From assembly GCA_016177405.1 (NCBI GenBank), contig JACOVG010000033.1, forward strand, positions 41,486 through 105,485: 64,000 nucleotides of DNA. Direction: 5' to 3'. The DNA comes from Candidatus Omnitrophota bacterium (GTDB taxonomy: Bacteria > Omnitrophota > Gorgyraeia > 1-14-0-20-64-10). Both the position numbers and the translations under genes were made by a program. Below, one piece after another: positions 1-64,000 of the stretch; within the stretch, counting starts at the first letter, position 1, and each line of letters starts with the position of its first letter. The notes below the pieces were generated by a model, which had not been told where the DNA came from, searched no databases, and saw only the letters and a list, made by a program, of their open reading frames with translations.

Positions 1-63
1 GATCTGGCGCGCGCTGCCCGCGCAGCCGTCAACCGGCGCTCGGGCTACAACGCGCCCCGCGTT

Positions 64-1164
64 TTGCACGCGATGGGAGAGGGGGCGATCCACTGCGCGA
101 CCGACGATCTGGCGGTCACCGGCGAAGTGGACATCCGGACGCTGCATTCGAATTGCGTGCTGGCCTTCGACGTGGATAAGCCGCGGAAACTGGTGCGTGA
201 GTTTTATGGCCAGGCGGCGGAAACCCCGCAGCCGGAGCTCTGTTGCCCGACGAAATTCGATGATGCAATGATCAGCCATATCCCGAAGGAGGTCATTGAC
301 CGGTTCTACGGGTGCGGGTCACCCGTCACCTTCGGGAACCTGCAACCGGGGGAAACCTTCCTCGACCTGGGTTCCGGCGCAGGGATCGACTGCTTCATCG
401 CGGCGAAGCTCGTCGGGCCCGCCGGCCGCGTGATCGGAGTGGACATGACGGATCAGATGCTGGAGGTGGCCAACCGGAACCGTCCCCTGGTGGCCAAAAA
501 CCTGGGATATGAGGTCGTCGAGTTCAGGAAGGGTTATCTGGAGGTGGTGCCGGTCGAATTGAAGAGTGTGGACCTGGTCACTTCCAACTGCGTCATCAAT
601 CTCTCCCCGGACAAACCGAGAGTCTTCGCCGAGATCTGGAGGATCCTGAAAAACCACGGCCGGGTGGTGATCGCCGACATCGTTTCCGACCGTCCGGTTC
701 CGGCGCAATTAAAGGTCAACCCCAAGCTCTGGGGCGAGTGCACGGTGGGGGCTCTCACGGAGGAAGAATTCCTCGCCAAACTTGAGGAGGCCGGCTTCTA
801 CGGGTTGACGGTTTTGAAGAAGAGCTACTGGAAAACGATCGAGGGTTACGATTTTTACTCCGTGACAGTGGTTGGGTACAAATTTGAGAAAACTGCCGGG
901 TGCCAATTTATCGGCCAACGGGCGATCTACCTCGGCCCCATGAAGTCGGTGATCGATGAAGAAGGGCATCTTTTCCCGCGCGATGTGGAAGTGGAGGTCT
1001 GCACGGATACCGCTGCCAAGCTTGCTCATCCGCCCTACGCGGGATCGTTCACCGTACTGGAGCCGTCTTCCAAAGGTCATCCCCGCGAAGGCGGGGATCT
1101 GATTCCCGTTTCCACGGGAATGACAAAACCAGCCAAAAACGACTGCGCCCCGGGCTGCTGTTGA
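64..1164 (+). CDS. arsM: Arsenite S-adenosylmethionine methyltransferase (ArsM-like)
   Basis: 366-aa ORF with the SAM-binding motif LDLGSGAGID. It has conserved Cys pairs typical of As(III) methyltransferases, including the C-terminal CAPGCC. The ORF-track start is TTG at 64; an ATG lies 3 codons further in. Confidence 0.75.
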   Translation: MHAMGEGAIHCATDDLAVTGEVDIRTLHSNCVLAFDVDKPRKLVREFYGQAAETPQPELCCPTKFDDAMISHIPKEVIDRFYGCGSPVTFGNLQPGETFLDLGSGAGIDCFIAAKLVGPAGRVIGVDMTDQMLEVANRNRPLVAKNLGYEVVEFRKGYLEVVPVELKSVDLVTSNCVINLSPDKPRVFAEIWRILKNHGRVVIADIVSDRPVPAQLKVNPKLWGECTVGALTEEEFLAKLEEAGFYGLTVLKKSYWKTIEGYDFYSVTVVGYKFEKTAGCQFIGQRAIYLGPMKSVIDEEGHLFPRDVEVEVCTDTAAKLAHPPYAGSFTVLEPSSKGHPREGGDLIPVSTGMTKPAKNDCAPGCC

Positions 1165-1165
1165 G

Positions 1166-2287
1166 ATGGCACTCCTCTTGGCGCTCTTGGCCGCCGTCCT
1201 ATTCCTGGCGTATACCAACGGGGCCAACGACAACTTCAAGGGGGTCGCCACCCTGTTTGGCAGCCGCACGGCAGGATACGGCAGGGTGCTCACCTGGGCG
1301 ACTGTCACGACGTTCGCCGGGTCCCTGACGGCGGTGGGGTTGTCCCAGGGGCTCATCAATGCCTTCAGCGGAGAGGGGTTGGTCCCGGCCGCTGTGACGG
1401 CGCAGCCCGCTTTCCTGTTGGCCGTCGGCCTGGGAGCCGCCCTCACCGTATTCCTGGCGACGGTCACCGGCTTTCCGATCTCCACGACCCACGCCTTGAC
1501 TGGGGCTCTCGTGGGGGCCGGCCTTGTGCAGGCGGGTTCGGTCGATTTCACCAGACTCGGCCAAAGTTTCTTTCTCCCGCTGGCTGTCAGCCCGGTGCTG
1601 GGTTTCGCTCTCACGAGCGTCCTGTATCCGATCTTTCGGCTGGCGCGCGCGAACTTAGGCATCGAACGCCAGATGTGCCTCTGTGTGGACGGCGGCCAGA
1701 TGCAGCCCATCCGGATCCGGCCGGATGGCGCGGCGGTGCTCCAGGCGACGGGGATGAAGCTTTCCGTGGGACAGCTCCAGGAGTGTGTTCAGCGGTATGA
1801 GGGGCGGGTCATCGGGATCGATGCCCAGCGAATGTTGGACCGGCTCCACCATCTCTCGGCCGGTGCCGTCAGTTTTGCGCGGGGCCTGAACGACACGCCG
1901 AAAATCGTGGCCCTGCTCCTGGCCGCGCGGGGGCTCGGGCTTCATCCCTCGACCGGGATGGTGGCTGTCGGCATCGCCATGGCGGTGGGCGGACTCCTGA
2001 ATGCCCGGAAAGTTGCCGTCACCATGAGCCAGCGAATCACTTCGATGAACCATGGGCAGGGGTTTACCGCCAACCTCGTCACCTCCTGCTTGGTGACGAC
2101 GGCTTCGACGTTCGGTCTGCCGGTGTCGACGACCCACGTCTCCTGCGGATCTCTCTTTGGGCTCGGCGCCGTCAATGGCACGGCGCGCTGGGGCGTCATC
2201 CGGACCATCGCGCTCTCTTGGCTCGCGACCTTGCCGCTGGCCGCGGGATTGGGCGCCGCTGTCGCCTGGGGAGCCCGTCTTTTCTAG
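1166..2287 (+). CDS. PiT-family inorganic phosphate/anion transporter
   Basis: 373-aa polytopic membrane ORF with duplicated PiT signatures (TNGANDNFKGVAT and GLNDTPK). It starts 1 nt after the arsM stop. Confidence 0.8.
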   Translation: MALLLALLAAVLFLAYTNGANDNFKGVATLFGSRTAGYGRVLTWATVTTFAGSLTAVGLSQGLINAFSGEGLVPAAVTAQPAFLLAVGLGAALTVFLATVTGFPISTTHALTGALVGAGLVQAGSVDFTRLGQSFFLPLAVSPVLGFALTSVLYPIFRLARANLGIERQMCLCVDGGQMQPIRIRPDGAAVLQATGMKLSVGQLQECVQRYEGRVIGIDAQRMLDRLHHLSAGAVSFARGLNDTPKIVALLLAARGLGLHPSTGMVAVGIAMAVGGLLNARKVAVTMSQRITSMNHGQGFTANLVTSCLVTTASTFGLPVSTTHVSCGSLFGLGAVNGTARWGVIRTIALSWLATLPLAAGLGAAVAWGARLF

Positions 2288-2298
2288 TGGGATCGTTT

Positions 2299-3588
2299 AT
2301 GTTTCCTCCGGCGTTTCTCTGGGGGGCGGCGACGTCCGCCCACCAGGTGGAGGGTCATAACATCCACAGCGATTGGTGGGCGTGGGAAGCATCGGGCAAA
2401 GTGAAGGAGCGGTCCGGGGCTGCCTGCGAACACTATGAGCGGTTCAGAGAGGATTTCGCCCTCGCCCAGCAACTGGGCCATAACGCCCACCGATTCTCCA
2501 TCGAGTGGAGCCGCATCGAGCCGGAGCCCGGCCGGTGGGATGAAGGGGCCATTGCACACTACCAGGAGGTCATCCAAGCCCTGCGGGAACGAGCGCTTGA
2601 GCCCGTCGTCACGCTCTTTCACTTTACGAGCCCCCAGTGGTTTAGCGAGCAGGGTGGCTGGAGACATCCCCAGGCGATTGAGCGGTTTAGCCGGTACGTC
2701 GAGCGGGTCCTGGAGGCCATCGGGTCTTCGGTGCGCTACTGGGTGACGTTCAATGAGCCGATGATCTACGTCTACCAGGGGTATATCGCCGGCGTCTGGC
2801 CTCCAGGACAACGATCGTGGACCGCCGCCTTTCGAATCTTTGAGCGTTTGCTCCATGCGCATACCGTCGCGTATCATCTGATCCATTCCCGGCTGGATCA
2901 CAGCGCGCGGAAGCCGGTGGTTGGTGTGGCCAAGCACATGGTCATCTTCAACTCCTGCAATCCACGTTCATGGAAAGATCGATTCGCACGGTGGATGCGC
3001 CACCGTTGCTTCAATGGGGTGGTCGCAAGCGCGTTCGATCGAGGCCATCTGCTGCCTCGGTTTTGGCTTGCCGCCAAGCGAGCCGGGTACCGACGCTATC
3101 TGGATTTCATCGGATTGAACTACTACACGCGGGATTTTGTCCACTTCAATGGCTGGACCGGTGGCAAGGTCTTCGGTGAAGTCTGCTCGCTCGCGCACCA
3201 TCGGGATACGGGGCCTCGTAACTCGCTTGGATGGGAAGTCTATCCTGAGGGCATCTACGAGAGTCTTCGGCAGCTGACGCGATTCGGGCTGCCGATCCTG
3301 ATCACGGAAAACGGCGTCTGTACGAATGACGATGGGCAGCGGGTGCAGTTCATTCACGACCACCTGACGCAGGTTAGCCGGGCGATGAGCGAAGGCGTCC
3401 CGGTGTTTGGCTACTTACACTGGTCGCTCCTGGACAACTACGAGTGGCATGAAGGGTTTGCCCCACGGTTCGGCTTGGCGGAAGTGGATTACGCGACCCA
3501 GGAACGCCGCGTTCGTCCCAGCGCGCGCTACCTGGCGGCGATTGCCAAAACCAGACAGATGGTGGCGATGAGCGGAGTTCCGCCATGA
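2299..3588 (+). CDS. Glycoside hydrolase family 1 beta-glucosidase
   Basis: GH1 N-terminal signature FLWGAATSAHQVEG, the ITENG nucleophile motif and LHWSLLDNYEW. I chose the internal ATG (MFPPAFLWG) instead of the ORF-track TTG at 2218 because 2218 overlaps the upstream gene. Confidence 0.85.
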   Translation: MFPPAFLWGAATSAHQVEGHNIHSDWWAWEASGKVKERSGAACEHYERFREDFALAQQLGHNAHRFSIEWSRIEPEPGRWDEGAIAHYQEVIQALRERALEPVVTLFHFTSPQWFSEQGGWRHPQAIERFSRYVERVLEAIGSSVRYWVTFNEPMIYVYQGYIAGVWPPGQRSWTAAFRIFERLLHAHTVAYHLIHSRLDHSARKPVVGVAKHMVIFNSCNPRSWKDRFARWMRHRCFNGVVASAFDRGHLLPRFWLAAKRAGYRRYLDFIGLNYYTRDFVHFNGWTGGKVFGEVCSLAHHRDTGPRNSLGWEVYPEGIYESLRQLTRFGLPILITENGVCTNDDGQRVQFIHDHLTQVSRAMSEGVPVFGYLHWSLLDNYEWHEGFAPRFGLAEVDYATQERRVRPSARYLAAIAKTRQMVAMSGVPP

Positions 3589-4841
3589 ACCTCTGCGTGA
3601 TCATCCCGACGCTGAATGAGGCCGAAACCCTTCCACGCCTTCTTACCCCATTGCGAGCGGGTGGGGTGTCGGAGATCCTCGTCGTGGATGGAGGCAGCCG
3701 CGATGGCACCCCGGACATTGCCCGGAAGTTTGGCGTGACGTGCTTGCCGTCAACCCGGGGACGTGCGGCTCAGCTGAACCGGGGCGCGGCGGCCGCCCGC
3801 GGCGATTGGCTCTGGTTCCTACACGCTGATACGGCCCTGTCGGCGGATTGGCACGAGCAACTCCGCCGGGCGATGGAAGATCCGGCTGTCGTTGGAGGCG
3901 GTTTCCGGTCCGTTATCGATGCGCCCGGAGCGGGCTACCGGTTCTTGGATGCGTGGGGATGGCTGAGAACGAGGAGCCAGCGCAGCTTCTACGGGGATCA
4001 AGGAATTTTTGTCCGCCGGGATCTGTTTGAGCGTTTGGGGGGGTTCGCGGAGATTCCCGTGTGCGAAGATGCCGAGTTCTCCAGACGGATGTGGCGGGCC
4101 GGACGGGTGGCGATTCTTCCAGGTCCGCTGCGCACCTCGGCCCGGCGGTGGCAGCGGCACGGCTGGTGGCGCACCGTCTTTCAACATTCCTGCCTGGTCC
4201 TTACCCATTCGCCCATTCTCCCGTTCTTTCGTTCTCTCGTTCCTGTTGTCATCTTCGCCAAGCTTCCGGTCCCCGGAGAAGTGAAAACGCGCCTGGTTCC
4301 CCCTTTGACCCAGCAAGAAGCCGCTGACCTGGCGCTCAAGCTGCTTCGCGAGACGGTCGCGACGGTGAGACGGCTGAATGGCGTCCAGCCGATCGTGGCG
4401 GTCTGGCCTCCGGATGGGCTTGCTCGGATGCGCGAGCTTCTTTCCATGCCGGTCCGCCTTATCCCACAGGAGGACGGGGGTTTTGGAAAGCGGCTCGCGG
4501 ATATCTTCAACAAACTCCACGAAGAGGGCGCAAAGGGAACGATCATCCTGGGGGCGGACCATCCCAATCTTCCGGCGGGCTACCTCAAGCAGGCGGTGAA
4601 GCTCTTAAGCAACGGCAAGGATCGAATCGTCCTGGGCCCGACAGAGGACGGGGGCTACTACCTGATCGGCTTGACCCGGCCCCACCCGGAGCTTTTTCAC
4701 AACATCCCCTTCAGCAGCCCCGATGTCCTCAAAGCTACCCGGGAGCGGGCTAAGACCGCAGGGCTTCCGGTCGCGCTGCTTCCCCCCTGGTACGACCTCG
4801 ACCGCCCGGAGGACCTTTCACGGTACAATAGCTCTCCGTGA
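3585..4841 (+). CDS. Fusion of a GT2 glycosyltransferase (TIGR04283-like) and a DUF2064 transferase (TIGR04282-like)
   Basis: The N-terminal ~210 aa is a GT2 fold (IIPTLNE, VVDGGSRDGT, DxD-like region). The C-terminal ~200 aa matches the DUF2064 pattern (LGADHPNLP, GPTEDGGYYLIGL). The two are joined in one 418-aa frame. Confidence 0.7.
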   Translation: MNLCVIIPTLNEAETLPRLLTPLRAGGVSEILVVDGGSRDGTPDIARKFGVTCLPSTRGRAAQLNRGAAAARGDWLWFLHADTALSADWHEQLRRAMEDPAVVGGGFRSVIDAPGAGYRFLDAWGWLRTRSQRSFYGDQGIFVRRDLFERLGGFAEIPVCEDAEFSRRMWRAGRVAILPGPLRTSARRWQRHGWWRTVFQHSCLVLTHSPILPFFRSLVPVVIFAKLPVPGEVKTRLVPPLTQQEAADLALKLLRETVATVRRLNGVQPIVAVWPPDGLARMRELLSMPVRLIPQEDGGFGKRLADIFNKLHEEGAKGTIILGADHPNLPAGYLKQAVKLLSNGKDRIVLGPTEDGGYYLIGLTRPHPELFHNIPFSSPDVLKATRERAKTAGLPVALLPPWYDLDRPEDLSRYNSSP

Positions 4842-5551
4842 AGAAGAGACTCTCCATTCTGCTGTTTCTAGGCGCCCTCTTTTCCGCCTATGCCGAGGCA
4901 GCCTCCGGAGCTGTCCAGGTGGATGAAGTCCGTTATCGAGACGATCCAGAATTGACCGGAACCTTGGCCATCCCTCAAGGGGAGGGACCCTTTCCAGCGG
5001 TAATCTACAACCATGGGGGGTTTGGCGGCTTCATCGCGGGCCCGCCGAGAGAGACCGCCCAAGCTCTGGCCCAGGCGGGGTACGTCGGGCTCTCTCCGAT
5101 TCGAAGGGACGATGTCGCCATGGAGGGAAATCTGGAAGATGTTTTAGCGGCAGTGGATTATGTGAAGGGCCTTGAAAAGGTTGACCCTCACCGGATCGCC
5201 CTGCTGGGATTTTCCCGCGGCGGGCTTTTGGTTCTGATGGCGGCCGCCGAAAGGACCGATCTAACGGCGATTGTCCTGATGGCTCCGGCTCCGGGCCGGG
5301 GGCATCTGGGGCCGGTCCTGGATCGGTTGAACCGAGTCCATGTCCCTGTCTTACTGATGGTGGCCTCCAACGATGAAAAGCAGGCCGATCATGTGGGGAT
5401 CGCCAAGGAAATCCACCAGAGGCTCAAGGCCGAAGGAAAGAATTCCAAGCTCATCGTCTATCCCCCCTATGGCTCTGACGGCCACCGCCTTTTTTTCGAG
5501 GTGGGCGCCTACTGGAAGGATCTCCTCGCTTTCCTCCAGACGTATCTGTAA
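4838..5551 (+). CDS. Secreted alpha/beta hydrolase, dienelactone-hydrolase family
   Basis: Signal peptide MKKRLSILLFLGALFSAYAEA. Nucleophile elbow GFSRGG. Asp and His lie downstream as expected for the family. Confidence 0.7.
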   Translation: MKKRLSILLFLGALFSAYAEAASGAVQVDEVRYRDDPELTGTLAIPQGEGPFPAVIYNHGGFGGFIAGPPRETAQALAQAGYVGLSPIRRDDVAMEGNLEDVLAAVDYVKGLEKVDPHRIALLGFSRGGLLVLMAAAERTDLTAIVLMAPAPGRGHLGPVLDRLNRVHVPVLLMVASNDEKQADHVGIAKEIHQRLKAEGKNSKLIVYPPYGSDGHRLFFEVGAYWKDLLAFLQTYL

Positions 5552-5602
5552 GGAATGCCGCCACTGTAGACGTTAATATTAATCAAAATCTACTTCTAGG
5601 GT

Positions 5603-5631
5603 TTGACAATTCCGCGGGGATGTGCCATAGT
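5603..5631 (+). promoter_or_regulatory. Sigma-70-type promoter TTGACA-N17-CATAGT (GCCATAGT class) for the 5665 gene
   Basis: TTGACA at 5603-5608, a 17-bp spacer, and CATAGT at 5626-5631 preceded by G. An RBS AAGGAGGA lies 8 nt before the ATG at 5665. Confidence 0.55.
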
Positions 5632-5664
5632 CCCCTTAGAATAAAATAAAGGAGGAAACCCCCC

Positions 5665-8025
5665 ATGGTCGCCTTAATCCGCCGCTTCGGCCTTCTCGTC
5701 GTGTTCGCGCTCTCCTTTTCGGTTGGCCCAACTCCCCTGGTTTGGGCTGATTTCCCCGACGAGGAAGATGCACACTGGCAGCTCATCAAGGAGCGCAAGA
5801 AGAGACTTCTGGCCCGGCTTACCACGCCTTACGGGATCGAAGAGCTAACGGGGAACCTGGATGAGATCCCCTGGCGGCATTTGCGTCTTCAGAAAGAGGG
5901 CAGTTTCGAGGCGGGCGGCCGAATCTCCGGTGAGGGGCCGTTTCCCTTCCACGTGAATTATGGCCCGCGGGCGGAGTCCGGCAGCGGGGTTTTCGATTCT
6001 CTCCGTCTGGCCTGGAACGTCAACAAGGACGCGGGGAACCGCTACGCCCGCTTGGGCAATCTCCGGGTGCGCGAAGATTCCCGGCACCCGCTTGGCCCCG
6101 AAGGGGGTCAGGTTCTCTTCTCCGGGGATTGGTCCGGCAGTCTACGGATGGCCGACCGGTATCGCAACGGCATGCTTAGCCTGAAAGGCAGCAAGAGGCT
6201 TTTTTGGAGATGGAACAACCAGGAGCGGCATGTGGTCTGGAGCGGAAATGAATGGGGGAGCGGCTCCCTGTGGCTGGGCGCCATCCAGCCCGACCGGATT
6301 GATTTGAAAAGGGCTTTTTTCAGGGGCGATCTCCAGGTGGGGGACCTTCTCCTCAAGCCCAGGTTCTACCTGGACAAAACCAGCCTGCGGTGGAACCGAA
6401 CAGCGTCCCAGGTAAGCGGTGGACTCTACGAACAGAGGGGACCGTCTATCCTCCTGGCCGAGGCGGATTTCGACCAAGAGCGGTGGCAGAATCTGAAAAC
6501 CCGCGTGGAGGATGAGCTGATTCCAACCGGCGGAGATCAGGAGCAGTGGCTTCAGGCTCTGTCCGATCTGCAGGATGCCGTGCGGCTTAGAAAGATCACC
6601 ATCAAGCCCCGCCTCTTGGACCGGCGCGTGGATATAGGCTACCGTCCGGCGGACAAGGTCCTTCACATGATCGCCAGAGATTTTCCGGTCGTCGAAATAG
6701 ACTTCAGCGGTGTGGCCCGCCCGATCGATGTCGCGCTGGCCAGCCAGCAGATCACCGGGTTGCCGCTCAACCGCCTGCTGGAAAACCAGGAGAAGCTCCT
6801 GCTGTCCAATTTCTCTCAGACGCTGTACGGGGAGAAAACGCCTGCCTACCTGGAGGCCTTTTCGCCGGTCGCCTCTTTCGGGGCCGTTTCCTCCGGCTCG
6901 GTCCAGTTCCTAAACCAAAGCGGTTTCGCCCTGGAGGATCCCCTGTACGACGAAAACGGCGGCATCCGGCTGGGCTACCGGCACGGGGCGATGGAGTCTC
7001 TCACGCCCCTGTTCGACGGCGCCAGCTACACCCAGCTTGGGATTCAGGGCGGCGATGTGGATGTGGCCCAGGTGGGATGGCGCCAGCCGCTTCTGACGGG
7101 TCCGGCCGTCTCCCTTGCCGCGGAGGGGATGGCGTACGTGGCCAACTTCCAAGACGACCTGCAGTTTTCCCTCGAAGGCCCCCGGGATCCGCTGCGGGAA
7201 GAGTTCCTGACGTTCCGCGCGCCGGAGGGAATTCTCCTGGGGGAGGTCTCAGAGGAAAGAATTTCCAACCTGACCCTGCCGGGCGGCTTCTTAGGGGTGG
7301 AGGCCTCCGCCTTTGACGAAAGACTCGGTCTTCGTTACCGGGCGGTGCCTTACCTGCCGATCACGATCGGCGCCCACAGCGCGGAGGAAGGCGAGAGCGG
7401 GGACTTCCGGGGTCTTCTGGAGGCCGGAAACGCGATCGGGTATGCCTCCGACATCTCCGCTTTCGTCAAACAGCCGGTGCTGGGGCGGGAGGTTTTCGCC
7501 GCGCTCCACAAGGATGCCGCGGACCGCCTGGAGGCGGTTTCCTCCTGGGAGGTTCTGCCGGGCGTCAAACCCGGAATCCGCCTGGGCCAGGCGCGCGCCT
7601 TTGGCGACCTTCGGACGGCGTTCGTTAATGCCCGCTGGGGCGCGAACACCGTGGCCGCCAGCCTGCAGGAGGATGAAGCGCATCAGGCCCGCGGCTACGA
7701 TGTCCGGATGGGCCGTCTCTGGGGCGGCCGCCAATGGGAGGCCGGCATGACGCTCAAGCATTACCTGACCGGCGTCATCGAAGACGACGGCTTGGATCCT
7801 CTGTTGGAGCGGCAGTGGATGGCGAGCGTGTCAGATCCTTCCGGCCGCCAGCGGTTGATCCTGGCCTATGGGGACGATACGCTGGAAGCCAAGAACACCC
7901 TCTTCGCCGGCATCGAGCGGTCCGTCTCGGATTCGCTTCGCTGGAAAGGGGGAGCGGAACTGACCACTTTTCAGGAAGAGGAATCGGAACTGCGCGGCTC
8001 ATTCAATTTGCGCTGGCTCTTTTAA
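5665..8025 (+). CDS. Large secreted or outer-membrane hypothetical protein (786 aa)
   Basis: Signal peptide MVALIRRFGLLVVFALSFSVGPTPLVWA. The C-terminus ends in an aromatic residue (LRWLF), as in OM beta-barrels. No recognisable catalytic motif. It has a strong RBS and its own promoter. Confidence 0.55.
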   Translation: MVALIRRFGLLVVFALSFSVGPTPLVWADFPDEEDAHWQLIKERKKRLLARLTTPYGIEELTGNLDEIPWRHLRLQKEGSFEAGGRISGEGPFPFHVNYGPRAESGSGVFDSLRLAWNVNKDAGNRYARLGNLRVREDSRHPLGPEGGQVLFSGDWSGSLRMADRYRNGMLSLKGSKRLFWRWNNQERHVVWSGNEWGSGSLWLGAIQPDRIDLKRAFFRGDLQVGDLLLKPRFYLDKTSLRWNRTASQVSGGLYEQRGPSILLAEADFDQERWQNLKTRVEDELIPTGGDQEQWLQALSDLQDAVRLRKITIKPRLLDRRVDIGYRPADKVLHMIARDFPVVEIDFSGVARPIDVALASQQITGLPLNRLLENQEKLLLSNFSQTLYGEKTPAYLEAFSPVASFGAVSSGSVQFLNQSGFALEDPLYDENGGIRLGYRHGAMESLTPLFDGASYTQLGIQGGDVDVAQVGWRQPLLTGPAVSLAAEGMAYVANFQDDLQFSLEGPRDPLREEFLTFRAPEGILLGEVSEERISNLTLPGGFLGVEASAFDERLGLRYRAVPYLPITIGAHSAEEGESGDFRGLLEAGNAIGYASDISAFVKQPVLGREVFAALHKDAADRLEAVSSWEVLPGVKPGIRLGQARAFGDLRTAFVNARWGANTVAASLQEDEAHQARGYDVRMGRLWGGRQWEAGMTLKHYLTGVIEDDGLDPLLERQWMASVSDPSGRQRLILAYGDDTLEAKNTLFAGIERSVSDSLRWKGGAELTTFQEEESELRGSFNLRWLF

Positions 8026-8064
8026 CGCGTTTCTCGGGTAAAATAAGCCCGGAAAACCAAAGCG

Positions 8065-8391
8065 ATGGGGAATCCGAATAAACCGCTAAGGGCCAGGGAC
8101 CCGAGGATCGCGGCGGTCGTCAACCAGGGCGGCTGCACCGGCTGTGAGGCGTGCCTGACCATTTGCCCGGTGGACTCAATCGAGCCGGTGCCGGGGGCCG
8201 AGCACCCGGGCCTCTTCAAGCTCGTGGAGATCGACCTGGACCGCTGTATCGGCTGCGGGCTGTGCCCCAAGATCTGCCCGTGGGACACCATCACCATGGA
8301 ACCCTACCCGCAGGCCCGGTCCATGGCCCCGGAGCGGACCATCCGTTCCGTGGTTCCGGGCCATCGCGCCGCTTGCCCGGCACCTGTGTAA
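8065..8391 (+). CDS. 2x[4Fe-4S] ferredoxin-like protein
   Basis: Two CxxCxxCxxxCP cluster motifs (CTGCEACLTICP and CIGCGLCPKICP). Confidence 0.7.
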   Translation: MGNPNKPLRARDPRIAAVVNQGGCTGCEACLTICPVDSIEPVPGAEHPGLFKLVEIDLDRCIGCGLCPKICPWDTITMEPYPQARSMAPERTIRSVVPGHRAACPAPV

Positions 8392-8862
8392 ATGGCCTCC
8401 ACCTATCTCACCCCCGCCGGTCTCGCCAAGCTGGAAAACGAGCTGGCCGAGCTCAAGAAGCAGAAACGCCGGCTCTCCGAAGAGGTGGGCATCGCCCGGG
8501 AGCTTGGGGATTTGCGGGAAAACGCCGAGTACCACGCCGCCAAGGAGCGGCTCCAGCATCTACTGGAGAGGGTTTCCGAGATAGAGTTCAAGCTCTCCAA
8601 CGTTCATGTGATCGATTCCAGCCAGCTCGATTCCAGCATGGCCTCGGTGGGGATGAGGCTTAAGGTGAAGGAGCTTGCTTCAGGTAAAGAGGAAAGCTAC
8701 ACCCTGGTCGGCGCCGAAGAGGCCGATCCCGCCAACGGAAAGATCTCCTTTCAATCGCCGCTCGGGCGCGCCTTCCTGGGCCACAAGGTCCAGGAGGAAG
8801 TGACCGCCATCCTTCCGGCCGGCTCCCGCTCTTACCGAATCCTCGCGATCACTCCCGCCTAG
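8392..8862 (+). CDS. greA: Transcription elongation factor GreA
   Basis: 156 aa. N-terminal coiled coil LTPAGLAKLENELAELK...RENAEYHAAKE, followed by a C-terminal FKBP-like domain. Confidence 0.9.
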   Translation: MASTYLTPAGLAKLENELAELKKQKRRLSEEVGIARELGDLRENAEYHAAKERLQHLLERVSEIEFKLSNVHVIDSSQLDSSMASVGMRLKVKELASGKEESYTLVGAEEADPANGKISFQSPLGRAFLGHKVQEEVTAILPAGSRSYRILAITPA

Positions 8863-11800
8863 CCATATTTCTGGTGCTCCAGGCGCGCCAGGGCGCTGTA
8901 GGCGCAGGGCACGACGAGCAGGGTCAGCACCGTTGAAACGATCACCCCGCCGATCACGGTGACGGCCATGGGGATGCGCGCCTCGGCGCCCGGGCCCAGC
9001 GCCATGGCCGGAGGCAGGGCGGCCGCGACCGTGGAGATGGAGGTCATCAGGATCGGCCTTAACCGGATGGGACAGGCGGCCAGCAGGGCTTCGGAAACCC
9101 CCTTCCCCTGCCGGCGCATCTGGTTGGTGAAGTCCACCAGCAGAATCGAGTTCTTCTTCACAATCCCCATCAGGAGAATGAGGCCGATGTAGCTCATGAT
9201 ATTGAGCGACTGATCCGCGATCCACAGGGCGATCAGCGCCCCCGAAAGAGAGAAGGGCAGGGCCAGCAGGACCGTGAAGGGGTGGACGTAAGAATTGTAT
9301 TGGCTGCCCAAAACCATGTAGGCGATCACAATCCCCAGCACCAGGGCAAAGACCAGACTGCCGACCGATTCCCGGAAGGTTTGGCTGGACCCTCCGAAGA
9401 CGGCCCGATAGCCTTCCGGGAGGACCTCCTTGGCGATCCGCTCGGCCTCATCCAGCGCGGCCGCCTGGGACTGGCCGGGGGCCACGTTGGCGAAAAGAGA
9501 GATCGCCCGCTCCCGCTGGCGGCGCGTGATGGTCAGCGGGGTCGCCTTCCTCTCCACGGTCACCACCTCGGACAAGGGCACCCTCTCTCCACGGTTGTTC
9601 CAGACCCACAGCTTCCGGACGTCCTCCTCCCGGCTGCGTTGGCTGGGGACCAGCCGAACGCGCACGTCGTATCTCCTGGCCCCTTTCGTGTATTTGGCGA
9701 CCCGCTCTCCGCCCACGGCGGCGTTGATCGTTCGGGCGACCGCCTCCATCCCCACCCCCCGCTGGGCCGCGGCTTCCCGGTTGGGCCGGACCTGAATCTC
9801 GACGGCCGGCTCCAGGAAATCGGTGTCCACGTCCACCAGGAGGGGGCTCTGGGCCATCCGCCGCCGGATCTCCTCGGCGTGAGCCCCCAGCTTATCCCAC
9901 TGGGGGCCGCGGACGGTGAGCTCGATGGGGAAGCCGCGCTGGGCCGAGAAGCCGCTTAAGGAAAGGTCCTGAACCGACGCCCGCACGTCGGGGATCTTGT
10001 TGAGCTCCTTTCTAAAGAGGGTCATCAGATCCTTTTGCGCCAGAGGCTTTTTGTTGGGCGCGACCACTGGCCTTTCGCGCGGGGGCTTGAAGGTCACAAA
10101 GAGAACCCCGGTGTTCACCTCGCCCCCGCCGAAGCCGCCGATCGCCCCGAAGTATCGTTTTATCTCCGGGCGGCTCATGGCGAAGGCCTCTGCTTTTTTG
10201 AAGCGCTCGTCGGTGAACCCCAGGGAAGAGCCCACCGGGGTCTGGAGGCGGACCAGGAACATGCTCTGATCCTGCGGCGGGACGAACTCCCGCCTTAGCC
10301 GAGGAGCAATGAGGAGAACCGACGCGGCAAAAAAAGCCGCGGCCGCCGCCAGGACCAAGCCGCGCCGGCCCAGGGCCAGGGCCAAGACCTTCCGGTATTG
10401 CCGGGCCAGCCACCCGAAGCCCCTCTCCGCCTCTTTCTCCACGGCCGTCTGTCTTTGGCCGACTTGAAGAAACTGCGCGCAGCGCATCGGCGCCAGCGTC
10501 AAGGCCTCCAGGAGGGAGAGGGCCACCGCCACCGAGATCGTCACCCCGAACTCAAAGAAGAAGCGGCCGATCAGCCCCTGCATGAAGGCCACCGGCAGAA
10601 AGATCGCCACGATCGCCAGGGTGGCCGCCAGCGCGGCGAAGGTGATCTGCCGCGCCCCCTGCCGGGCCGCCTCCACCCGGTCCAGGCCCATCTCCTGATG
10701 CCGGACGATGTTCTCCAGCACCATGATGGCGTCGTCCACCACGATCCCGATGGCCAGGGTCAGCCCCAGGATGGTGAAGGTGTTCAGGGTGAATCCCAGA
10801 AAAAAGGTCACGATGAAGGTCCCGAGGATGGAGGTGGGGATCGCCAGCAGGATGTTCAGGGTGGCCGACCAGGAGCCCAGGAAAAGCCAGCAGACCAGCG
10901 ACGTCAGGATGGCCGACAGAAAGAGGGTGAAGACCAGCTCCCGCATCGAATCTTCGATGAACCGGGTCCGGTTGAAGTTGACTCCCATCTCGATTCCCGG
11001 GGGCAGCTCCTTCTGGACCTCGGCCAGGCGCTCCAGGACCCGGCGGGCCACCGCCACCTCATTGGCCCCTCTCTGCTTGCGGATCCCGAGGCCCACGGCG
11101 GTGCTGCCCATCACCCGGGAGATTCGCCGCCGGTCGGCCAGGCCGTCTTCGATGGCGGCCACCTCTCGGAGGGTGATCGGCTTGTGGATGGGCTGGCCCC
11201 CCCGGGCGGCGATCACGAGGCCGCCGAATTCCTCCACCGAGGCCGCCTCCCCCATCGTCCGGACGTTGAACTCCTTCTCGGCCGTTTCGATCCGGCCGGC
11301 CGGGCGCTCGGCATGCTCCCGCTCGATCGCCGCGATCACGTCCCCCACGGTCAGCTGAAAGGCCTCCAGCTTCTCGGCGTCCAGCCAAACCCTTAAGTTG
11401 CGCTCGACCCACCCGCCCAGGAAAACCTCGCCCACCCCCTCGATCGTCTGGAAGCGGTCCTTGAGGCGGTCCTGCACGTATCCCATCAGATCCCTCAAGG
11501 GGATCTCGCCGGCCACACCCATCCAGATGATCGGCTGGTCCTGCGGGTTGGACTTGGTCACGACGGGCGGATCGATGTCCTCGGGCAGACGGCGCTGGGC
11601 CTGCGCCACCTTGGTCTGAACCTCCTGGAGCGCGGCGTCGATGTCCCTGTTGAGCTCGAACTCGACGGTCACGTTGGCCTGCCCCTGCCGGGTGTTTGAG
11701 GAGACCTCCCGGATCCCCTGGATGTTCATCACGGCATCTTCCAGAACGTCGACCACGTCGGTCTCCATCACCTCGGGCGCGGCCCCCTCCCAGGCGGCCG

Positions 11801-11942
11801 ACACGTTGATGATTGGGAAGTCCACATCCGGCATCTGGGAGACGCCCATCCCCAGAAAGCCGATCGCCCCAAAGAGGATGAGAGAAAACATCAGCATCCA
11901 GGCGAAAACCGGATTCTTGATGGAGAGGTCGGACAGGGTCAT
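8859..11942 (-). CDS. RND-family efflux transporter permease (AcrB/CzcA superfamily)
   Basis: 1027 aa with 12 TM segments and two large periplasmic loops. N-terminus MTLSDLSIKNPVFAWMLMFSLILFG. The start ATG lies 3 nt after the stop of the upstream OMP gene. Confidence 0.9.
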   Translation of the reverse strand: MTLSDLSIKNPVFAWMLMFSLILFGAIGFLGMGVSQMPDVDFPIINVSAAWEGAAPEVMETDVVDVLEDAVMNIQGIREVSSNTRQGQANVTVEFELNRDIDAALQEVQTKVAQAQRRLPEDIDPPVVTKSNPQDQPIIWMGVAGEIPLRDLMGYVQDRLKDRFQTIEGVGEVFLGGWVERNLRVWLDAEKLEAFQLTVGDVIAAIEREHAERPAGRIETAEKEFNVRTMGEAASVEEFGGLVIAARGGQPIHKPITLREVAAIEDGLADRRRISRVMGSTAVGLGIRKQRGANEVAVARRVLERLAEVQKELPPGIEMGVNFNRTRFIEDSMRELVFTLFLSAILTSLVCWLFLGSWSATLNILLAIPTSILGTFIVTFFLGFTLNTFTILGLTLAIGIVVDDAIMVLENIVRHQEMGLDRVEAARQGARQITFAALAATLAIVAIFLPVAFMQGLIGRFFFEFGVTISVAVALSLLEALTLAPMRCAQFLQVGQRQTAVEKEAERGFGWLARQYRKVLALALGRRGLVLAAAAAFFAASVLLIAPRLRREFVPPQDQSMFLVRLQTPVGSSLGFTDERFKKAEAFAMSRPEIKRYFGAIGGFGGGEVNTGVLFVTFKPPRERPVVAPNKKPLAQKDLMTLFRKELNKIPDVRASVQDLSLSGFSAQRGFPIELTVRGPQWDKLGAHAEEIRRRMAQSPLLVDVDTDFLEPAVEIQVRPNREAAAQRGVGMEAVARTINAAVGGERVAKYTKGARRYDVRVRLVPSQRSREEDVRKLWVWNNRGERVPLSEVVTVERKATPLTITRRQRERAISLFANVAPGQSQAAALDEAERIAKEVLPEGYRAVFGGSSQTFRESVGSLVFALVLGIVIAYMVLGSQYNSYVHPFTVLLALPFSLSGALIALWIADQSLNIMSYIGLILLMGIVKKNSILLVDFTNQMRRQGKGVSEALLAACPIRLRPILMTSISTVAAALPPAMALGPGAEARIPMAVTVIGGVIVSTVLTLLVVPCAYSALARLEHQKYG

Positions 11943-11945
11943 GGG

Positions 11946-13253
11946 TTAGGCGGGGATTTCCCCGGTGATCGCTTTGAATCTCAAGTAACGACGCTTGGCC
12001 TCGTACTGGGCCTGGGTGAGCTGGCGCCGGGCTTCCTGAAGCTCCTGAAGGCTTTCGAGGTACCGGATCGGGCTCACGAGCCGGTATCGAAACTCCTCGC
12101 TTTGGGCCGCGTGGCTGTCCGAGACGGCCTTCCAGGCCTGAGCCAAAGCGCCGGCCTCACCCAGGGCGGACTGCACCCGAGAGTAGGCGTCCCTGATCTC
12201 GGAAAGGGCCTTGCGCTGGGTTTCGGTGAGCGTGAGCCGGGTTTGGCGCTCGCCCGAGGCCGCCTCCGCGACCGCGCCGCGGGTTTGGCCTCCCTCAAAA
12301 ATGGGAACCTCCACCTTCAGAGCGGCATCCCAGTCCACCTCCTTGGAAGCGCCAACCCTTTCCACGAAATAGTTGCCCTCCAAATTCACGGTGGGCCACC
12401 GTCCGGCCTTGGCCAGCCGAACGCTCTCGTGGGCCGCCTGGCTGGATTCCTGCGCCGCCAGCACATCCGGCCGGGAGAAGGCCTTGGCCAGGTAGGTTTC
12501 CGGCGGGTCAAGCCGAAAGGGATAAGGATCGGTTTCCTTCACCAGGGGAAGGGGTTCCACGCCGGTTAAAAATTCGAGGAGCTGGCGGGCCAACCCTTGC
12601 TGAAGAGCGGCCTGCTCCATTTCGGCATCCAACCGGTGGAGATCGGCTTGCGCCCGGTGAGCCTCGCTGGCCTTAAGCCATCCCAGCCGTTCCCGCTCTC
12701 TCACCTGGGCCAATCGCTCCAGGAGGGTTGTCCGGATCGAGGCCAGGGCCTCAAGCTCCTCCTGTTGCCTAAGAAGCTCCACAAAGGCCTCCGCCACATC
12801 GACAAAAAGGAGCTGCTCGGCCCTTCGTTTCTCCTGAAGACGCTGCCGGCCCTCCGCCTTTGTGCCGGCCATGGCGGCGAACTCCTTGAAACCGGAAAAG
12901 AGGGGCTGGCTCATGACAAACTTTCTCTCCGGAACCTCTTTGAGGGTGAAGGCGGAGCCGCCGCTGCCGTCCTGCCGCTTGTCGGAGGAGGAGAAGGTGA
13001 CCCGCGGGAGAATGCCGCTTATGGCCTGGGTGAAGCGGGCCTCGGTCTCGGTGATCAGCTCCTTTTGGATGGCCACCGTCTCGCTTCGCGCGAGGGCCAG
13101 CCGGTAGCATTCTTCCAGGGTCAGCGGCCCTGAAGGGGAAGCCTCTTGGGCCAAGGCCGGAAGGGTAAGCCCGAACAGGAAAACGGTCAAGAGGATCTTG
13201 CGGAGGAGGGCGAGATAGGCGGCTTGCTCCCTCGCGCTAAGATTCTTCAGCAT
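11946..13253 (-). CDS. TolC-family outer membrane efflux protein, counted from internal Met116 of the 550-aa ORF
   Basis: Signal-peptide-like stretch ILLTVFLFGLTLPALAQEA is followed by two OEP repeats. It is in frame with the upstream MarR domain and no stop codon separates them. Confidence 0.7.
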   Translation of the reverse strand: MLKNLSAREQAAYLALLRKILLTVFLFGLTLPALAQEASPSGPLTLEECYRLALARSETVAIQKELITETEARFTQAISGILPRVTFSSSDKRQDGSGGSAFTLKEVPERKFVMSQPLFSGFKEFAAMAGTKAEGRQRLQEKRRAEQLLFVDVAEAFVELLRQQEELEALASIRTTLLERLAQVRERERLGWLKASEAHRAQADLHRLDAEMEQAALQQGLARQLLEFLTGVEPLPLVKETDPYPFRLDPPETYLAKAFSRPDVLAAQESSQAAHESVRLAKAGRWPTVNLEGNYFVERVGASKEVDWDAALKVEVPIFEGGQTRGAVAEAASGERQTRLTLTETQRKALSEIRDAYSRVQSALGEAGALAQAWKAVSDSHAAQSEEFRYRLVSPIRYLESLQELQEARRQLTQAQYEAKRRYLRFKAITGEIPA

Positions 13254-13598
13254 CGCCCCCATGGTTTTTCGCCGCATCTTGCCAAACTGCATGAAGAGCA
13301 GGCGGCCCTTGGGGGTGATCGAAACCCAGACGACGCGGCGGTCCGCCTCGTCGCGGCCTCTGGCCGCCAGGCCCCCTCGCACCATCCGGTCCACCAATCC
13401 GGTGGCCGCGCTCATCTGAATTCCAAGCAGAAGGGAAAGCTCGCGCATCTTCTGGCGCCGGTGGCGAAGCAGGGCGTCCAGGATCACCACCTGGGGCAGG
13501 GTGAGGGTGCCGTAGCCCTTCAAGCCCCGCTCCCGGCGGACGATCCGCCGGAAGAGGGCGAGGACCAGCTCGAACAGTTCTTGCGGAGCGCTGGGCAT
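13191..13598 (-). CDS. MarR-family transcriptional regulator domain (N-terminal ~136 aa of the same 550-aa ORF)
   Basis: Winged-helix pattern LTLPQVVILDALL...LGIQMSAATGLVDRMVRGGLAAR...RRVVWVSITPKGR. Dimerisation helix LSAREQAAYLALLRKIL. There is no stop before the OMP signal peptide. Confidence 0.6.
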
Positions 13599-13618
13599 GG
13601 TTACCTATTACTTCGTGC

Positions 13619-13635
13619 ACATGAAATGTTCATAT
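13619..13635. promoter_or_regulatory. Inverted repeat ATGAA-N3-TTCAT in the marR/MFS divergent intergenic region (candidate MarR operator)
   Basis: cacATGAAatgTTCATat sits between the divergent starts at 13598 (-) and 13677 (+). A TATATATA stretch follows. Confidence 0.35.
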
Positions 13636-13676
13636 ATATAAAATAACACACTCCCCCCAAGCCCGTCAACCCTGGA

Positions 13677-14915
13677 ATGTGCTACACTACCCCCGACATG
13701 CCCCGCGACCGACTCCTCATTTACGCCGCCGGCTTCTTGAGGGCCTTGGGGGTGGGCCTGGTGGGGGTTTTGTTTGCCTTGTACCTCGCCGCCAGGGGGT
13801 TCCACACCGGGCAGATCGGACTGCTGGTGGCCGCGGGGATAGCCGGCAACGCCCTGGCCACCTTCGGGGTGAGCTTTTTCGCCGACCGCCTGGGGCGCCG
13901 GAGGACCCTCCTCGCGCTTTCCGCTTTGATCGTGGTCGGTGGAGCTGGCCTGGTTCTCTTGCCCCGCTTTCTTCCCCTGGCCTTCGTGTCGTTTCTGGGG
14001 ATGGTCAACGCCATGGGGCGCGAGCGGGGCGCCCTGTTCACCCTGGAGCAGGCGATCATCCCGGCGACGGCCGACGACCGGCACCGGACCCAGGCCCTGG
14101 CCTGGTACAACGTGGTGTTGGACGCGGGTCAGGCCCTGGGCTCCCTCTTGGGCGGCGTGCCCTTTCTTTTGCGGCGAAGCCTCGGATGGGAGGATCTGGC
14201 TTCCTACCAGGCGGCCTTCGCCGGATACGCTGTCTTGGGGCTGGCGGGCTTCTTCCTCTATATGGGCTTAAGCCGGAGGGTGGAGGTCGCGGGCCCCGGC
14301 TCCCTGCCTGCCGGTCTCAAGGCCTGGCGGGGCATCTCTGGCCCCTCCCGAAGGATCATCACCCGGATTTCCCTCCTCTTTGGGATGGACTCGATCGGCG
14401 GAGGATTCCTTCCCTCGTCCCTCATCGCCTACTGGTTCTTCAAGCGGTTTGGGATCGGGGAGGAGTGGCTGGCCCCTCTTTTCTTTGTGGCCCATGTGGC
14501 CAACGCCTTCTCGTATCTGGCGGCGGCCTGGATCTCCCGCCGGATCGGCCTGGTTCGGACGATGGTCTTCACCCATCTGCCGTCCAACGTGTGTCTTCTC
14601 GCGATTCCCTTCGCCCCAAGCCTTCCCGCGGCGGCGGCTCTGTATCTTCTGCGGGAGTGTCTGGTGGAGATGGATGTCCCCACCCGGCAGTCTTACGTGA
14701 TGGCGGTGGTGGCGCCGGCCGAGCGGACGGTGGCGGCCGGGGTGACGAATCTCACCCGCCTGATCGCCTGGACGATTGCCCCGGGGATAGCGGGTTTTGC
14801 CATGAAGGGGCTGGCCATGAGCTTTCCCCTCTTGGCCGGCGGAGGCATCAAGATCGTTTACGACCTCACCCTCTACCGTTCCTTCCGCCACGTCAGGCCC
14901 CCCGAGGAGCGGTAA
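13677..14915 (+). CDS. MFS transporter
   Basis: 412 aa with 12 predicted TM segments and the MFS loop motif ADRLGRRRTL. Divergent from the marR ORF. Confidence 0.8.
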   Translation: MCYTTPDMPRDRLLIYAAGFLRALGVGLVGVLFALYLAARGFHTGQIGLLVAAGIAGNALATFGVSFFADRLGRRRTLLALSALIVVGGAGLVLLPRFLPLAFVSFLGMVNAMGRERGALFTLEQAIIPATADDRHRTQALAWYNVVLDAGQALGSLLGGVPFLLRRSLGWEDLASYQAAFAGYAVLGLAGFFLYMGLSRRVEVAGPGSLPAGLKAWRGISGPSRRIITRISLLFGMDSIGGGFLPSSLIAYWFFKRFGIGEEWLAPLFFVAHVANAFSYLAAAWISRRIGLVRTMVFTHLPSNVCLLAIPFAPSLPAAAALYLLRECLVEMDVPTRQSYVMAVVAPAERTVAAGVTNLTRLIAWTIAPGIAGFAMKGLAMSFPLLAGGGIKIVYDLTLYRSFRHVRPPEER

Positions 14916-15275
14916 ATGAGAAGGGTCCTGGTGGACGGCAACAACGTGCTGGCAGCGCTGGGGCTTGCTCGAGGAGGCACCGCCGGCGCCGAGGCGTTTC
15001 TCCAGAAGCTGGAGATGGCCGCCGCCTCCAAGGATTGGGAGGCGACCGTGGTCTTTGACGGGCCCGAGCGTTTCCTCTCCAGGCCGACCGGCCCCCTCGT
15101 CGTCAGGTACGCGGCCAAGGGCCAAACTGCCGACAGCGTAATTGAGCGGGCCGTTTACGAAACAGCCGACCGGCTCTCCACCGTCGTGGTGACCCAGGAC
15201 CAGCCCCAAGCCGATCTGGTCCGGGGGCTGGGCGCCGTCGTCTGGACCCCCCGCCGCCTGCTGGAAGAGATGTGA
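14916..15275 (+). CDS. NYN/PIN-like domain protein (YacP/DUF88-like)
   Basis: 119 aa with the VLVDGNNV motif typical of NYN ribonuclease-like domains. It starts 1 nt after the MFS stop. Confidence 0.6.
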   Translation: MRRVLVDGNNVLAALGLARGGTAGAEAFLQKLEMAAASKDWEATVVFDGPERFLSRPTGPLVVRYAAKGQTADSVIERAVYETADRLSTVVVTQDQPQADLVRGLGAVVWTPRRLLEEM

Positions 15276-15285
15276 TATATTGCAG

Positions 15286-15309
15286 GGTGCCAGGATTTAT
15301 CCTGGCACC
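15286..15309. repeat. 24-bp palindromic hairpin element GGTGCCAGGATTTATCCTGGCACC (copy A)
   Basis: Perfect 9-bp inverted repeat with a 6-nt AT loop, lying between the NYN stop (15275) and the ATG at 15334. Copy B at 62501-62524 is the near-identical reverse complement. Confidence 0.7.
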
Positions 15310-15333
15310 CTATCCATAGAGGAGGGCAACCGG

Positions 15334-17667
15334 ATGATACGCCGAGGGCTGGCCTCACTTATCCTCGTCACCTATACTGCCTCCTTCATCCTTTCGCCGG
15401 CTCCCGGCTTTGCTCAAGACCCGACCGATTCTCCGCAAGAAACCCCCGCTGCCGGAGCTCGCCTCTTTACCGTTAAAGAGCAAGCCCAAGCATTGGGCTC
15501 TGATCCGCAGAGGATCTTCCGGTTCGTCTCCGATCAGATCCGTTACGAATCCTACGCCGGCGTCTTAAGGGGCTCCGAGGGGACCCTGCTGGCCCAGGCG
15601 GGCAACAGCTTCGACAAATCACTGCTTCTGGCCGCCCTGTTGAAAGAAGCAGGAGTGGAATTCCGTTTTGTTCGAGGAATCCTGGAGCCAGGGGCGATGG
15701 ATCGAACGATCGCCTCGATGCTCACGCCACAACCCCTGGAATCTTCCCTGCCCGGTGAGTCCCCCGGGACGGATTTTTCCAAGCTGACCCATGAACAGCA
15801 GGAGTTTCTGGAAGAAGGATACGACCGCTACGCCGCCATGCTTGAGCGGATTCAGGAAAGGACCGATGAGAACTTCAAGTGGCTGGCCGACCTGCTGGAG
15901 GCCAACGGGATCTCCGCCCCACAGGAGATTCCGGATCAGGTGAGGCCCTTAAGGAAGGAACTCGAAGAGCATCTCTGGCTCGAGGCCAAGCTTGGCGAGG
16001 AATGGGTGGCGATGGATCCCTCTGTCCCGGCCGCCCCCATCGGCCAAGCCTTTGGCAAGCCGCAGGATTACCCGGCCGAGATCCCCAAGGATCTGCTTCA
16101 TTGGATCAACCTTTCGATCTGGATCCGCTCGGGGGCTGCCGCGGGTCAGCAGGATAAGCACATCGTCTCACACGACGTCCCCGCCTTCTTCCTCTTTGGC
16201 AAGTCTGTCACGATCGCCAACACCCCAGAGGCCGGTTTGGCCGGCTTGGGAAGCATGATGGGAGGGATGCTCGAGGGGAAGACTGGAACCACCTTTTATC
16301 CCGCCATTCAGATTGGAACCCAGACCTATGAGGGCGAAGCAGTCACCTGGGCCCCTCCCCGGCCGGCTTCCACCGCCTCCAAGCCCAAGCGCGGTGGAGG
16401 GCTCTTTGGGGGGCTCGATGTTTTGGACGAGGCCGTCCGTCCGGAAGAGGCCGCCAAAGACAACGCCAAGCAATCCCTGCCGATCACGGAGTGGGTGGAA
16501 GCCACCCTTCGATCTCCCGGAGGCGGCGTGGAGAAGCTGAAGTGGAACCTCTTCCATTGGGACGCCAGCTCCGGCGGCAATCCCGATCCCACCGCGGCCT
16601 CATGGGAGCTGTCGGTGATCTCAGGCAAGGTTCTTTATCCGGTCCTGGGCCGCCTCTTAAGACGGGCCCTCTTTTCCGCCAGCCCCGACTCCGCCTGGAG
16701 GATGAGCTCCTATCTCAACTACAACCATGCCTTCCTCCGGGATGAGATGCTCGATTACGTTTATGAGCCCAGCGATGCCATCCGCTACGTCGATTCTCCC
16801 CATCTGGCGGTCACCGAGATCGCCCTCCAGGAGAACCAAGCCCTCTCCTTGAAGATGAACCTGGTAAGACCGGCCAGAAGGGTTCTCCTGCCAGCGGATG
16901 CTCCCCCAGAGCGCTGGCAGCGGCTCTTCTTTGAACAGCTCTTCATGGGGGTTCTCGATGCCCAGATTGAGCGGGCGGTGGTGGAGGAGACTGTTTCTCA
17001 AGAGGAGGGTGCCTTGGCCTGGGTCGACAGCGTTCCCTCCCTCTTTGAGAAGGCCAAGGAGCAGGGAATCCCCCTCTGGGTTTTGACGCAGGCCTCCTCC
17101 GATAAGGTGAAGCAGCTTTCAACCTCGGAAGCGGTGAAGACCCGCCTGAGAGAGCAGCTTGCGGCCGGCAACGCCCTGGTGATTCCCAGCCGCCCGGTCG
17201 CCATCGGCTCCCAATCTCGACTGGGCTGGTGGCGGGTGGTGCTCGCGACCGGCCAGACCCAAGACGAGACCCCCGAGGGCCAGCATCAGGCCTCGACGGA
17301 GAAGGCCGTGCTGGAGACTCACGCGACCACCACCGCCACCCGGGCGATGCAGGCGTTCCAGAAGGTTCTCTGCAGCAAGATCGCGACGATCGCCTTTGTG
17401 ATCCTCTCCGCGGTAGCTACGGAAGCCACCATGGGGAGTATGGGCTCCGTCCTCCAGGATCTCATGGAGCAGGTCGGAAACATCCCAGCCTGCCCCGTGA
17501 AGAAGCCCCCCCTGCGGCCTAAGCCGCCTGCGCCTCCGATCAGAAGACCCAGGCAAAATTGGCCCAGGCCTCAAAACCAGAGGCAGCCGCCCCGCCCCGA
17601 CATCCCGGACAGGCGCCGCCGGCCCGAGGCGTATTACCCCTCCTCCCGCTCCCCCAGGGGCCACTAG
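15334..17667 (+). CDS. Secreted transglutaminase-like domain protein (Cys-to-Ser variant) with Pro/Arg-rich C-terminal tail
   Basis: I chose the ATG at 15334 (MIRRGLASLILVTYTASFILSPAPGFA signal peptide, GAGGAGG RBS) because the ORF-track start at 15280 merely translates the palindrome. The TGase core aligns as G-N-S-F-D-K-S against the canonical G-x-C-R-D-F-A. The His (EHLWLEA) and Asp (AMDPS) are conserved. The C-terminal ~55 aa are Pro/Arg-rich. Confidence 0.65.
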   Translation: MIRRGLASLILVTYTASFILSPAPGFAQDPTDSPQETPAAGARLFTVKEQAQALGSDPQRIFRFVSDQIRYESYAGVLRGSEGTLLAQAGNSFDKSLLLAALLKEAGVEFRFVRGILEPGAMDRTIASMLTPQPLESSLPGESPGTDFSKLTHEQQEFLEEGYDRYAAMLERIQERTDENFKWLADLLEANGISAPQEIPDQVRPLRKELEEHLWLEAKLGEEWVAMDPSVPAAPIGQAFGKPQDYPAEIPKDLLHWINLSIWIRSGAAAGQQDKHIVSHDVPAFFLFGKSVTIANTPEAGLAGLGSMMGGMLEGKTGTTFYPAIQIGTQTYEGEAVTWAPPRPASTASKPKRGGGLFGGLDVLDEAVRPEEAAKDNAKQSLPITEWVEATLRSPGGGVEKLKWNLFHWDASSGGNPDPTAASWELSVISGKVLYPVLGRLLRRALFSASPDSAWRMSSYLNYNHAFLRDEMLDYVYEPSDAIRYVDSPHLAVTEIALQENQALSLKMNLVRPARRVLLPADAPPERWQRLFFEQLFMGVLDAQIERAVVEETVSQEEGALAWVDSVPSLFEKAKEQGIPLWVLTQASSDKVKQLSTSEAVKTRLREQLAAGNALVIPSRPVAIGSQSRLGWWRVVLATGQTQDETPEGQHQASTEKAVLETHATTTATRAMQAFQKVLCSKIATIAFVILSAVATEATMGSMGSVLQDLMEQVGNIPACPVKKPPLRPKPPAPPIRRPRQNWPRPQNQRQPPRPDIPDRRRRPEAYYPSSRSPRGH

Positions 17668-17672
17668 CGGAG

Positions 17673-20600
17673 ATGGACGAAATGCCGCTCCTTCGTCATT
17701 GCGACCGCGAGCGTCAGCGAAGCGGGAAGCGGTCTTGTCTTAAAATCGGGATTGCTTCGTCGCTGGCGCTCCTGGCAATGACGTATCACTGGGCCTTCGC
17801 GGAATCCACCGTCGAGCCGGTGAACCTCGCCTCTTTCGCCAACGGCGGCAGGATAGAAAGCGCCAGCTCCGACGGCTACGGCAACGTGCCGGCCTACCTG
17901 CTGGACGGAAATCCGGAAACCCAATGGGAAACGGCCTACGGCGATAAAACCAGAGAGGTGGTCCTCTCCTTCTTCGACGGCCGCGAGGCCCTTCTGGATG
18001 CGGCGGTTCTTCATCCCGGCGCCCAGGCCGGCTCTCAGGCCATCAAGGAGTTTGAGCTGCTCCTTTCGGATCAACCCACCGGAGACGATTTCCAATCGGC
18101 CGGGGTCTTTGCCTTAACCCAGGAGGCGGCCGATCAACGGTTTGATCTTGCCGGGAAGAGGGCTCGGCGCCTGAAACTCAAGGTCCTTTCCACCTATGGA
18201 GGCGATCGTTGCGCATTGACGGAGCTCAAGATCCTGGAGGCCGGGGCGCCGGAGGCCTCCCTCTTGAAGGATGCCTTCGCCCAGCCCGTCGCGCAAGAGG
18301 CCCTTTCCACAAGGACCAATCTGGTTTACGTGAGAAATGGCAGCCGGGTGGTTTCCGCCTCCTCCCAGGCCTACGATTACCTCCCCCAGCGGCTGCTGGA
18401 TGGCCACGCGACCGACGAGCGGCGCTGGGAGGGTTACTACAAGGATCTTCAGCCGGAGCTGACCTTTGCTTTTTTTGAAGACCGGCTGGCCGTGGTGGAC
18501 GGCGTTGTGATCCATCCCGGCGAGAAGTATCCGGATTACTGGGTTCGGGAGCTGGAGCTTTGGGCCTCTACGACCGAGCCGGATTCCAGCTTTGAAAGAA
18601 TCGGCCGCTTTATCTTAAAGAAGGAATCAAGCCATCAGCTCATCCCGTTTCCGCCCAGGCCCGTCAAGTATCTCAAGGTCAAGTGCCTGACCCGCTACGG
18701 CCGCCTCAACAATGCCGAGGGCTGCCGGATTGCGGAGCTGATGGTCCTGGAGCATCCCGAGCCGGGCAAGCCCTCCATCCTGGAGGGGGCCTTTGCCCAG
18801 CTGGTGTCGGCCGAGACGCTGGCCCTCGCCAGGGATCTTTTAAGCCCCTCTTTGGGCGGCCGGATCGTGTCGGCCTCCTCCTCCGGCTACAGCAGCAGCC
18901 CGCCCGCGCACCTGGTAGACGGCAAGGTGGACGAGTACAACTATTGGGAGGGGGCCTACAAGGATCCCCAGCCGGAGATTGTCGTCTCCTTTTTTGACGA
19001 CCGGGCCGCCTGGGTCGACGGCGTCGTACTCCACACCGGCTCAAAATATTCAGACAACTGGCCCAGGGACGTGGAGCTTTGGGCCTCCCTGGAAAAGTCG
19101 GACTCCGGCTTCAAGAAGATCGGCCGATTCCTTCTTAAAGAAGAGGCCGGCTACCATCGGCTTTTCTTCCCTCCAACGCAGGCCAAGTACTTGAAGGTCA
19201 AGTTCCTGGGCCGCTTTGGCCGGCTCAAGGACGCCGAGCAGTGCCGCGCGGGGGAGCTGATGGTTCTCGAGTCGAAGGAAGAGGGAAACGTCTCCATCCT
19301 GGAGGATGTTCTCACCCAGCCGCTTTCCGCCCACTCGATCGCTGGAGGGGTCAACGTGGCCTTTCGAACCCTGGGCGGCAAGGTGGAGGACGCCAGCTCC
19401 TCGTACGACGACAAGTTCAAGCCGGACAACCTCATCGACGGCATGACGGGTTCGGAGAACTCTTGGGCGCCGGCCAAGGATCAAGCGCCTCCCCACGAGA
19501 TCGTCTTCTCGTTTCTTCGCCAGAAGGCGGCCTGGATCGACAAGGTGGTTCTGGACCCGCGGCACCAGGTGAGGAACACCGCGACGGTCAAGGATTTTGA
19601 GATCTGGGTTTCCCAGGAGGCCAGCGGAGAGTCGTTCACCAAGGCAGGGCGCTTCTTGGCGCCCAACCAGATGATCGAGCAGGCGGCCCTCCTGCCCAAG
19701 CCGGTTTTGGCGAGGAGGGTCAAGCTCAAGATCCTCTCGGCGCATGACGAGAAGCTTCTTCCGGCCCTGGCGGAGGTGATGATCCTGGAGGCCCCCTCGG
19801 CCGGCCCCTCGGTCCTCTCCGATCTTAAGCTGAACTTGGCCGACCGCTCGCTGGGCTTCTCGCTCGTCCGCTTTACCTCCCAGGGCTCAAGCGGCCAAGA
19901 AAGGTGGATGGCCTCCCAACTGTTTAACCCGGCTCGCGAGCCGGAGGGATGGGCCTCCTCGGACAACAAGTTCCCGCAGGATCTGGTCTTTGGCTTCGGG
20001 CTGGGCCAGCGTGTTTTGCTCCGGAGGGTCATCCTGGAGGCCCCTCCCGTCCTTGAGACAAGACCCAAGCAGTTCAGCCTTCGGACCTCTCTGGAGTCTC
20101 CGGTGCGGGGTTTGAAGACGATAGGGGAGGAGGTTTACGACTTCGATCCCTCCGCCGCCGAGCAAGTGGTTGAGTTTGATCCTCCCATGGAGGCCAGGTA
20201 TCTCATGCTTCGGATCCTCTCCAACCAGGGAGGCAGGGTGACCGGCTTGAAGGCGATCCGGATGATCGAGGCCCAAGCCCCCGGTTATCTCTCGCTGGCG
20301 ACCCGGCTTGGACAAGTGGGCGGCAGCCGCCCCGGGCAGGAGGAGGAAGAGGCGGTCTCCTCTGTCGAGGAGGGAGCTCGCCCAGAGAAGGAGCCCAACG
20401 ACAGTCCTGCCCAGGCCGATCCGGTAGCGCTGGAGGAGAAGGTGGCCGGCAAGATCGATCCCCCGCAGGAGGTAGATTACTATCGGCTCGATCTCGCCCG
20501 TGCCGACCGAAACATCTTAAACCTTGAGCTGACCGGCAGGCCTTACCTGCGCACCTCGCTTGCGTTAAGCAAAGAGGCAGATCCCTCTTGGACGAAGCAA

Positions 20601-22112
20601 TTTACACCCGAGAAGGCCTCCGGTCAGCAGGCGCAGATCTCTTGGAAGTTCGAGCCGGCCTCGTACCTTCTCAAGGTCTCGGAGCCCAAGAGCTCCCTCG
20701 TCCTCATCTACGACACGAGCGGCAGCATGCAGGGCAGCCAGCAGGATCTTGAAGCTGCCGTGGCCAGTTACGCCAAGGCGATCCAAAAGGGAGAGGAGAT
20801 GGCCGTCGTCCGCTTCTCGAACAAATCCCAGAGGCTTTGCGATTTTACGGATGAGCCGGCTGTCCTCGTGAAGGCCCTGGAGGGGCAGTTTACTCCCAAC
20901 GGAGGAACCTCCCTCTTCGACGCCCTTCGAGACGGCATCGCCCTGCTGGAAGGGCGGCTGGGCAACCGAGCGATTATTCTGATGACCGATGGGATGGATT
21001 CGACGAGCTCGACCAAGTACACGGAGATCTGGTCCGTCCTGGAGGGCTTAAGCAGGAGCAACATCCGACTCTACACGATCGGGATGGGCCAGGACCTCAA
21101 GCAGTACACGCCGGCGATCGGGGCCACGGGTGGCGAGATGCTGGCCCACTTTGCCGCCGCCACCGGCGGACGATTCTTTTACGCCCCCACCTCCAAGGAG
21201 CTCGTGGGGCTGTACGAGGAGATTTCGCGGGAGCTCCGGATGATCACCCGCTACACCCTCACCACCTCCCTAGGAGGCGGCGAGGGCGGATTGCGTCTGA
21301 TCGAGGCCGGCGAAAGGATCCAGGGGGTGGGGGCCCCCACGATCGTGGAGTTCATCCTGGATGCCTCCGGCAGCATGAGCTCTTCCCGGGGAATGAAGGG
21401 CGGAAAAAAGAAGATCACAGTGGCCAAGGAAGTCCTTTCCGAGCTGATCCGAAGCATGCCGGAGGATTACCGCTTGGCCCTGCGGGTCTACGGGCACCGC
21501 TTCAAAGGGGACAAGAAGGATTCCGAGCTTTTGTTTTCCCCGACCGAGGGCAACCGGGACCCCATGCTCAAGAAGATCGCCGCGATCCAGCCGGTGGGCT
21601 TAACCCCCATCGCCTACTCGCTGACCCAGGTGATCAGCGACCTGGCCAACCTGCCGGGAGAGAAACTCGTCATCTTAGTCAGCGACGGCGAGGAGACCGG
21701 CGGGGGAGATCCGGTGAAGGCGGCCCAACAATTGCACTTCATGGGGGTGGGGGTCAAGGTGAACGTTGTCGGCTTTGACATCGCCGAGCAGAAGGTGCAG
21801 GAGCAGATGCGCCAGATCGCCGCCATGGGCGGCGGGCAGTACTATGGGGCCAAGAACTCTGACGAGCTGATTGGTTCCCTGCGCCAGGCCCTGCGCGCCA
21901 GCTTCAAGATCTTCGATGACAGCGGAGAAGAGATGGCGACGGGGCAAATCGGCGAGGGAGAGGTCAAACTCCCGGCAGGGCGCTACAAGGTGGTGGTCCG
22001 CCCGGAGGATCCCATCACGGTAGAGGGGGTGGAGGTCCGCCACAAGGCGGTGACGGAGGTCAAGATCAAGAAGGAAGGGGACCGGATCCAAACCGAATGG
22101 CGCATCCCATGA
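17673..22112 (+). CDS. Giant secreted multidomain protein: five discoidin (F5/8 type C)-like repeats, a PPC domain and two vWA domains
   Basis: Start chosen at MDEMPLL..KIGIASSLALLAMTYHWAFA (signal peptide), just after the upstream stop. Five ~160-aa repeats are each marked by YLLDG..W and ELMVLE. Then comes a pre-peptidase C-terminal domain (KEPNDSPAQA...VDYYRLDL). Then two vWA domains with MIDAS motifs (DTSGSM, DASGSM). Confidence 0.7.
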   Translation: MDEMPLLRHCDRERQRSGKRSCLKIGIASSLALLAMTYHWAFAESTVEPVNLASFANGGRIESASSDGYGNVPAYLLDGNPETQWETAYGDKTREVVLSFFDGREALLDAAVLHPGAQAGSQAIKEFELLLSDQPTGDDFQSAGVFALTQEAADQRFDLAGKRARRLKLKVLSTYGGDRCALTELKILEAGAPEASLLKDAFAQPVAQEALSTRTNLVYVRNGSRVVSASSQAYDYLPQRLLDGHATDERRWEGYYKDLQPELTFAFFEDRLAVVDGVVIHPGEKYPDYWVRELELWASTTEPDSSFERIGRFILKKESSHQLIPFPPRPVKYLKVKCLTRYGRLNNAEGCRIAELMVLEHPEPGKPSILEGAFAQLVSAETLALARDLLSPSLGGRIVSASSSGYSSSPPAHLVDGKVDEYNYWEGAYKDPQPEIVVSFFDDRAAWVDGVVLHTGSKYSDNWPRDVELWASLEKSDSGFKKIGRFLLKEEAGYHRLFFPPTQAKYLKVKFLGRFGRLKDAEQCRAGELMVLESKEEGNVSILEDVLTQPLSAHSIAGGVNVAFRTLGGKVEDASSSYDDKFKPDNLIDGMTGSENSWAPAKDQAPPHEIVFSFLRQKAAWIDKVVLDPRHQVRNTATVKDFEIWVSQEASGESFTKAGRFLAPNQMIEQAALLPKPVLARRVKLKILSAHDEKLLPALAEVMILEAPSAGPSVLSDLKLNLADRSLGFSLVRFTSQGSSGQERWMASQLFNPAREPEGWASSDNKFPQDLVFGFGLGQRVLLRRVILEAPPVLETRPKQFSLRTSLESPVRGLKTIGEEVYDFDPSAAEQVVEFDPPMEARYLMLRILSNQGGRVTGLKAIRMIEAQAPGYLSLATRLGQVGGSRPGQEEEEAVSSVEEGARPEKEPNDSPAQADPVALEEKVAGKIDPPQEVDYYRLDLARADRNILNLELTGRPYLRTSLALSKEADPSWTKQFTPEKASGQQAQISWKFEPASYLLKVSEPKSSLVLIYDTSGSMQGSQQDLEAAVASYAKAIQKGEEMAVVRFSNKSQRLCDFTDEPAVLVKALEGQFTPNGGTSLFDALRDGIALLEGRLGNRAIILMTDGMDSTSSTKYTEIWSVLEGLSRSNIRLYTIGMGQDLKQYTPAIGATGGEMLAHFAAATGGRFFYAPTSKELVGLYEEISRELRMITRYTLTTSLGGGEGGLRLIEAGERIQGVGAPTIVEFILDASGSMSSSRGMKGGKKKITVAKEVLSELIRSMPEDYRLALRVYGHRFKGDKKDSELLFSPTEGNRDPMLKKIAAIQPVGLTPIAYSLTQVISDLANLPGEKLVILVSDGEETGGGDPVKAAQQLHFMGVGVKVNVVGFDIAEQKVQEQMRQIAAMGGGQYYGAKNSDELIGSLRQALRASFKIFDDSGEEMATGQIGEGEVKLPAGRYKVVVRPEDPITVEGVEVRHKAVTEVKIKKEGDRIQTEWRIP

Positions 22113-23197
22113 CCCCGCCAACCGCCAAGCTCTTTTGGATCCTGGCGTTGGCCGCGCTCACGGCCGGGTGCCAACTGGAGATTGGCTTTCAGGCCGACAC
22201 GAAGGTTCTCCCCGACGGGTCGGTCACCCGAACCACCCGGTACGAGGCCTTTTCCCTGTCGGATAAAACCGAGCTGGAGAAGCGGTACGAGCTTCCTCCA
22301 TCAGGCCAATGGGAAGAGATCGCCATCCCCAAGCCCCCGGTGGCCGGCGAACCGAAGGCGCCCGAGACCCACCACCTCTACTCCGTGACCCGGCGTTACG
22401 CCCCAGGCGAGCCGATGGTCCCCGATCACGGCAGAAAGGACGAGCAAGGCCGGCTCGGCGCGCTCAACCGGATCAAGCTCTCCATCGACGAGACTTTCTT
22501 CACCCGCACCTTTGACTACGAGGAGCGCTTCCGGGACGGAGGCAGCCGCGAGGAGGCCGCCCAGGCCCTCCAGGAGATCTTGGAGGCCTGGATCGCCCGT
22601 TTCTCAAGACTCCTTGAGGGGAAGCTTAAGAAACAGCTTGCCGCGGGCCAAATCCAGGAGGTTTTTCTGGCCAAGCTCAAGCCCCTCCTCCTGCGGCTTC
22701 AGGATCAGATCCGCTTTCAAGGGGGCGCGGCGCTCCGGAACACCTCTTTCTTTGACGAGCTGGCTGGAGAGCTGGAGAAGGAGGGGATGGTGAATTTCTT
22801 CTTGACGAGCTTCCCGCCGCCCGCGCCCCAGAAGGCCCCTCTCTGGAAAGCCAGCGCGGAGGAGGCCTACGAGGAGGCGGAGGATTTCCTGGAAGAAGAG
22901 ATGTCCTCCCAGTCCCAGGGGGCTTTCTTCGGCGCCTATGGCCTGCCGATCCTGCAGCCCGATTACACCTTTCACCTTTCCCTGCGGCTTCCCGGGAAGA
23001 TCCTGTACGCCAATTCGACCCGAAGGCAGGGCAAGGCGCTCGTCTGGGAGTTTGACCGCTTTCACTTTTTGTGGGACGATCACATCCTGCACGCCCGCTC
23101 CCGGGTGGTTCGGACCGGCCGGGTTCTCTTCTTAGGAGGAATGCTTGCCTTGGTTCTCGCGCTGGCGATGGTCTATTCCCGCAGATGGACCTCTTAG
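22097..23197 (+). CDS. Lipoprotein, hypothetical, with C-terminal TM anchor
   Basis: Lipobox LTAGC after a signal peptide, and a C-terminal hydrophobic segment VLFLGGMLALVLALAMVY. It overlaps the giant gene's stop by 16 nt, so translational coupling is likely. Confidence 0.55.
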   Translation: MAHPMTPPTAKLFWILALAALTAGCQLEIGFQADTKVLPDGSVTRTTRYEAFSLSDKTELEKRYELPPSGQWEEIAIPKPPVAGEPKAPETHHLYSVTRRYAPGEPMVPDHGRKDEQGRLGALNRIKLSIDETFFTRTFDYEERFRDGGSREEAAQALQEILEAWIARFSRLLEGKLKKQLAAGQIQEVFLAKLKPLLLRLQDQIRFQGGAALRNTSFFDELAGELEKEGMVNFFLTSFPPPAPQKAPLWKASAEEAYEEAEDFLEEEMSSQSQGAFFGAYGLPILQPDYTFHLSLRLPGKILYANSTRRQGKALVWEFDRFHFLWDDHILHARSRVVRTGRVLFLGGMLALVLALAMVYSRRWTS

Positions 23198-23207
23198 AGC
23201 GCCGAGG

Positions 23208-23837
23208 GTGAGCAAGGCCCTGCGGCAAATCGAGGAACGCTTGAGCGGTCTCGCGCCCGGGACCCTCCGGCATGAGACGCTCCAAGCGGCCAAACAGTTC
23301 AAGAGCTCCTGGATCGAATTGGGCCGGGCCCTCTGGACGGTTTCGAATCAGAAGGCCTTCCGGGAATGGGGATTCCTCACCTTCGAGGCCTACTGCGCCA
23401 AGGAGGTCGGAATCCGCGCCGCCACCGCCAAGAAACTCCTCCACTCCTACTACTTCCTGGAGAAGGAAGAACCGACCCTCCTGAAGGAGCTTGAAGGAGA
23501 AGCGCCCTCCAAGCTGCCCAGCCCCGAGGCGGTGAATGTCCTGCGCCTCATTCGCAAGCGCAAGGAGATCTCTCCCGAACGATACCAGCGTTTTCGCTCC
23601 TACGCCCTGGAGGAGGGCAAGGAGGCGCCGGTTCTGCGCCGGGAGCTCAAATCGCTGATGGAGGAAACCCATCCGGATCCGGCCGCCCTCCGGGCCAGCC
23701 GGCGGCAGGCGGCCCTGCGCCGGATGATCGGCACCCTGAAGTCCCTCCAGGCGGAATCGGCCGCGTCGGATTTTCTTCCCAAAAGTCTTACGACCCAAAT
23801 CGGTTCCCTCATCAAAAAACTTGAGGAGGCACTCTAA
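23208..23837 (+). CDS. Hypothetical protein
   Basis: Charged, helical ~209-aa ORF. GTG start chosen just after the upstream stop. No recognised motif. Confidence 0.4.
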   Translation: MSKALRQIEERLSGLAPGTLRHETLQAAKQFKSSWIELGRALWTVSNQKAFREWGFLTFEAYCAKEVGIRAATAKKLLHSYYFLEKEEPTLLKELEGEAPSKLPSPEAVNVLRLIRKRKEISPERYQRFRSYALEEGKEAPVLRRELKSLMEETHPDPAALRASRRQAALRRMIGTLKSLQAESAASDFLPKSLTTQIGSLIKKLEEAL

Positions 23838-24250
23838 TGATCGAGAGAATCCAATCCACCCGGGCGGGCGTGGCGATTGCCCTCTTAAGGATGGTCCTGG
23901 GGGTGATCTTCATCAGGGAAGGCTCCGGAAAGCTCTTCGGTTGGTTTGGCGGCGGAGGTTTTGAGGCGGCCTGCCAGTATTTCACGGAGCTGGGAATCCC
24001 CTTGCCGGTCTTGAACACGATCTTGGTCTCCGGCACGGAGTTCTTTGGCGGATTGGCGCTTCTGGCCGGTTTCTTGACCCGCCTGGCCGTGATCCCCCTT
24101 TCCATCACCATGGGAGTGGCGATTGTGACCGCCCACTTGGGCGGGGGATGGGGGTACCCGACCCTCATCATCGCGGTGTGCGCGGTCCTGTTTCAGAATG
24201 GCTCGGGCCCCTTCTCGCTTGATCACGCCTTAGGCGCTCCGGAAAAGTGA
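23837..24250 (+). CDS. DoxX-family membrane protein
   Basis: 137 aa with 4 TM segments and a DoxX-like pattern (LLRMVLGVIFIREGSGKLFGWFGG...). Confidence 0.7.
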   Translation: MIERIQSTRAGVAIALLRMVLGVIFIREGSGKLFGWFGGGGFEAACQYFTELGIPLPVLNTILVSGTEFFGGLALLAGFLTRLAVIPLSITMGVAIVTAHLGGGWGYPTLIIAVCAVLFQNGSGPFSLDHALGAPEK

Positions 24251-25509
24251 CCAGGCCCATTGGATTAAGGCGCGGGTTCCGGACCCCCTTTGTCAAGATG
24301 GGAAAGGAGTTCGCGCGTCTAAATCCGGTGGAGCTCTCGAGCCTCTTGATCGATGGGATGCTGGAGAGGGAACCGTCCATCGCGCCGCACATTCAGCGCG
24401 TGATCTGGGGGATGGTGGTGCCGGATCCCAACCTCTATTCGATTGCCCGGGAGGCGGTCCTGGCCTCCCGGCTGGACCCGAGGGTCGAGGCCTACAGCGT
24501 CTCGCGGGCCTGCGCCACGAGCCTCCAGGCGGCGGCCAACGCCGCCCATCATTACAACGCCTTTCCCCAGGAGCCCTCGATCAGTCTGGCCGGAGGGGTC
24601 GAGTCCTTCTCTTCGGCCAAACCGGTGGTGACCGAGAGAGCCTCGCGGCTCTTTAAAACGCTGGCGGCTCCCAAGGCAGGCTTGTGGACCAAGCTCGCCG
24701 CCCTTTTGACCACCCCGCCCCTGGCCCTGTGGCCTGTTCCGCCGTCGGCCAAGGAGTATTCGACGGGGCTGACCATGGGGGAGCACTGCGAGCTGATGGT
24801 CAAGGAGTTTAAGATCGCCAGGGAGCGCCAGGACCGATTCGCGCTGGCCTCCCACCTCAACGCGGTGAAGGCCAGAGGGGATTTGGCCGGTCAGATCATT
24901 CCGGTCGCGGGGGTCAAGCGGGATACCCTGATTCGGGAGGATACCTCGCCGGCGGCGCTGGCGGCCCTGCGCCCCGCCTTCGACCGATCGGCAGCGGGAA
25001 CGATCACCGCCGGCAACGCCAGTCCCTACACCGACGGGGCCGCCGCCCTTTACGTCGTGTCGCCCGCCCTGGAAGGGAAGGTTTCCCCCGAGGCCCACCT
25101 GGTGGACACCGAGTTCGTCGGGGTGGCGCCGAAGAAGGGGCTTTTGATGGGTCCTGGCAAGGCGATGCTGCGTCTTCTGGAAAGGCACGGCCTTCGTTGG
25201 GACGACGTGGATTACCTGGAGATGCACGAGGCCTTTGCCGGGCAGATCCTCTCCAACGTCGAGGCGGTGAACGACCCGGCCTACCGCCAGGGGGTTTATG
25301 GGATTTCTTTCGATCCCGGGCGCCTGGAGGAAGCCAGACTCAACCCCTGGGGCTCCTCCATCGCCTACGGGCATCCCTTCGGGGCGACCGGCGCCCGGAT
25401 GCTCAACCAGGCGATCGCCTACCTCCATAAGACGAACACGAAACGGGCCCTCTTGGGAATCTGCACGGCCGGCGGCCTGGCCGGCGCCGCGCTCCTTGAA
25501 CGCCGCTAG
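24247..25509 (+). CDS. Acetyl-CoA C-acyltransferase (thiolase)
   Basis: N-terminal RTPFVK motif, active-site region SRACATSLQA, and a C-terminal GHPFGATGAR...CTAGGLAGAALLER thiolase signature. Confidence 0.8.
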   Translation: MTRPIGLRRGFRTPFVKMGKEFARLNPVELSSLLIDGMLEREPSIAPHIQRVIWGMVVPDPNLYSIAREAVLASRLDPRVEAYSVSRACATSLQAAANAAHHYNAFPQEPSISLAGGVESFSSAKPVVTERASRLFKTLAAPKAGLWTKLAALLTTPPLALWPVPPSAKEYSTGLTMGEHCELMVKEFKIARERQDRFALASHLNAVKARGDLAGQIIPVAGVKRDTLIREDTSPAALAALRPAFDRSAAGTITAGNASPYTDGAAALYVVSPALEGKVSPEAHLVDTEFVGVAPKKGLLMGPGKAMLRLLERHGLRWDDVDYLEMHEAFAGQILSNVEAVNDPAYRQGVYGISFDPGRLEEARLNPWGSSIAYGHPFGATGARMLNQAIAYLHKTNTKRALLGICTAGGLAGAALLERR

Positions 25510-25520
25510 CCGGTGGTTGT

Positions 25521-25876
25521 GGTGGTGGGCGCCGGTGGCGCTCTACACGGCCTTCATCTTTTGGCTCTCTTCCGCTCCCCGGCCGGCGCCGCCCCTCCTC
25601 GCGTGGCCCGGAGGCGATAAGCTCTTCCATCTGATGGAATACACTCCATTGGGCTCTTTGCTGCTTCGGGCCTTCAGGCGCTCCCTCCCCCGAAAAAACT
25701 CGTTGGGCCTTCCCATGATCGCCGGGTTCCTCTTTGCTCTGGGAATTGCTGCGGGAGACGAGTTCTATCAGGGCTTTATTGCGCAGAGGTTTTCTTCCGT
25801 GTGGGATGCCGCGGCGGATGGGGCCGGGGCTGCCTTGGGTCAATGGCTCTACGCGAAATGGGCCAGGACGGCGTAA
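25521..25876 (+). CDS. VanZ-like family membrane protein
   Basis: VanZ pattern GDKLFHLMEYTPLGSLL ... AAGDEFYQGF. The alternative start (TTG or GTG just after the thiolase stop) is uncertain. Confidence 0.55.
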
Positions 25877-26559
25877 TGGTCGGAGGGGTGCAGTCCCTCC
25901 CGCGGCGCGTCGCAAACCACCTCACAGGCGGATGGTTTAACGAGCGGGAAGGCCTCTTGCGATAGGAAGAGGTAGTCGATCCGGCGGTCCGGAAACTTCA
26001 CGGTGTGAGATTGAATGAAGGGATTGGCGTTGTCCCAGGTGTTCCCTCGCTGGCTGGGGTGGAAGCGGGCCCAGAGGTCCGCCAAGCCGGATTGGAGAAT
26101 CCGCCGGATGGGCGGCGCCGAGGGCTCGGCGTTCATGTCGCCGGCCAGGAGGAGCCGCGGTCTCCGCGGGGCCGTCCAGGCCAGCAGCTCTTCCACCTGG
26201 GCCAGGCGGACTGGTTCGTCGGCCGCCTGCCAGGAGAGGTGGGTCACCGCGGCCCACAGCTCGCCCCCTGGCAGCGAGAGGCCGGCCAGGAGGGCTTGGC
26301 GCGGGCTGCTTTCCCGGGAGGAAGCGGCGCGGTACGTCAGGATTTCATGGGACGCGGCGGGGAACCGGCTTAGGAGGGCCAGCCCCGAGGAGGGAGCGGT
26401 CAGACAAGTCGGAAAGTTAAGCGCTTTTAAGAGGGCCTCATCCGTTGCTTCCTGAAGGCAGAGGACGTCGGCTTGAAGCTCGCTCACGGCCTTCCGGAGA
26501 ATCTCCAGACGGCCGGAGGGCCCGCGGGTTCCCCAGAGGTTAAAGGTGACGATTCGCAT
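25849..26559 (-). CDS. Endonuclease/exonuclease/phosphatase (EEP) family protein
   Basis: MRIVTFNLWG start motif, LCLQEA, and C-terminal SDHYAV. Internal Met23 chosen as the start. Confidence 0.65.
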   Translation of the reverse strand: MRIVTFNLWGTRGPSGRLEILRKAVSELQADVLCLQEATDEALLKALNFPTCLTAPSSGLALLSRFPAASHEILTYRAASSRESSPRQALLAGLSLPGGELWAAVTHLSWQAADEPVRLAQVEELLAWTAPRRPRLLLAGDMNAEPSAPPIRRILQSGLADLWARFHPSQRGNTWDNANPFIQSHTVKFPDRRIDYLFLSQEAFPLVKPSACEVVCDAPREGLHPSDHYAVLAHFA

Positions 26560-27754
26560 GAAAGAAGATATTACCACCCCGCCGCTTAAGTTCGCCGAAA
26601 GAACCCGCTGGGACTTAAGCCCCAACCGGCTCTCTCAAACCTTAAGCCGTCTGCGGGAAGAGGGGTCGGAGGTTTTGGATTTGACCGAGTCCAATCCCAC
26701 CAGGGCGGGGATTCGATACCCTCAAGAGCTTCTCTCCTTTCTTTCCCGGAGCGAATCCCTCCGCTACGACCCCAGCCCCCGCGGGCTTGGCCCGGCGCGC
26801 GAGGCAGTTGCCTCTGTCTATCGGGCCAAGGGGGCGGCCGTGAGCGCCAACCAGATCTTCTTGACGGCCTCCACCAGCGAGGCCTACGGCTTCCTCTTCA
26901 AGCTCCTGTGCGACCCGGCAGATGAGGTGCTTCTGCCCCAGCCGGGATATCCCCTGCTTCATTACCTGGCTGGTCTGCACGATGTTCAGGCGGCCGGATA
27001 CCGCCTGGCGTATGATGCGCGCTGGCGGCTGGACCGAGCCTCTTTCGAACAAGCCCTTTCGGTAAAAAGCCGCGCGGTTGTGGCGATCCATCCGAACTTC
27101 CCAACCGGATCCGGGCTCACCCATGAGGAATGGCGGTGGCTGGCTTCGGGCTGTCAAGCCAGGGGGCTGGCCGTGATCAGCGATGAAGTCTTTGCCGAAT
27201 ATTTTTATCCCGGCGGCGCGGATGGCCTGCCGCCCACCCTCTCCGGTCAGGAGGGGATTTTGACCTTTGCCTTGGGGGGCCTTTCAAAATTCCTGGCTCT
27301 GCCCCAGATGAAGCTTTCCTGGATCGCCGTCACGGGCCCGCCCGCGCGAACCTCCTTGGCGTGCGAGAAGCTGGAGATGATCGCCGACACCTTTCTTTCG
27401 GTGAGCACGCCGGTTCAGCAGGCCCTCCCCCACTGGATCGGCTTTGCCGGCCGGATCCAAGGCCAGCTTCGGAACCGAGTCCAGGCCAACCGCCGGCGGC
27501 TGGCCCAGACGCTTGCCGGCGGCCCCGCCGAGCTTCTGGCCTCCGACGGCGGCTTAAGTGCGGTCCTTCGGGTGCCTGGCTTGGCGCGGGAAGAGGAATG
27601 GGTTGTGAAACTGCTGGCCGAGGATCACGTCCTGGTTCATCCGGGATGCCTCTATGGTTTTGAGGAAGCCGGATTCCTCGTGGTGAGCCTGCTCGCCGAG
27701 GAGTCGGTCTTTCAGGAGGCCCTCCGCCGCCTCGCGGGGAGGCCGGCGGAATGA
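26546..27754 (+). CDS. PLP-dependent aminotransferase, class I/II
   Basis: 402 aa with the fold-type I aminotransferase pattern. Putative PLP-Lys in GGLSKFLALPQMKLSW. Confidence 0.75.
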   Translation: MTIRMKEDITTPPLKFAERTRWDLSPNRLSQTLSRLREEGSEVLDLTESNPTRAGIRYPQELLSFLSRSESLRYDPSPRGLGPAREAVASVYRAKGAAVSANQIFLTASTSEAYGFLFKLLCDPADEVLLPQPGYPLLHYLAGLHDVQAAGYRLAYDARWRLDRASFEQALSVKSRAVVAIHPNFPTGSGLTHEEWRWLASGCQARGLAVISDEVFAEYFYPGGADGLPPTLSGQEGILTFALGGLSKFLALPQMKLSWIAVTGPPARTSLACEKLEMIADTFLSVSTPVQQALPHWIGFAGRIQGQLRNRVQANRRRLAQTLAGGPAELLASDGGLSAVLRVPGLAREEEWVVKLLAEDHVLVHPGCLYGFEEAGFLVVSLLAEESVFQEALRRLAGRPAE

Positions 27755-29877
27755 CCCCTGCGCTGCGCGCCTGCGCGCTCTGGCTCCTGATTTCTTTGGC
27801 CGGCTGCGCGGCGCGATCCGACCCGCCGGAGGAGCTGTTCGCCCGGTTCGACGCCCTGGTGGCGTCCAAGGATTACCGGCAGGCCCTGAATCTGGCCGAG
27901 GAGACCCTCAAGAGATATCCGCGCTCCGGCCGCCTGAAGCTCTACCTGGGCCGGGCTGCCTTTCTGAAGGGAGATTTCGAAAGGGCGGCCCAGCGGCTGT
28001 CCGAGGCCTTGAACGCGGGCTGGGGAGGGGTTGAAGAGCGCAGGATCCTTGGCTCAAGCCATCTCTTCCTGGGAAACCTTGAGCAGGCCTCCGGCTTCTT
28101 GGAGACAGCGATGGCGATGGATCCGGCAGACACCGAGGGCCTCAAGGGCTTGGCCTACACCCGTTTTTACCAGGGGCGCGGCCGCCAAGCCGCGGAGCTT
28201 CTTGAGCGAGCCGTTCAAACCGACCCTCAAGATCTGGAAGCCAAAACGGCGTTGGACGCGGTGATGGGATTGACCGGCCGCTGGAGCGCGGCGCAAATGG
28301 CTTGGCACACGGATCAGGGCAGCGGGATGCAGATCGCTTACCCGGGAGGATGGAGCAGGCAAGACAAAAGCTTTCCAGGCCCGGCAGGCAAGGTGGCTTA
28401 CCAGATCTTTTCCGGGTCGGTGCCCGGCGGAGAGGGCCGATACCGCTTCGGGCAATTTCTGATGCTGACCACGATCCACAACGCCGGAGCCCACCCCTTG
28501 CCTTGGCTCTTCAAGGGCTCGCCCGTGACCGGTGAGATTTCCACCAAAACCTTTTCCAGGGATCCCAAGCGGCTGGCGCCCCTGATGAGCCGGGAGGTTC
28601 TGCTGTGGGTGCTGGATCAGTTTCGTTTGACCGCCGGAAGCTTCTCCGTGAACGCCTGGACGGCCCGCCGGGGCCAAGCCACCTACTGCCTGGGCAGGGT
28701 TTCCGGCGAGGATTCCTACGGGAACGACTTCGATGGATTCGCCTTGGGTGTTTACGATCCTTTCTCCGACACCTTTGGAAGTCTTCTGTTGGTGGGGCCG
28801 CGGTCGGCCAGGCACACCGTGGAGCCGTTGTCCCGGGCGATCTTTAACCTGGCCCTTTTCGGGGGAATCGCGGGGGTCCCGCCGGCGCCTGCCGGGTCGG
28901 TTTCCGCCGAAGAGTACCAAGCCAGGATTGAGGCCTTCCTTCAGTCGGAGACGTGGGGCCGGGCCCTGACCGAGGCCCAAGAGGCCGTCAAGCAATATCC
29001 CCAGCAGGCCATTCTCCATTTCCTGGCCGGCGAAGCCCAGCGCAAGATGGGTCAATGGACCCAAGCCCTGGAGGCCTACCAGCGGGCGAGCGGCCTGGGC
29101 TTGTCCACCCTGACCTCGGAACTGGCCCTGGGCGACACGGCCCTGGCGCTTGGGGATTGGCCCCTGGCCCAGAAGGCCTACGGGAGGGTTCTGCGAATCA
29201 AGCCCAGCGATCCGGGCGCTTTGGTTGGAATCGGCATCGGCCTCCTGCGCCAAGGAAATCTGGAGGAGGCCGGCCATTACTTTGAGCGGGCCCGGGTGGA
29301 GGCGCCCCATCTGGAGGTGGTCCGGTACTATGGGGAGATCGCCAAGGCCCAACAGGGCCAAGCCGCCGGCCTGGTGCAGTGGTTCAGGCCCCGGGGCCGT
29401 CCCCGCGACGGCTTCGCGGCTCCGGGGCCTTGGGCTCTTTACGAACTGGATGAAGAGGGAGCGGCCTACCGGGTCCTCTTTTCCCCTGAGGCGATCGATC
29501 CGGCCTCTCCCCAGACGGGAGAGGGCCTGATTTACCTGCGCCAAGAGCGGGCCATGAGCCAGGCCGGCCGGACCAAGGAATCGCAGGACCCCGAGAAGGT
29601 CGCGGAGGATTTTATCCTGGATCAGTTTGAGCGCTTGACCGATCCCCAGAAGGTTCTTCAATTCGTGGGCCTCACCCAGAAACGGGGGAGCGACCGGTGG
29701 GTGGCGGGTCAGATCGGCTTCACCCAGGCCGCCAAGCGATGGACCATGAGGATCTTCTGCCTTTACCAGCCTGCCCGAGACTGCCTGCATGTGCTGATCC
29801 TCCGGACCGGCGGCACCAGCCTCGGTCCTTGGGAGCCCTTCGCGCAGGCCTGTTTCGAGACGGCTGTCTTTGAATGA
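27751..29877 (+). CDS. TPR-repeat lipoprotein
   Basis: Lipobox LLISLAGCAARS. Multiple TPR-like helical repeats at both ends. Confidence 0.65.
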   Translation: MTPALRACALWLLISLAGCAARSDPPEELFARFDALVASKDYRQALNLAEETLKRYPRSGRLKLYLGRAAFLKGDFERAAQRLSEALNAGWGGVEERRILGSSHLFLGNLEQASGFLETAMAMDPADTEGLKGLAYTRFYQGRGRQAAELLERAVQTDPQDLEAKTALDAVMGLTGRWSAAQMAWHTDQGSGMQIAYPGGWSRQDKSFPGPAGKVAYQIFSGSVPGGEGRYRFGQFLMLTTIHNAGAHPLPWLFKGSPVTGEISTKTFSRDPKRLAPLMSREVLLWVLDQFRLTAGSFSVNAWTARRGQATYCLGRVSGEDSYGNDFDGFALGVYDPFSDTFGSLLLVGPRSARHTVEPLSRAIFNLALFGGIAGVPPAPAGSVSAEEYQARIEAFLQSETWGRALTEAQEAVKQYPQQAILHFLAGEAQRKMGQWTQALEAYQRASGLGLSTLTSELALGDTALALGDWPLAQKAYGRVLRIKPSDPGALVGIGIGLLRQGNLEEAGHYFERARVEAPHLEVVRYYGEIAKAQQGQAAGLVQWFRPRGRPRDGFAAPGPWALYELDEEGAAYRVLFSPEAIDPASPQTGEGLIYLRQERAMSQAGRTKESQDPEKVAEDFILDQFERLTDPQKVLQFVGLTQKRGSDRWVAGQIGFTQAAKRWTMRIFCLYQPARDCLHVLILRTGGTSLGPWEPFAQACFETAVFE

Positions 29878-29884
29878 GGGGGTC

Positions 29885-29914
29885 TTGACAAGGTCGAGGG
29901 CCTTGTGGGATACT
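29885..29914 (+). promoter_or_regulatory. Sigma-70 promoter TTGACA-N18-GATACT for the cold-shock gene
   Basis: TTGACA at 29885-29890 and GATACT about 18 bp downstream. The ~75-nt leader is typical of csp genes. Confidence 0.5.
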
Positions 29915-29989
29915 CGCGAAACGCTTTTTTTGGGGTAGTTAGAGTTGGGGCCACGGTGGTTTCAGGTGAACGGAGGTAATCAAGTCGCC

Positions 29990-30193
29990 ATGCCAAAAGG
30001 AACGGTGAAGTGGTTCTCGGATCAAAAGGGATATGGGTTCATCACCCCGGAGGACGGAAAGGATGTTTTCGTTCACTACAGCGCGGTCACCGGGGATGGG
30101 TTCAAGTCGCTGCGTGAAGGGGAGACGGTGGAGTTTGAGGTCACCCGTGGTCCCAAGGGAGAGCAGGCCGCCAACGTCAAGCGCTTAGCGTAA
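29990..30193 (+). CDS. Cold-shock protein (CspA family)
   Basis: [33 protein letters not shown] with RNP1/RNP2 motifs. A GGAGG RBS lies upstream. Confidence 0.9.
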
Positions 30194-30214
30194 ACCAGAC
30201 CCTCCGACTCACCG

Positions 30215-30260
30215 CCGCGGGCCCTTCCACTAAGCCTCTTGAAGGGCCCGCGGGTTTTTG
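30215..30260 (+). terminator. Rho-independent terminator of the csp gene
   Basis: 13-bp GC-rich stem (CCGCGGGCCCTTC...GAAGGGCCCGCGG) followed by GTTTTTGG. Confidence 0.7.
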
Positions 30261-30267
30261 GTACAAT
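30239..30267 (+). promoter_or_regulatory. Promoter TTGAAG-N17-TGg-TACAAT overlapping the csp terminator
   Basis: TTGAAG at 30239-30244. TACAAT at 30262-30267 is preceded by TGG (extended -10). It drives a ~190-nt transcript ending at the 30463-30498 terminator. Confidence 0.5.
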
Positions 30268-30286
30268 CGTCCCAGTGGAGTTTACG

Positions 30287-30427
30287 ATGGAGAGAATGAA
30301 GACCGCGACCACGAAGATTTATGAGCCTGTCATGAAGGCCAAGGCCTTCTGGCGGATGGCGGACTGGGTCTGCCTTCGCCATCCGGCCTTCCGGTCGTGG
30401 AGTTTCAAGGAGGCAACCCCAAGCTAG
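30287..30427 (+). CDS. Candidate small protein (46 aa) or sRNA locus
   Basis: ATG preceded by GGAG. Peptide MERMKTATTKIYEPVMKAKAFWRMADWVCLRHPAFRSWSFKEATPS. It is bracketed by its own promoter and terminator. Confidence 0.35.
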   Translation: MERMKTATTKIYEPVMKAKAFWRMADWVCLRHPAFRSWSFKEATPS

Positions 30428-30462
30428 AGCTGAAAGCTTAAAGAAACTCAAGGTCTTCAAGA

Positions 30463-30498
30463 ACCCACGATCGGAACAACCGAGCGTGGGTTTTTTTA
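30463..30498 (+). terminator. Rho-independent terminator
   Basis: Stem CCCACG...CGTGGG followed by TTTTTTTATT. Confidence 0.65.
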
Positions 30499-30534
30499 TT
30501 GCGCGAGCCGCTTACAAAAAAAAGGAGGTTCACG

Positions 30535-30753
30535 ATGAAAGCGATCGAAGAAAACGCCAGGGGTCCGACCCTGACGCTGTTGAGGGTCAAAAAACACCCG
30601 GTGAAGCTGACGGCCCTCTTGTACTTGAGGGAGGCCCTCTTAAGGGAGCGCTATGAGCGCTGCCCGGAGTTCATCCGGATCGCCAAGGAGTGGGGGGCGA
30701 AAGGGCGGGAGATCGAGGAGCTGCTGGAAGATGCCCGGCGATTGCCGCGATAG
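30535..30753 (+). CDS. Small hypothetical protein (72 aa)
   Basis: Strong RBS AAAAAAAAGGAGG 7 nt before the ATG. Helical and charged. No known motif. Confidence 0.45.
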   Translation: MKAIEENARGPTLTLLRVKKHPVKLTALLYLREALLRERYERCPEFIRIAKEWGAKGREIEELLEDARRLPR

Positions 30754-30754
30754 C

Positions 30755-31627
30755 CTAGGCGGCTACCGCGACCGGCGGACTCTGGTCCGCCTTGGCGATC
30801 TGTTCCGGCTTGGGAAGCTGGATGCCGCCTGCCAGGCCCAGAAGCGCAAGAAGCCGGATGGTGAAGTAGGTGAGGTCCATCTCCCACCAGCGAAGGCCGT
30901 GGGCCGCCGAACGCAGGAAGGCGTGGTGGTTGTTGTGCCAGCCCTCGCCGTAGGTCAGCAAGGCCACCCACCCGTTGTTGGTGGAGCGGTCGCCGGTGGC
31001 CCATTTCCGATAGCCCCAGATGTGGGCGGCGGAATTGACCAGCCACGTGCAGTGCCAGACGAAAACAGTTCTGGCAAAGATACCCCACACGACAAAGGGC
31101 CAGCCTCCCCAAAGATAGAGGAAAAGGGCCAGGATCAGCTGATACCAGCCGTGGGTGGCGTTGAGAAACCGGTAGACCGGATCCTTGGCCAGATCCGGGG
31201 CGAATTCCCGGTACTTCTCAAAGCGGTCGAGCTGCTCGTCGAAAGCGAAGAGCCATCCCATGTGGGCCCACCAGAAGCCGCGGGTGGGGGAGTGGGGATC
31301 CCCTGCCTCGTCGGAGCGGGCATGGTGCATGCGGTGGATGGCCACCCACTTGATCGGCCCGTTTTGATAAGCCAGACACCCGCAGAGGGCCAAAAGGTAT
31401 TCCAGCGGTTTCCAGAGTTCAAAGGAGCGATGGGTGAGAAGCCGGTGGAAACACAGGCAGATCCCCAGAGCCCCCGTGATCCACTGCAGGGCAAAGAAGA
31501 TCCAAAAGGCCTCCCAGCTGAAGCAAAAGGGGGCCGCCAGCGCCCCCAGGTGCAGGAGGGTAAAACCCACGGCGGAGTCCCACTTGAACCGCGGGCGGTT
31601 AAGGGCCGCCACCACGTCGGAATTCAT
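30755..31627 (-). CDS. Acyl-CoA/acyl-lipid delta-9 fatty acid desaturase
   Basis: Three His boxes (HRLLTHRSF, HRMHHA, HNNHHAF) and 4 TM segments. Confidence 0.85.
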   Translation of the reverse strand: MNSDVVAALNRPRFKWDSAVGFTLLHLGALAAPFCFSWEAFWIFFALQWITGALGICLCFHRLLTHRSFELWKPLEYLLALCGCLAYQNGPIKWVAIHRMHHARSDEAGDPHSPTRGFWWAHMGWLFAFDEQLDRFEKYREFAPDLAKDPVYRFLNATHGWYQLILALFLYLWGGWPFVVWGIFARTVFVWHCTWLVNSAAHIWGYRKWATGDRSTNNGWVALLTYGEGWHNNHHAFLRSAAHGLRWWEMDLTYFTIRLLALLGLAGGIQLPKPEQIAKADQSPPVAVAA

Positions 31628-31710
31628 GCTGGTACGTTAGCATGGGCGCGTTCCCGAAGTCAACCCTGGCCCTCCTTGACGGGTTCTCTGGCCTCTGGTA
31701 GGGTGGGGGC

Positions 31711-32820
31711 ATGAGGCTTCGTTTTCGGGAATTCTTTGCCGTGGCCCTCGCATTGGCCCTGGCCTGGGGCTTGCGGGGCCAGCACGGTCACGAGAGGGGC
31801 GCCGCCATCGTGGGCGCGATGGCCGGCCTTTCGCTGGCTGCCGCCACGGGGGGAGCCCGCTGGATCGGGGCCGCGGTGATCGGTTCCCTCGGTTTTGCCA
31901 TCGGCGGCGCTTTAAGCTACGGCCGTTTTGTCCATCTGGCTTATGAGGGTTCCTGGGAGGCGATCGGTTCCCTGGGGCTGATCGGCCTTGGCTGGGGGGG
32001 ATTGGGCTGTTTGGGCCTGGGCCTGGGCCTGGGGATCGCGAGGTATCGGCCGTGGGAAAGGGCCGCGCTGGCCGGCGGTTTGTTCCTGGTCTGGTTTCTG
32101 GTGGACCGGCTGCTCTGGGGGCACCTGAAGGGGCCTCAAGATTTGGCCACCCGGGAGCTGATGGCGGTGGTTCTTTTAGGGGCGTGGGCGCTGTTCTCGG
32201 CTTATGTGGGGGCCTGGCGGCAGGACAAGGATTCCCTGAAGCTCGCCGCCATCGGGGGCGCCGGATTTGGTCTTGGGTTTCCCTTGGCGGCCTGGGTGCA
32301 GGGGTTGGGAGGTTTAAGCGGCCTGCCGGTGGATTGGTGGAAAATGGGGGAGCACCTGATCGGCCTCCTGGGCGGCGTGACCCTGGCGGCGGCCGTTCAG
32401 ATCCTTCCCCCCACCTGGAATTTGCCCTTGGCCATCCGGCCCTGGGAGCGATGGCTCGCCTTCGTGTGGCTACTTTGGCTTCTTCCCGTGTGGCTCATTG
32501 CCAACAACCTGGATTACTGGATCGCGGAGCGAGCCCTTCTTCCTTTGTGGGCGGGCAAGGTGGTGTGGAGTCTCCTCTTTCTTATCCTGGCCGGATTGAT
32601 CCTCTACGGTTTTTTCGAGATTCGGCGGGGCCGGGCCTTTGTCACCTCGTGGCTTCCGAAGCGCTTGAGGGGAATCTTTCTTGCCTTCCTTTGGATCACC
32701 ACCGTCATCGGAAGCTCCAAAACCATTCTGGCCGAGGGATTTACCACCACCTCCATCGGCTTCTTCGCGCTGGCAGCCCTCATTACCCTGTCTCTGCGGC
32801 CCAGCCGCGCCTCTAGATAA
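31711..32820 (+). CDS. Polytopic membrane protein, hypothetical
   Basis: 369 aa with ~10 TM segments, Gly/Leu/Trp-rich. No catalytic motif. Confidence 0.55.
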   Translation: MRLRFREFFAVALALALAWGLRGQHGHERGAAIVGAMAGLSLAAATGGARWIGAAVIGSLGFAIGGALSYGRFVHLAYEGSWEAIGSLGLIGLGWGGLGCLGLGLGLGIARYRPWERAALAGGLFLVWFLVDRLLWGHLKGPQDLATRELMAVVLLGAWALFSAYVGAWRQDKDSLKLAAIGGAGFGLGFPLAAWVQGLGGLSGLPVDWWKMGEHLIGLLGGVTLAAAVQILPPTWNLPLAIRPWERWLAFVWLLWLLPVWLIANNLDYWIAERALLPLWAGKVVWSLLFLILAGLILYGFFEIRRGRAFVTSWLPKRLRGIFLAFLWITTVIGSSKTILAEGFTTTSIGFFALAALITLSLRPSRASR

Positions 32821-32853
32821 ACTTACCGTTACTATTAAAATTTTCTTGACCCC

Positions 32854-32891
32854 TTGCTTTATTCCCTTCCATAGGCCATGCTTAAAAGTGA
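32854..32891 (+). promoter_or_regulatory. Promoter TTGCTT-N17-GGC-CATGCT (GCCATAsT class, copy 1) within an AT-rich island
   Basis: TTGCTT at 32854-32859 and CATGCT at 32877-32882, then TTAaaaGTGA. Region 32821-32947 is far more AT-rich than the flanks. It sits upstream of the excisionase-family gene. Confidence 0.5.
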
Positions 32892-32947
32892 TGAACAAGA
32901 ATGAAATACAAATAAGAAAACTGATAAAAACTGAAGATTGGTAAAGC

Positions 32948-33160
32948 ATGAGCCCAGAGATATTGACCATCAATCAAGTGGCCGACCTTCTTCACCTTCA
33001 TGAGATGACGGTCTACCGACTTGCCAAGGAGGGTAAGCTCCCAGGTTTCAAGGTGGGCGGGCGATGGCGCTTTCAGCGCGACGCCCTGGAAACCTGGATG
33101 GTGGACCGGGCGCAGGTGGCCCGCCTGGAGGGGGAAGTTAAAAGGAAGAAGGACGCTTAA
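32948..33160 (+). CDS. Excisionase-family (MerR-like) HTH DNA-binding protein
   Basis: 70 aa with the TIGR01764-type pattern LTINQVADLLHLHEMTVYRLAKEGKLPGFKVGGRWRF. Confidence 0.65.
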   Translation: MSPEILTINQVADLLHLHEMTVYRLAKEGKLPGFKVGGRWRFQRDALETWMVDRAQVARLEGEVKRKKDA

Positions 33161-33180
33161 GGCCGACAGGAGAAGAAACG

Positions 33181-33579
33181 ATGCCTGGCAAGAACATTCT
33201 GCTGGTGGACGACGAACCGGATCTGGTGCAGTTGGTCAGCTTGCGCCTGACCTCCGCCGGCTACGAAGTGGCGACAGCCATGGATGGACAGCAGGCGCTG
33301 GATCAGGTCAAGAAGGCCAAGCCCGACCTCATCATCTTGGATCTGATGCTGCCCAAGCTGGATGGCTACAAGGTCTGCCGCCTGCTCAAGTTCGATGAGC
33401 GGTACAAGGCGATCCCCGTCCTCATCTTCACGGCCCGGGCCCAGGCCCAGGACATCCAGCTCGCCATGGAGTGCGGCGCCGACGCCTATATGACCAAGCC
33501 CTTTGACGCGGCGGGCTTGCTTGCCAAGGTGAGCGAGCTCATGAACGAGGAGCGCGCCCCGCGAGGGGAAGCCTCTTAA
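33181..33579 (+). CDS. Single-domain response regulator (CheY-like receiver)
   Basis: LLVDDEP, phospho-acceptor Asp in IILDLMLP, and KPF near the C-terminus. Confidence 0.85.
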   Translation: MPGKNILLVDDEPDLVQLVSLRLTSAGYEVATAMDGQQALDQVKKAKPDLIILDLMLPKLDGYKVCRLLKFDERYKAIPVLIFTARAQAQDIQLAMECGADAYMTKPFDAAGLLAKVSELMNEERAPRGEAS

Positions 33580-33590
33580 AGGAAGAGCCC

Positions 33591-35234
33591 ATGACGGCAG
33601 CCCGCAGGCGAGAACTTCTTTCGCAGTGGATCGATAAGCTGGAAGGGCGCCTGAATCTGGATCCCCTGATCCAGGAGGCCTGCGGGGCCCTTCTTCGCCT
33701 AAGCGGCGCCGACCGCTGCTCCATCATGGTGCTGGACTCCTCCACCGAGGAGCTGTCCGTCCGATGGGCGGAAGGGATCCGGGTCAAGCCCTTTGGCAAG
33801 GTCAAGTTCAAGCTGGGGGAAGGAATGTGCGGCTGGGTCGCCCAAGCGCAGAAGCCCCTGTACAGCTTTGACGTCACCAAGGAAAACCGGTTTCTTCCCT
33901 CGGCCGCTTCCCGCCCGCGTCCGCTGAAGCCGGTCCGGGCCTTCTGCTGTCTGCCCTTGACCTCGGAGGGCCGCGCCATCGGCGTGGTGAATCTCTCCAC
34001 CTTCAAACCGAAGAGCCGGTTCAGCTCCTACGTCAAGCAGAGGCTGACCCAGGAGTTTTTGAGGAGGCTGGCCAAGGTCATCGCGCAGGCGGCCCTCCTG
34101 CGGGAAACCGAGGCGGCCTCGGAACGCTTCAGAAGGCTTCTTAAGAGCACCTCCGAGACGGTGGCCCAGGTCAGCCACGAGGTCCGCACCCCCTTGACCC
34201 TGATTACCGAAGGCGCGCAGCAGCTCTTGGACGGCATTCAAGGGCCGCTGGATCCCCGGCAAAAGGAGAGCCTCGAAAGGATCAAGGCGCAGACCGGGCG
34301 GATGCTTCGGCTGGTCAACGAGCTGTTGGACCTTTCCCGGATAGAGGCGGGCCGGCTCTCCCTTTACCGCAAACCCCTGGGGATGGGCGAATTGGTTCAA
34401 GAGGCGATTCACCGCTACGAACCGCTGATCGCTCCCCGCAAGCTCACCCTCCAGCTGGATTCGGTCCCGCCGGTCTATGGGGATCGCTCCCGCTTGACCC
34501 AGGTGGTGGAGAACCTCATCACCAATGCCGTGAAATTCACCTCCCCCAGCGGGGCCTTGGGGATCTCCTTGAAGGCCAAGGATCGTTGGGCCGAGCTGGG
34601 GGTGAGCGACACCGGGGCCGGAATGCCCAAGAGGGAGCAGGGGCGCCTTTTCGAGAAGTTCTTTCAAGGGAAGATGCCGGCCGGGTCGGTGGTGAAGGGA
34701 ACGGGACTGGGCTTGACGATCGTCAAGGAGATCGTTCAGCTTCATGCCGGGACGATCCGCGTCCGGTCTCGAGCCGGCGAAGGGACAACCTTCACGGTGA
34801 GCCTTCCACTCTACAGCCCGGCCTTCGCCCTGACCGAGGAGTTTGGCGCGATGCGCCGGCAGTCGGCCCGCGAGGGGACGGCCCTGTGCTGCCAGCTGTT
34901 TACGGCCCATTCCCGGACCCCGGTTTCCTGGCGGGAGGCGGCGGCTCTTTTCTCAAGGCACGTCTCCCGGGAGGACCGGGTTTTGGACCATCCCGAGGGA
35001 GGCCTGGTCATCCTTTCCGTTTCCGATCCCGCCGGGTTTGAGGCGATGCGCAAGCGCCTCGAGGGGGTGTTGAGCGCTCATCCGGAGATGATTCCCCCTT
35101 CCGGGATCGGCTGGGGATGGGCCTTGGTTCCGCAGGAGGCCGCCGACCTCGCCGAAGCCCTGCGCCTGGCCCGCGAGCGCGGCCAGGCGCGTTCGGAGAA
35201 TTTGGTCAAGAGCATCCGGGCCCTGGGAGATTAA
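33591..35234 (+). CDS. GAF-domain sensor histidine kinase with uncharacterised C-terminal extension
   Basis: N-terminal GAF domain. H-box SHEVRTPLT. HATPase G-boxes (DTGAGM, GTGLGLTIV). About 130 aa follow with no recognised domain. Confidence 0.8.
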   Translation: MTAARRRELLSQWIDKLEGRLNLDPLIQEACGALLRLSGADRCSIMVLDSSTEELSVRWAEGIRVKPFGKVKFKLGEGMCGWVAQAQKPLYSFDVTKENRFLPSAASRPRPLKPVRAFCCLPLTSEGRAIGVVNLSTFKPKSRFSSYVKQRLTQEFLRRLAKVIAQAALLRETEAASERFRRLLKSTSETVAQVSHEVRTPLTLITEGAQQLLDGIQGPLDPRQKESLERIKAQTGRMLRLVNELLDLSRIEAGRLSLYRKPLGMGELVQEAIHRYEPLIAPRKLTLQLDSVPPVYGDRSRLTQVVENLITNAVKFTSPSGALGISLKAKDRWAELGVSDTGAGMPKREQGRLFEKFFQGKMPAGSVVKGTGLGLTIVKEIVQLHAGTIRVRSRAGEGTTFTVSLPLYSPAFALTEEFGAMRRQSAREGTALCCQLFTAHSRTPVSWREAAALFSRHVSREDRVLDHPEGGLVILSVSDPAGFEAMRKRLEGVLSAHPEMIPPSGIGWGWALVPQEAADLAEALRLARERGQARSENLVKSIRALGD

Positions 35235-36845
35235 GTGGGAGCCATCAGGTCGTCCGAAGAGAAGCTGGTCGAGGAGGGGCTGATCACGGCCGAGCAGCTG
35301 AATCAGGCCCGCGCCGAGGCGGCGCGAAAGGGCCAATCGGTCCGGCAGGCCCTGGTGAGCTTGGGGGCGATCGATCCCAAGGCCCTGGCCCACTGGTTGA
35401 GCCGCGAGCTGAACCTTCCCCAGGTGGAGCTTAAGACCTATCTCGTGGATACCCAGGTGGTGGATCTGATTCCGGAGGCCTTGGCCAGGAAGCACCGGGT
35501 GATCCCCCTGTTCAAGGTGGGCTCCGCGCTGACCGTCGCGACCGCCGATCCGCTCAACCTCGCGGCCCTGGACGATCTGCGGTTGAAGAGCGGCTTGAAC
35601 GTGGAGCCGGTGGTCGCCACCGACGAGGAGATCGGCCAGGCCCTGGAGGAATATTACGGAGCCAAGGGCCGGTGGGACGAAATGGTCTCCCACCTGACCC
35701 AGGAGCGCCTGGGGATGGCGACGGGCGCCGAGCCGGAGCTCGCGAAGCTCAAAGGGCTCGTGGAGGAGCCGCCGATCGTGCGCCTGGTGAATCTCCTCCT
35801 GGCCGACGCGATCCACTGCCGCGCCTCCGACATCCACCTGGAGCCGGAGAGGGAGCTCTTGAAGGTCCGCTTCAGGGTGGACGGTCTCTTGAGGGAGTCG
35901 AGCGCCCTCCCCAAGCACCTGGAATCTGCCGTGATCTCCCGCATCAAGATCCTGGCCAGCCTCGACATTGCCGAGCGCCGCAAGCCGCAGGACGGCCGTT
36001 TCCGAGTTTCGATGGAGGGCCATGAGGTGGACCTGCGCGTCTCCGTGATGCCGGCGATCGACGGAGAAACGGTGGTTCTGCGCCTTCTGGACGCCTCCGG
36101 GCTTCAGTTGGACTTGAATCAGCTGGGCATGGAGCCCGAGCTTCTGGCCCGGTATCAGACTCTTCTCAAGCGCCCCTGGGGGATCCTCCTGGTCACGGGG
36201 CCCACAGGGTCGGGTAAGACCACCACCCTCTACGCCTCCCTGGCCACCCTCAATGCCGGCCAGCAGAACATCGTGACGATCGAGGATCCGGTCGAGTACC
36301 GGCTCAAGGGGATCCGGCAGATTCCGATCAACCCGGCGGTGGGCCTCACCTTTGCCTCGGGTTTGCGCTCCATCCTGCGCCAGGACCCGGATGTGATCCT
36401 GGTGGGGGAGATCCGCGACCGGGAGACGGCCGAGACCGCCGTCCAGGCGGCCCTCACCGGACACCTCGTTCTTTCCACCCTGCACACGAACGACGCCCCC
36501 ACCGCGATCACCCGCTTGATCGACATGGGGATGGAGCCGTTTCTGGTCGCTTCCAGCGTGATCGGCGTGGCGGCCCAGCGGCTGGTTCGGACGGTCTGCC
36601 CCGAGTGCAAGGCCCCCCGGAAGGGCTGCCGAAAATGCGGGAACACCGGCTACAAGGGAAGGATCGGAGTCTTTGAGCTGATGGTTATGAACGATGAGCT
36701 GGGCCGGCTGACCGTGGCCAAGGCCCCCACCGACCAGCTGCGCGCCTGCGCCTGCCGGAGCGGGATGCGCCTCCTGCGGGAGGATGGGATGTTGAGGGCC
36801 TCCTCCGGCCTCACCACCCCCGAAGAGGTCTTGAGGGTCACCTAA
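35235..36845 (+). CDS. Type IV filament assembly ATPase (GspE/PilB family)
   Basis: N-terminal GSPII_E N-domain. Walker A GPTGSGKTTT. Asp and His boxes. Tetracysteine motif CPECKAPRKGCRKCGNTGYKGR. Confidence 0.9.
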   Translation: MGAIRSSEEKLVEEGLITAEQLNQARAEAARKGQSVRQALVSLGAIDPKALAHWLSRELNLPQVELKTYLVDTQVVDLIPEALARKHRVIPLFKVGSALTVATADPLNLAALDDLRLKSGLNVEPVVATDEEIGQALEEYYGAKGRWDEMVSHLTQERLGMATGAEPELAKLKGLVEEPPIVRLVNLLLADAIHCRASDIHLEPERELLKVRFRVDGLLRESSALPKHLESAVISRIKILASLDIAERRKPQDGRFRVSMEGHEVDLRVSVMPAIDGETVVLRLLDASGLQLDLNQLGMEPELLARYQTLLKRPWGILLVTGPTGSGKTTTLYASLATLNAGQQNIVTIEDPVEYRLKGIRQIPINPAVGLTFASGLRSILRQDPDVILVGEIRDRETAETAVQAALTGHLVLSTLHTNDAPTAITRLIDMGMEPFLVASSVIGVAAQRLVRTVCPECKAPRKGCRKCGNTGYKGRIGVFELMVMNDELGRLTVAKAPTDQLRACACRSGMRLLREDGMLRASSGLTTPEEVLRVT

Positions 36846-36862
36846 GGGAGAGCAACAAGAGC

Positions 36863-38092
36863 ATGCCGACCTTCACCTATCAAGCCCGCGACGAATCGGG
36901 GCGGCTGGTCAAGGGAGCCCTGGAGGCGGACTCCCAGGCGGTTTTGGCCGAGCGGCTTCGGAAGATGGGCTATCTCGTCACCCGGATCGAAGAGGCGGCG
37001 CGGGGGATAGGGGGTTGGGCCGAGCTGCGCCTGGGGCGGGCCGTTTCCGGCGAGGATCTGCTCCTCACCTGTTTGCAGTTATCGGCCCTGGCCGGAGCCG
37101 GAGTCCCGCTCACCTCGAGCCTCAAGGCGGTTTCCTCCTCGCGCTCCAAGGAGAACGCCCTGCGGCAGGCCCTGGAGGGGGTGACCCATGAGGTTGAATC
37201 GGGATCCCGATTCTCGCAGGCCCTGGCCTGCCGCCGCGAAATCTTCCCGGAGCTGATGGTGAGCCTGGTGGAGGTGGGAGAGGCCACCGGAAAACTGGAC
37301 CTTGTCCTCTCGCGCTTCGCCCGTTTCCTCGAGAAGGATCTGGCCTTGAGGCGGGAGATCCAGGGGGCGCTGACGTATCCCCTGCTGCTTCTGGCCGCTT
37401 CCAGTCTCCTCATCCTCTTTGTGGTCTCCTTTGTGGTGCCGCAGTTTGCCCTGGTTTTTTTGAAGGCCGGCATCCCCCTGCCGGCCCCCACCCGGTTTCT
37501 GCAGTGGGCCGCCCACCTCATCCAAAGCTACTGGTGGGCCCTGGGTTTTCTGGCGGTCTTGGGGACAGCCGCCGCGGCCTTCGCGTACCGCAAGGCGCCC
37601 ATCCGTCTTAGGGTGGACCGGGCGCTGCTCACGCTTCCGGCGGCGGGGCCGCTTCTGTTGGCGTCGGCGGTCGCCCGCTTCTGCCGGACCTTGGCCACCC
37701 TGGCGGCCAGCGGTGTGGCCATCTTAACAGCCCTTCGGGTGGCCCGGCGCGTGGTGGGCAATCGGGCCCTGGTCCAAGAGGTTGAGCGGGTGGGCCAGGC
37801 GGTCGAACGGGGAGAGAGGATCGCCGCCGCCTTGAGCGTCGGCCGGGTCTTCTCGGCCGACGCGATCCAGATGATCCGCGTGGGGGAGGAGTCGGGAAGG
37901 CTTGATGAGATGCTGGAAAAGGTGGCCGACTTCTATGAACTTAAGGTAAGCTATACCCTAAAGCAAATGACGACTCTTCTGGAACCGGCCCTGCTGGTGG
38001 TCATGGGAGGGGTGACGGCTTTCATCATGGCTTCGCTCCTGCTTCCAATGTTCGACATGGTCAAGGTCCTTCAGCATGGAGGGTTGAGATGA
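36863..38092 (+). CDS. Type IV filament platform protein (GspF/PilC family)
   Basis: 409 aa with two T2SSF repeats and 3 TM segments. Confidence 0.9.
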   Translation: MPTFTYQARDESGRLVKGALEADSQAVLAERLRKMGYLVTRIEEAARGIGGWAELRLGRAVSGEDLLLTCLQLSALAGAGVPLTSSLKAVSSSRSKENALRQALEGVTHEVESGSRFSQALACRREIFPELMVSLVEVGEATGKLDLVLSRFARFLEKDLALRREIQGALTYPLLLLAASSLLILFVVSFVVPQFALVFLKAGIPLPAPTRFLQWAAHLIQSYWWALGFLAVLGTAAAAFAYRKAPIRLRVDRALLTLPAAGPLLLASAVARFCRTLATLAASGVAILTALRVARRVVGNRALVQEVERVGQAVERGERIAAALSVGRVFSADAIQMIRVGEESGRLDEMLEKVADFYELKVSYTLKQMTTLLEPALLVVMGGVTAFIMASLLLPMFDMVKVLQHGGLR

Positions 38093-38553
38093 AGCGGTCA
38101 AGGGGGTTCACGCTCATCGAGCTGATCATCGTGATCGCGGTGATCGCGATCTTGATCGGAATCGCCCTGCCGCGCCTTCGGGGAATGATCGATGAAGGCA
38201 ACACGGCCAAGGCCGGGGCGGAACTGCGGGCCCTCCAGGCGGCGGTGGAATCGTACTACATCCACAACTCCAAAACCTATCCGGCCGACGGCTCCGTCAC
38301 CTGGCAAACCGCCCTGACCGCCTCCACCACCAAACCCAAACTGATCGGCTCGGCCCTCACAGACCCCTTTTCGACCTCCAGCGCCCAGTACTCGTACGAC
38401 AAGTCGTCCAACGGCCTCTACTACGTGATCTGGTCGGTGGGGCCGGACAACACCGCCGACATCACCGCGATCGGCACCGATGGGACCATCTCCGGCGGCC
38501 CCGATGACGATATCTATGTCTCCAACGGCACCTCCGGCACCGGCGGTTTCTAA
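38089..38553 (+). CDS. Major pseudopilin/pilin with prepilin-type N-terminal cleavage/methylation domain
   Basis: MKRSRGFTLIELIIVIAVIAILIGIALP, with Gly-Phe at -1/+1 and Glu at +5. Confidence 0.8.
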   Translation: MKRSRGFTLIELIIVIAVIAILIGIALPRLRGMIDEGNTAKAGAELRALQAAVESYYIHNSKTYPADGSVTWQTALTASTTKPKLIGSALTDPFSTSSAQYSYDKSSNGLYYVIWSVGPDNTADITAIGTDGTISGGPDDDIYVSNGTSGTGGF

Positions 38554-39511
38554 AAGAACCCCGCGGTTCTGGCTCGGAATCCTTTTGGCCTTCTGCACCG
38601 GGGTGGGGCTGTCCCTCTTCGCCTTTTTTGTCCGCGGCGGGGCTGAATCCTGGGCCGTTTTCGCTCTGGGGGTGGCCTCCTCCTCTTTTCTCATCGCCTA
38701 CCTTCTGGTGGATTTCCGCAAGACGGCCGAGGTGAAGAAGCAGGTGGTTCAGCGGACCCTGGAGCTCCAGGAGGCAAACCGGCGGCTGAAGGAGCTCTCC
38801 AGGCTCAAGGACGAATTCATCGCCTCCGTCTCCCACGAGCTGCGCACCCCCTTGACCGTCATCCAAGAAGGAGTGGTTCAGGTTTTGGAGGGAATTTGCG
38901 GGCCCGCCAGCCCCGCCCAACGGCAGTCTCTCTCGATCGCCGTGAGGAACATCGAGCGCTTAAGGCGCCTGATCGAGGATCTCCTGGACATCTCCAAGAT
39001 TGAAACCGGCAGGATGGTCCTGAATCTGGAGACCTTTGATCTGCGGGAGGTTGTTCGGGAGGCGGGCCGGAGCTTCCTTCCGAGGATTCAGGGCAAGGGG
39101 CTTGAGCTGAAGATCCATCTTCCTGAAGGCAAGGTGGCTCTCTACGCGGATCGGGACAGGCTCGCCCAGGTTTTCTCCAACCTGCTGGACAACGCCCTGA
39201 AGTTCACGCGGAAGGGATTCATCGAGATCTGTGTTTTGGAGGAGAGTCGCCGCCAGATTGCCTGCAGGGTCTCGGACACCGGCTTGGGCCTTGCCCCGGA
39301 GTTTCTTTCAAAGCTCTTCCATAAATTTCAGCAGGCCCCCGGCGAGGCCGCCAACGGCGTGAAGGGAACCGGTCTGGGGCTGGCCATCTCCAAGGGAATC
39401 GTGGAGCTCCACGACGGCAGGATTTGGGCCGAGAGCCAACCGGGTCAGGGAACCCGCTTCACCTTCACCCTGCCGGTCAAAACCTTCCCCTCGCAGGCCC
39501 ATGCGGCCTAA
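38516..39511 (+). CDS. Membrane sensor histidine kinase embedded in the pilin gene run
   Basis: Two N-terminal TM segments. H-box SHELRTPLT. HATPase motifs (DNALKFT, DTGLGL, GTGLGLAISK). The start is uncertain: the ATG at 38516 overlaps the pilin gene by 38 nt, and alternative TTG/GTG starts lie near 38590. Confidence 0.7.
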   Translation: MSPTAPPAPAVSKRTPRFWLGILLAFCTGVGLSLFAFFVRGGAESWAVFALGVASSSFLIAYLLVDFRKTAEVKKQVVQRTLELQEANRRLKELSRLKDEFIASVSHELRTPLTVIQEGVVQVLEGICGPASPAQRQSLSIAVRNIERLRRLIEDLLDISKIETGRMVLNLETFDLREVVREAGRSFLPRIQGKGLELKIHLPEGKVALYADRDRLAQVFSNLLDNALKFTRKGFIEICVLEESRRQIACRVSDTGLGLAPEFLSKLFHKFQQAPGEAANGVKGTGLGLAISKGIVELHDGRIWAESQPGQGTRFTFTLPVKTFPSQAHAA

Positions 39512-39884
39512 AGCCCTCCCGGGATTCACCCTGCTGGAGGTGATGATCGCCGTGGTCCTGCTGACCGGCGCCGTCGCGGCGTCCGCCCTTGTTTTCAGCC
39601 GGGCCATTTTTATGACCGCCGACACCGAAACCCTGACGCAGGCGTCGGCCCTCGCCCAGGAGAAGCTGGAGTCTTTGCGGGGAGGTTCTTTCGCCGCCAT
39701 CGCCAGCGAACCCAAGGCCGCCGTCCCGGGCTGGAGCGGTTTTTCGCGGGAGGTCGAGGTCAGCCAGCCTGCCGGAACCAACAGCGATTTCAAACAGATC
39801 GGGGTGACCGTTTACTGGGACACCGTGGATGGGGAGCTTTCGACGGATCTCACCACCTATGTGGCGAATGTGTCGAACAATTGA
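39501..39884 (+). CDS. Minor pseudopilin, GspI/PilV-like
   Basis: Prepilin motif GFTLLEVMIAVVLL. 127 aa. Confidence 0.6.
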   Translation: MRPKALPGFTLLEVMIAVVLLTGAVAASALVFSRAIFMTADTETLTQASALAQEKLESLRGGSFAAIASEPKAAVPGWSGFSREVEVSQPAGTNSDFKQIGVTVYWDTVDGELSTDLTTYVANVSNN

Positions 39885-39885
39885 C

Positions 39886-40455
39886 GTGCCGAAAGCACGT
39901 CATCGCGAGTCCCGCCAACGAACTTTGGCGGGACGTGGCGATCTCGGACTGACCCTGATTGAACTTCTCATCGCCCTGCTTCTGGCGGGAGTTCTCATGA
40001 CGGCGGCAGCCATGTCGTTGAATCCCATCCTGCTGGCCTGGTCCAGCCAAATGGACCGGATAGAGCTCAACCGCCAGCTTCAGCATGGCCTGGAACGGGC
40101 CGTCCGGGATCTGCGAGGCGCGACAAATCTGGCCAACGACACCAACGACGCCATCCGTTACACCTTAAGGGAAAGCGGCGTGAGCAACTCCTACATCCTT
40201 TATCTTTACCACGCCGACGACACCTGGCCGCCCGCCTTCAACCAGACGGCCTACCAACTGCGTAAGGCCAGCCTGACCGGAGGGATCAACGGCACCTTCA
40301 CCTACGGCGGCGGGGACCTCCTGATGCGGGATGTTCAGCCGCCGGCCGCCTCGGACCTGTCGGTGAGCGGTTCGTTGGCGACGTTGGATCTCACCTTGGT
40401 TCGCAAGACGGACGAAACCTTCCGGCTGGTGGAGAAGGTCAAGAGGCGGAACTAA
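39886..40455 (+). CDS. Minor pseudopilin, GspJ/PilW-like
   Basis: Prepilin-like GLTLIELLIALLLAG. The start is uncertain: GTG at 39886, or TTG at 39925 giving the short leader MAGRGDLG. Confidence 0.55.
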   Translation: MPKARHRESRQRTLAGRGDLGLTLIELLIALLLAGVLMTAAAMSLNPILLAWSSQMDRIELNRQLQHGLERAVRDLRGATNLANDTNDAIRYTLRESGVSNSYILYLYHADDTWPPAFNQTAYQLRKASLTGGINGTFTYGGGDLLMRDVQPPAASDLSVSGSLATLDLTLVRKTDETFRLVEKVKRRN

Positions 40456-40456
40456 G

Positions 40457-41281
40457 ATGCGGGGCTCTGTGATGATCATGGCGCTGGCGCTCACGATTCT
40501 CCTGGTGGGCCTGGTGGGCGGCTATCTCTTTACCGTGGGAGTCTTGATCACGAACAGCGGCTGGGAGGAAACCGACGCCAAGACCTTGTGGCTGGCGGAG
40601 GCCGGTTTGCAAAAAGGGATCTGGAACCTGAAAACCCCCGCCGGAAGCGGCGGGCAAGGAGAGAACTGGACGACGGCAGGCACGACAGAAAACCTCGGTG
40701 CCGGGAGTTACACAATGGTTGTCACAAGATATGACTTTGCGCTGGGCACAAACGGAGGAACTGCCTCCGCCTCCTCACAATCAGCACAAGGACAGCGCGC
40801 TTCAAAAGCGATTGATGGGGATGATGAGAGTCGATGGGAATCGGATAACGTTCCAAGCTCGGCCGCGCCGGAACATATTGTCATCAGTTTTCCCTACCCG
40901 CTCACTTTGAACAAGGTTCGTTTTGTAGCGCACTCTTCGAATCAGCGGCCGGTGGATTACACTTGGGGAGTCTCGACGGACGGCTCGGCTTACGCAGTTG
41001 TCGTCACCGTAACAGGAAATGCCGCCACGGACCGCACCGACACGTTCGGTGCGCAGTCAAATGTCAACCATTTGAAACTCATAGTTACGGCGATCGGGGG
41101 CGGCCAAAAAGGAGTCGGTATTTCCAAGCTCGAGGCGATTGGGAGTAAAATCACCTCAATCGGCACCTTGACCGCCACCGGGCAGACGTACACCCGAACC
41201 ATTTCGCAAACGGTGGCGGCGGACGACGGCTCGCCGCAGAATCAAGTGGCCTATTACGAACCGGACTGGGCGGAGGAATGA
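40457..41281 (+). CDS. GspK/PilX-like tip pseudopilin carrying a discoidin (F5/8 type C)-like domain
   Basis: N-terminal TM MRGSVMIMALALTILLVGLVGGYL lacks Glu+5, as in GspK. Residues ~95-235 (ASKAIDGDDESRWESD ... VRFVAHSS ... LKLIVTAIGG) resemble the discoidin repeats of the 17673 gene. Confidence 0.55.
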   Translation: MRGSVMIMALALTILLVGLVGGYLFTVGVLITNSGWEETDAKTLWLAEAGLQKGIWNLKTPAGSGGQGENWTTAGTTENLGAGSYTMVVTRYDFALGTNGGTASASSQSAQGQRASKAIDGDDESRWESDNVPSSAAPEHIVISFPYPLTLNKVRFVAHSSNQRPVDYTWGVSTDGSAYAVVVTVTGNAATDRTDTFGAQSNVNHLKLIVTAIGGGQKGVGISKLEAIGSKITSIGTLTATGQTYTRTISQTVAADDGSPQNQVAYYEPDWAEE

Positions 41282-42864
41282 AAACCAAGCGAATCCTGGC
41301 GATCGAGCTGGGCGGCACGAGCTTCAAGCTGGCGGCGGCCGAAGTGACCGACGGCAAACCGACCCTCACCCGGGTCCGCCGCCTTCCCCTGGCAGCCCCA
41401 ACCGACGAGGCTTCGCGCCGGAAGACCCTCGAGGAGCTCCTTTCCGGGATCGCGCGGGACGCGAAAACCAACGTTGTCGCTCTCGTGGACGATCCCTTCG
41501 CCTTCGTGGGGCCTCTCCTGGTTCCGCCCATGCCCTCCGGCGAGCTGGCCGGAGCGGTCCATTTTGAGCTTCAGCGCGGCCTCCCCATCCCGCCGGAGGA
41601 AGCGGTCGTGGATTATGAAATCTCCGGAGGGGTGGAGAGCCAGGGGGTCAAGAAGCTCAAGCTTCTTGTCGGCGCCCTCCCCCAGCAGACGGTCAACAGC
41701 CAGCTTGCCTTCTTGGCGCGGGCCGGCCTAAAGCCCAGCCGGCTTATTCCCAGGGCGCAGGCGACGGCCGCCTGGTCCAAAGAGGGGGCGGATCCTTCCG
41801 CCGCCAGCCGCGGCATCCTTCGCGTCGGAGGGACCTCTTCGGAGTTTCTCGTGACAAGGGGCGGCCAGATCCTTTTTGTCAGGAAGATCCCGGTCTCCGG
41901 GGGAGATTTCACGCGAGGGATGACGGCCGTTCTGATGACGGCCGCGGGCCAGGTGGGTTTGACCGAAGCCGAGGCCGAGACGGTCAAGCGGACGGTCGGC
42001 ATACCCTCACCCGAATCCAGCAATCCGGCGACCCAGGGAATTCCGGCTTCCCAGATTCTGGCCATGCTGCGGGGCAGTCTCGATCGCCTGGCCGTGGAGG
42101 TGGAGCGCTCGATCGCCTTCTATGGAGAGTCTCAAGGCGGCGGATCGAGCTTGGGAGAGCTTATCCTCGCCGGAGGCGGGGCGCACCTGAAAGGGTTGGA
42201 CCAGTGGCTGGCGAAGAGACTTGGGATTCCGGTGACCGCGCCCGACCCTCTGGCCGGCAGGGCCGTCGCCGCCGGGGCTGTTGAGGAAAATGTGGCAACC
42301 GCGCCCTTGAGCCTGGCGGCGGTGCTGGGGGCTGTGGAGCTTTCCGCGGCGGGCGCGGGGCTTAATCTCTTGCCCCGCCAGATCAGGGAGGCCGCCCAGA
42401 CTCAAGCCAGGCGTTCGGTCCTGGCGGGATCGATCGGCGCGGCGGCGGCCGTCCTGCTTGTGGTGAAGGCTGGGATGGGGATTTACCAGGGGGCGCTTGA
42501 GAAAGAGCTGGCCGCCCTCCGGGTCGAACAGTCCGCGGTGATGTCCCAGCACGCCGCGGCCCAGACGACCTTAAGCGCCTACGAGCTTCTTCGAACCCAG
42601 CCCCCCCTGGAGGAGATCTTCAAGGAGTTGGGCCATGCCGTTCCGGCCCACGCGTACCTGACCCATTTGACCTGGCAGGAGGGTAAGTGGGCCCTTCAGG
42701 GCAAGGTTCGTGAGGTCACCCGAACGGCCGACGCGGTGCTCAACGATTTCCTGCGGGCCCTCTCCGAGGGACCTTTTACCGAGGTGCGGTTGATCGGGAG
42801 CCGGCAGGTGGAGGGGAGCATTCCCAGGGAGTCCGAGTTTGAAGTGAGCTGTCTCTTAAAGTGA
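41278..42864 (+). CDS. PilM-PilN fusion (GspL-like inner-membrane assembly protein)
   Basis: N-terminal actin-like PilM region (ILAIELGGTSFKLA ... GGGAHLKGL). A TM segment and coiled-coil PilN-like region follow (LNLLPRQIREAAQ...LAGSIGAAAAVLLVV). Confidence 0.65.
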   Translation: MKTKRILAIELGGTSFKLAAAEVTDGKPTLTRVRRLPLAAPTDEASRRKTLEELLSGIARDAKTNVVALVDDPFAFVGPLLVPPMPSGELAGAVHFELQRGLPIPPEEAVVDYEISGGVESQGVKKLKLLVGALPQQTVNSQLAFLARAGLKPSRLIPRAQATAAWSKEGADPSAASRGILRVGGTSSEFLVTRGGQILFVRKIPVSGGDFTRGMTAVLMTAAGQVGLTEAEAETVKRTVGIPSPESSNPATQGIPASQILAMLRGSLDRLAVEVERSIAFYGESQGGGSSLGELILAGGGAHLKGLDQWLAKRLGIPVTAPDPLAGRAVAAGAVEENVATAPLSLAAVLGAVELSAAGAGLNLLPRQIREAAQTQARRSVLAGSIGAAAAVLLVVKAGMGIYQGALEKELAALRVEQSAVMSQHAAAQTTLSAYELLRTQPPLEEIFKELGHAVPAHAYLTHLTWQEGKWALQGKVREVTRTADAVLNDFLRALSEGPFTEVRLIGSRQVEGSIPRESEFEVSCLLK

Positions 42865-43442
42865 AGATGACCCCGCCCCTTCTACGCGCTCTGAAGAAGG
42901 TCCAAGGGATGGCCGGGCCGCTTCTTGAGGCGGTCAGGAAAAAACCCAAATGGCTTGGGCCCCTGGCGGCTCTCGGGCTGATCGTTATCCTCTGGTCCCT
43001 CTACGCCGTCCCCTTGGGCCGGATCCGAAAGCTTCAAGCCGGCCTCCTGCCGTTGAAGGAGCAGGTCGCGCGGGCTCAAGAGGTGATCCAAAGGGCGCGC
43101 CAGGTGAATCTGGCCGCTTTGCCGGCGGCCGACGCCTTGCCCCAGGTGCTGGAGGAGCTCAACGCCTTGGCGCGCCAGCACGAGGTTCAATTGGTCAAGA
43201 CAGCCCCCCAGCCGACACGCCCGGCGGAATCCCGGGGGCTGGTGATCCTGCCGCTTGAGCTTCAGGTGGAGGCGGAGTACCGGAATCTCGGGGAATTCTT
43301 GGGGGCTCTGCGAAGGGCGCCGGGCCTGGGCGTGCCGCTGACGCGCCGGATTGCCCTCGGCAGAGAAGAGAGGCTGCTACCGCGGCTTACGGCGACGCTG
43401 ACGATCGACCTCATTTTAAGCGAGGCGCCCGGTGGCTCCTAA
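42861..43442 (+). CDS. PilO/GspM-like assembly protein
   Basis: 193 aa. Single TM (LGPLAALGLIVILWSLYAV), then a coiled-coil and a periplasmic domain. Confidence 0.55.
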   Translation: MKMTPPLLRALKKVQGMAGPLLEAVRKKPKWLGPLAALGLIVILWSLYAVPLGRIRKLQAGLLPLKEQVARAQEVIQRARQVNLAALPAADALPQVLEELNALARQHEVQLVKTAPQPTRPAESRGLVILPLELQVEAEYRNLGEFLGALRRAPGLGVPLTRRIALGREERLLPRLTATLTIDLILSEAPGGS

Positions 43443-43869
43443 AAAAGAGAAGGTGGTCCTGGCCGTCTTGGCGGCGCTGGCCGCGGTGGTCTGGGTGAGG
43501 GGTCTCACCGCCCGTCCGGCAAGGCCCCAACGATCCGCGGCGGCCCCCTCGCTCTCCGGCGCGGCCGTCAGGGGCGCGGGCCAGGGGGCCCAGAAGATGA
43601 CCTCCCGCTTCACCGAATGGGCCGACAGCCCCTTCCTGGTGGAGCGCCGCGGCCGCCCCGATACGAAAGCGGTGCAAGTTCCTGATTCGGGGGGAAGGGC
43701 TCTTGCCGTAAGCGGAATCCTTTGGGATCCCAAGGGTTCTTCGGCCATCGTCAACGGACTGCTGGTCGGCGTGGGGGACGAGGTGGGCGGCTGGAAGGTT
43801 CTGGAGATCCAGAGGGATAAGGTGGTCCTGACCGACGGGGCCAACCTCGAAACCCTCACCGTGGAATAG
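43432..43869 (+). CDS. PilP/GspC-like protein
   Basis: N-terminal TM. The C-terminal beta-domain (AVSGILWDPKGSSAIVNGLLVGVGDEVGGWKVLEIQRDKVVL) is like the PilP C-terminus or the GspC HR domain. GTG start. Confidence 0.5.
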   Translation: MAPKKEKVVLAVLAALAAVVWVRGLTARPARPQRSAAAPSLSGAAVRGAGQGAQKMTSRFTEWADSPFLVERRGRPDTKAVQVPDSGGRALAVSGILWDPKGSSAIVNGLLVGVGDEVGGWKVLEIQRDKVVLTDGANLETLTVE

Positions 43870-43924
43870 GGGGTCTCTTTTTTTCGGCCCATAGGTAGAC
43901 GCCTGTCTGGTATAAGAGTGTCTG

Positions 43925-45136
43925 ATGCGGGAACGGGTGATCTTGCTGGTGGACATGGACGCCTTCTTCGCCTCCTGCGAGCAGGCGGCCGACCCGCGGC
44001 TTGCCGGCAAGCCGGTCATCGTCTGCGGCAATTTCAAAAAGCGCTCGGTGGTGGCCGCCTGCTCCTATGAAGCCAAGGCCCACGGCGTTGGCAACGGAAT
44101 GCCGGTCCCCGAAGCGCTGGCCCTCTGTCCTGGGGCGGTGCTGGTGGCGGGAAATCCGGACAGGTACACCCGCGTCGCCCGCCTGATCTTTGAGGGGCTG
44201 ATCCGCTACACGCCCCTTATCGAGATCGTCTCCATCGACGAGGCCTTCCTGGATGTGACCGACACCCACCCTCGCTTTGGATCGCCGCAGGCCATCGCGG
44301 TGGAAATTCAACGCCGCGTGGAGATGGAGTTTCACCTCTCCTGCACCGTGGGGATCGGGCCCAACAAACTGCTGGCCAAGCTGGCCGCCAAGCTGAACAA
44401 GCCGCGCGGCATCGGTCGGATCGGCCGCGAGGAGGTTCCCGACCTTTTAAAAAACCTTCCGGCGGATAAGGTCAACGGCATCGGGCCGGCCATCACCAGA
44501 ACCCTTCTTTCGATGGGGATCGCCACCTTGGGAGAGCTGGCCCAGCTTCCCGTGTCAAGGCTGACCAGCCGCTTCGGCTTTTACGGGGAGCTTCTTTTCC
44601 GGATGGCCCGCGGGATCGATGAGAGCCCTGTGCTGCCGATCGATTCTCCGGAGGTAATCAAATCCATGGGCCATGCCTATACCCTGGATCAGGATACCCG
44701 GGATCCGGCGATCGTCCAGGGGACGTTGCTCAAACTCTCCGAGAAGGTGGGCCGCCGCTTGAGAGCCGCCGGTTTGCGCGGCAAGACGGTGTGGGTTGTT
44801 TTACGTTTTTCGGATTTCTCCGCGGTCAGCCGACAGAAGACCTTGGGCGAGGGCCTTTGCGAGGGCCTTGCCATCTACCGGGCCGCGGGCCGCTTGCTTG
44901 CCGAGATCTGGTCTGCCGGCGGCAGACCGGTCAGGCTGGTGGGGGTGGGGGTGTCGCATCTTCTGGCGGCCCCCGAGAACGTGGATCTCTGGGAGGACCG
45001 CCAGCGCCAGAGGCGCCTGACGGCGAGCTTGGACCGGATCAACGATTGCTTCGGAGAGGAGACGGCCTTCCGGGCGGCGACCCTGGTTCCCTTTACCGAG
45101 AAGACCCGCGGCTATTTTGGCCACCGTTGGTTTTAG
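43925..45136 (+). CDS. dinB: DNA polymerase IV (DinB)
   Basis: ILLVDMDAFFASCEQ Y-family catalytic motif. 403 aa. Confidence 0.9.
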   Translation: MRERVILLVDMDAFFASCEQAADPRLAGKPVIVCGNFKKRSVVAACSYEAKAHGVGNGMPVPEALALCPGAVLVAGNPDRYTRVARLIFEGLIRYTPLIEIVSIDEAFLDVTDTHPRFGSPQAIAVEIQRRVEMEFHLSCTVGIGPNKLLAKLAAKLNKPRGIGRIGREEVPDLLKNLPADKVNGIGPAITRTLLSMGIATLGELAQLPVSRLTSRFGFYGELLFRMARGIDESPVLPIDSPEVIKSMGHAYTLDQDTRDPAIVQGTLLKLSEKVGRRLRAAGLRGKTVWVVLRFSDFSAVSRQKTLGEGLCEGLAIYRAAGRLLAEIWSAGGRPVRLVGVGVSHLLAAPENVDLWEDRQRQRRLTASLDRINDCFGEETAFRAATLVPFTEKTRGYFGHRWF

Positions 45137-45209
45137 CCGCCTCCGGAGCATCCTTTTTCCTTTCCAACAGGAAAGGGGGTGTGCTATCTATAAGGAGGGC
45201 ACCACACCC

Positions 45210-46916
45210 ATGCGCAGACCTCTTGTTCTCCAAACGAGCCTATTTCTGCTGTGCGGGCTCCTCGCGGGAGTTGCCTGGGCGGCCCAGCGGGACATCGAGG
45301 TGGGCTCCGAGGAGGAGCGGCTAAGAAGGCCTCGAATCCTGGAAGTGCCAGAGCGGGCCGTCATCCCCGTCGAAATCCCTCCGGAGGAGCCACTCCCCGC
45401 CACCGCGGCAGACCTGCCACCTGTCCTGGTAGCCCAGGTTGTGATCGACGGAGCGACCGTCCTGCCGGAAAAGGAGGCCCGCCGGCTGACCGCCCCTGTG
45501 GAAGGCCGGACCGTTTCCCTCAAAGAGCTCCAAGAAACCACCCGCACCATCACCCGTTGGTATCGAGGCAAGGGGTACGTCACCTCCCGCGCCTTGGTTC
45601 CTGCCCAGACGGTTCAGAAGGGGAGCGTTCGCCTGCGGGTGGTGGAAGGGAAGGTGGGCCTGGTGAAGATAGAGGGAAACCGCCATTTCTCCACCGAGCT
45701 GCTTCAACGGTACCTCCGGATCCATTCCGGGGAGGTCTTCAACCTCTTCCGGGTTGAGGAAGGACTGGTCCAGCTCAATGCCCATCCGGATCGCAAAGCC
45801 AAGCTGGTCCTTACCCCTGCCAAGGAGCCGGAGACCTCGGACCTCATCCTGCAGGTGACCGACCAAGGACCCTTCCACGCCAACTACGGCGTGGATACCC
45901 TGGGAACCAAAGAGACCGGTTTGATCCGGCAGAGCTTAGGTCTGGCCCACGGAAATCTGACCGGCCATGACGACCAGCTCTTTGTGCGTGGCATCGTGAC
46001 GGAGTTTGCCGGCCTCTGGGGTGGAGCCATGAGCTACCTCCGTCCTCTGACCCCGAGAGGAGCTGCCGCCAGCCTGGAGGTGAGCGGCGTCAAGTCTTCC
46101 GTGGGAGGGGACCTGAAGAATCTGATCGCCAAGGGGAATGCCCTCACCATCAGTCCCAGCCTGATCCTGCCGTGGGTGAAGCGAGCGGCCTTCGAGCTGG
46201 AGGCGACCGCCGGTTTTGACTTCAAAAGGGTTCGGACCTTCCGTGACGAAAGGAGCAACTCCAAGGACGACCTCCGGGTTTTTCGGGTGGGGACCAACCT
46301 CCTTTCGCAAGATGTCCGGGGCAGGAGTCTCATCGTTCAGGAACTCCGAGTAGGACTTCCCAACATCCTCGGCGGTTCCCATGGGGAAGAGGTAGCCGCC
46401 AGCCGGGCTAAGGCCGGTGGTTCCTTCATCCGATGGGTGGCGAATCTGGTGAGGATTCACCGGGGGCCTTGGGGTACCACCCTTGTCTTCCGGGGCTCTG
46501 GCCAACTGACGACCGACCGGCTGGTCCCGGCGGAACAGTTCCGACTGGGCGGTTTTGACACGGTGCGCGGCTACCCCGAGGGAGAATTCCTCGCCGACGC
46601 GGGCTACCAAGCCACGGTGGAGGTGCGCGCCCCGACGGAGAAGTTTCTTCCGGCTTGGGGGGGCCAAAGCTCCCCGTGGGGACGCCTGCGCCGCTCCCTG
46701 CTGGTGGTCGGTTTCTGGGATTTTGCCGAGGGGTTTGTGCGGGACCCAGCCGCCGGGGAGGATGCCGACATGCGCCTGGCCGGGGCCGGGTGTGGCCTGC
46801 GTCTGCGCCCCACCTCGGAATCGGTCCTGCAGGCCGATTTTGGCTGGGCCTTTGGCGACCGGGATGCCGAGAAGGACCGCCCCCGAATCCACCTGATCTG
46901 CCGGATTGGATTCTAA
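45210..46916 (+). CDS. Two-partner secretion outer-membrane transporter (TpsB; ShlB/FhaC/HecB family)
   Basis: Signal peptide MRRPLVLQTSLFLLCGLLAGVAWA. POTRA region (ITRWYRGKGYVTSRA...VVEGKVGLVKIEGNRHF). VRGY loop-6 motif (FDTVRGYPEGEF). C-terminal aromatic residue. Internal Met32 chosen as the start. Confidence 0.8.
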   Translation: MRRPLVLQTSLFLLCGLLAGVAWAAQRDIEVGSEEERLRRPRILEVPERAVIPVEIPPEEPLPATAADLPPVLVAQVVIDGATVLPEKEARRLTAPVEGRTVSLKELQETTRTITRWYRGKGYVTSRALVPAQTVQKGSVRLRVVEGKVGLVKIEGNRHFSTELLQRYLRIHSGEVFNLFRVEEGLVQLNAHPDRKAKLVLTPAKEPETSDLILQVTDQGPFHANYGVDTLGTKETGLIRQSLGLAHGNLTGHDDQLFVRGIVTEFAGLWGGAMSYLRPLTPRGAAASLEVSGVKSSVGGDLKNLIAKGNALTISPSLILPWVKRAAFELEATAGFDFKRVRTFRDERSNSKDDLRVFRVGTNLLSQDVRGRSLIVQELRVGLPNILGGSHGEEVAASRAKAGGSFIRWVANLVRIHRGPWGTTLVFRGSGQLTTDRLVPAEQFRLGGFDTVRGYPEGEFLADAGYQATVEVRAPTEKFLPAWGGQSSPWGRLRRSLLVVGFWDFAEGFVRDPAAGEDADMRLAGAGCGLRLRPTSESVLQADFGWAFGDRDAEKDRPRIHLICRIGF

Positions 46917-46946
46917 GAGCTAACTTTTTCGTCGTTCAATTTCTAC

Positions 46947-46984
46947 TTGCTTTTCCATGTTTCATCGGCCATAGTTTAAGGTGA
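46947..46984 (+). promoter_or_regulatory. Promoter TTGCTT-N17-GGC-CATAGT (GCCATAsT class, copy 2) for the TpsA gene
   Basis: TTGCTT at 46947-46952 and CATAGT at 46970-46975, then TTAagGTGA. Lower-GC intergenic region. Confidence 0.5.
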
Positions 46985-47013
46985 GTCGTTTCTAGTTCCA
47001 AGTCCCTTTAATA

Positions 47014-50000
47014 GTGCGTAACAGCTCCCCGAACGCGTGGCGCCGCCATCTTCTAGGCGCGGCGGCGCTGATCTTCCTGTGGGGCGCAGGGATCGATCCT
47101 CCCCCACTCCTCGCCCTGCCTTCCGGTACCGTCGTGGAGGACGGCTCCGTCGAAATGGAGCTGGCTTCCGACGCGAATCTTCACGTGCACGTCCTTTCCG
47201 AGAAGGCGATCCTGGGGCACTCAAGCTTTGACATTACCGCCCCCGAGACGGTCGAGATCCATCACCATCTGACAACTCCCTCCGCGGCCCTCCTCTCCCG
47301 CGTCTACGGCGGGGCCGCCTCCGAGATCGCCGGCACCCTGCTTTCCAATGGTCTATTCGCTCTGGTCAACCCGGCCGGCATCCACATCGCCGATTCGGCC
47401 ACGATCGACGCGGCCAAAGGCTTTATCGCCTCAACCCTCAACATCTCCAACGCCAACTTCCTGGCTGGAAACCTTGTTTTCGAATCCTCTCCAGGCCAAC
47501 CGTCGGGGGCCGTGGTCAACGAAGGCCGAATCCTCACCTACCCCGGAGAGCTGGTGGCCCTGCTGGGTGGAGCGGTGGAGAACAAGGGCTCGATTCTGGC
47601 GGAACTGGGCTCCATCGTTCTGGCTGCCGGCGAGAAGCTCACCCTTTCCTTCGACCGGCAGGGCTGGTTCGGCGTCACGGTGGAGGAGCCCCTTTCGGAG
47701 ATCGCCACCGGACTGGACGGCAAGCCGGTTGCCGCAGCGGTGGAGCAATCGGGCACCCTCTCCGCCGCAGGCGGCCATATCCTGGTCAAGGCAGAGGCGC
47801 TCCCTGGGCTCTTTGACAAGCTGGTCAGCCTTCCGGCCGGTTTGATCGAAGCCGCCAGTGTTGTCTACCGCAACGGCCAGGTGGAGCTGGTCGGCAAGGG
47901 GGGAACCCTCTCCCACTTTGGCGCGATCCGGGCCGACGGCACCGTGGAGGCTCCACGAGCTGGCGGCATCCTGGTTGAAGCGACCCGGATCCTCCAGGGA
48001 GGCACCATCAGCGCCAATGCAGGTGAGGGGGGTGCGGCCGGCAGCATCCAGTTGATCAGCGAGGAGACTACCAGTCTCTTGGCCGGCAGCCGAATAGAGG
48101 CCAGGGCCTCCGGGGCGGTTGGAGAGGGAGGGTCCATTCGGATAACTTCCACTTTGCCAAAGGTGAGCGGTTCCCTGTTCGTTGGGCCCGGCTCGGTCGT
48201 TGATGTGAGCGGCGGCTCCGAGGCGGGAGATGCCGGTTTTATTGAGTTAAGCGCACGTAGTGTGGAACTTTGGGGCGGCCGGCTGGCGGCGCGGGCGGCC
48301 GACGGCTCCTCGGGAGGGCGCCTCCTGATCGATCCCCTGGACCTCACCTTCGATACCTCCACCCAGGATGCTCCCACCAACGAGGCCAGCGGCACGCCGG
48401 ACATCGCCTTCGATGACCCGGACACCGTCACCTCCACCACAGTGCAGATCGCCGACATCACCGGCTTTGCCGAGGCCTTCTTCCAGGCCGTCCGGGACAT
48501 TATTGTGAACGCCGCCCTGACGATGGGCAACAACAACGATCTGCGTCTGGAGGCCGGCCGGGACATTAATCTCAACGCCAACGTTCGGGTCCAGGGGGGC
48601 AGCGGCCACATGACCCTGATCGCCGATGCCGACTTCTCTGGCGACGGGGGAGCCGCCTCAGACGGGGACGGGACGATCAACCAGGCGGCGGGGGTGACGA
48701 TCCAGTCGGGTGACGGGGACGTTGTCCTCCAGACGGCCGAAGACTTCACCGTCCGGACCATCGCGGGCGGCAACGGCGGGACCGTCTCGATTACCTCCAC
48801 CGATGGGAATATTCTGGATGATGGCGACGACTCCACCCGGATCACCACCGACGAGCTTACCCTCACCGCCAACGCCTCCGGCAAGGGAGCAGGCACCTCG
48901 GATGAGCTGGACACCAACCTCAATGAGCTGACGTTCGACGTCGGCTCCGGCGGGGCCAAGGTCCGGGATTCCGGCTCCTTCACCCTGAAGGCCCCCACCG
49001 TGGCCTCCGGCGGCTCCCTGGACCTCCGATCCGATAACGATCTGACGATTGATAACAATGCGGCCGTGACGGTAAGCGGGTCAGGTACCCTTACCTTGAT
49101 CGCCGATGCCGACGCCAGCGGGGCCGGCGGCCTCACCATGAACAGCGGCTCCTCCCTCGTAAGCGGCAGCGGCAAGATCACCCTGGACGCTGGCGACAAC
49201 GTGGATCTTCGGACCGTCACCTCAGACAGCGGCGACATCGAGGCTTCCTCCGATGATGATGTCAGGGTCCGCAATAATATGACGACCGCCGGCGCCGGCA
49301 AGATCACCCTCACCGCCGACAGCAATGGAAACGGCAGCGGCACCTTTATCCAGGATAGCGGGGTTACCGTCGCAACCGGCGGCGGCGACATCGCCATCAG
49401 CGGCGCCGACGACATGACCCTGCGCACGATCAACGCCGGCGCCGGCGATCTCACGATCACCGCCGTCGGCAGCAACATCAACGATGACAACAGCAACACC
49501 ACGAAGCTCACGGCCGACAAGCTCACCCTGACCGGCAACCGGATTGGGAACACGGGCAACAACCAGATCGACACGAGCGTCAACGAGATTGACGTCACCG
49601 CTGGCGGCGACCTCCTCTTGACCAATGACAAAACCCTGCTGGTCACCAACGCCACGGCCAACGGCAGTGGCAGCGACATCACGCTGGTCACTACAAGCGG
49701 TGATCTGCTGATCAATCTCGTTTCTGCGACAGGGGACCTGGTGACGCTCACGGCGGCGGGGGCCATCACCGAATCCGGGTCGGATGCCGGGTCGGACCTT
49801 CTGGCCAGTCAGGCAGCCCTTTCGGCCGCCAGCGGGATCGGGACCTCGGGCGACTCCCTGGAGACCACCCTGACCACCCTGGCGGCCCAGACCACCTCCT
49901 CCGGAGGGGTTTTCATTTCCAATACAGGAACCCTCTCCCTGGGAACGGTCGGTTCCTTGACCGGGGTGACGGCCGCCGGCGGCGGGATCAGAATCACGGC

Positions 50001-52692
50001 CAGCTCTCCCCTGACCGTGGATAACGCGATAGCGGATGCCTCTGGCGGAACGATCGAGCTGACCGCCTCCGGCAGTGCCGCCGCCGATGACCTGACCCTG
50101 AATGCCAATGTGACCGCCTCCGGCGGAAACGGCTCGGTCAGCCTGGAGGCCGGCGACGGCATCACCCACAGCGCTGGGGTGGCGGTCTCGGCGGCCGGGG
50201 CGGGGACCATCACCTACACGGCCGGCACAGGAACCTCGGCAGGGGTGATCACGGTGAGCGGGCCCATCACGAGCCAGCAGGGGGAGGTAAAGCTGAGCGC
50301 CTCGGACGGCGTGACCCTCTCCGGGGCAGGGGCCGATGTCACCACGAGCGGCCCCTACACGGTGGATGCCGACAGCGATGACGACGCCGCCGGAACCTAC
50401 ACGCAAAACAACGCCGGCTCGGCCGTTGCCGTCACCGACAACACCGTCTCCATCACGGCTGCCGACATCGCCTTAACCGGGACCCTCGCCAGCGGTTCCG
50501 GCGACATCTCCTTTATACCCTCCACCGCCGATCGGACGATCGGGATTGCCGGAGGGGCGGGTAACTTCAGCCTGACCACCGCGGAGCTAACCACCCAGCT
50601 CTCCTCCTCCGGGACGGTGACGATTGGGGTAAACGGCGGCACCGGGGCGGTCGACCTGAATACCTTGAGTCTCTCCGGCGAGAGCTTCCATTTCACGGTG
50701 CGCGGCGGCGATATCGGTTTTGATCAGATTACCCTGGCCGCCGGGAAGATCCTCCAGCTCATCTCGACGGGGGCCATCACCGACACCAACGCCGATACGG
50801 AGAACGTGACCATTTCAGGATCCGGTTCGGTCCTGCTGGACAGCGCCCTGGGGGTGGGCTCGGACGCCGATCGAGTCGAGACCAACGTCGAGACCCTGGC
50901 CGCCCGGGCCACGACCTCCGGAGGGGTCTTCATCACCGAGGCCAATGAAGTGACGCTCGGTACCGTGGCCGGCGTCACCGGTGTCACGACGGGAGATGGT
51001 TCCATTCAGGTCACCTCCGGCGGGCAGATGACCGCCGGCTTGGTCAACGCCGAAGGGGGCGACGCCACCCTGGTGACCGAAAGCGGCGACCTCCTGGTGG
51101 GTGATGTTTCGGCCGAGAACACGATCACCCTCACCTCCGCCGGCGCCATCGAGGAGGACGGAGAGGACGACGACCCCGACCTGACCGCGGAAACCATCGA
51201 CCTAAACGCCGAGGAGGGGATCGGCTCCCAGGACACCCTGGAGCTGGCCACCACCGGCTCCACCATCTCCGCCGACACGACCGAAGGGGACATCGACCTC
51301 TCCAACGAGGCCGAGGATGGGTCCGACGTCACCCTCACCTCGCTCACCACCGAGGAAGGCAACCTCACCTTCTCCCAGACCGGCCAGGCCTCCCTCACCG
51401 TCCAGACCGCCACGACCCAGGAGGGAGAGATCAACATCACCAACGACGACGGGGACCTCACGGTGGATACCGCAACGGCAACAGGAGGAGACCTCTCCTT
51501 AACCACAGTGAACTCCGGAAATGTGAGTGTGGACGATGTTCAGGCGGACGACGATCTGACGGTTAACTCTGCTGGTTCGATCACCGAGTCGGGTGCGGAC
51601 GCGGCGGCGGATCTGACGGCCGACGATCTCGATCTTTCGGCCGAGGATGGAATTGGCAGCGCGGCGGCCCCCATTGAAACCAACGCGGATACCTGGACCC
51701 TCGAGGCGGATGAGAACGGAATCTTCTTGAGGGATTTGGGGGACGTGACCTTGCTTGACTTCCTGCTGGCCGTCAACGGCTCTCTGGACCTTCGAGCCAA
51801 TGGAACCTTGAGCTTAAGCGATCCCGTAGGGGTGACCGGGACAGGGACCCTGACCTTGGCCTCGGATGCCGATGGCAACGGCACCGGCAGCTTCACCCAG
51901 GCGGCGGGCCAGGACCTCACCTCGGAGGGAGGCACCCTCACCGTGACCGTGGGGGATGCAGACTCCGGAGGAGGCAACCTTTCGGTTCGGACGATCAACG
52001 CGGGAGCCGGCACGGTGAGCCTGATCAGCCGGGGAGGGAGCATCTTGGAAGCTGCGCCGGGTGGCTCCCTGGTGACGGGGAACACGGTCAACCTCACCGC
52101 GGATCAGAGCATCGGAAATGCCGGTTCACCGGTTCGCACCAACGCGTCGACCGCCGCCTCCCTGAACGCCCAGACCACGGCGGGCGACATCTTCCTTACG
52201 GAACTGAACGACGTTCTTCTGGGCAGCCTCACGGCGGGAGGGAACATCACCGTCACGAACCTCATCGGCAACCTGCTGGTCAACACGGTGATAGCCGGGG
52301 GAAGCGTCTCCCTCACGGCCCAAGCCGGAGACATCCTGGACAACAATGGAGACGGCCTGAACCTCAAGGCAACGGGGAGCTCCTCCCTAAGCGCCTCCGG
52401 CGTCGTTGGAACTCTCCAGGATCCGCTGGACGTTTTCGTCAACAACGGCTCCTTGAGCGTCTCGGCGGCCTCCGAGCTTCTTGGGATTTCCGTGGATGTA
52501 AGCGGCTTCCTCTCCCCCGTCGCTGCCCTGGCGGTGCCTGTGCCGGCCCCGCCCGGCTTTGTGATCTTCAACGAGCAGATCATTTTCTTCCCCGAGCTTC
52601 CCTTATCGCTCGAAGGGGATCTCATGAGCCAAATTCTCTCTTTCTTAACGCAGGTCGAGAACCAGCGCCGCCTCCAAGGCCTGGCGGTCTAA
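47014..52692 (+). CDS. TpsA-family giant exoprotein (filamentous-hemagglutinin-like, 1892 aa)
   Basis: N-terminal TPS secretion domain with LVNPAGIHI (NPNGI-type motif) and ANFLAGNLVFES. The remainder is low-complexity T/G/D/A/S-rich beta-helical repeats. Confidence 0.8.
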   Translation: MRNSSPNAWRRHLLGAAALIFLWGAGIDPPPLLALPSGTVVEDGSVEMELASDANLHVHVLSEKAILGHSSFDITAPETVEIHHHLTTPSAALLSRVYGGAASEIAGTLLSNGLFALVNPAGIHIADSATIDAAKGFIASTLNISNANFLAGNLVFESSPGQPSGAVVNEGRILTYPGELVALLGGAVENKGSILAELGSIVLAAGEKLTLSFDRQGWFGVTVEEPLSEIATGLDGKPVAAAVEQSGTLSAAGGHILVKAEALPGLFDKLVSLPAGLIEAASVVYRNGQVELVGKGGTLSHFGAIRADGTVEAPRAGGILVEATRILQGGTISANAGEGGAAGSIQLISEETTSLLAGSRIEARASGAVGEGGSIRITSTLPKVSGSLFVGPGSVVDVSGGSEAGDAGFIELSARSVELWGGRLAARAADGSSGGRLLIDPLDLTFDTSTQDAPTNEASGTPDIAFDDPDTVTSTTVQIADITGFAEAFFQAVRDIIVNAALTMGNNNDLRLEAGRDINLNANVRVQGGSGHMTLIADADFSGDGGAASDGDGTINQAAGVTIQSGDGDVVLQTAEDFTVRTIAGGNGGTVSITSTDGNILDDGDDSTRITTDELTLTANASGKGAGTSDELDTNLNELTFDVGSGGAKVRDSGSFTLKAPTVASGGSLDLRSDNDLTIDNNAAVTVSGSGTLTLIADADASGAGGLTMNSGSSLVSGSGKITLDAGDNVDLRTVTSDSGDIEASSDDDVRVRNNMTTAGAGKITLTADSNGNGSGTFIQDSGVTVATGGGDIAISGADDMTLRTINAGAGDLTITAVGSNINDDNSNTTKLTADKLTLTGNRIGNTGNNQIDTSVNEIDVTAGGDLLLTNDKTLLVTNATANGSGSDITLVTTSGDLLINLVSATGDLVTLTAAGAITESGSDAGSDLLASQAALSAASGIGTSGDSLETTLTTLAAQTTSSGGVFISNTGTLSLGTVGSLTGVTAAGGGIRITASSPLTVDNAIADASGGTIELTASGSAAADDLTLNANVTASGGNGSVSLEAGDGITHSAGVAVSAAGAGTITYTAGTGTSAGVITVSGPITSQQGEVKLSASDGVTLSGAGADVTTSGPYTVDADSDDDAAGTYTQNNAGSAVAVTDNTVSITAADIALTGTLASGSGDISFIPSTADRTIGIAGGAGNFSLTTAELTTQLSSSGTVTIGVNGGTGAVDLNTLSLSGESFHFTVRGGDIGFDQITLAAGKILQLISTGAITDTNADTENVTISGSGSVLLDSALGVGSDADRVETNVETLAARATTSGGVFITEANEVTLGTVAGVTGVTTGDGSIQVTSGGQMTAGLVNAEGGDATLVTESGDLLVGDVSAENTITLTSAGAIEEDGEDDDPDLTAETIDLNAEEGIGSQDTLELATTGSTISADTTEGDIDLSNEAEDGSDVTLTSLTTEEGNLTFSQTGQASLTVQTATTQEGEINITNDDGDLTVDTATATGGDLSLTTVNSGNVSVDDVQADDDLTVNSAGSITESGADAAADLTADDLDLSAEDGIGSAAAPIETNADTWTLEADENGIFLRDLGDVTLLDFLLAVNGSLDLRANGTLSLSDPVGVTGTGTLTLASDADGNGTGSFTQAAGQDLTSEGGTLTVTVGDADSGGGNLSVRTINAGAGTVSLISRGGSILEAAPGGSLVTGNTVNLTADQSIGNAGSPVRTNASTAASLNAQTTAGDIFLTELNDVLLGSLTAGGNITVTNLIGNLLVNTVIAGGSVSLTAQAGDILDNNGDGLNLKATGSSSLSASGVVGTLQDPLDVFVNNGSLSVSAASELLGISVDVSGFLSPVAALAVPVPAPPGFVIFNEQIIFFPELPLSLEGDLMSQILSFLTQVENQRRLQGLAV

Positions 52693-52734
52693 CCCCAGCC
52701 CAAAGTCCACTTTTACAAGATTTTTTTCCATCCC

Positions 52735-52770
52735 TTGTTTTTTCCGGTTCCGCAGGCCATACTTAGGGTG
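52735..52770 (+). promoter_or_regulatory. Promoter TTGTTT-N17-GGC-CATACT (GCCATAsT class, copy 3)
   Basis: TTGTTT at 52735-52740 and CATACT at 52758-52763, then TTAGGGTGA. A ~200-nt leader runs to the ATG at 52964. Confidence 0.5.
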
Positions 52771-52963
52771 AGGGGCAAGTTGGCAAGTGTGGTAAAGGTT
52801 CTTTAACAACACATCATAGCGGGGACCTGTCTCAAGGCACACCTGTCGTAAGGCAGGGTCGCAAAGCTAGAGGGTCCGCCAAAGTTCTCCGGCGGATAGC
52901 CAGTTGCCAGGTCAAGATTCCAGATTCAGGCCCTCGCGCTCTTAACCGCGGAGGGCCTATTTC

Positions 52964-53320
52964 ATGTCTAGGAATCTGTTGTGGAGTCTCGGGGTCTTGA
53001 GTTTGGCAGCGCTTTTCGGTTTCTTCCTCAATACCCTTGTTTCAAATACCTACGCAGAAACTTCTGTTTTCTCTTCTCTGGCAAGCCCGACCTTAGAGAC
53101 CAGGCAGCTTTCCTCTGGCGCTTCTGTCCCTGCGATGCCCGGCTTGGCTTCTCCGATTGCCTCCAGCACGCGGGGTTCTACCCGGGTGGTGGAACTGCCC
53201 AACCGGATTAGCCTGGATCGGCTTCGCCGGGAGAATTACCGCTATCCGGATCATGACTTGGCGAATCGGTTGGTGGAGGTGGCGACCGAGCGTCCGCCCC
53301 TCTTCGGATCGGATTTCTAA
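52964..53320 (+). CDS. Small secreted hypothetical protein (118 aa)
   Basis: Signal peptide MSRNLLWSLGVLSLAALFGFFLNTLVSNTYA. RBS GGAGGG lies within a hairpin (GGCCCTC...GAGGGCC). Confidence 0.45.
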   Translation: MSRNLLWSLGVLSLAALFGFFLNTLVSNTYAETSVFSSLASPTLETRQLSSGASVPAMPGLASPIASSTRGSTRVVELPNRISLDRLRRENYRYPDHDLANRLVEVATERPPLFGSDF

Positions 53321-53366
53321 CTGGGAGAGGCCTTATGGGCTGGCGCTCTCTTTATTTAAGGCGAGG

Positions 53367-54032
53367 TTAGTCGTACCGTTCGTAGTGGATTTGGCTCTTG
53401 GCGAACCCCATCTCCAGGCAGGTTTTCTCCACCGCCTGGATCATGTCCCATAGCCCGCAGATCATCAGCGCTTTCTCCGGTCCGGGCTTGACGCAGCCGG
53501 CGAGCTTGGTCTGGACGTAGCCCACCTCACCCGTCCAGGGAACCGGGAGATGGCGGGGGCGTGAGATGGTGGGGACAAAGCGAAAATTGGGACGCGCCTT
53601 CTCCAGTTCGTCCCACCTCTGGCGGTAAAGGATCTCGTCCTCGTAGCGCACCCCGAAAAGGAGGGTGATGGCGGCCGGGCACCCCTGACGAAAGAGGGTT
53701 TCGATTTGGGACCGGAAGGGGGCGATCCCGGTTCCGGTGCCCACGAAGACAAGCTCTTTCGGCAAGGTCTTGGGCAGAAGGAAGGCCCCGTAAGGCCCGT
53801 CCACGTTCACCGAAGCCCCCTGCTTCAAACCAAAGAGCCAGGGTGTCACGAGCCCCTTTTCCACGAATTTCACGACAAGCTCCACCGCCCCCTGGTCGTG
53901 CGGCGGCGAGCAGATGGAGTAGGCCCGGCGGATCAGCCCCTCGGGACCCACCGGGGCGTGCAGCATCAGGAATTGTCCCGCCCGAAAGGAAAAGGCCTTG
54001 GGGTCGTCAAGGGTGAAGCGGAAATGCTTCAC
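53367..54032 (-). CDS. FNR-like FAD/NAD(P)-binding oxidoreductase
   Basis: RAYSICS (RxYS FAD motif) and the NAD(P) motif GTGIAPF. It lies immediately downstream of nrdJ on the same strand. Confidence 0.65.
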   Translation of the reverse strand: MKHFRFTLDDPKAFSFRAGQFLMLHAPVGPEGLIRRAYSICSPPHDQGAVELVVKFVEKGLVTPWLFGLKQGASVNVDGPYGAFLLPKTLPKELVFVGTGTGIAPFRSQIETLFRQGCPAAITLLFGVRYEDEILYRQRWDELEKARPNFRFVPTISRPRHLPVPWTGEVGYVQTKLAGCVKPGPEKALMICGLWDMIQAVEKTCLEMGFAKSQIHYERYD

Positions 54033-54107
54033 CGTGGGGGTAAGCTGCCGGATCTCGGTCAGCCGGGCCGGGACAGGGGGCTTGGCGATTTTAGGGCGCG
54101 GCTTCCT

Positions 54108-56903
54108 TTAGCTGCAGCCGGAGGTCGCCCCGCAGTTCATGCACTTGTAGCAGCTTCCGGAACGAACCATCATCGCCCCGCAGTCCGAGCAGGGCGGCGC
54201 GTCCACCTGTCCCTGGAAGGCCTGGCGGCTGGAGATGAGAGCCGAGGTGGTCCCGCTGGTGGCCGAGGGCGTGGTCACATCGGCCTGCTTGGCGGCCAGG
54301 TCGGTCACGGTGGAGGGGGGTGTCGGCTGGGACGCCGCCGGCAGGAACTTGAGCGCCATCCAGCGGAAGAGGTAGTCCAGGATCGATTGGGCGAACCGGA
54401 TCTGCGGGTTGGAGGTGATGCCGGCGGGCTCAAACCGCATGTGGGAGAACTTCTTCACCAGCGCTTCCAGCGGCACGCCGTACTGCAGGGCCAGCGAAAT
54501 CGCCGTGGCGAAGGCGTCCAGAAGCCCGGAGATCACCGTCCCTTCCTTGGACATCACGATGAAGATCTCACCGGGTTTGCCGTCGTCGTAAAGCCCCACC
54601 GTGAGGTAGCCGTCGTGGCCGGCGATGGAGAACTTGTGGGTGATGGCGCTGCGCTCATCGGAGAGGTAGCGGCGTTTGACCTGGCGTTTGCCGCCGGCCG
54701 AAACGCCCTTGCGCTCCTTCTCCTCCGCGGCGGATTCGCCCGGTCCCGCTTTTCCCGTGGACAAGGGCTGGACCTTCTTCGATCCGTCCCGGTAGATGGC
54801 GATCGCCTTGACGCCGATCTTCCAGGCCTGAAGGTAGGTTTCCATGATCTCTTCGGTGGTGGCCTGGGCGGGCACGTTGACCGTTTTCGAGATGGCCCCG
54901 CTGATGAAGGGTTGGACCGCTCCCATCATCCGGACGTGGCCCAGGTAATGGATGGAGCGGGTTCCCCGGGCGGCCTTGAAGGCGCAGTCGAAGACCGGAA
55001 GAAACTTGGGATCCAGCCCCGGCGCTCCCTCGATGGTCTCTTCCCGGTTCAGGTAATCGCAGACCGCCTTCGCTTGGGACTCCGCAAGCCCAAGCTTCTT
55101 CAAGGCGCGGGGGACGGTTTGGTTGACGATCTTCATCAGCCCGCCGCCCACCAGCTTCTTGTACTTGATGAGCGCGATGTCCGGCTCCACCCCGGTGGTG
55201 TCGCAGTCCATCATGAAGCCGATGGTCCCGGTCGGCGCCAGCACCGTGACCTGGGAATTCCGCACGCCGTTGGCCTGCCCCAAACGGAGGGCCTCCTCCC
55301 AGGTGTGGGCGGCGGCGGCAAAGAGATCCCTGGGCACCAGGCGGTCGTCCACCTGAATCAGGGCGTCCCGGTGCATCCGGATGACGGCGAGCTGGGGCTC
55401 CCGGTTCTTGGCAAAGCCGGCGTAGGGGCCCTTGACCCCGGCGATCTCGGTGGAGGTCCGGTAGGATTCCCCGCACAGGAGGGCGGTGACGGTGGCGGCA
55501 TAGGCGCGCCCCTCGTCGGAATCGTACGGCAGTGAAAGGGACATGAGGAGGGCCCCCAGGTTCGCGTAGCCCAGGCCCAGCTCCCGGAAGCTCTTGGCGT
55601 TCTCGGTGATCTTCGGGGTGGGGTAGGAGGAGTTGTCCACGATGATGTCCATGGCGATGGTGAGGGTGCGGACCGCCGCTTGGAAATCGGCGATCAGGAA
55701 ACGGTCCTCCTCATCCAGGAACTTCATCAGGTTCAAGCTCGCCAGGTTGCAGGCCGAATTGTCCAGGTGCATGTATTCGCTGCAGGGGTTGCTGGCGTTG
55801 ATCCGGCCGGTCGCGGGGCAGGTGTGCCACCGGTTGATGGTGGTGTCGAACTGCATCCCCGGATCGCCGCAGTGCCAGGTGGCCTCGGCGATGAGATGCA
55901 GGAGCTCCCGGGCCGAGACCGTCTTCATGGGCTGGCCGCTGGTGGCGGCCTTGAGCTCCCAGGGCTTGTCCTGGAGGGCCGCCTCCATGAAGGCGTCGGT
56001 GGCCCGGACCGAGTTGTTCGCGTTCTGGAAGAAGACGCTCGAGTAGGCCTCCCCATCGAGCGAGGAATCGTAGCCGGAATCGACCAGCGTCCAGGCCTTC
56101 CTCTCCTCCTGCCATTTGCAGCGGATGAACTTCTCGATGTCCGGGTGGTCGGCGTTCAGCACCACCATCTTGGCGGCCCGGCGGGTTTTTCCGCCGGACT
56201 TGATCACGCCGGCGGAGGCGTCCGCCGCCTTCATGAAGGAAACCGGCCCCGAGGCGGTGCCTCCGCCGGCCAGGCGCTCTTCGCTGGACCTAATCGGCGA
56301 GAGATTCACCCCGGAGCCGGAGCCGTACTTGAAGATCATCCCCTCCACCTTGTACCACTCGAGGATCGACTCCATCGTGTCGTCCACCGACAGGATGAAG
56401 CAAGCGCTGCACTGGGGGCGCGGCTCGATGCCGACGTTGAACCAGACCGGCGAGTTGAAGCTGGCCCGCTGGGTCAGCAGGAGATGCGCCAGCTCCGCGC
56501 GGAAACTCTCCGTGTCCTGCGCTCCGGCGAAATAACCGTCCTGGATTCCCCATTGGGTGATGGTGTTGACGACGCGGCCGATCAACTGCTTGGCCGAGCG
56601 CTCCCGCTTGGGGCTGCCCAGCTGGCCGCGGAAGTATTTGGAGGCGACGACGTTGGTGGCGGTTTGAGACCAGGGGGAGGGGACCTCCACCTGGGTTTGC
56701 TCGAAGACCGTCTCCCCGTGCTCGTTCACAATGGAGGCGGTCCGAAGCTCCCACGTCAACTCCCGGTAAGGGTCGGCCTCCGGCGCGGTGAAGTGCCGCG
56801 GCACCGCCAGCCCCGTCAAGGAGGCGAGGTCCGGCTGATGGGAATCATCGGAATTGCCGTGGATGGCGCGCTCCATCTCGAAGGTTTCTTTTTCCTTGGG
56901 CAT
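54108..56903 (-). CDS. nrdJ: Class II (adenosylcobalamin-dependent) ribonucleotide reductase
   Basis: 931 aa with a monomeric class II RNR pattern. C-terminal Cys-rich tail CSDCGAMMVRSGSCYKCMNCGATSGC. RBS GGGAGGG. Confidence 0.85.
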   Translation of the reverse strand: MPKEKETFEMERAIHGNSDDSHQPDLASLTGLAVPRHFTAPEADPYRELTWELRTASIVNEHGETVFEQTQVEVPSPWSQTATNVVASKYFRGQLGSPKRERSAKQLIGRVVNTITQWGIQDGYFAGAQDTESFRAELAHLLLTQRASFNSPVWFNVGIEPRPQCSACFILSVDDTMESILEWYKVEGMIFKYGSGSGVNLSPIRSSEERLAGGGTASGPVSFMKAADASAGVIKSGGKTRRAAKMVVLNADHPDIEKFIRCKWQEERKAWTLVDSGYDSSLDGEAYSSVFFQNANNSVRATDAFMEAALQDKPWELKAATSGQPMKTVSARELLHLIAEATWHCGDPGMQFDTTINRWHTCPATGRINASNPCSEYMHLDNSACNLASLNLMKFLDEEDRFLIADFQAAVRTLTIAMDIIVDNSSYPTPKITENAKSFRELGLGYANLGALLMSLSLPYDSDEGRAYAATVTALLCGESYRTSTEIAGVKGPYAGFAKNREPQLAVIRMHRDALIQVDDRLVPRDLFAAAAHTWEEALRLGQANGVRNSQVTVLAPTGTIGFMMDCDTTGVEPDIALIKYKKLVGGGLMKIVNQTVPRALKKLGLAESQAKAVCDYLNREETIEGAPGLDPKFLPVFDCAFKAARGTRSIHYLGHVRMMGAVQPFISGAISKTVNVPAQATTEEIMETYLQAWKIGVKAIAIYRDGSKKVQPLSTGKAGPGESAAEEKERKGVSAGGKRQVKRRYLSDERSAITHKFSIAGHDGYLTVGLYDDGKPGEIFIVMSKEGTVISGLLDAFATAISLALQYGVPLEALVKKFSHMRFEPAGITSNPQIRFAQSILDYLFRWMALKFLPAASQPTPPSTVTDLAAKQADVTTPSATSGTTSALISSRQAFQGQVDAPPCSDCGAMMVRSGSCYKCMNCGATSGCS

Positions 56904-57184
56904 CCCACCCTCCCGTCTTAAAGAGATGGCGACAATACACCGTCACCAAAGAGTTCGACTCAAAAGAGAACGCGCTACCTTGAAACCTGCCCTGGGAATC
57001 TTGCGGACAACCGCTCGTGGGGGGTAAGCTTCCCTCGGGGAGCTTGAGGAATGAAGCCAACCTGTTTGATCAACCGCGGGGACCTCATCGGCCTAATTTC
57101 CTTAGACCAAGGAGGGCCTCCGGAACACCCCCCCGCCACAAGATCTTGAGGGCAGTTGCCTTTGTACCGCAACTGCTCGTGTTT

Positions 57185-57212
57185 TGTCAAGATCAAAATT
57201 CCCGGGTATAAT
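57185..57212 (+). promoter_or_regulatory. Sigma-70 promoter TTGTCA-N16-TATAAT for the DUF1802 gene
   Basis: Perfect TATAAT at 57207-57212, 8 nt before the ATG. The complementary strand carries TTGACA-N18-TACAAA facing nrdJ. Confidence 0.55.
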
Positions 57213-57220
57213 GATCCCTG

Positions 57221-57802
57221 ATGACCTCTCTGACCCGTGTGGCGCTGAAGGAATGGGCCGTGGTGGTGGAGGCCCTGGGGACCGGAGAACAGCTTCTCCT
57301 CTTCCGGAAAGGGGGGATCCGGGACCCGAAGGGAACCTTCCAGCTTCAGCACCCGGAGTTTCTCCTTTACCCCACCTGGGAGCACCAGACCGAAGACTCC
57401 CTGGCCGCCATCCGGCCGGAGTTCCGGGAGCGTTTCAAGAGCACTCTGGCCGGGGCGGCCCATCCGGCCCAGATCGCTTTCAAGATTTATGCCGGGACGG
57501 CCTTTTGCGCCGAGGTTCGAAGCGCCCGCCAGATGGAGGGCCTTGAAAAATACCACCTCTGGACGCCGCGGTTCTTTGAAGAGCGCCTGAAGTACCGCCC
57601 GGCCGCCCCCACGGTGGTGGTGGTCCTGCGGGCCTACCGGCTGAAGGCGCCGGTCCCTCATCCGGCCCTGCCCGAATATGCCGGCTGCAAATCGTGGGTT
57701 CCCCTCGCGGAGGGGATCTCCATCGAGGGGGCGGAGCCGGTGGTGGAGAACCGGAAATTTCGGGACGCCCTCAACGACATCAACAGCCGGCTTCAGCGGT
57801 AA
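57221..57802 (+). CDS. DUF1802-family hypothetical protein
   Basis: N-terminal ALKEWAVVVEALGTGEQLLLFRKGGI, recalled as characteristic of DUF1802. 193 aa. Confidence 0.55.
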   Translation: MTSLTRVALKEWAVVVEALGTGEQLLLFRKGGIRDPKGTFQLQHPEFLLYPTWEHQTEDSLAAIRPEFRERFKSTLAGAAHPAQIAFKIYAGTAFCAEVRSARQMEGLEKYHLWTPRFFEERLKYRPAAPTVVVVLRAYRLKAPVPHPALPEYAGCKSWVPLAEGISIEGAEPVVENRKFRDALNDINSRLQR

Positions 57803-57898
57803 GGGCCGGCCTCGTTGAACCGCCGCGAGATCTGTGGTAACCTTCTATAAAGCAAGGGGCGGTAACAGCTCCTTGCTTTTCGTGTCTTAAAGGAAACC

Positions 57899-60800
57899 AT
57901 GACGAAAACACTTTGGCGGCCCGAGTTTGAGCACGATGCCTGCGGGGTCGGCTTCATTGCCGACGTTTCCGGGCGTCCCAGCCATCGGATCCTCCGGCTG
58001 GGCCTGCAGGGGGTCTGTTGCGTCACCCACCGGGGGGCGGTCTCGGCGGACGCCAAGACCGGAGACGGGGCCGGCGTCCTGACCCAGATCCCGCGCAAGC
58101 TCTTTGCCCGGGAGCTGGAGCGGCTGGGGCACGCCAAGGCGGACGTCAACGACCTGGCCGTGGGGATCTTCTTCCTTCCGCAGGATCCGGCTTCCCGCTC
58201 GGCGGCCAAGGGGATCGTGGACCGGATTGTCCGGGAGAAGGGGCTTCCTCTATATGGATGGCGGGAGGTGCCGGTGAACCCGGATGTCCTGGGAGACAAG
58301 GCCCTCTCCACCATGCCGGTGATCCAGCACTTGCTGGCGGGCCGGCCCGGCAAGGTTCCCCTGGAGGATTTCGAGCGGCACCTCTATTACACGAGGCGCC
58401 TCATCGAGAAGGCCTTCGCCCAGGCTCGCCTGGACAACTGCTACATCCCCTCCTTCTCGGCGCGCACCATCGTTTACAAGGGGCTCTTGGTGGCGCCCCA
58501 GCTCGCCCGCTTCTACGAGGACCTGACCGACCCGGCCTTTGAGACGGCCATCGCCCTCTTTCATCAGCGTTACTCCACCAACACCTTCCCGAACTGGGTC
58601 CTGGCGCAGCCCTTCCGGTATCTGGGCCACAACGGAGAGATCAACACCCTCCTGGGCAACCGCAACTGGATGCGGGCGCGCGAGCCCGAGCTGAAATCGC
58701 CCGTCTGGGGGGACCGGGTTCAGGATCTGGTCCCGATCATCCAGCCCGGCGGCTCCGACTCGGCGATGCTGGACAACGCGCTGGAGCTCCTGACCAACTC
58801 CGGCTACAGCCTCCTCAAGGCCATGACGATCCTGGTTCCGGAGGCCTGGCAGAACATGCCGGGAATGGAGCCCAAGGTGAAGGCCTTCTTCGAATTTCAA
58901 GCCTGCCTGTCGGAGCCGTGGGACGGGCCGGCGGCGCTCGCCGTCACCGACGGGGTCGTGGCGGCGGCCGCCCTGGACCGCAACGGCTTGCGGCCGGCCC
59001 GCTACAAGGTGACCCGCGACGGCTTGGTGGTGGTCGGCTCGGAGGTGGGTATCGTGGACCTGGACGACTCCCAGGTGATCGAGGCCGGCCGGCTGGGCCC
59101 CGGCAAGATGATCGCGGTGGACACCCAGCGCCAGAAACTCCTCCGGGACGAAGAGATCAAGCACGAGCTGGCGGTGCGCCACCCGTACCCGGTCTGGATC
59201 AAGGACCAGGTGCTTCGGGCCGACATCCTCAAGCTCAACGAAGGCAAGCCGCCGGTGGAGATGCCGGGCACCGATGATTCCGTTCTCATCCGAACCCTGA
59301 AGGGCTTCGGGCTGACCCAGGAGGATCTTCAGTTCATCGTCAAGGCGATGGCCGAAACCGGCAAGGAACCGGTCGGCTCGATGGGCGACGACGCCCCCCT
59401 GGCGATCCTTTCCACCAAGCCCAGGGTCATCTCCACCTACTTCAAACAGCTCTTTGCCCAGGTGACCAACCCGGCGATCGATCCCCTGCGGGAGAAGCTT
59501 GTCATGTCGCTCAACACCGCCCTGGGGCCCCGCGGCTCCATGCTGGAGGAGACTCCCCAGCATGCCAAGTGGGTGAAGTTCGGCTCGCCCGTTTTGACCC
59601 GCCCCGAGCTCCAATGGGTGGAGGGCCTGGCCGATCCCGCCTTCCGTTCGGCCCGGATCGAAACCCTCTTTCCGGTGAGCGCCGGCGTGGAAGGGCTGCG
59701 CCGGGCGATCCGCCGGCTGTGCGACGAGGCCGCCTCCGCCGTGGACGCCGGAAAGACAATCCTGATCCTCACCGATAAGGGAATGGATCCCCGGCGCGCC
59801 GCGATCCCCATGCCGCTGGCGGTGGGGGCGGTGCACCACAGCCTGATCCGGCAGGGCAAGCGGATGAGGGCCTCGATCGTCTGCGAGACCGGCCAGGTCT
59901 GGGACATTCACCATTACGCCCTTCTGATCGGCTTCGGGGCGGCGGCCATTCACCCGTACGCCGCTTTCCGGGCGATCGCCTGGCAAGCGGAGACCGGAGG
60001 CCTGAAGGCGGTTACCCCGGAAGCGGCCTTCGCCAACTACAAGAAATCGGTCGAGGACGGAATCCTCAAGATCATGTCCAAGATGGGGATCTCCTGCGTC
60101 TCGAGCTACCGGGGGGCGCAGATCTTCGAGGCGATCGGTCTGAACGAGGAGGTCGTGGAGACCTGCTTCGCCGGAACCACCTCCAGAATCGGCGGGGTGG
60201 GCTTCGAGTGGCTGGCGCGGGACGTCTTGGCCTTTCACGCGGCGGCCTTCGAGCCCGGCGGAACGCCCCAGCTCGACCCGGGCGGGTTTTACCGTTTCCG
60301 GCGGGACGGCGAGCTGCATGCCTTTAACCCGGCGGTTCTGGACGCCCTGCACACCGCGGTCCACACCGGCGAGTGGTCCGACTACGAAAAGTACGCCGAG
60401 CTGGTGAACGCCCGGGAGCCGATCTGCTTGAGGGACCTGCTGGATTTCGCGGAATCCCCGCGGCCGGTCCCGCTGGCGGAGGTGGAGCCGGTCGAGAAGA
60501 TCCGGAAGCGCTTCTGCACCGCGGCGATGTCGTACGGGGCGCTCTCCAAGGAGACCCACGAGTGTTTGGCCGTGGCGATGAACCGGATCGGCGGCAAGTC
60601 GAACTCCGGCGAGGGCGGCGAGGACCCGGCCCGCTTCAAGCCCCTGCCCAACGGCGATTCGGCCTGCAGCGCCATCAAGCAGGTCGCCTCCGGACGCTTC
60701 GGGGTGACCCCGGAATATCTGGCCTCGGCCCGCGAGCTTGAGATCAAGATCGCCCAGGGTTCCAAGCCGGGCGAGGGGGGCCAGCTCCCGGGCCACAAGG

Positions 60801-62422
60801 TTTCCGAGGACATCGCCCGGGTGCGGCATTCCGTGCCCGGGGTGACCCTCATCTCGCCGCCCCCGCACCACGACATCTACTCGATCGAGGATTTGGCCCA
60901 GCTCATCTACGACCTGAAGCAGGCCAACGCGAAGGCCGGGGTCTGCGTGAAGCTGGTTTCCGAGGCCGGGGTCGGGACGATCGCCGCCGGGGTGGCCAAG
61001 GGGTATGCCGACGTGGTCCACATCGCCGGGCACGACGGCGGAACCGGGGCGAGCCCGATCTCCTCCATCAAGAACGCGGGCGCGCCCTGGGAGCTGGGGC
61101 TGGCGGAGACCCAGCAGGTTCTGGTGATGAACGACCTGCGCTCCCGAATCACGGTCCGGACCGACGGCGGAATGAAGACCGGCCGGGACATCGTGAAGGC
61201 GGCCCTCCTGGGGGCCGAGTCGTACAACTTTGGCACCGCGGCCCTGGTGGCGGCCGGCTGCTGCATGGTCCGGCAGTGCCACCTCAACACCTGCCCGGTC
61301 GGCGTGGCGACCCAGGACCCGAAGCTGCGCGCCAAATTCAAAAGCCCGCCGGATCTGGTGGTGAACTTCTTCACCTTTGTGGCCGAGGAGATCCGCCGGA
61401 TCCTGGCCTCGTTGGGCTGCCGGACGCTGGAGGAGGTGGTGGGCCGGGTGGATCTCCTGAAGGTCAAGCCGAAGGCGCTGGCGCATCCCAAGTGGTCCAC
61501 GATCGACTGGTCCATGCTCCTGGCCGATCCGGACCCGACCGGCCAGCGTCCCAAGCGGTGCCTGACCGGGCGCAACGACCGGGAGGGGGACACGCCGCTC
61601 GATTTCCAGATCTTGAAGGAGGCCACCCCAGCCCTGGAGGGCAGGGGCCGGGTCACCCTGCGCTTTCCCGTAAAGAACCATCAGCGGACCGTCGGGGCCC
61701 GGCTTTCCTATGAGATCGCCTGCCGGTACGGCGACGCCGGATTGCCCGGCGGTTCGGCCATCGAGGTGCAGTTGGCTGGCTCGGCCGGGCAGTCGCTGGG
61801 GGCCTTCCTCATCAACGGCGTGCGGCTCATCTTGACCGGCGACGCCAACGATTACGTGGGCAAGGGGATGCACGGCGGCGAGATCGTGATCAAACCCAGC
61901 CCGCGCGTTCCGGCCAAAGCCGAGGAGCTGGTCTTGATCGGCAACACCTGCCTCTACGGCGCCACCGGCGGCACCCTTTACGTGAACGGCAAAGCCGGCG
62001 AGCGCTTCTGCGTGCGCAACTCCGGCGGCCGGGCCGTCGTCGAGGGCTCCGGCGACCACAGCTGTGAGTACATGACCGGCGGGGTGGCGGTGTTCCTGGG
62101 AGCCACCGGCCGCAACTTCGGCGCCGGCATGACCGGAGGCCTGGCCTTTGTCCTGGACAGCGAAGGGACCTTTTCCCAGCGCCTCAATCCGGCCCTGGTG
62201 GAGCTTCACCGGGTGGAAGATCCGGAGGAGGAAGATCTGCTCAAGGCGATGATCCTCCGGCACGCGGAGCTCACCGGAAGCGCCAGGGCCAAGGAGATTC
62301 TGGCCGGCTGGTCCGCGATCCTGCCGGTCTTTTGGAAGGTCTCTCCTAAGAAAGAGGTCGTCAAGCTCGAGGCGGCCGTCGGCACCCCCAAGGAAGCGAT
62401 CCAGGCCCCGCCAGCTCGTTAA
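57899..62422 (+). CDS. gltB: Glutamate synthase large subunit
   Basis: 1507 aa. N-terminal amidotransferase Cys (FEHDACGVGFIA). FMN/4Fe-4S central domain. C-terminal GXGXG domain. Confidence 0.95.
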   Translation: MTKTLWRPEFEHDACGVGFIADVSGRPSHRILRLGLQGVCCVTHRGAVSADAKTGDGAGVLTQIPRKLFARELERLGHAKADVNDLAVGIFFLPQDPASRSAAKGIVDRIVREKGLPLYGWREVPVNPDVLGDKALSTMPVIQHLLAGRPGKVPLEDFERHLYYTRRLIEKAFAQARLDNCYIPSFSARTIVYKGLLVAPQLARFYEDLTDPAFETAIALFHQRYSTNTFPNWVLAQPFRYLGHNGEINTLLGNRNWMRAREPELKSPVWGDRVQDLVPIIQPGGSDSAMLDNALELLTNSGYSLLKAMTILVPEAWQNMPGMEPKVKAFFEFQACLSEPWDGPAALAVTDGVVAAAALDRNGLRPARYKVTRDGLVVVGSEVGIVDLDDSQVIEAGRLGPGKMIAVDTQRQKLLRDEEIKHELAVRHPYPVWIKDQVLRADILKLNEGKPPVEMPGTDDSVLIRTLKGFGLTQEDLQFIVKAMAETGKEPVGSMGDDAPLAILSTKPRVISTYFKQLFAQVTNPAIDPLREKLVMSLNTALGPRGSMLEETPQHAKWVKFGSPVLTRPELQWVEGLADPAFRSARIETLFPVSAGVEGLRRAIRRLCDEAASAVDAGKTILILTDKGMDPRRAAIPMPLAVGAVHHSLIRQGKRMRASIVCETGQVWDIHHYALLIGFGAAAIHPYAAFRAIAWQAETGGLKAVTPEAAFANYKKSVEDGILKIMSKMGISCVSSYRGAQIFEAIGLNEEVVETCFAGTTSRIGGVGFEWLARDVLAFHAAAFEPGGTPQLDPGGFYRFRRDGELHAFNPAVLDALHTAVHTGEWSDYEKYAELVNAREPICLRDLLDFAESPRPVPLAEVEPVEKIRKRFCTAAMSYGALSKETHECLAVAMNRIGGKSNSGEGGEDPARFKPLPNGDSACSAIKQVASGRFGVTPEYLASARELEIKIAQGSKPGEGGQLPGHKVSEDIARVRHSVPGVTLISPPPHHDIYSIEDLAQLIYDLKQANAKAGVCVKLVSEAGVGTIAAGVAKGYADVVHIAGHDGGTGASPISSIKNAGAPWELGLAETQQVLVMNDLRSRITVRTDGGMKTGRDIVKAALLGAESYNFGTAALVAAGCCMVRQCHLNTCPVGVATQDPKLRAKFKSPPDLVVNFFTFVAEEIRRILASLGCRTLEEVVGRVDLLKVKPKALAHPKWSTIDWSMLLADPDPTGQRPKRCLTGRNDREGDTPLDFQILKEATPALEGRGRVTLRFPVKNHQRTVGARLSYEIACRYGDAGLPGGSAIEVQLAGSAGQSLGAFLINGVRLILTGDANDYVGKGMHGGEIVIKPSPRVPAKAEELVLIGNTCLYGATGGTLYVNGKAGERFCVRNSGGRAVVEGSGDHSCEYMTGGVAVFLGATGRNFGAGMTGGLAFVLDSEGTFSQRLNPALVELHRVEDPEEEDLLKAMILRHAELTGSARAKEILAGWSAILPVFWKVSPKKEVVKLEAAVGTPKEAIQAPPAR

Positions 62423-62458
62423 TCGTAGAAAACTTAGATTGAAACAAAAGATTTTACC

Positions 62459-62487
62459 TTGCCGGCAACCCGGAGCTGTGGCATACT
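62459..62487 (+). promoter_or_regulatory. Promoter TTGCCG-N17-(GG)CATACT (GCCATAsT class, copy 5)
   Basis: CATACT at 62482-62487, 14 nt upstream of hairpin copy B. TTGCCG is 17 bp further up. Confidence 0.4.
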
Positions 62488-62500
62488 TCTTGTGCAAAAA

Positions 62501-62528
62501 GGTGCCGGGATAAATCCTGGCACCTTTT
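62501..62528 (+). terminator. 24-bp palindromic hairpin (copy B) plus T-tract: gltB terminator and/or leader operator of the next gene
   Basis: GGTGCCGGGATAAATCCTGGCACC followed by TTTT. It is the reverse complement of copy A at 15286 with one mismatch. Confidence 0.6.
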
Positions 62529-62530
62529 AC

Positions 62531-64000
62531 TAACCCAACGATGCGCAGCCCTTCGCAAAACAACAGCACAAGCGATCTTCCCAGACGCCTGATCGCTCTT
62601 ATCCTCGCGTTGGCCCTTGCCTTCTCGCAGGCCGCCCCGGCCCTCGCCCTGCGGGCGAGCCAGCCGGAGGATCCCGCCGCCCTCGCCAGGATCCAGTCCG
62701 GTCTGGAGGAGGGCGGCCAGAAGGAGCTGCGCGGCATCACCCTGCGGCTCATCGATCTGAATCGCGAGCTTAAAAAGACACTTGAAGGCCGCGACTGGGG
62801 GGAGATGGGCCGCATCCTGGATAGGCTGGAACGCACCCACATCCCAGAATGGATTAGGCAGGACAAAGGAATCAAGGCCCTCCTCCTGGAGGCCCAGTGG
62901 TACCGGATTGCCTGGCTTACGTATCTGCAGATAGAGAAGATTGATGAGCTGCCGCCAGGAGATCCCCTGCCGGCCGCGATTCAGCGCGACCTGCAGGAGG
63001 CCTTGACCCTCATACCTCTCTTGCTGAAAGAGGAGAATGCCAAGCTCCTGGCGGAGGAGGCCTTGGCCCATTTGAGGCAGATTCTCATCGCCATCGTCAG
63101 CACCTTCTCCGCCCGCAGGGCCTCGGAGAGTTCCAGGGAGCCCCTCCTTAACGATCGCCAGATGAGAAACCATCTCTTTGACCATCCGGAGTGGGATCTG
63201 CCCGAGAGATCCATTTGGGTGCGCTTGGCCAAGGCCAACCTGAACAAGCTGCAGCCCCTGTCCCAGGAGGACGAGGAGTTCCTTGGCGCCACCTACCGGT
63301 TCCTGGCTTTCCTGACGCTGGCGGTGTACAGCTTTCATCCCGAGACGTTTAAGTCCCTTGACCCCGAGGAGATCGAGCTTCTCCACATGATCTGGGATGT
63401 CATCGTCGCCTACCGCGGCGGGGAAGAGATTTTCTGGGAGGAGATCCCAGAGCCGGCCCGGCTGGCGAAAGCTCTGGAGAGGGCGCTTAAGGGGCACAAG
63501 GTTCCGGAAAGATTGAGTGAGCTACGAGAGAAGGCCAAAGAGGGAAACCTCCGCTTCCTTTCTCTGTTGGCATCCGAAGGGTTGGGGCTGCTGGCCGAGG
63601 TGGCCAACCAGATGGCACTGCCGCAGACCCGCTTTAACCTTCTGGTGGCCTCCACCCACTGGGAGAAACCGGCAGAGGGAGATTTCTCTCTTGCGCCTCG
63701 AATCACCGATTTGGCCCAGGCGTCCCCCTCCCACCGCTTTGGGCAGTACCAAGCAGAGTCTTCGTGGGTCGAGACAATGCACGGTTTCTTGAGACATTAC
63801 CGTCTTTTCCTTGAGGATGAATTCTTCCGAGAGATCATGGTCAAAAAGGGATTGCGCCTGCCGTCGGCCGACGAGCTTGAGAAGGATTTTAGGGATAGAA
63901 ATCGCCAGGCCCTCGCGGCGAAGATGGAGGAAATCCAGAGAGCAGTCCAGACTTTGGAGGGGCTCGGCAACTCAAGATTTGCAGCCCTTACCTCCCCCCT
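62531..64000 (+). CDS. Secreted hypothetical protein, 3'-partial (runs off the window)
   Basis: Open frame from the ATG at ~62531 to the window end. It is absent from the ORF track because it has no stop. Signal peptide MRSPSQNNSTSDLPRRLIALILALALAFSQAAPALA and protein-like composition. The opposite-strand ORF 62454-63497 is judged antisense. Confidence 0.5.

Follow-up and report, generated by a model that had tools for sequence, protein, structure and literature searches.

The 550-codon reading frame at the head of a tolC-RND operon in Candidatus Omnitrophota is, in the reading that we favour with moderate confidence, a genuine gene fusion. It would belong to a recurrent MarR-Sec signal-TolC architecture of Candidatus Omnitrophota and neighbouring lineages, head an operon that has no adaptor gene, and be processed as a TolC precursor. 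Many Candidatus Omnitrophota genomes share the layout, in every case beside an RND pump gene and with no adaptor gene, which speaks for a real, as yet undescribed arrangement and against a sequencing error. In full-text literature searches, neither MarR-TolC fusions nor Omnitrophota efflux systems nor OMF-RND operons lacking an adaptor were found to be described.

Architecture of the fused reading frame

In the ORF listing of the window (the whole 64-kb stretch of DNA that was analysed), a single stop-free frame of 550 aa starts at an ATG at position 13598 (Table 1). The first-pass annotation had placed a MarR regulator and a TolC-like protein in this one uninterrupted frame, with no stop codon at the junction. 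The ORF listing agrees, and the junction codons, read again (ctc ctc cgc aag atc ctc ttg acc gtt ttc), are stop-free. The other two frames are full of stops and no continued MarR homology was found in them at the junction, so that a hidden frameshift in the window can be rejected; MarR homology stays in frame 0 up to residue 136.

Table 1 Features of the fused gene and its surroundings (window coordinates).
Feature	Position	Strand	Details and basis
MarR + signal peptide + TolC-family channel ORF	11946..13598	-	TAA stop at 11946-11948; profiles, AlphaFold2 (AF2), Foldseek
MarR winged-helix domain	13191..13598	-	aa 1-136; Pfam/NCBIfam, 2rdp_A, AF2
Internal signal-peptide-like segment	13149..13202	-	aa 133-150; read from sequence, AF2 helix continuous with alpha6
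Predicted mature TolC-family outer-membrane factor	11949..13148	-	aa 151-550; OEP x2, TIGR01844, AF2, Foldseek
Putative sigma-70-like promoter of the marR-tolC-RND operon	13640..13669	-	TTGACG, 18-nt spacer, TATTTT, TG ahead of -10; consensus scan
AT-rich imperfect palindrome TGTTCATATATATAAAATAACA	13627..13648		14-nt overlapping arms, 79% complementary; partly conserved in L004
HAE-1-type RND permease	8859..11942	-	1027 aa; ATG at 11942, 3 nt past the TolC stop
Divergent MFS transporter gene	13677..14915	+	MFS_1 match; 78-nt control region common to both directions
greA, convergent	8392..8862	+	GreA_GreB_N and GreA_GreB matches; marks the 3' end of the operon

The complete MarR winged-helix domain first annotated up to residue ~136 is borne out by profiles, a solved structure and the structural model alike. 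Pfam MarR (PF01047, 34.0 bits, cutoff 24.6) and PF12802 (31.3 bits, cutoff 27) both cover residues 32-90, the NCBIfam MarR-type models align up to residues 132-137, which is where those models end, and the PDB MarR chain 2rdp_A aligns to residues 7-135 (E=1.8e-12). In the AF2 model of the 550-aa product (mean pLDDT 87.6) the full MarR fold is present, with six helices and a wing, and with dimerisation helices flanking the winged helix-turn-helix: alpha1 (4-22), alpha2 (34-45), alpha3 (51-58), the recognition helix (62-74), alpha5 (96-118) and alpha6 from residue 122. The wing spans residues 78-94, with strands at 78-82 and 90-94 and the D86-R87-R88 motif. Foldseek matches on this side were BldR, Tm0710, YusO and HpaR (TMt 0.54-0.62). 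MarR proteins are typically small, soluble and stand-alone (~140-160 aa), whereas here the winged-helix domain takes up just the first 136 aa of a far longer frame and runs into a hydrophobic segment.

The remainder is a TolC-family channel preceded by what reads as a signal peptide, in line with the first description of this part as an outer-membrane protein signal peptide and a full TolC-family protein. Pfam OEP (PF02321) matches in two stretches (136 bits), and TIGR01844 aligns over residues 159-548 with 143 bits, under its 225-bit cutoff. The model has four beta-strands and long helices of 67-69 aa, the protomer fold of an alpha-barrel with a 4-stranded beta-barrel, and Foldseek matches were TolC, OprM, CusC and VceC (TMt 0.66-0.76). 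Stand-alone Omnitrophota TolC proteins of ~420 aa are 50-60% identical to this part. Between the two domains, MarR alpha6 and the hydrophobic segment form one continuous helix (residues 122-149), after which comes the complete TolC fold.

Recurrence and origin of the fusion

Single-ORF fusions were found in 10 of 80 GTDB species-representative loci, plus L002, and in 4 of 80 metagenome loci. Fused proteins also made up 28 of the best 120 clusters at 90% identity around L014, and 18 of the top 150 representatives at 50% identity were full-length fusions, which makes at least 18 clusters at that level. The stop-free MarR-signal peptide-TolC layout is thus present in many independent assemblies (NCBI, JGI, ENA, Logan) and with at least four MarR subtypes. 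In a tree of TolC and RND sequences the fusions occupy at least three positions: one deep clade (L047, L081, L034, L028, L014, L035 and L075) is fused, while the window is alone as a fused member within a clade of separate genes. As far as these sequences tell, the fusion has arisen at least three to four times and has persisted through one deep clade. One further apparent fusion, L001/P0015, was rejected, as it has a poly-C frameshift and the TolC GTG start and GGAGG site are intact; some fusions in databases are therefore artefacts or pseudogenes.

The first-pass annotation had proposed aligning orthologues to see whether the two genes are normally separate, and among the nearest relatives they are: in the closest ones, whose MarR is 62-73% identical, marR and tolC are two genes that overlap by ATGA. 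The contig that carries P0121 and P0011 (ENA, 7632 bp) has the order NYN_YacP, MFS (divergent), marR (144 aa), OEP (442 aa, ATGA overlap) and RND. It resembles the window in neighbourhood, including the conserved divergent MFS gene and NYN_YacP, and in gene order and promoter region, with identities of 73% for MarR and 56% for TolC. Unlike in the window, the marR stop overlaps the tolC ATG, and tolC has an AAGGAG ribosome-binding site and its own MKRP n-region. Relative to L004, ~100 nt are missing from the window junction; in the relatives this stretch comprises the final ~8 codons of MarR with its stop and, for TolC, the AAGGAG Shine-Dalgarno site, the ATG(s) and the MKRP n-region. Of the origins first considered for the junction, stop-codon loss is therefore supported in a broader sense by the sequence comparison, since the window lacks a ~100-nt stretch that its relatives carry, while a one-off assembly fusion is the less good explanation of a layout that recurs in independent assemblies.

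It is nevertheless conceivable that the window itself carries an artefact or a recent lesion: the marR stop and the tolC start would have been lost through a mistake in assembly or consensus, or through a recent deletion of ~100 nt in this population. The join would then be in frame by chance (1 in 3), and the gene non-functional or only accidentally functional. The window's junction rests on a single assembly because its own lineage has no close relative: genome and metagenome scans found neither a closer relative nor a second assembly (best identities 59-60% for TolC and 73% for MarR). Its nearest relatives all have separate genes, it is the sole fused member of its subclade, and the frameshift-type pseudo-fusion of L001 demonstrates that such cases occur in MAGs. 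Against this, the join yields a textbook n/h/c signal, with R-K before it and PALA/QEA after it, and clean internal deletions without repeats are rarely made by assemblers. Both domains are intact, and compared with the same relative contig the MarR part (73% to the stand-alone 144-aa P0121) is better conserved than the TolC part (just 56% to P0011), so that the MarR part appears to be without relaxed constraint. The identical outcome has moreover been fixed and maintained in other lineages, and the fusion is for this reason viable. We regard an artefact or lesion as improbable.

Translation of the channel part

An ATG with a K/R n-region at most 15 aa from the hydrophobic core occurs in none of the 12 fused loci, as opposed to 53 of the 66 unfused ones, and TolC in these fused loci is therefore probably made as part of the fusion. 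The competing possibility is that TolC comes mainly from a start inside marR, either Met116, with a signal peptide of 35 aa (MLKNLSAREQAAYLALLRKILLTVFLFGLTLPALA), or codon 137 (TTG), with the fusion as a minor by-product and the MarR part dispensable or decaying.

There are indeed in-frame ATGs (M103, M108, M113 and M116) and a TTG (L137) ahead of the hydrophobic core, and the Met116-initiated peptide would have a positively charged n-region. The fused L135/P0257 (SIMKKAALAIV...), P0176 and P0251 have kept an in-frame TolC Met with a K/R n-region, and a GTG lies in the conserved VVK motif of 7 of the 12 fused loci. However, this GTG is absent in L014 and L075, and no start position is conserved across the fused clade. 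Met116 is in any case a conserved MarR residue in stand-alone relatives (GAMF, P0121-P0126). Without a stop, any ribosome that initiates at the MarR ATG will still produce the fusion, and family-conserved MarR residues (Q36, R71, R80, D86-R87-R88, K97 and G98) are equally conserved in fused and separate proteins. A consensus scan of marR gave no match to a promoter-like site for a separate tolC transcript, and no Shine-Dalgarno site was found ahead of any of the internal start candidates. The latter says little, because 53 of 66 genuine unfused TolC starts also lack a site of at least 4 nt, and Shine-Dalgarno scoring was rejected as a discriminator of internal starts. Taken together, initiation mainly within marR seems unlikely.

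The internal signal-peptide-like segment

Read as a signal peptide, the segment at the junction has an n-region of R133-K134, which are also the last MarR residues, an h-region ILLTVFLFGLTL (residues 135-146) and a c-region PALA (147-150), followed by QEA. A signal peptidase I site is predicted between A150 and Q151, the cleavage site being judged by the -3/-1 rule alone. All fused junctions have the same make-up, that is, a basic linker, 12-22 uncharged residues, a small-x-small motif (mostly A-x-A) and then an acidic residue or Gln at +1. Lipoprotein-type processing was rejected because the lipobox Cys is absent. In a classical precursor the cleavable signal peptide stands at the very N-terminus, whereas this segment is internal and lies behind a 132-aa cytoplasmic domain. 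To our knowledge there is no documented natural precedent for an outer-membrane protein with a folded 136-aa domain ahead of its cleavable signal peptide.

Alternatively, the segment could be an uncleaved signal anchor. The whole protein would then remain an inner-membrane protein whose MarR domain faces the cytoplasm and whose TolC-like part, exposed to the periplasm, does not serve as an outer-membrane channel; it might, for instance, be a tethered periplasmic tunnel that replaces the adaptor. An operon without an adaptor gene would fit such an arrangement, and other regulators are well known to have a ToxR/CadC-like topology. Nevertheless, practically every fused member has kept small residues at -3/-1, at the end of the hydrophobic segment. 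With 12 residues in the window, the hydrophobic core is as short as in typical cleaved signal peptides, and the outer-membrane barrel has kept its four beta-strands. The symmetries would not match either, MarR being a dimer and TolC a trimer. In the AF2 model the hydrophobic helix is ~10 residues away from the TolC helix H161-194, which begins at mid-barrel height; given this short link, the modelled geometry suggests that an uncleaved anchor could not reach from the inner membrane. With the dimensions of TolC and AcrB in known structures, the ~10-residue link to the mid-barrel would be too short, on steric grounds, to allow docking on an RND trimer protruding by ~7 nm. An uncleaved anchor is accordingly very improbable.

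Operon context and the missing adaptor

The TolC stop is separated from the RND start by the spacer CCC, which matches the 3-nt distance annotated at first. The permease has an ACR_tran score of 932.6 bits over residues 4-1017 and 912 bits for NF033617. Its matches to MdtB, MexB and AcrB have E-values of 1e-127 to 1e-148, the best solved relative being MdtB (9lyq_B, E=2.8e-148). Alignment with AcrB, MdtB and MdtC, made to look for a feature of the permease that might stand in for the adaptor, gave small indels only, the most notable being a conserved 4-residue insertion at residues 251-254, after AcrB residue 258. Since its start lies so close to the TolC stop, the permease is probably translationally coupled to TolC. 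No gene follows it on its strand because the convergent greA lies there.

Upstream, the putative promoter may drive the operon; TTGAC and an AT-rich block are kept upstream of marR in the closest relative (L004). MarR-family dimers typically bind a (pseudo)palindromic operator in their own promoter until a ligand relieves the binding. The only such candidate here is the weak AT-rich palindrome, which coincides in part with the -10 elements of the two divergent promoters and could, tentatively, be a MarR operator.

Of the parts of a tripartite RND system, the operon has the HAE-1 permease, while an adaptor is lacking from it within the window. The absence of an adaptor gene between or after the channel and the permease had been pointed out in the first-pass annotation; it proves to be a property of the whole clade and is not peculiar to the window. 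Pfam scans of 33 window ORFs found no member of the HlyD/MFP family, and a custom MFP profile, which did pick up three Omnitrophota MFPs elsewhere (confirmed by Pfam as HlyD), found nothing at E<=1 among all window ORFs of at least 60 aa. In 1.06 Mb of related loci there were just three MFP ORFs, all in neighbouring OEP-HlyD-MFS systems. A nearby adaptor gene is rejected on these grounds, as there is none in the window and the three in related loci belong to separate systems. TolC and RND genes are adjacent without an MFP in 75 of 76 related loci, with a median gap of -4 nt between the TolC stop and the RND start (at most 125 nt in 75/76), and the distant fused loci L173 and L176 likewise have no MFP.

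Proposed mechanism

The mechanism that we infer, including Sec targeting, cleavage, the fate and activity of MarR and the bridging of the periplasm by the pump, would run as follows. Transcription would begin at the putative promoter, and translation would proceed from the MarR ATG through to the TolC stop. MarR would fold in the cytoplasm, and the emerging residues 135-146, preceded by R133-K134, would direct the nascent chain to SecYEG with its N-terminus inside (N-in), as in ToxR, CadC or RodZ. Signal peptidase I would then cut after PALA, and the freed TolC part could fold, trimerise and insert in the outer membrane. MarR would be left with a 14-residue C-terminal membrane anchor that is continuous with the alpha6 dimerisation helix. 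Perhaps the tethered MarR acts as an autorepressor of the divergent marR-tolC-RND and MFS promoters; alternatively, it could be freed by signal-peptide or site-2 proteases. In either case MarR would be made 1:1 with the channel, and as the channel is abundant this is an odd dosage for a repressor. The RND permease would be made by coupling and would pair with the channel via an unlinked adaptor or, less conventionally, without one.

A more far-reaching proposal, which we put forward as possible but doubtful, is that this Omnitrophota operon family makes repressor and channel as one preprotein that is split by signal peptidase, with the signal peptide serving as the anchor of the MarR dimer. 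For each channel exported, one regulator would be deposited at the membrane or set free by intramembrane proteolysis, which would couple transcription of the pump to Sec export, and TolC would work with the RND permease adaptor-free.

Comparison with known systems and significance

The operon shares with the AcrAB-TolC and MdtABC-TolC pumps under a MarR or MprA/EmrR repressor an AcrB/MdtB-type RND permease and a TolC-family channel, and also a MarR-family gene that heads the operon beside a divergent transporter gene. It differs from them in that regulator and channel are a single polypeptide with an internal signal peptide, and in that no adaptor is linked to it, either here or in 75 of the 76 related loci, the order being tolC-RND without acrA.

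ToxR, CadC and RodZ offer a comparison in topology, as bitopic proteins with a cytoplasmic DNA-binding or HTH domain at the N-terminus, a single transmembrane segment and a domain in the periplasm. RodZ, whose transmembrane segment is internal, is reported to be targeted co-translationally by SecA (PMC5674894). Like these proteins, the predicted N-in precursor has a cytoplasmic (winged) helix-turn-helix domain of ~135 aa followed by one hydrophobic helix. In contrast to them, its DNA-binding domain has the dimeric MarR fold and not an OmpR-type or XRE-type one, and what follows on the periplasmic side is a channel that has to move on from the inner to the outer membrane. The AxA conserved in the fused family would moreover predict constitutive cleavage and not a stable bitopic protein.

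For the cleavage step, a likeness is seen in RsiV of Bacillus subtilis, an N-in anti-sigma factor that undergoes site-1 cleavage by signal peptidase (PMC4183432). Both have a cytoplasmic regulatory domain and an extracytoplasmic part that is cut at a signal-peptide-like site (predicted in the case of the window), and the membrane stub of RsiV, a substrate of intramembrane proteolysis, can be likened to the remnant predicted here. Nonetheless, RsiV binds a sigma factor and not DNA, its cleavage needs lysozyme binding, and its ectodomain has no separate function; nor is there any sequence relationship between RsiV and the window ORF.

If the protein is processed as proposed, an outer-membrane protein would be able to carry a folded cytoplasmic DNA-binding domain ahead of its cleavable signal peptide. 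After cleavage, this signal peptide would be reused as the anchor of a transcription factor, which would represent a new tie between regulation and export and a new class of membrane-tethered MarR. Public records name these ~560-aa proteins just 'TolC family protein', and the regulator half is therefore invisible to regulon predictions. RND-TolC gene pairs without an adaptor in ~80 species of an uncultivated phylum also question the need for a dedicated linked adaptor in diderm HAE-1 pumps, and these pairs supply concrete proteins with which direct docking of RND and TolC could be tested.

A MarR regulator and a TolC-family channel in one reading frame

The fusion ORF (window 11946..13598, minus strand) is listed as one ORF of 550 aa with an ATG start, and its junction codons, read directly from the DNA (...ctc ctc cgc aag atc ctc ttg acc gtt ttc ctg...), are free of stops. 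A hidden frameshift at this point was ruled out, as the remaining two frames are stop-rich and without MarR-like sequence. Pfam places MarR at aa 32-90 (34 bits against a cutoff of 24.6) and finds two OEP (TolC-family) domains (136 bits). NCBIfam MarR-type models reach their ends at aa 132-137, the solved MarR protein 2rdp_A aligns with aa 7-135, and the alignment to the TolC model TIGR01844 begins at aa 159. An AlphaFold2 model (86 input sequences, mean pLDDT 87.6) contains every MarR element (Table), an unbroken helix from MarR alpha6 through the hydrophobic segment (aa 122-149), a 10-residue coil and an entire TolC protomer, whose four beta-strands are accompanied by two helices of 67-69 residues. 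Foldseek matched TolC, OprM, CusC and VceC (TMt 0.66-0.76) as well as MarR-family structures (TMt 0.54-0.62). The reading of the first-pass annotation, a MarR domain and a TolC-like protein in one uninterrupted frame, thus holds. Unlike members of the two parent families, this MarR domain is not stand-alone and this TolC signal peptide is not N-terminal.

Table. Positions of features in the fusion protein, the window and related loci
Feature	Location	Position	Remark
MarR alpha1	fusion protein	aa 4-22	AlphaFold2 model
MarR alpha2	fusion protein	aa 34-45	AlphaFold2 model
MarR alpha3	fusion protein	aa 51-58	AlphaFold2 model
MarR alpha4	fusion protein	aa 62-74	AlphaFold2 model
MarR wing	fusion protein	aa 78-94	AlphaFold2 model
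MarR alpha5	fusion protein	aa 96-118	AlphaFold2 model
Promoter-like site TTGACG-18 nt-TATTTT	window	13669-13640	5' of fusion ORF; kept in L004
AT-rich imperfect palindrome	window	13627-13648	overlaps -10 elements of fusion-operon and divergent MFS promoters
T2SSE	window	35235-36845	
T2SSF	window	36863-38092	
PilM-PilN fusion	window	41278-42864	
OEP-HlyD-MFS system	L030	12900-15267	
OEP-HlyD-MFS system	L046	12567-14814	
OEP-HlyD-MFS system	L060	453-2984	

Separate genes in the closest relatives

A search with the MarR part only recovered six stand-alone MarRs (P0121-P0126; 141-144 aa, 62-73% identity). P0121 is encoded on an ENA contig of 7.6 kb whose gene neighbourhood is that of the window: NYN_YacP, an MFS gene in divergent orientation, marR (144 aa), the OEP gene P0011 and RND. 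P0011 has 442 aa, is 56% identical to the window TolC part and starts 4 nt before the marR stop. In L004, a Logan relative with separate genes, the junction reads ...CGC CGC ATC TCC CAG AAT TTA AAG GAG ACC ACC TCA TGA GG..., where marR ends in ...RRISQNLKETTS and a stop, with an AAGGAG ribosome-binding site and an ATGA stop/start overlap, and the second ATG opens MKRPLGFLGFLLILLGCWTLPAWG, followed by QEQ. The orthologue alignment proposed earlier therefore finds separate marR and tolC genes, with a marR stop, in the closest relatives. Since the window matches these relatives up to ...LLRKI and picks up again inside the hydrophobic core, about 100 nt are absent at its junction: marR lacks its final ~8 codons along with the stop, and tolC its ribosome-binding site, start codon(s) and basic n-region. 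Stop-codon loss, one of the first explanations offered, is supported in that the marR stop is missing relative to L004, but it forms part of this wider loss. What is left, R133-K134 (MarR residues), ILLTVFLFGLTL and PALA followed by QEA, reads as a textbook n/h/c signal sequence with an n-region that comes from MarR. The fusion is a derived state in the window lineage.

Recurrence of the fusion

Scanning one genome per GTDB species gave 80 loci. Nearly all come from Candidatus Omnitrophota MAGs, among which some carry the label Planctomycetia/Planctomycetales and a few that of Auribacterota, Elusimicrobia or Chlamydiota. Typed by BLASTP of stop-to-stop ORFs with the three window proteins, 36 had a separate marR directly upstream of tolC, 34 had no marR and 10 were fused (L014, L028, L031, L032, L034, L035, L043, L047, L075 and L081). 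An eleventh fusion lies on Logan contig L002 (P0007), and 80 loci from a metagenome scan held four more. With the L014 fusion as query, the best 120 matches included 28 fused clusters (90% identity; proteins of 550-588 aa) from NCBI, JGI, ENA and Logan assemblies, whose database names, where any exist, are just 'TolC family protein'. A profile of 27 fusions, run against 1.84 billion 50%-identity representatives, gave 18 full-length fusions among its top 150 matches, each with one unbroken alignment that extends from profile position <=34 to >=556.

On a neighbour-joining tree of TolC and RND from 60 loci, fusions occupy at least three places: a deep clade (L047, L081, L034, L028, L014, L035 and L075) where fusion looks like the ancestral condition, the pair L032/L043 beside the unfused L055, and the window as the sole fusion within a separate-gene clade. 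Together with L002, which is a fourth MarR subtype among the fusions, these placements show that the fusion event has recurred, and that in one case it lasted while identity fell to about 40-50%. Such recurrence and persistence are beyond what sequencing error could produce. An assembly fusion, another of the first explanations offered, is therefore discounted for the family, which recurs in independent assemblies. For the window copy, a specific assembly artefact or a recent deletion is possible, as its lineage is represented by one assembly and the genome and metagenome scans found no second, but the join is clean and functional-looking, and identical designs are viable in other lineages.

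One further candidate, L001 (P0015; NCBI GCA_964595335.1, 2723-4438), was rejected as a fusion owing to a marR frameshift in a poly-C run. Its +1 frame continues the MarR C-terminus, ...YLHTLEQVVAILGGKP, to a stop of its own, and tolC begins at a GTG that a GGAGG site precedes by 6 nt, so that the locus reflects a homopolymer error in sequencing or else a pseudogenised marR. Artefacts and pseudogenes thus account for some of the fusions in databases, though not for most.

Signs of function in the fused proteins

Residues found in at least 80% of the 36 separate MarRs, including Q36, R71, R80, D86-R87-R88, T95, K97 and G98 (window numbering), are equally conserved in 11 fused proteins. The window MarR is 73% identical to P0121, against 56% for TolC and P0011 on the same contig, and the comparison gives no sign of relaxed constraint on the MarR part. 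All fused junctions share one layout, in which the end of MarR alpha6 (typically ...YLxILExVVKxL) is followed by a 2-6-residue, usually basic linker and an uncharged stretch of 12-22 residues; next come a small-x-small motif, in most cases A-x-A, and an acidic or Gln residue, with the conserved mature N-terminus (P)LTLxxCYxLAL close behind.

Of 66 unfused loci, 53 have an ATG with a K/R n-region no more than 15 residues from the hydrophobic core, against 0 of 12 fused ones; the former TolC Met-Lys-Lys is still in frame in L135/P0257, P0176 and P0251, which look like early stages of fusion. This lack of an own start suggests that in most fused lineages the conserved TolC, followed by an intact, translationally coupled RND gene, would be producible only as part of the fusion. 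Internal initiation at Met116 or TTG137 could also yield TolC and may coexist with the fusion, but Met116 is a conserved MarR residue, the start position is not conserved across the fused clade, and such initiation would leave fusion synthesis going. We consider it highly probable that the fusion is genuine and a member of a conserved family.

An operon lacking an adaptor gene

The fusion stop (TAA, 11946-11948) and a CCC spacer precede the RND permease ATG, in agreement with the 3-nt distance annotated before. The permease (1027 aa, ACR_tran 932 bits; nearest solved relative MdtB, E=2.8e-148) is followed in the window by a convergent greA. Upstream of the fusion, the palindrome (Table) is a plausible but weak operator candidate.

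Whereas tripartite RND systems have a linked adaptor, the window operon has none: a Pfam scan of 33 window ORFs found no HlyD/MFP family member, and a custom MFP profile from E. coli AcrA, MdtA, MacA, CusB and MdtE had no window match at E<=1, so the claimed absence stands within the 64-kb window. Across 1.06 Mb of related loci this profile hit just three ORFs, all confirmed as HlyD by Pfam; the profile is therefore validated, and these organisms have adaptors for other pumps. The three ORFs belong to second, EmrAB-like OEP-HlyD-MFS systems adjoining the marR-tolC-RND operon (Table). Over the 76 loci that have both genes, the median interval between TolC stop and RND start is -4 nt, with values <=125 nt in all but one (75/76). 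The distant fused members L173 and L176 have the two-gene tolC-RND layout too, and the adaptor-less pair is therefore a clade-wide trait. Such a pump may be served by an adaptor encoded elsewhere or may dock directly.

Aligned with E. coli AcrB, MdtB and MdtC, the window RND differs only by small indels. One is a 4-residue insertion, PIHK (aa 251-254; gene 8859-11942), after the position of AcrB residue 258, shared by at least 80% of 60 Omnitrophota RNDs from adaptor-less operons and absent from AcrB, MdtB and MdtC. We take the region around AcrB residue 258 to be a hairpin tip of the TolC-docking domain; if the insertion lies there, it may bear on pump-TolC contact without a linked adaptor.

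Proposed export and processing

As there is no stop, ribosomes starting at the MarR ATG would make the full 550-aa chain, with a predicted order of cytoplasmic domain, two basic residues, 12-residue hydrophobic core, helix-breaking Pro, AxA and acidic periplasmic sequence. ToxR, CadC and RodZ are the closest functional analogues for the topology predicted for this precursor. In E. coli, proteins whose internal transmembrane segment lies >100 residues from the N-terminus undergo co-translational targeting, RodZ doing so via SecA (PMC5674894). The AxA motif and short core predict a signal peptidase I cut after A150.

In the model, only about 10 residues lie between the hydrophobic helix and TolC helix 161-194, whose start is level with the middle of the barrel. 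Cleavage seems necessary because such a link could not bridge the ~12 nm from inner membrane to mid-barrel when TolC sits on an RND trimer (published TolC and AcrB dimensions). An uncleaved signal anchor is unlikely, given this steric misfit, the symmetry mismatch between MarR dimer and TolC trimer, and a motif and core that point to cleavage.

Cleavage would leave MarR(1-136) with a 14-residue membrane anchor continuous with alpha6. MarR dimers carry their C-termini at the apex, opposite the DNA-binding lobes, so a membrane-hung dimer could still bind DNA. Alternatively, the stub may be cut by signal-peptide or site-2 proteases; the closest analogy for signal-peptidase processing of an N-in regulator is RsiV, where signal peptidase performs site-1 cleavage and the stub is then cut (PMC4183432). 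We lean slightly towards the full mechanism of Sec targeting, signal peptidase cleavage and a functional MarR, and regard an export-coupled repressor plus adaptor-independent pump as a doubtful extension.

Other genes in and near the window

A glycosyltransferase-2/DUF2064 fusion and a dienelactone hydrolase occur in the window (3585-5551) and in L176 (11949-15827), and a fatty-acid hydroxylase follows RND in L176 and lies nearby in L003 (12342-14989). These recurring neighbours might hint at a lipid-related pump substrate. The region 45117-52692 encodes a ShlB/FhaC-type two-partner-secretion transporter (POTRA_2 and ShlB, 599 aa), which supports a diderm envelope for the organism, and, after it, a 1892-aa ORF that matches nothing in Pfam and is probably the partner that it secretes.

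A protein of 1517 aa (17559-22112) combines multiple F5/8 type C (discoidin) repeats with two von Willebrand A domains and also shows a weak match of the Sad1/UNC-like kind. Another F5/8 type C protein, smaller than the first (40457-41281), lies among type IV pilus/type II secretion genes. At 5665-8025 there is a 786-aa ORF with an N-terminal signal-peptide-like sequence and no Pfam match at E<=0.001, and at 8065-8391 a 108-aa 2x[4Fe-4S] ferredoxin-like ORF whose end abuts the greA start (8392).

Significance

The MarR, TolC and RND building blocks are all from well-known families. Full-text literature searching turned up nothing on MarR-TolC fusions, on efflux systems of Omnitrophota or on OMF-RND operons that lack an adaptor. 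The window copy appears to be one independently arisen case of a recurrent design that has so far gone undescribed. The evidence to date is at the level of sequence; for those who study protein export or efflux, a conserved MarR-TolC design would be surprising, and it lends itself to direct testing.

Follow-up and report, generated by a model that had tools for sequence, protein, structure and literature searches.

A conserved gene pair encoding a predicted exported Cys-less transglutaminase-like protein and a VWA protein in several bacterial phyla

Four consecutive genes lie at 15334–23837 of the window, the whole 64,000-nucleotide stretch of an Omnitrophica genome analysed here, and are followed by a DoxX gene (Pfam 70.5 bits); all five are closely spaced on the + strand. 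An earlier note had taken the four, which we call genes A, B, C and D, for a single operon whose secreted products might act as a surface adhesin or organise a matrix.

15284–15311, + strand: perfect 12-bp inverted repeat AGGGTGCCAGGA-TTTA-TCCTGGCACCCT, within the 58 nt that separate the NYN stop from the start of gene A
15334–17667, + strand: gene A, 777 aa, with a signal peptide, a Cys-less transglutaminase-like (TGL) domain and a C-terminal TM segment
17682–22112, + strand: gene B, 1476 aa from ATG 17682 (1479 aa from ATG 17673), a predicted Sec-exported multidomain protein
22109–23197, + strand: gene C, 362 aa, a predicted lipoprotein (lipobox LTAGC) whose C-terminal TM segment spans aa 333–358
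23208–23837, + strand: gene D, 209 aa from GTG 23208, predicted to be cytoplasmic, without a known domain

The close packing of the four genes described earlier was confirmed. Gene A starts at ATG 15334, with GGAGG 8 nt upstream, and ends at 17667; gene B, which ends at 22112, starts either at ATG 17673, 5 nt after gene A, or at ATG 17682, 14 nt after it and with a better spacing to the ribosome-binding site. Gene C starts at its annotated ATG 22109, overlapping the gene B stop in an ATGA, and gene D starts at GTG 23208, 10 nt after the gene C stop; TTG 23145 is an unlikely start for gene D because homologues align from residue 2 of the 209-aa form. The DoxX gene starts at 23837 in a TAATG overlap with gene D, and no terminator-like site was found in the intergenic gaps from A to D. 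Because the close packing runs upstream into the MFS and NYN genes and downstream through DoxX into a thiolase gene, a unit of four genes cannot be marked off by spacing alone.

In contig L014, from a close relative (87–89% nucleotide identity), NYN is joined directly to gene C and both A and B are absent, so that A and B correspond to an exact indel and form a separable two-gene unit of 6.85 kb. No direct or inverted repeats flank this indel (only 8-mers are in common, and there is no target-site duplication), and no paralogue of gene A or gene B was found elsewhere within the window. The inverted repeat upstream of gene A folds as RNA at −28.4 kcal/mol (z −3.5), and a near-identical terminator-like stem lies at 62499–62526, 3′ of a gltB-like ORF. 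The NYN–C junction of L014 lacks a hairpin of this type; the hairpin may be a transcript boundary or a regulatory element marking the left edge of the A–B unit. The GC content is 0.62 in A and B, compared with 0.66–0.68 in the MFS, NYN and thiolase genes, but C, D and DoxX are equally low, and base composition does not set A and B apart as foreign.

The remaining two genes are neighbours of this unit. The N-terminus of the gene C product, MTPPTAKLFWILALAALTAGC, reads as a signal peptide ending in a lipobox of the form L-x-[AG]-C (AAGC in the L014 homologue), so that the lipoprotein with a C-terminal anchor proposed earlier was recognized again; judged from its gene context, gene C is a neighbour rather than a part of the conserved A–B module. 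For gene D, neither a signal peptide nor a TM segment was predicted, and a PDB sequence search gave nothing useful. In related metagenome contigs without A, B and C, gene D sits in a conserved backbone in which MFS and NYN precede a variable slot and gene D, in some cases DoxX, and thiolase follow it; gene D is a widespread backbone gene outside the A–B module. In the window, A and B occupy this slot, between the NYN_YacP gene and gene D. Export signals, anticipated for all four proteins, are thus carried by A, B and C and not by D.

The gene B product begins with a predicted Sec-type signal peptide (aa 1–40, ending between AFA and ES), followed by a series of modules.

17802–20318, + strand: five tandem discoidin / F5-8 type C (galactose-binding-like) repeats, each matching PF00754 individually
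20388–20681, + strand: PPC-like beta module, aa ~903–1000, with an EPNDSP motif, assigned by position homology and all-beta prediction
20691–21236, + strand: VWA domain 1 (VWA1), aa 1004–1185, MIDAS residues D1011, S1013, S1015, T1076 and D1103
21339–21896, + strand: VWA domain 2 (VWA2), aa ~1220–1405, MIDAS residues D1227, S1229, S1231, T1308 and D1335
21900–22109, + strand: C-terminal beta-sandwich, ~70 aa, with a weak prealbumin/SpaA-like Pfam score

The five discoidin repeats (aa 41–208, 209–381, 382–554, 555–716 and 717–879) matched the profile with E values of 4e-9, 1.5e-4, 3.8e-7, 6.3e-12 and 3.5e-6, respectively; three of the five exceeded the 28.2-bit cutoff singly, and the whole protein scored 139.6 bits. 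Both VWA domains have the VWA fold and an intact DxSxS...T...D metal site, so that the five repeats and two vWA domains named previously were confirmed by profile matches and metal-site residues. Support for the PPC assignment is indirect: the segment has an EPND...G.I....D.Y motif and is all-beta by prediction, and the segment equivalent by position in a Chloroflexia homologue (L005_B), just before VWA1, matches PPC PF04151 at 29.5 bits (cutoff 25.9), but the segment itself gave no Pfam match even at E ≤ 1 and no PDB sequence match. Its equivalent in L009_B scored 20.1 bits against the same cutoff. The note had called the combination of vWA, PPC and discoidin domains uncommon; the discoidin–VWA architecture is indeed uncommon but not unique, and is shared by proteins P0185–P0187 and by those of L008 and L020. 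VWA2 and the C-terminal beta-sandwich are conserved together in B-like proteins of other phyla and are the part kept in all partners of A-family proteins, with the N-terminal modules swapped. No route across an outer membrane was evident for the gene B product.

The gene A product has a predicted signal peptide (~aa 1–27), a TGL domain (~aa 45–235), a conserved mixed alpha/beta region of ~420 aa and, near the C-terminus, a TM segment (aa 676–701) followed by a Pro/Arg-rich tail.

15607–15609, + strand: codon of Ser92, at the position of the TGL catalytic Cys, flanked by the family-invariant Asn91 and Asp94
15970–16017, + strand: His213–Asp228 segment, with the retained His and Asp of the TGL triad and the invariant Trp215 and Trp224

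The TGL-like core recognized earlier was recovered by PF01841 (32.1 bits, cutoff 23) as a partial match over profile positions 16–80. The domain has a TGL/papain-like fold and comes closest to PeiW, an endoisopeptidase, and LapG, a protease that releases adhesins; a PDB sequence search with gene A gave nothing useful, Foldseek with the gene A model found no match in the PDB at E ≤ 1e-3, and the protein has no PDB match outside the TGL domain. NCBIfam gave no match for A, C or D, and PHROGs gave insignificant matches only. A known defence system was also considered and rejected, as PADLOC had no match for A–D.

The catalytic Cys of active TGL enzymes is replaced by Ser92 in gene A, whereas the triad His213 and Asp228 are present. 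To describe this as a Cys-to-Ser change, as had been done, is correct for the residue but too narrow for the family: among 178 members examined, position 92 is Ser in 126, Ala in 43, Asp in 4, Gly in 3, Pro in 1 and Thr in 1, and Cys in none. Around it, Asn91, Asp94 and Trp224 are each found in 178/178 members, His213 in 174 and Asp228 in 173, and both His and Asp are kept in 41 of the 43 members with Ala92. Hydrophobic segments are N- and/or C-terminal in 152/178 members. With 3,219 clusters at 50% identity (E ≤ 1e-30), and with alignments covering most of the profile in the 150 best matches listed, gene A belongs to a large, unnamed family, for which Pfam and NCBIfam labels say just "transglutaminase-like", "transglutaminase domain/family protein" or "hypothetical".

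Linkage between A and B in other genomes was examined with gene A as the sole query, a B-like gene being defined as one with VWA2 and the C-terminal sandwich within 6 kb (tblastn, E 1e-18 to 1e-50). Of 15 independent A-family loci, 11 carried such a gene (the window, L001/2, L004, L005, L006, L008, L009, L011, L016, L018 and L020), from Chloroflexota, Acidobacteriota, Gammaproteobacteria and others, compared with 0 of 80 background loci (704 kb) taken from the gene D search. The B-like gene directly adjoins A and shares its strand in the window, L001/2, L009, L016 and L020; across loci the order and orientation vary, with A before B, B before A or the two convergent, and in L005 they are 6 kb apart. 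The reciprocal search from B uncovered a Gammaproteobacteria MAG in which A followed by B makes up a clean operon of two genes, with unrelated opposite-strand genes on both sides. Two A-family loci (L007 and L019) have no B-like gene, and in a third (L003) the partner ends in OmpA, not VWA. No third conserved gene family was found in a comparison of 11 loci, and the 14 A-family loci outside this genome contained no homologue of gene C or gene D. Of the gene order proposed for checking, A and a B-like gene thus recur together and C, D and DoxX do not. By these comparisons, A and B form a conserved, uncharacterised gene pair in several bacterial phyla; our literature searches found no description of it.

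One of the nearest known systems is the three-gene MoxR–vWA(DUF58)–TGL operon (YebA/TgpA), in which a vWA gene adjoins a TGL gene as B follows A by 5–14 nt; in MoxR operons, TGL proteins are described as having vWA proteins for conserved partners (PMC3495828). However, no MoxR AAA+ gene was found among the window neighbours scanned (13.7–29.9 kb and the upstream efflux genes) or in related loci, the TGL domain of A has no Cys, and A is anchored by a C-terminal helix where YebA/TgpA has N-terminal multi-TM segments. B is large and Sec-exported, with two VWA domains and glycan-binding arrays, unlike the small DUF58 protein of the MoxR type. A further comparison is with the Bat proteins (BatA–D) and the acidobacterial VWFA family TIGR03436. 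Bat proteins are small, with an N-terminal anchor and a single VWA domain, and their genes lie together with MoxR, DUF58 and TPR genes, a context absent at the A–B locus. Inactive or Ser-type TGL domains (Rad4/XPC, Cyk3, menin, CCDC135/DRC7 and protein 4.2) are eukaryotic and intracellular and have mostly lost the whole triad, whereas the A family keeps His and Asp together with the invariant Asn and Asp beside the lost Cys.

We consider it most likely, at about an even chance, that A and B form a self-contained, two-gene extracytoplasmic TGL–VWA module without MoxR, with B as a multivalent binder and A as its membrane-anchored, non-thiol partner. B would be exported via its Sec signal peptide. 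The N-terminal array of B is variable and consists here of five glycan-binding modules of the discoidin type, which would bind a carbohydrate or envelope ligand multivalently; protein ligands would find two metal-dependent MIDAS sites in the constant C-terminal part (PPC-like, VWA1, VWA2 and beta-sandwich). A would likewise be exported and held in the cytoplasmic membrane by its C-terminal helix. Its TGL cleft is strongly conserved (Tyr74-x-Gly-x-Leu-Arg-Gly, Asn91, Asp94, His213 and Asp228), and may bind a peptide or a metal instead of performing cysteine chemistry; inactive TGL domains are described as peptide binders (PMC3495828). A could then serve as a dedicated membrane partner, namely an anchor, receptor or regulator, of the constant VWA part of B, and the pair would be an extracytoplasmic, ATPase-free counterpart of the MoxR–vWA–TGL association. 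The physical contact between A and B, the ligand, and the localisation in the periplasm or at the surface are inferences. An adhesion or envelope-binding role, proposed earlier for all four genes as one system, is plausible for gene B.

Other explanations were weighed against this interpretation. That all four genes form one secreted adhesin or matrix system is in our view very improbable and already contradicted for gene D. The genes run in one direction and either overlap or lie no more than 14 nt apart, their intergenic gaps contain no terminator-like site, three of them carry export signals, and one distant gene C homologue lies ~1 kb from a small VWA gene; but D is unexported and stays beside NYN and thiolase where A, B and C are absent, C directly follows NYN in the relative without A and B, neither recurs at other A-family loci, and the tight packing extends equally to MFS, NYN, DoxX and thiolase. 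It is also rather unlikely that A and B are co-inherited envelope proteins with independent functions, adjacent through shared regulation or a mobile cassette. The varying order, orientation and distance of the pair would fit this, as would B-like proteins known without A (L015, next to a Ser/Thr kinase gene, and L017, a 10.8-kb contig with no A-like gene) and the lack of any fusion of the A family to VWA, or to discoidin, among the eight longest members scanned. However, linkage is kept across at least four phyla at 25–30% protein identity, with VWA2 and the sandwich constant and other modules exchanged at the N-terminus of B; such persistence is the usual signature of functional coupling.

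A further explanation makes A an active, LapG-like periplasmic hydrolase with a Ser92–His213–Asp228 triad that processes B and so controls attachment, for example by a cut at the PPC-like linker after which the discoidin array would come free of the VWA part. Removal of PPC domains following secretion is common, the fold of A is nearest to PeiW and LapG, most family members have Ser at the nucleophile position with His and Asp ~97% conserved, and LapA, the substrate of LapG, likewise has a vWFA domain (PDB 9no5); serine-type TGL domains have also been proposed as possible serine peptidases (PMC3495828). Nevertheless, position 92 is Ser or Ala and never Cys throughout the family (Ala in 43/178, with Asp, Gly, Pro or Thr in 9 others), which makes a Ser–His–Asp hydrolase unlikely; His and Asp are retained even where Ala replaces Ser, and in a gammaproteobacterial member whose partner is B-like, His and Asp are replaced by Tyr and His. 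LapG, a soluble Cys-His-Asp protease of the BTLCP type, is small and acts with the regulator LapD and the giant adhesin LapA, an RTX protein with an N-terminal retention module, whereas A is a membrane-anchored, Cys-less protein of 777 aa and B has a Sec signal. In the Pfam scan of the neighbours (MFS, NYN, DoxX, thiolase, VanZ and others) and of B, neither a c-di-GMP receptor of the LapD type nor genes for type 1 secretion nor RTX repeats were found. Altogether we consider a LapG-like role distinctly unlikely.

A point against the non-thiol, binding role of A in the two-gene TGL–VWA module is that a TGL domain with no catalytic function at all would not usually keep His and Asp nearly invariant, so that some form of catalysis may be involved. 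A broader and more tentative possibility is that the exported TGL-fold proteins of the A family make up a large class, found across phyla, whose active site was rebuilt without a thiol, as Asn-x-x-Asp at the former Cys helix together with His and Asp, perhaps for metal-dependent or His/Asp-based catalysis or sensing. Its members might have obligate tandem-VWA partners and constitute an ATPase-independent TGL–VWA envelope system, for instance one that tethers, releases or activates modular glycan-binding proteins.

For annotation, the locus teaches that genes of this Omnitrophica genome may be tightly packed in one direction without making up a functional operon, and a family of more than 3,000 clusters at 50% identity merits a name. 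The ectodomain of A and the VWA2–sandwich part of B provide a tractable pair for binding and structural tests. Coupling of TGL and vWA genes is widespread in prokaryotes, but to our knowledge its function is still unexplained and the cytoplasm-facing, MoxR-dependent form is the only one known. An exported, ATPase-free version, in which the TGL thiol is lost and a conserved cleft is kept, suggests that what these systems conserve at their core is the TGL–vWA contact itself.

A Candidatus Omnitrophica MAG is the source of the stretch: protein A matches HYS41_07175, and protein C matches HYS41_07185, at 100% identity. Its plus-strand genes between 13.6 and 25.5 kb are arranged as follows.

Genes of the plus-strand run
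13677-14915, +, MFS transporter
14916-15275, +, NYN_YacP
15334-17667, +, gene A, cysteine-less transglutaminase-like (TGL) protein, 777 aa
17682 (or 17673)-22112, +, gene B, discoidin/PPC-like/VWA protein, 1476 aa (1479 from the ATG at 17673)
22109-23197, +, gene C, lipoprotein, 362 aa
23208-23837, +, gene D, 209-aa protein without export signal
23837-24250, +, DoxX
24247-25509, +, thiolase

All junctions from MFS to thiolase are overlaps or gaps of at most 14 nt, except the 58 nt before A. The sole sigma-70-like site on the plus strand lies upstream of the MFS gene, and no terminator-like site was found in the intergenic gaps of this run. The tight packing of A to D, described in the earlier note as an operon, is therefore real but not specific to those four genes, because MFS, NYN_YacP, DoxX and thiolase are packed likewise; the DoxX gene placed after them was confirmed. 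A perfect 12-bp hairpin without a T tract (15284-15311, -28.4 kcal/mol, z -3.5) lies in the gap before A and marks the left edge of the A-B unit. It is near-identical to a second GC-rich hairpin (62499-62526; stem GGTGCC(A/G)GGA, 4-nt loop in both), which is located just 3' of a gltB-like ORF (57899-62422) with A- and T-runs on either side, like a bidirectional terminator; the two may represent a terminator specific to this genome, or else a REP-like element. On the minus strand, one 550-aa ORF (11946-13598), placed directly upstream of the gene for an AcrB-like RND pump (8859-11942), encodes both a MarR-type HTH (aa 31-89) and, beyond a stretch that resembles a signal peptide, a TolC-like outer-membrane efflux protein (aa ~150-545). 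The fusion may be genuine, or it may reflect an internal start or the loss of a stop codon.

Protein A matched Pfam Transglut_core at 32.1 bits (cutoff 23), in agreement with the TGL-like core with Ser for Cys noticed earlier. Its helix G90-N-S-F-D-K-S aligned without gaps to the GvCrdfA consensus, which puts Ser92 at the nucleophile position, and the rest of the triad, His213 and Asp228, comes after a ~100-residue insertion. By sequence and fold A belongs to the TGL superfamily, but the Cys that defines active enzymes is missing. The AlphaFold model (32 sequences) was confident for residues 45-655 (pLDDT 75, pTM 0.75); LapG was a close structural match, and the other ~420 residues had no solved relative in the structure comparison. 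A starts with a signal peptide and ends in a basic Pro/Arg-rich tail that follows its one C-terminal TM helix (aa 676-701), so that its bulk is predicted to be extracytoplasmic.

When a profile built from A with 17 homologues was run on 1.84 billion cluster representatives, 8,934 proteins matched at E<=1e-3, of which 3,219 reached E<=1e-30; the best 150 matches are 660-1162 aa long and cover most of the profile. Databases name them only "transglutaminase-like putative cysteine protease", "transglutaminase domain/family protein" or "hypothetical protein"; there is no NCBIfam model for the family, nor a description in the literature searched. Among 178 aligned members the Cys position is occupied by Ser (126), Ala (43), Asp (4), Gly (3), Pro (1) or Thr (1), and never by Cys. 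Asn91, Asp94 and Trp224 are invariant (178/178), Tyr74, Gly76, Leu78, Arg79 and Gly80 are each kept in at least 175, His213 in 174 and Asp228 in 173; thus the cleft is the most conserved part of the protein. Where position 92 is Ala (43 members), His and Asp are both retained in 41. Terminal hydrophobic segments were found in 152/178, and 29/178 have an N-terminal extension of >150 aa, which in members aligned or scanned consists of a zinc ribbon followed by hydrophobic TM-like segments.

Protein B has a Sec-type signal peptide (ending AFA/ES) and five tandem repeats of 162-173 aa with pairwise identity of 19-51%. Each repeat taken singly matched F5_F8_type_C, which bears out the five discoidin-like repeats proposed earlier. 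For the proposed PPC domain the support is indirect: the segment has no Pfam match in the window protein, but it aligns to the pre-VWA1 segment of a Chloroflexia homologue that passes the PPC cutoff (29.5 bits), and it is an all-beta module in the structure model. The C-terminal end is a beta-sandwich of ~70 aa.

Related loci retrieved by A alone came from Chloroflexota/Chloroflexia, Limnocylindrales, Vicinamibacterales and other Acidobacteriota, Planctomycetota and unclassified metagenome contigs. In tblastn of all window proteins against these loci only A and B had matches, and all-against-all ORF comparison gave no third conserved gene family. A gene with the last VWA domain (VWA2) and sandwich of B lies within 6 kb of the A homologue at 11 of 15 loci; at 5 of these 11 it is immediately beside it on the same strand, and at L009 it overlaps the A stop codon. 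PPC-like, VWA1 and discoidin modules are also present in many partners. When the search was started from B instead, a Gammaproteobacteria MAG was found in which a B-like gene (1757 aa) follows an A-family gene after 30 nt, with unrelated genes on the opposite strand on both sides; this A-family member has Tyr and His at the His213 and Asp228 sites. No B-like gene was present in 80 loci retrieved by D (704 kb), which served as background control. Among these partners VWA2 and the sandwich are constant and the N-terminal part is freely swapped: PPC arrays, Ig-like modules and two discoidins in Chloroflexia, a discoidin and a ~370-aa middle domain in Acidobacteriota, and five other beta-repeats at L001, where WxxxQxxDGSW-type repeats, without Pfam support, looked by eye like a prenyltransferase-like toroid.

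Variations on this arrangement were also seen. L015 and L017 carry a B-like gene without an A-family neighbour; at L015 (5602-14392), where the neighbours of a 1721-aa discoidin and VWA protein are a TPR protein and a Ser/Thr protein kinase, the VWA partner is seen in a different context. The multidomain partner at L003 ends in an OmpA peptidoglycan-binding domain, not VWA, and acidobacterial loci have an additional DUF4352-containing protein beside A (these observations: L003 11920-16666; L008 11904-13661; L020 12107-14365), which hints at a periplasmic or cell-wall setting. The pair appears duplicated on the Chloroflexia MAG contig_16480 (L011): A-like genes lie at 3835-6735 and ~9845-12092, B-like genes at 3-4469 on the minus strand and, with frameshifts, at 11455-17128.

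The lipobox LTAGC and C-terminal TM of C agree with the anchored lipoprotein described before. It has only four detectable relatives. The nearest (83% aa identity) is on contig L014, which aligns to 14917-15277 (NYN, 88.6% nt) and, ~20 nt on, to 22128-23030 (C, 86.8%), and therefore lacks 6.85 kb holding exactly A and B; no flanking repeats were found at the indel. Of the distant C homologues just one sits on a long contig (L012 8087-11050/L013); it is preceded by an OmpA protein gene, a small VWA gene, an 89-aa ORF and a Sod_Fe_C gene, and a loose link of C with VWA proteins is conceivable. D (23208-23837) has no Pfam, NCBIfam or PDB match. At least 300 metagenomic relatives (41-65% identity) match from residue 2 of the GTG-23208 form; it is a member of a widespread uncharacterised cytoplasmic family. 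Its neighbour in the nearest relatives is a thiolase gene, and the closest contigs show the order MFS-NYN-[40 nt to 3.5 kb]-D-(DoxX)-thiolase with A, B and C all absent. The NYN_YacP-to-D interval ranges from 40 nt in L035 to 3.5 kb in L026 (also L022, L028, L031); the L026 slot (6500-10000) has four ORFs that by eye resemble LemA, a DUF2207-like membrane protein, a LOG-like protein and a PIN protein. The indel and this order together place A-B(-C) in a variable slot of a conserved backbone to which D belongs.

C and D are accordingly neighbours and not components of the A-B module. The reading of A to D as one secreted four-gene system is contradicted for D, a backbone gene, and unsupported for C, which L014 carries without A and B; only A and B recur together. 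Mere co-inheritance of A and B is another rival explanation. A third makes A a LapG-like Ser hydrolase processing B; the Ser/Ala variation at position 92 speaks against it, since a Ser nucleophile cannot be essential.

The best-supported interpretation is a two-protein extracytoplasmic module of A and B. B would be a modular multivalent binder whose discoidin array may bind glycans and whose two MIDAS (VWA metal) sites may bind acidic protein ligands. A would serve B as a partner anchored in the membrane, with a thiol-less TGL cleft that may bind a peptide or metal. Direct A-B contact, ligand and compartment are what we infer. Peptide binding is the role ascribed to inactive TGL domains, and in MoxR-vWA-YebA operons vWA proteins are conserved partners of TGL proteins (PMC3495828). 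LapG, close to A in structure, binds calcium beside its triad, and its substrate is a giant adhesin with a VWA domain (PMC4359373).

The TGL-vWA coupling itself is what the pair shares with known systems. The Lap system needs LapD, type 1 secretion and an RTX adhesin, the MoxR-vWA-TGL operon needs MoxR, and the Bat operon needs MoxR, DUF58 and TPR genes, all of which are absent here; A-B is therefore a TGL-vWA pair that is exported, lacks an ATPase and has a rebuilt active site, and of which the literature searched holds no description. These findings overturn nothing established; the pair is conserved, abundant and experimentally tractable.

Follow-up and report, generated by a model that had tools for sequence, protein, structure and literature searches.

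Within the window analyzed here, a 64-kb stretch of DNA from a Candidatus Omnitrophota bacterium, ORF listing together with Pfam and NCBIfam scans reveals 13 co-directional genes on the + strand that span positions 32948–43869. Successive genes in this chain are separated by 0–20 nt or overlap by 4–11 nt. A preliminary description of the locus counted 12 genes, but its own list already names 13; nearly all of its domain assignments are upheld by the scans, as is its recognition that this type IV filament cluster combines parts resembling the T2SS with parts resembling the type IVa pilus (T4aP). This mosaic of pilus-like and secretion-like parts is genuine, and the operon comprises all core components, cytoplasmic and inner-membrane, of a single type IV filament machine.

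Components encoded by the operon

The operon is preceded by an intergenic region (32821–32947, +) with a GC content of 32%, compared with 63% for the 64-kb window. Upstream of the HTH gene lies a block, CCCTTG(T/C)WTTT...TCAGCCATNCTTAA, that is kept in 7 genomes, and from its sequence the region is probably the promoter/operator of the operon. The AT-richness of the promoter island proposed previously is confirmed. The one sigma-70-like match, at 32814–32841, does not exceed what chance would give in the region as a whole.

The first gene encodes a 70-residue HTH_17 (excisionase/BldC-type) DNA-binding protein (32948–33160, +; Pfam HTH_17 E 1.9e-17), which also matches the NCBIfam excise domain and BldC-family models, and whose orthologs occupy the same leading position at 8 related loci (median identity 77%). 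It is followed by a CheY-like response regulator of 132 residues (33181–33579, +) in which the REC domain accounts for the whole protein (Pfam Response_reg E 2.3e-30); relatives have one to three REC-only genes at this position. Next is a cytoplasmic histidine kinase of 547 residues (33591–35234, +; Pfam GAF, HisKA, and HATPase_c), the N terminus of which has no hydrophobic stretch on inspection and which is conserved in 11 loci (median identity 55%). The second kinase (38480–39511, +; 343 residues; Pfam HisKA and HATPase_c) is encoded between the major and minor pilins and is anchored in the membrane by two hydrophobic helices divided by RGGAES, with almost no periplasmic loop. Its start is ambiguous by a few dozen bases (38480, 38504, or 38516). 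The slot is conserved across relatives with a varying sensor type, and the kinase is missing in loci L006 and L009. The filament cluster has a dedicated regulatory module, as first described, embedded in the operon and made up of three to four proteins.

The assembly ATPase (35235–36845, +; 536 residues; Pfam T2SSE 440 bits) belongs to the PilB/GspE family and, as judged from its sequence, is equidistant from PilB and GspE. It falls below the cut-offs of both NCBIfam PilB (TIGR02538; 606.8 bits, cut-off 675.65) and GspE (TIGR02533; 583 bits, cut-off 630), and its core region gives 340–344 bits to PilB structures and 338–339 bits to GspE structures. Pfam identifies an N-terminal MshEN domain. 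Direct input of c-di-GMP to the motor nevertheless appears doubtful, because the MshEN c-di-GMP motif scores 31 bits against an NCBIfam cut-off of 38 and, read by eye, is substituted at its key Arg, Gly, and Gln positions. The inner-membrane platform protein (36863–38092, +; 409 residues) is of the GspF/PilC type and is a full two-domain T2SSF protein (two Pfam stretches, 184 bits), which counts against a Com- or Tad-type platform. Its best NCBIfam model is GspF (TIGR02120; 338 bits, cut-off 424), with PilC models at 264–291 bits (cut-off 700). A Com pilus was rejected on the scores of ComGA (260 bits, cut-off 300) and ComGB (128 bits, cut-off 240), and a Tad pilus on that of the TadA family (51 bits, cut-off 373). 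In two relatives, a second T2SSE-family ATPase lies ∼5 kb downstream, and the copy in L090 bears a PilZ domain.

The major pilin (38089–38553, +; 154 residues; Pfam N_methyl) is of the GspG type. It scores 23.5 bits with Pfam T2SSG, above the gathering score of 21, and 51.7 bits with NCBIfam GspG (TIGR01710; cut-off 88.85), matches the GspG chain of PDB 5wda over its full length, and aligns with E. coli GspG through the C-terminal G-x-D...DDI loop. With a median identity across 17 loci of 78%, versus 43% for the PilM-PilN fusion, it is better conserved than any other structural protein that the operon encodes.

Three minor pilins follow the second kinase. Their preliminary labels as GspI-, GspJ-, and GspK-like find no specific support: Pfam models for T2SSI, T2SSJ, and T2SSK match none of the minor pilins in the window or their orthologs, in which only the N_methyl motif is found. 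Minor pilin 1 (39501–39884, +; 127 residues; leader MRPKALPG/FTLLE; Pfam N_methyl) instead has a sub-threshold match to NCBIfam PilV (E 4.9e-8), and its HMM matches minor pilins of Patescibacteria T4P (E 1e-13 to 1e-17). Minor pilin 2 (39829–40455, +; ∼195–208 residues; Pfam N_methyl at residues 40–61; G/LTLIE), the start of which is uncertain by a few dozen bases and is probably 39868, shows a weak preference for GspJ, with E. coli GspJ as its best hhalign match (79% probability over 75 residues). The third (40457–41281, +; 274 residues; F5/8 type C in the domain scans) occupies the GspK/PilX position and is a modular type IV pilin, in which a pilin N-terminal hydrophobic helix carries a grafted lectin module that is CBM32/discoidin by fold. 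In sister genomes, other folds take its place. The position of the gene and the missing Glu5 suggest that this pilin sits at the filament tip.

The last three genes encode the alignment proteins. The PilM-PilN fusion (41278–42864, +; 528 residues) has Pfam PilM_2 and PilN domains, and its cytoplasmic domain has the fold of an entire PilM: PilM ranks first among the fold matches, and the top 60 include no chain of GspL. Its identity as a GspL is ruled out by these domains and this fold. Likewise, the adjacent PilO-family protein (42861–43442, +; 193 residues; Pfam PilO 31.8 bits, cut-off 22) is not GspM, since Pfam PilO matches 13/13 of its orthologs. The operon thereby contains the PilM, PilN, and PilO alignment proteins that characterize a type IVa pilus. 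The fusion also matches the NCBIfam Amuc_1101 family over residues 4–433 (E 2.9e-26), far below the cut-off (92 versus 650 bits); Amuc_1101 is a PilM-like protein, and the pilus-like Amuc_1098–1102 cluster belongs to Akkermansia muciniphila, likewise a PVC bacterium, and includes a secretin. The final gene encodes a PilP/GspC-HR-like bitopic protein (43432–43869, +; 145 residues) with weak T2SSC/T2SSB-like Pfam matches and a weak NCBIfam GspC match. Its orthologs match T2SSB (8), Y4YQ_C (7), CdsD_C (4), and T2SSC (3). In outgroup loci L088 (5e-12), L018 (2e-10), and L065 (0.003), an HMM of this family matches the gene that immediately precedes the secretin gene; the PilP-like protein is orthologous to these secretin-adjacent proteins.

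Conservation of the locus and the missing secretin and peptidase

The same operon, with identical gene order, is found in ∼17 distinct related loci, and it is therefore a vertically inherited feature of the lineage and not an island. Full-length relatives of the PilM-PilN fusion at 41%–49% identity are from Omnitrophota wherever named, which is the case for a minority of the matches, and one 100%-identical protein is annotated as belonging to a Candidatus Omnitrophica MAG. The operon is a conserved, standard locus of one uncultured Omnitrophota clade (PVC superphylum). The parts are indeed mixed, as stated in the preliminary description, but the arrangement that it held to match no canonical system is not a one-off. 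A TXSScan survey had reported “most components” of T4aP across Omnitrophota (PMC10066038), and type IV filament systems of a chimeric or “generic” kind are documented (PMC6668835).

The usual neighbor of the operon across loci is a class II ribonucleotide reductase (RNR) gene, which adjoins it in at least 7 genomes, and a c-di-GMP riboswitch is also a conserved neighbor. The TPS genes noted previously are real: TpsB (45117–46916; POTRA_2 and ShlB) and TpsA (47014–52692; homologous to a TPS-domain protein) are encoded downstream. This adhesin pair is inserted beside the operon in several genomes, with TpsB in ∼4 of the ∼17 distinct loci. A large F5/8-VWA protein is also encoded near the operon. 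The window contains TolC-like, Omp85-family, and AcrB genes, which identify the organism as a diderm.

As first described, the window holds neither a secretin nor a prepilin peptidase. Secretin (PF00263) and Peptidase_A24 match no substantial ORF in its 64 kb, and a secretin HMM has zero matches among six-frame ORFs of at least 70 aa. Neither this HMM nor E. coli GspD/HofQ has a match in the window or at the ∼17 related loci, and scans of the flanks place no secretin within ∼10 kb of any related locus. PilQ, PilT, and PilD are all three absent from the 64-kb window. The description of the cluster as “self-contained” has to be abandoned, because two functions required by every diderm type IV filament machine are missing.

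Relationship to known systems and proposed function

The operon has in common with the T4aP of Myxococcus xanthus, Thermus thermophilus, and Pseudomonas aeruginosa a PilB-like ATPase, a PilC-like platform, PilO, a PilP-like protein, N-methylated pilins, and priming minor pilins. In T4aP, as here, kinase genes lie beside pilin genes (pilS-pilR). In contrast to T4aP, PilM and PilN are fused, the PilP-like gene is not followed by PilQ, and PilT/PilU, PilD, and PilY1 are absent from the window. The major pilin resembles GspG and is highly conserved, REC-only and HTH_17 proteins serve as regulators rather than a sigma-54 PilR, and the ATPase does not reach the PilB cut-off of NCBIfam.

We propose, with moderate confidence, that the operon of this clade encodes a short or non-retractile adhesive fiber with a glycan-binding tip, gated by kinases and completed in trans by a secretin and a prepilin peptidase. 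The GspG-type major pilin would build the fiber, and the three minor pilins should form a priming tip complex. Assembly would be driven by the one PilB/GspE-type ATPase and the GspF/PilC platform, with an alignment complex of the PilM-PilN fusion, PilO, and the PilP-like protein. Because the last minor pilin bears a CBM32 lectin, the fiber tip is predicted to bind glycan, and our preferred role for the fiber is attachment to polysaccharide surfaces or to the envelopes of host or prey cells. The two histidine kinases, one cytoplasmic with a GAF domain and one membrane-embedded among the pilins, may gate expression or assembly through the single-domain receiver protein, probably also involving the small HTH protein. 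The peptidase and the outer-membrane secretin are assumed to come from another locus. For the secretin, supply in trans is the likeliest answer: a PilP-type protein is retained whose orthologs lie directly upstream of outgroup secretins, and this points to a partner at another site in the genome. The ∼10-kb flanks of the related loci, in which no secretin was found, count against this part of the model. Different systems often use one prepilin peptidase in common, and the genes of a T4aP are typically spread over several loci (PMC6668835).

Swapping of the tip module, the TPS adhesin pair nearby in several genomes, and the neighboring c-di-GMP riboswitch all support an adhesive function. Lectin-bearing, glycan-binding modular minor pilins are documented for the T4P of Streptococcus sanguinis (PMC9934059), in which a binding module (vWA-like in PilB, a lectin module in PilC) is likewise grafted onto a pilin (PMC9934059, PMC8179133). 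Unlike those pilins, the one described here carries a CBM32/discoidin module, occurs in a diderm PVC bacterium, is known from sequence alone, and has its module swapped among sister genomes. Against the proposed reading, the window contains no retraction ATPase, and the major pilin is GspG-like with 78% median identity. Such high conservation is typical of T2SS endopilins, unlike the surface-exposed pilins of T4aP.

These last features would be accommodated by an unlikely but credible alternative, a divergent T2SS. Here, a GspG-type periplasmic endopilus would push folded exoproteins, such as glycoside hydrolases or the large F5/8-VWA protein nearby, through a secretin supplied from another locus, and the CBM32 tip pilin would touch glycosylated cargo or the secretin. 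In favor of this alternative, and in large part shared with the T2SSs of Vibrio (Eps), Klebsiella (Pul), and E. coli (Gsp), are a major pilin that exceeds the Pfam T2SSG gathering score, aligns with GspG through the C-terminal acidic loop, and is the best-conserved structural protein of the operon; a single ATPase, as close to GspE as to PilB, with no PilT in the window; a platform best matched by GspF among NCBIfam models; a fusion that, like GspL, joins the cytoplasmic and periplasmic platform domains in one chain; and a small HR-like protein, as in GspC/GspB. Loci resembling T2SSs have been described in Omnitrophota, and T2SSs have been re-identified in many non-proteobacterial phyla. However, every NCBIfam T2SS equivalog score falls below its cut-off, the fusion is PilM and PilN by sequence and fold, PilO stands in place of GspM, and no GspD, GspO, or PDZ-containing GspC was found in the window. 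There are three minor pilins rather than four, with no specific signal for GspH, GspI, GspJ, or GspK, and the tip pilin bears a lectin rather than the GspK α-domain. Swapping of the tip module between genomes better suits an exposed adhesin, and GspG-like folds are also reported for genuine Thermus T4P pilins (PMC5131608).

Descent from the MSH-type pilus lineage, with loss of MshL, MshM, and MshN, is very unlikely. The fusion would then be MshI-like and followed by MshJ- and MshK-like proteins, with an MshE-like ATPase; MshI is presumably itself a PilM/PilN fusion. The closest full-length relatives of the fusion outside Omnitrophota (28% identity) lie in Desulfobacterota-type, MSH-like loci (L018, L088) that encode, in turn, the fusion, PilO-like and PilP-like proteins matched by our PilO and PilP HMMs, an MshL-type secretin, AAA and TPR proteins, and a one-MshEN ATPase. 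The last is 51% identical to the ATPase in the window, the highest value among the reference ATPases compared. Yet this outgroup sample is biased by the search patterns, the Omnitrophota operon has no MshL, MshM-like AAA, or MshN-like TPR gene and begins its machinery with the ATPase and platform, and L018 and L088 contain neither a pilin-embedded kinase nor a CBM32 pilin. MSH and T2SS are, moreover, both described as derived within T4aP, and affinity at such depth is hard to resolve. Least likely of all is a machine that works without a secretin, its fiber confined to the periplasm or crossing the outer membrane by some other means, in a clade that has lost its ancestral secretin. The slot after the PilP-like gene, exactly where outgroup loci carry the secretin, has none in all ∼17 loci, down to 31%–32% PilM-PilN identity, and in some it is followed directly by housekeeping genes or the riboswitch. 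On the other hand, this absence covers ∼10-kb flanks only, the PilP-like coupling protein is retained and conserved in a diderm organism, and other loci of Omnitrophota are reported to carry secretin genes (gspD, RcpA). Of outer-membrane proteins, TpsB alone was found nearby; it occurs at only ∼4 of the ∼17 distinct loci and has its own TpsA substrate.

A receiver-leader minor prepilin in sister genomes

Beyond the adhesive fiber that we favor, the most unusual lead comes from three sister genomes in which minor pilin 1 is fused to a receiver domain. There, the gene that follows the embedded kinase encodes the first minor prepilin, whose ∼125-residue leader is a receiver domain and ends ...RG/FTLVE. 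It is conceivable, although quite unlikely, that the whole clade possesses a machine that has lost its dedicated secretin and in which two-component signaling acts directly on filament initiation. The embedded kinase would phosphorylate the receiver domain in the leader of the priming minor prepilin. If so, sensory input would gate the processing or insertion of a priming pilin, rather than transcription.

Gene Content and Genomic Setting of the Operon

The type IV filament operon, at 32948–43869 (+), comprises 13 genes rather than the 12 counted in the preliminary description; the presence of the cluster itself is borne out by the ORF listing and by Pfam and NCBIfam matches. All genes lie on the + strand, separated by gaps of 0–20 nt or overlapping by 4–11 nt. 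In order, Pfam and NCBIfam identify an HTH_17/excisionase-type protein, a REC-only response regulator, a GAF-HisKA-HATPase kinase, a T2SSE ATPase with an MshEN domain, a two-domain T2SSF platform protein, and a major pilin matching N_methyl and T2SSG. These are followed by a HisKA-HATPase kinase with two transmembrane helices (the embedded kinase, 38480–39511), two prepilin-motif proteins (minor pilins 1 and 2, the former at 39501–39884), an F5/8 type C domain protein (the third minor pilin, 40457–41281), a PilM_2-PilN fusion (PilMN, 41278–42864), a PilO protein, and a 145 amino acid protein with weak T2SSC/GspC matches (PilP-like, 43432–43869). Several terminator-like hairpins with T tracts lie at 38600–38685 (+), just 3′ of the major pilin stop codon and within the kinase ORF near its 5′ end. 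They could damp read-through past the pilin gene, but are no more numerous than in shuffled sequence and were set aside.

The 127 bp immediately 5′ of the operon have a GC content of 32%, against 63% for the window, and include a block conserved among seven genomes and a single, weak sigma-70-like match. Directly upstream, at 31711–32820 (+), lies a 369 amino acid polytopic membrane protein with no Pfam match, whose orthologs (62%–67% identity) occupy the same position in four related loci and whose family has invariant motifs including WGLRGQHGHERG. We considered this protein as a divergent prepilin peptidase and rejected it: in the alignment of the four orthologs its invariant Asp residues belong to no GxGD-type motif, and it has no Pfam match. 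Farther upstream, 15280–22112 (+) encodes a 795 amino acid transglutaminase-core protein and then a 1,517 amino acid protein with four F5/8 type C and two VWA domains; the latter, ∼11 kb from the operon, is predicted to be another large protein that binds glycans or mediates adhesion. At 11946–13598 (−), upstream of AcrB, a single 550 amino acid ORF has a MarR-type winged helix at its N terminus and OEP/TolC repeats at its C terminus; either this fusion is genuine, and unusual, or the longest-ORF rule has run two genes together.

On the 3′ side the operon is followed by DinB, a TpsB transporter, and a 1,892 amino acid TpsA-like protein; this stretch, 43925–52692, places a two-partner secretion pair between the operon and a c-di-GMP-I riboswitch at 52826–52911 (+), which scores 56 bits against a gathering score of 35. 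TpsB directly follows the PilP-like gene in the related loci L001/L005, L008, and L089/L101 (with a 4 nt overlap in L001) and is absent from most others, where the riboswitch or housekeeping genes lie directly 3′ of the operon. TpsB/TpsA looks like an adhesin module inserted at this site. The riboswitch is a conserved neighbor of the operon: it comes after TpsA in L005, and in L097 and L003 it directly follows the operon, ahead of a small secreted transglutaminase-like (DUF553) protein. In the window, the ORF downstream of it (52964–53320) encodes 118 amino acids with a signal peptide and no Pfam match.

Gene order is identical in ∼17 distinct loci from genomes and metagenomes, even where PilMN identity falls to 31%–37%, and a class II ribonucleotide reductase (RNR) gene adjoins the operon in at least seven genomes. 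Because order and adjacency are kept in this way, the operon looks like a vertically inherited core feature of one Omnitrophota clade, and not a mobile island. The third minor pilin is 100% identical to an NCBI protein of a Candidatus Omnitrophica MAG. The named sources of full-length PilMN relatives at 41%–49% identity are Omnitrophota; several genome records among the PilMN relatives are labeled “uncultured Planctomycetia.” Compared with the proteins of the window, orthologs have a median identity of 78% for the major pilin, 67% for the ATPase, 57% for the platform protein, 43% for PilMN, 40% for the PilP-like protein, and 38% for PilO, which makes the major pilin the most conserved structural component.

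Fiber, Platform, and Predicted Tip

The assembly ATPase falls below the NCBIfam equivalog cut-offs for both PilB (607 bits; cut-off 676) and GspE (583 bits; cut-off 630), and solved structures of PilB (340–344 bits) and GspE (338–339 bits) are equally close to its core region. The platform protein is likewise under every NCBIfam cut-off, with GspF as its top model. The major pilin scores above the gathering threshold of Pfam T2SSG and matches the GspG chain 5wda from end to end; its alignment with E. coli GspG takes in the C-terminal G-x-D...DDI loop. PilMN is a real PilM fused to PilN: no GspL chain occurs among its top 60 fold matches, and its likeness to GspL is limited to the single-polypeptide layout. 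Such fusions are not rare, with 150 cluster representatives at E ≤ 1e-30, mostly matching across most of the query. Two related loci encode a second T2SSE-family ATPase, 40%–41% identical to the assembly ATPase, ∼5 kb 3′ of the operon and beyond RNR and DUF1802 (L090:17454–18851 (−) and L097:17424–18881 (−)); the L090 protein has an N-terminal PilZ domain, and the window has GltB in that position.

The N_methyl motif is the sole Pfam match of minor pilins 1 and 2. Minor pilin 1 has a sub-threshold NCBIfam match to PilV, and its HMM matches minor pilins of Patescibacteria type IV pili. Comparison of Omnitrophota profiles with single E. coli Gsp/Hof proteins by hhalign was informative for the N-terminal helix only, except that minor pilin 2 weakly preferred GspJ. 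The third minor pilin lacks Glu5 and is a modular pilin with a lectin (CBM32) domain, a class already documented (PMC9934059). The ∼100 N-terminal residues of this tip-position pilin are conserved, whereas its C-terminal module is exchanged: nine of 14 loci have CBM32/F5-8 type C, and the remaining five (L006, L009, L011, L015, and L016) have other folds, with bactofilin-like β-helix, DUF7305, or PilX_N signatures. The GspI-, GspJ-, and GspK-like labels of the preliminary description are thus not supported; its term “T2SS/T4aP hybrid” is fair when it sets the GspG-type fiber against the PilM/N/O platform. In that combination, the operon is a clean example near the T4aP/T2SS/MSH split.

Secretin and Prepilin Peptidase

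As first described, the window contains neither a secretin nor an A24 prepilin peptidase: scans of all its substantial ORFs found none, and a secretin HMM built from 120 secretins, together with E. coli GspD and HofQ, matched no six-frame ORF. Nor was a secretin found within the ∼10 kb of available flank of any of the ∼17 related loci. The closest PilMN relatives outside Omnitrophota (28% identity) belong to Desulfobacterota-type loci ordered as fusion, PilO-like, PilP-like, MshL-type secretin, AAA protein, TPR protein, and MshEN-ATPase, an affinity to MSH loci that is drawn from few outgroups obtained with biased search patterns. An HMM of the Omnitrophota PilP-like proteins matches the gene just upstream of the secretin in outgroup loci (5e-12, 2e-10, and 0.003), and the Omnitrophota protein is therefore an ortholog of the secretin-coupling protein. 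Judged from gene order in the ∼17 related loci, the putative ancestral secretin slot, after the PilP-like gene, is empty clade-wide.

TolC-like, AcrB, and Omp85-family proteins encoded in the window indicate a diderm organism, so the fiber or its cargo has an outer membrane to cross. We considered TpsB as a stand-in conduit and rejected it as a conserved part of the machine: only ∼4 of the ∼17 distinct loci have it, and it is paired with a cognate TpsA. Searching for Omnitrophota secretins with that of L018, an MSH-like outgroup locus, returned only MshL-type proteins from Desulfobacterota and similar taxa, and the terms pilQ, gspD, and secretin do not occur in the supplements of PMC10066038. 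Secretin genes have been reported at other Omnitrophota loci, namely RcpA (PMC10066038) and gspD beside giant genes (bioRxiv 10.1101/2023.11.21.568195); prepilin peptidases are often common to several systems, and T4aP is typically multi-locus (PMC6668835). For these reasons, we consider supply of secretin and peptidase in trans the likeliest arrangement. Whether through loss or through relocation of the gene, absence of the secretin from the operon is conserved.

Signaling Components and Predicted Function

The operon encodes a REC-only protein and a small HTH protein alongside two orthodox kinases. Only six residues separate the two transmembrane helices of the embedded kinase which, on its sequence, cannot carry a classical domain for periplasmic ligand sensing. 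PilS senses pilin within the membrane, and by analogy the embedded kinase may monitor the pilin pool. Relatives have variable forms of this kinase or lack it. Three sister genomes encode the first minor prepilin as an in-frame fusion, uninterrupted by a stop codon, with a CheY-like receiver domain at the N terminus (L003:7830–8609, L089:8741–9493, and the L010 ORF 6844–8553, all orthologs of 39501–39884); the fusion always lies directly 3′ of the embedded kinase gene. The receiver retains the DD, D, T/S, and K residues and stops right at the prepilin cleavage motif (...RRG|FTLVE, ...KRG|FTLVE), such that the domain constitutes the leader peptide. A separate receiver gene takes this position in L097 and L095/L096, and the window has no receiver there. 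A literature search for a receiver domain together with a prepilin returned no match; if they are real proteins, these fusions would represent a new way of coupling signaling to pilus assembly.

Prepilins would enter the inner membrane and be processed by a peptidase encoded elsewhere. By homology with T2SS and T4P initiation complexes, the three minor pilins would assemble into a priming complex whose distal end is the CBM32 pilin. The parts for the next step are identified in the operon and its course is predicted by homology: beneath the priming complex the ATPase-driven platform would polymerize the GspG-type pilin, with PilMN, PilO, and PilP holding the machine and linking it to a secretin. 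We predict, with somewhat better than even confidence, that the product is an adhesive, glycan-binding fiber, because its tip carries a lectin, tip modules are exchanged from genome to genome, adhesin genes lie next to the operon, and a c-di-GMP element is present. The GspG-type character and high conservation of the major pilin, along with the lack of a retraction ATPase in the window, speak for a T2SS-like endopilus, which we regard as a serious, though less probable, alternative.

Type IV filament systems of “generic” or chimeric make-up have been described before (PMC6668835). New here are the particular way in which the parts are combined, the lack of a secretin gene in its putative ancestral slot throughout the clade, the kinase embedded among pilin genes and, in sister genomes, the receiver-prepilin fusion.

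The operon looks like a device that one clade uses for attachment or secretion. Members of Omnitrophota are uncultured, for the most part ultra-small, and suspected to be host-dependent or predatory; their genomes give few clues to how they attach to partners, and pili are one of them. The tip of this fiber predicts a glycan ligand, providing a concrete handle for experiments on the cell-surface biology of these organisms.
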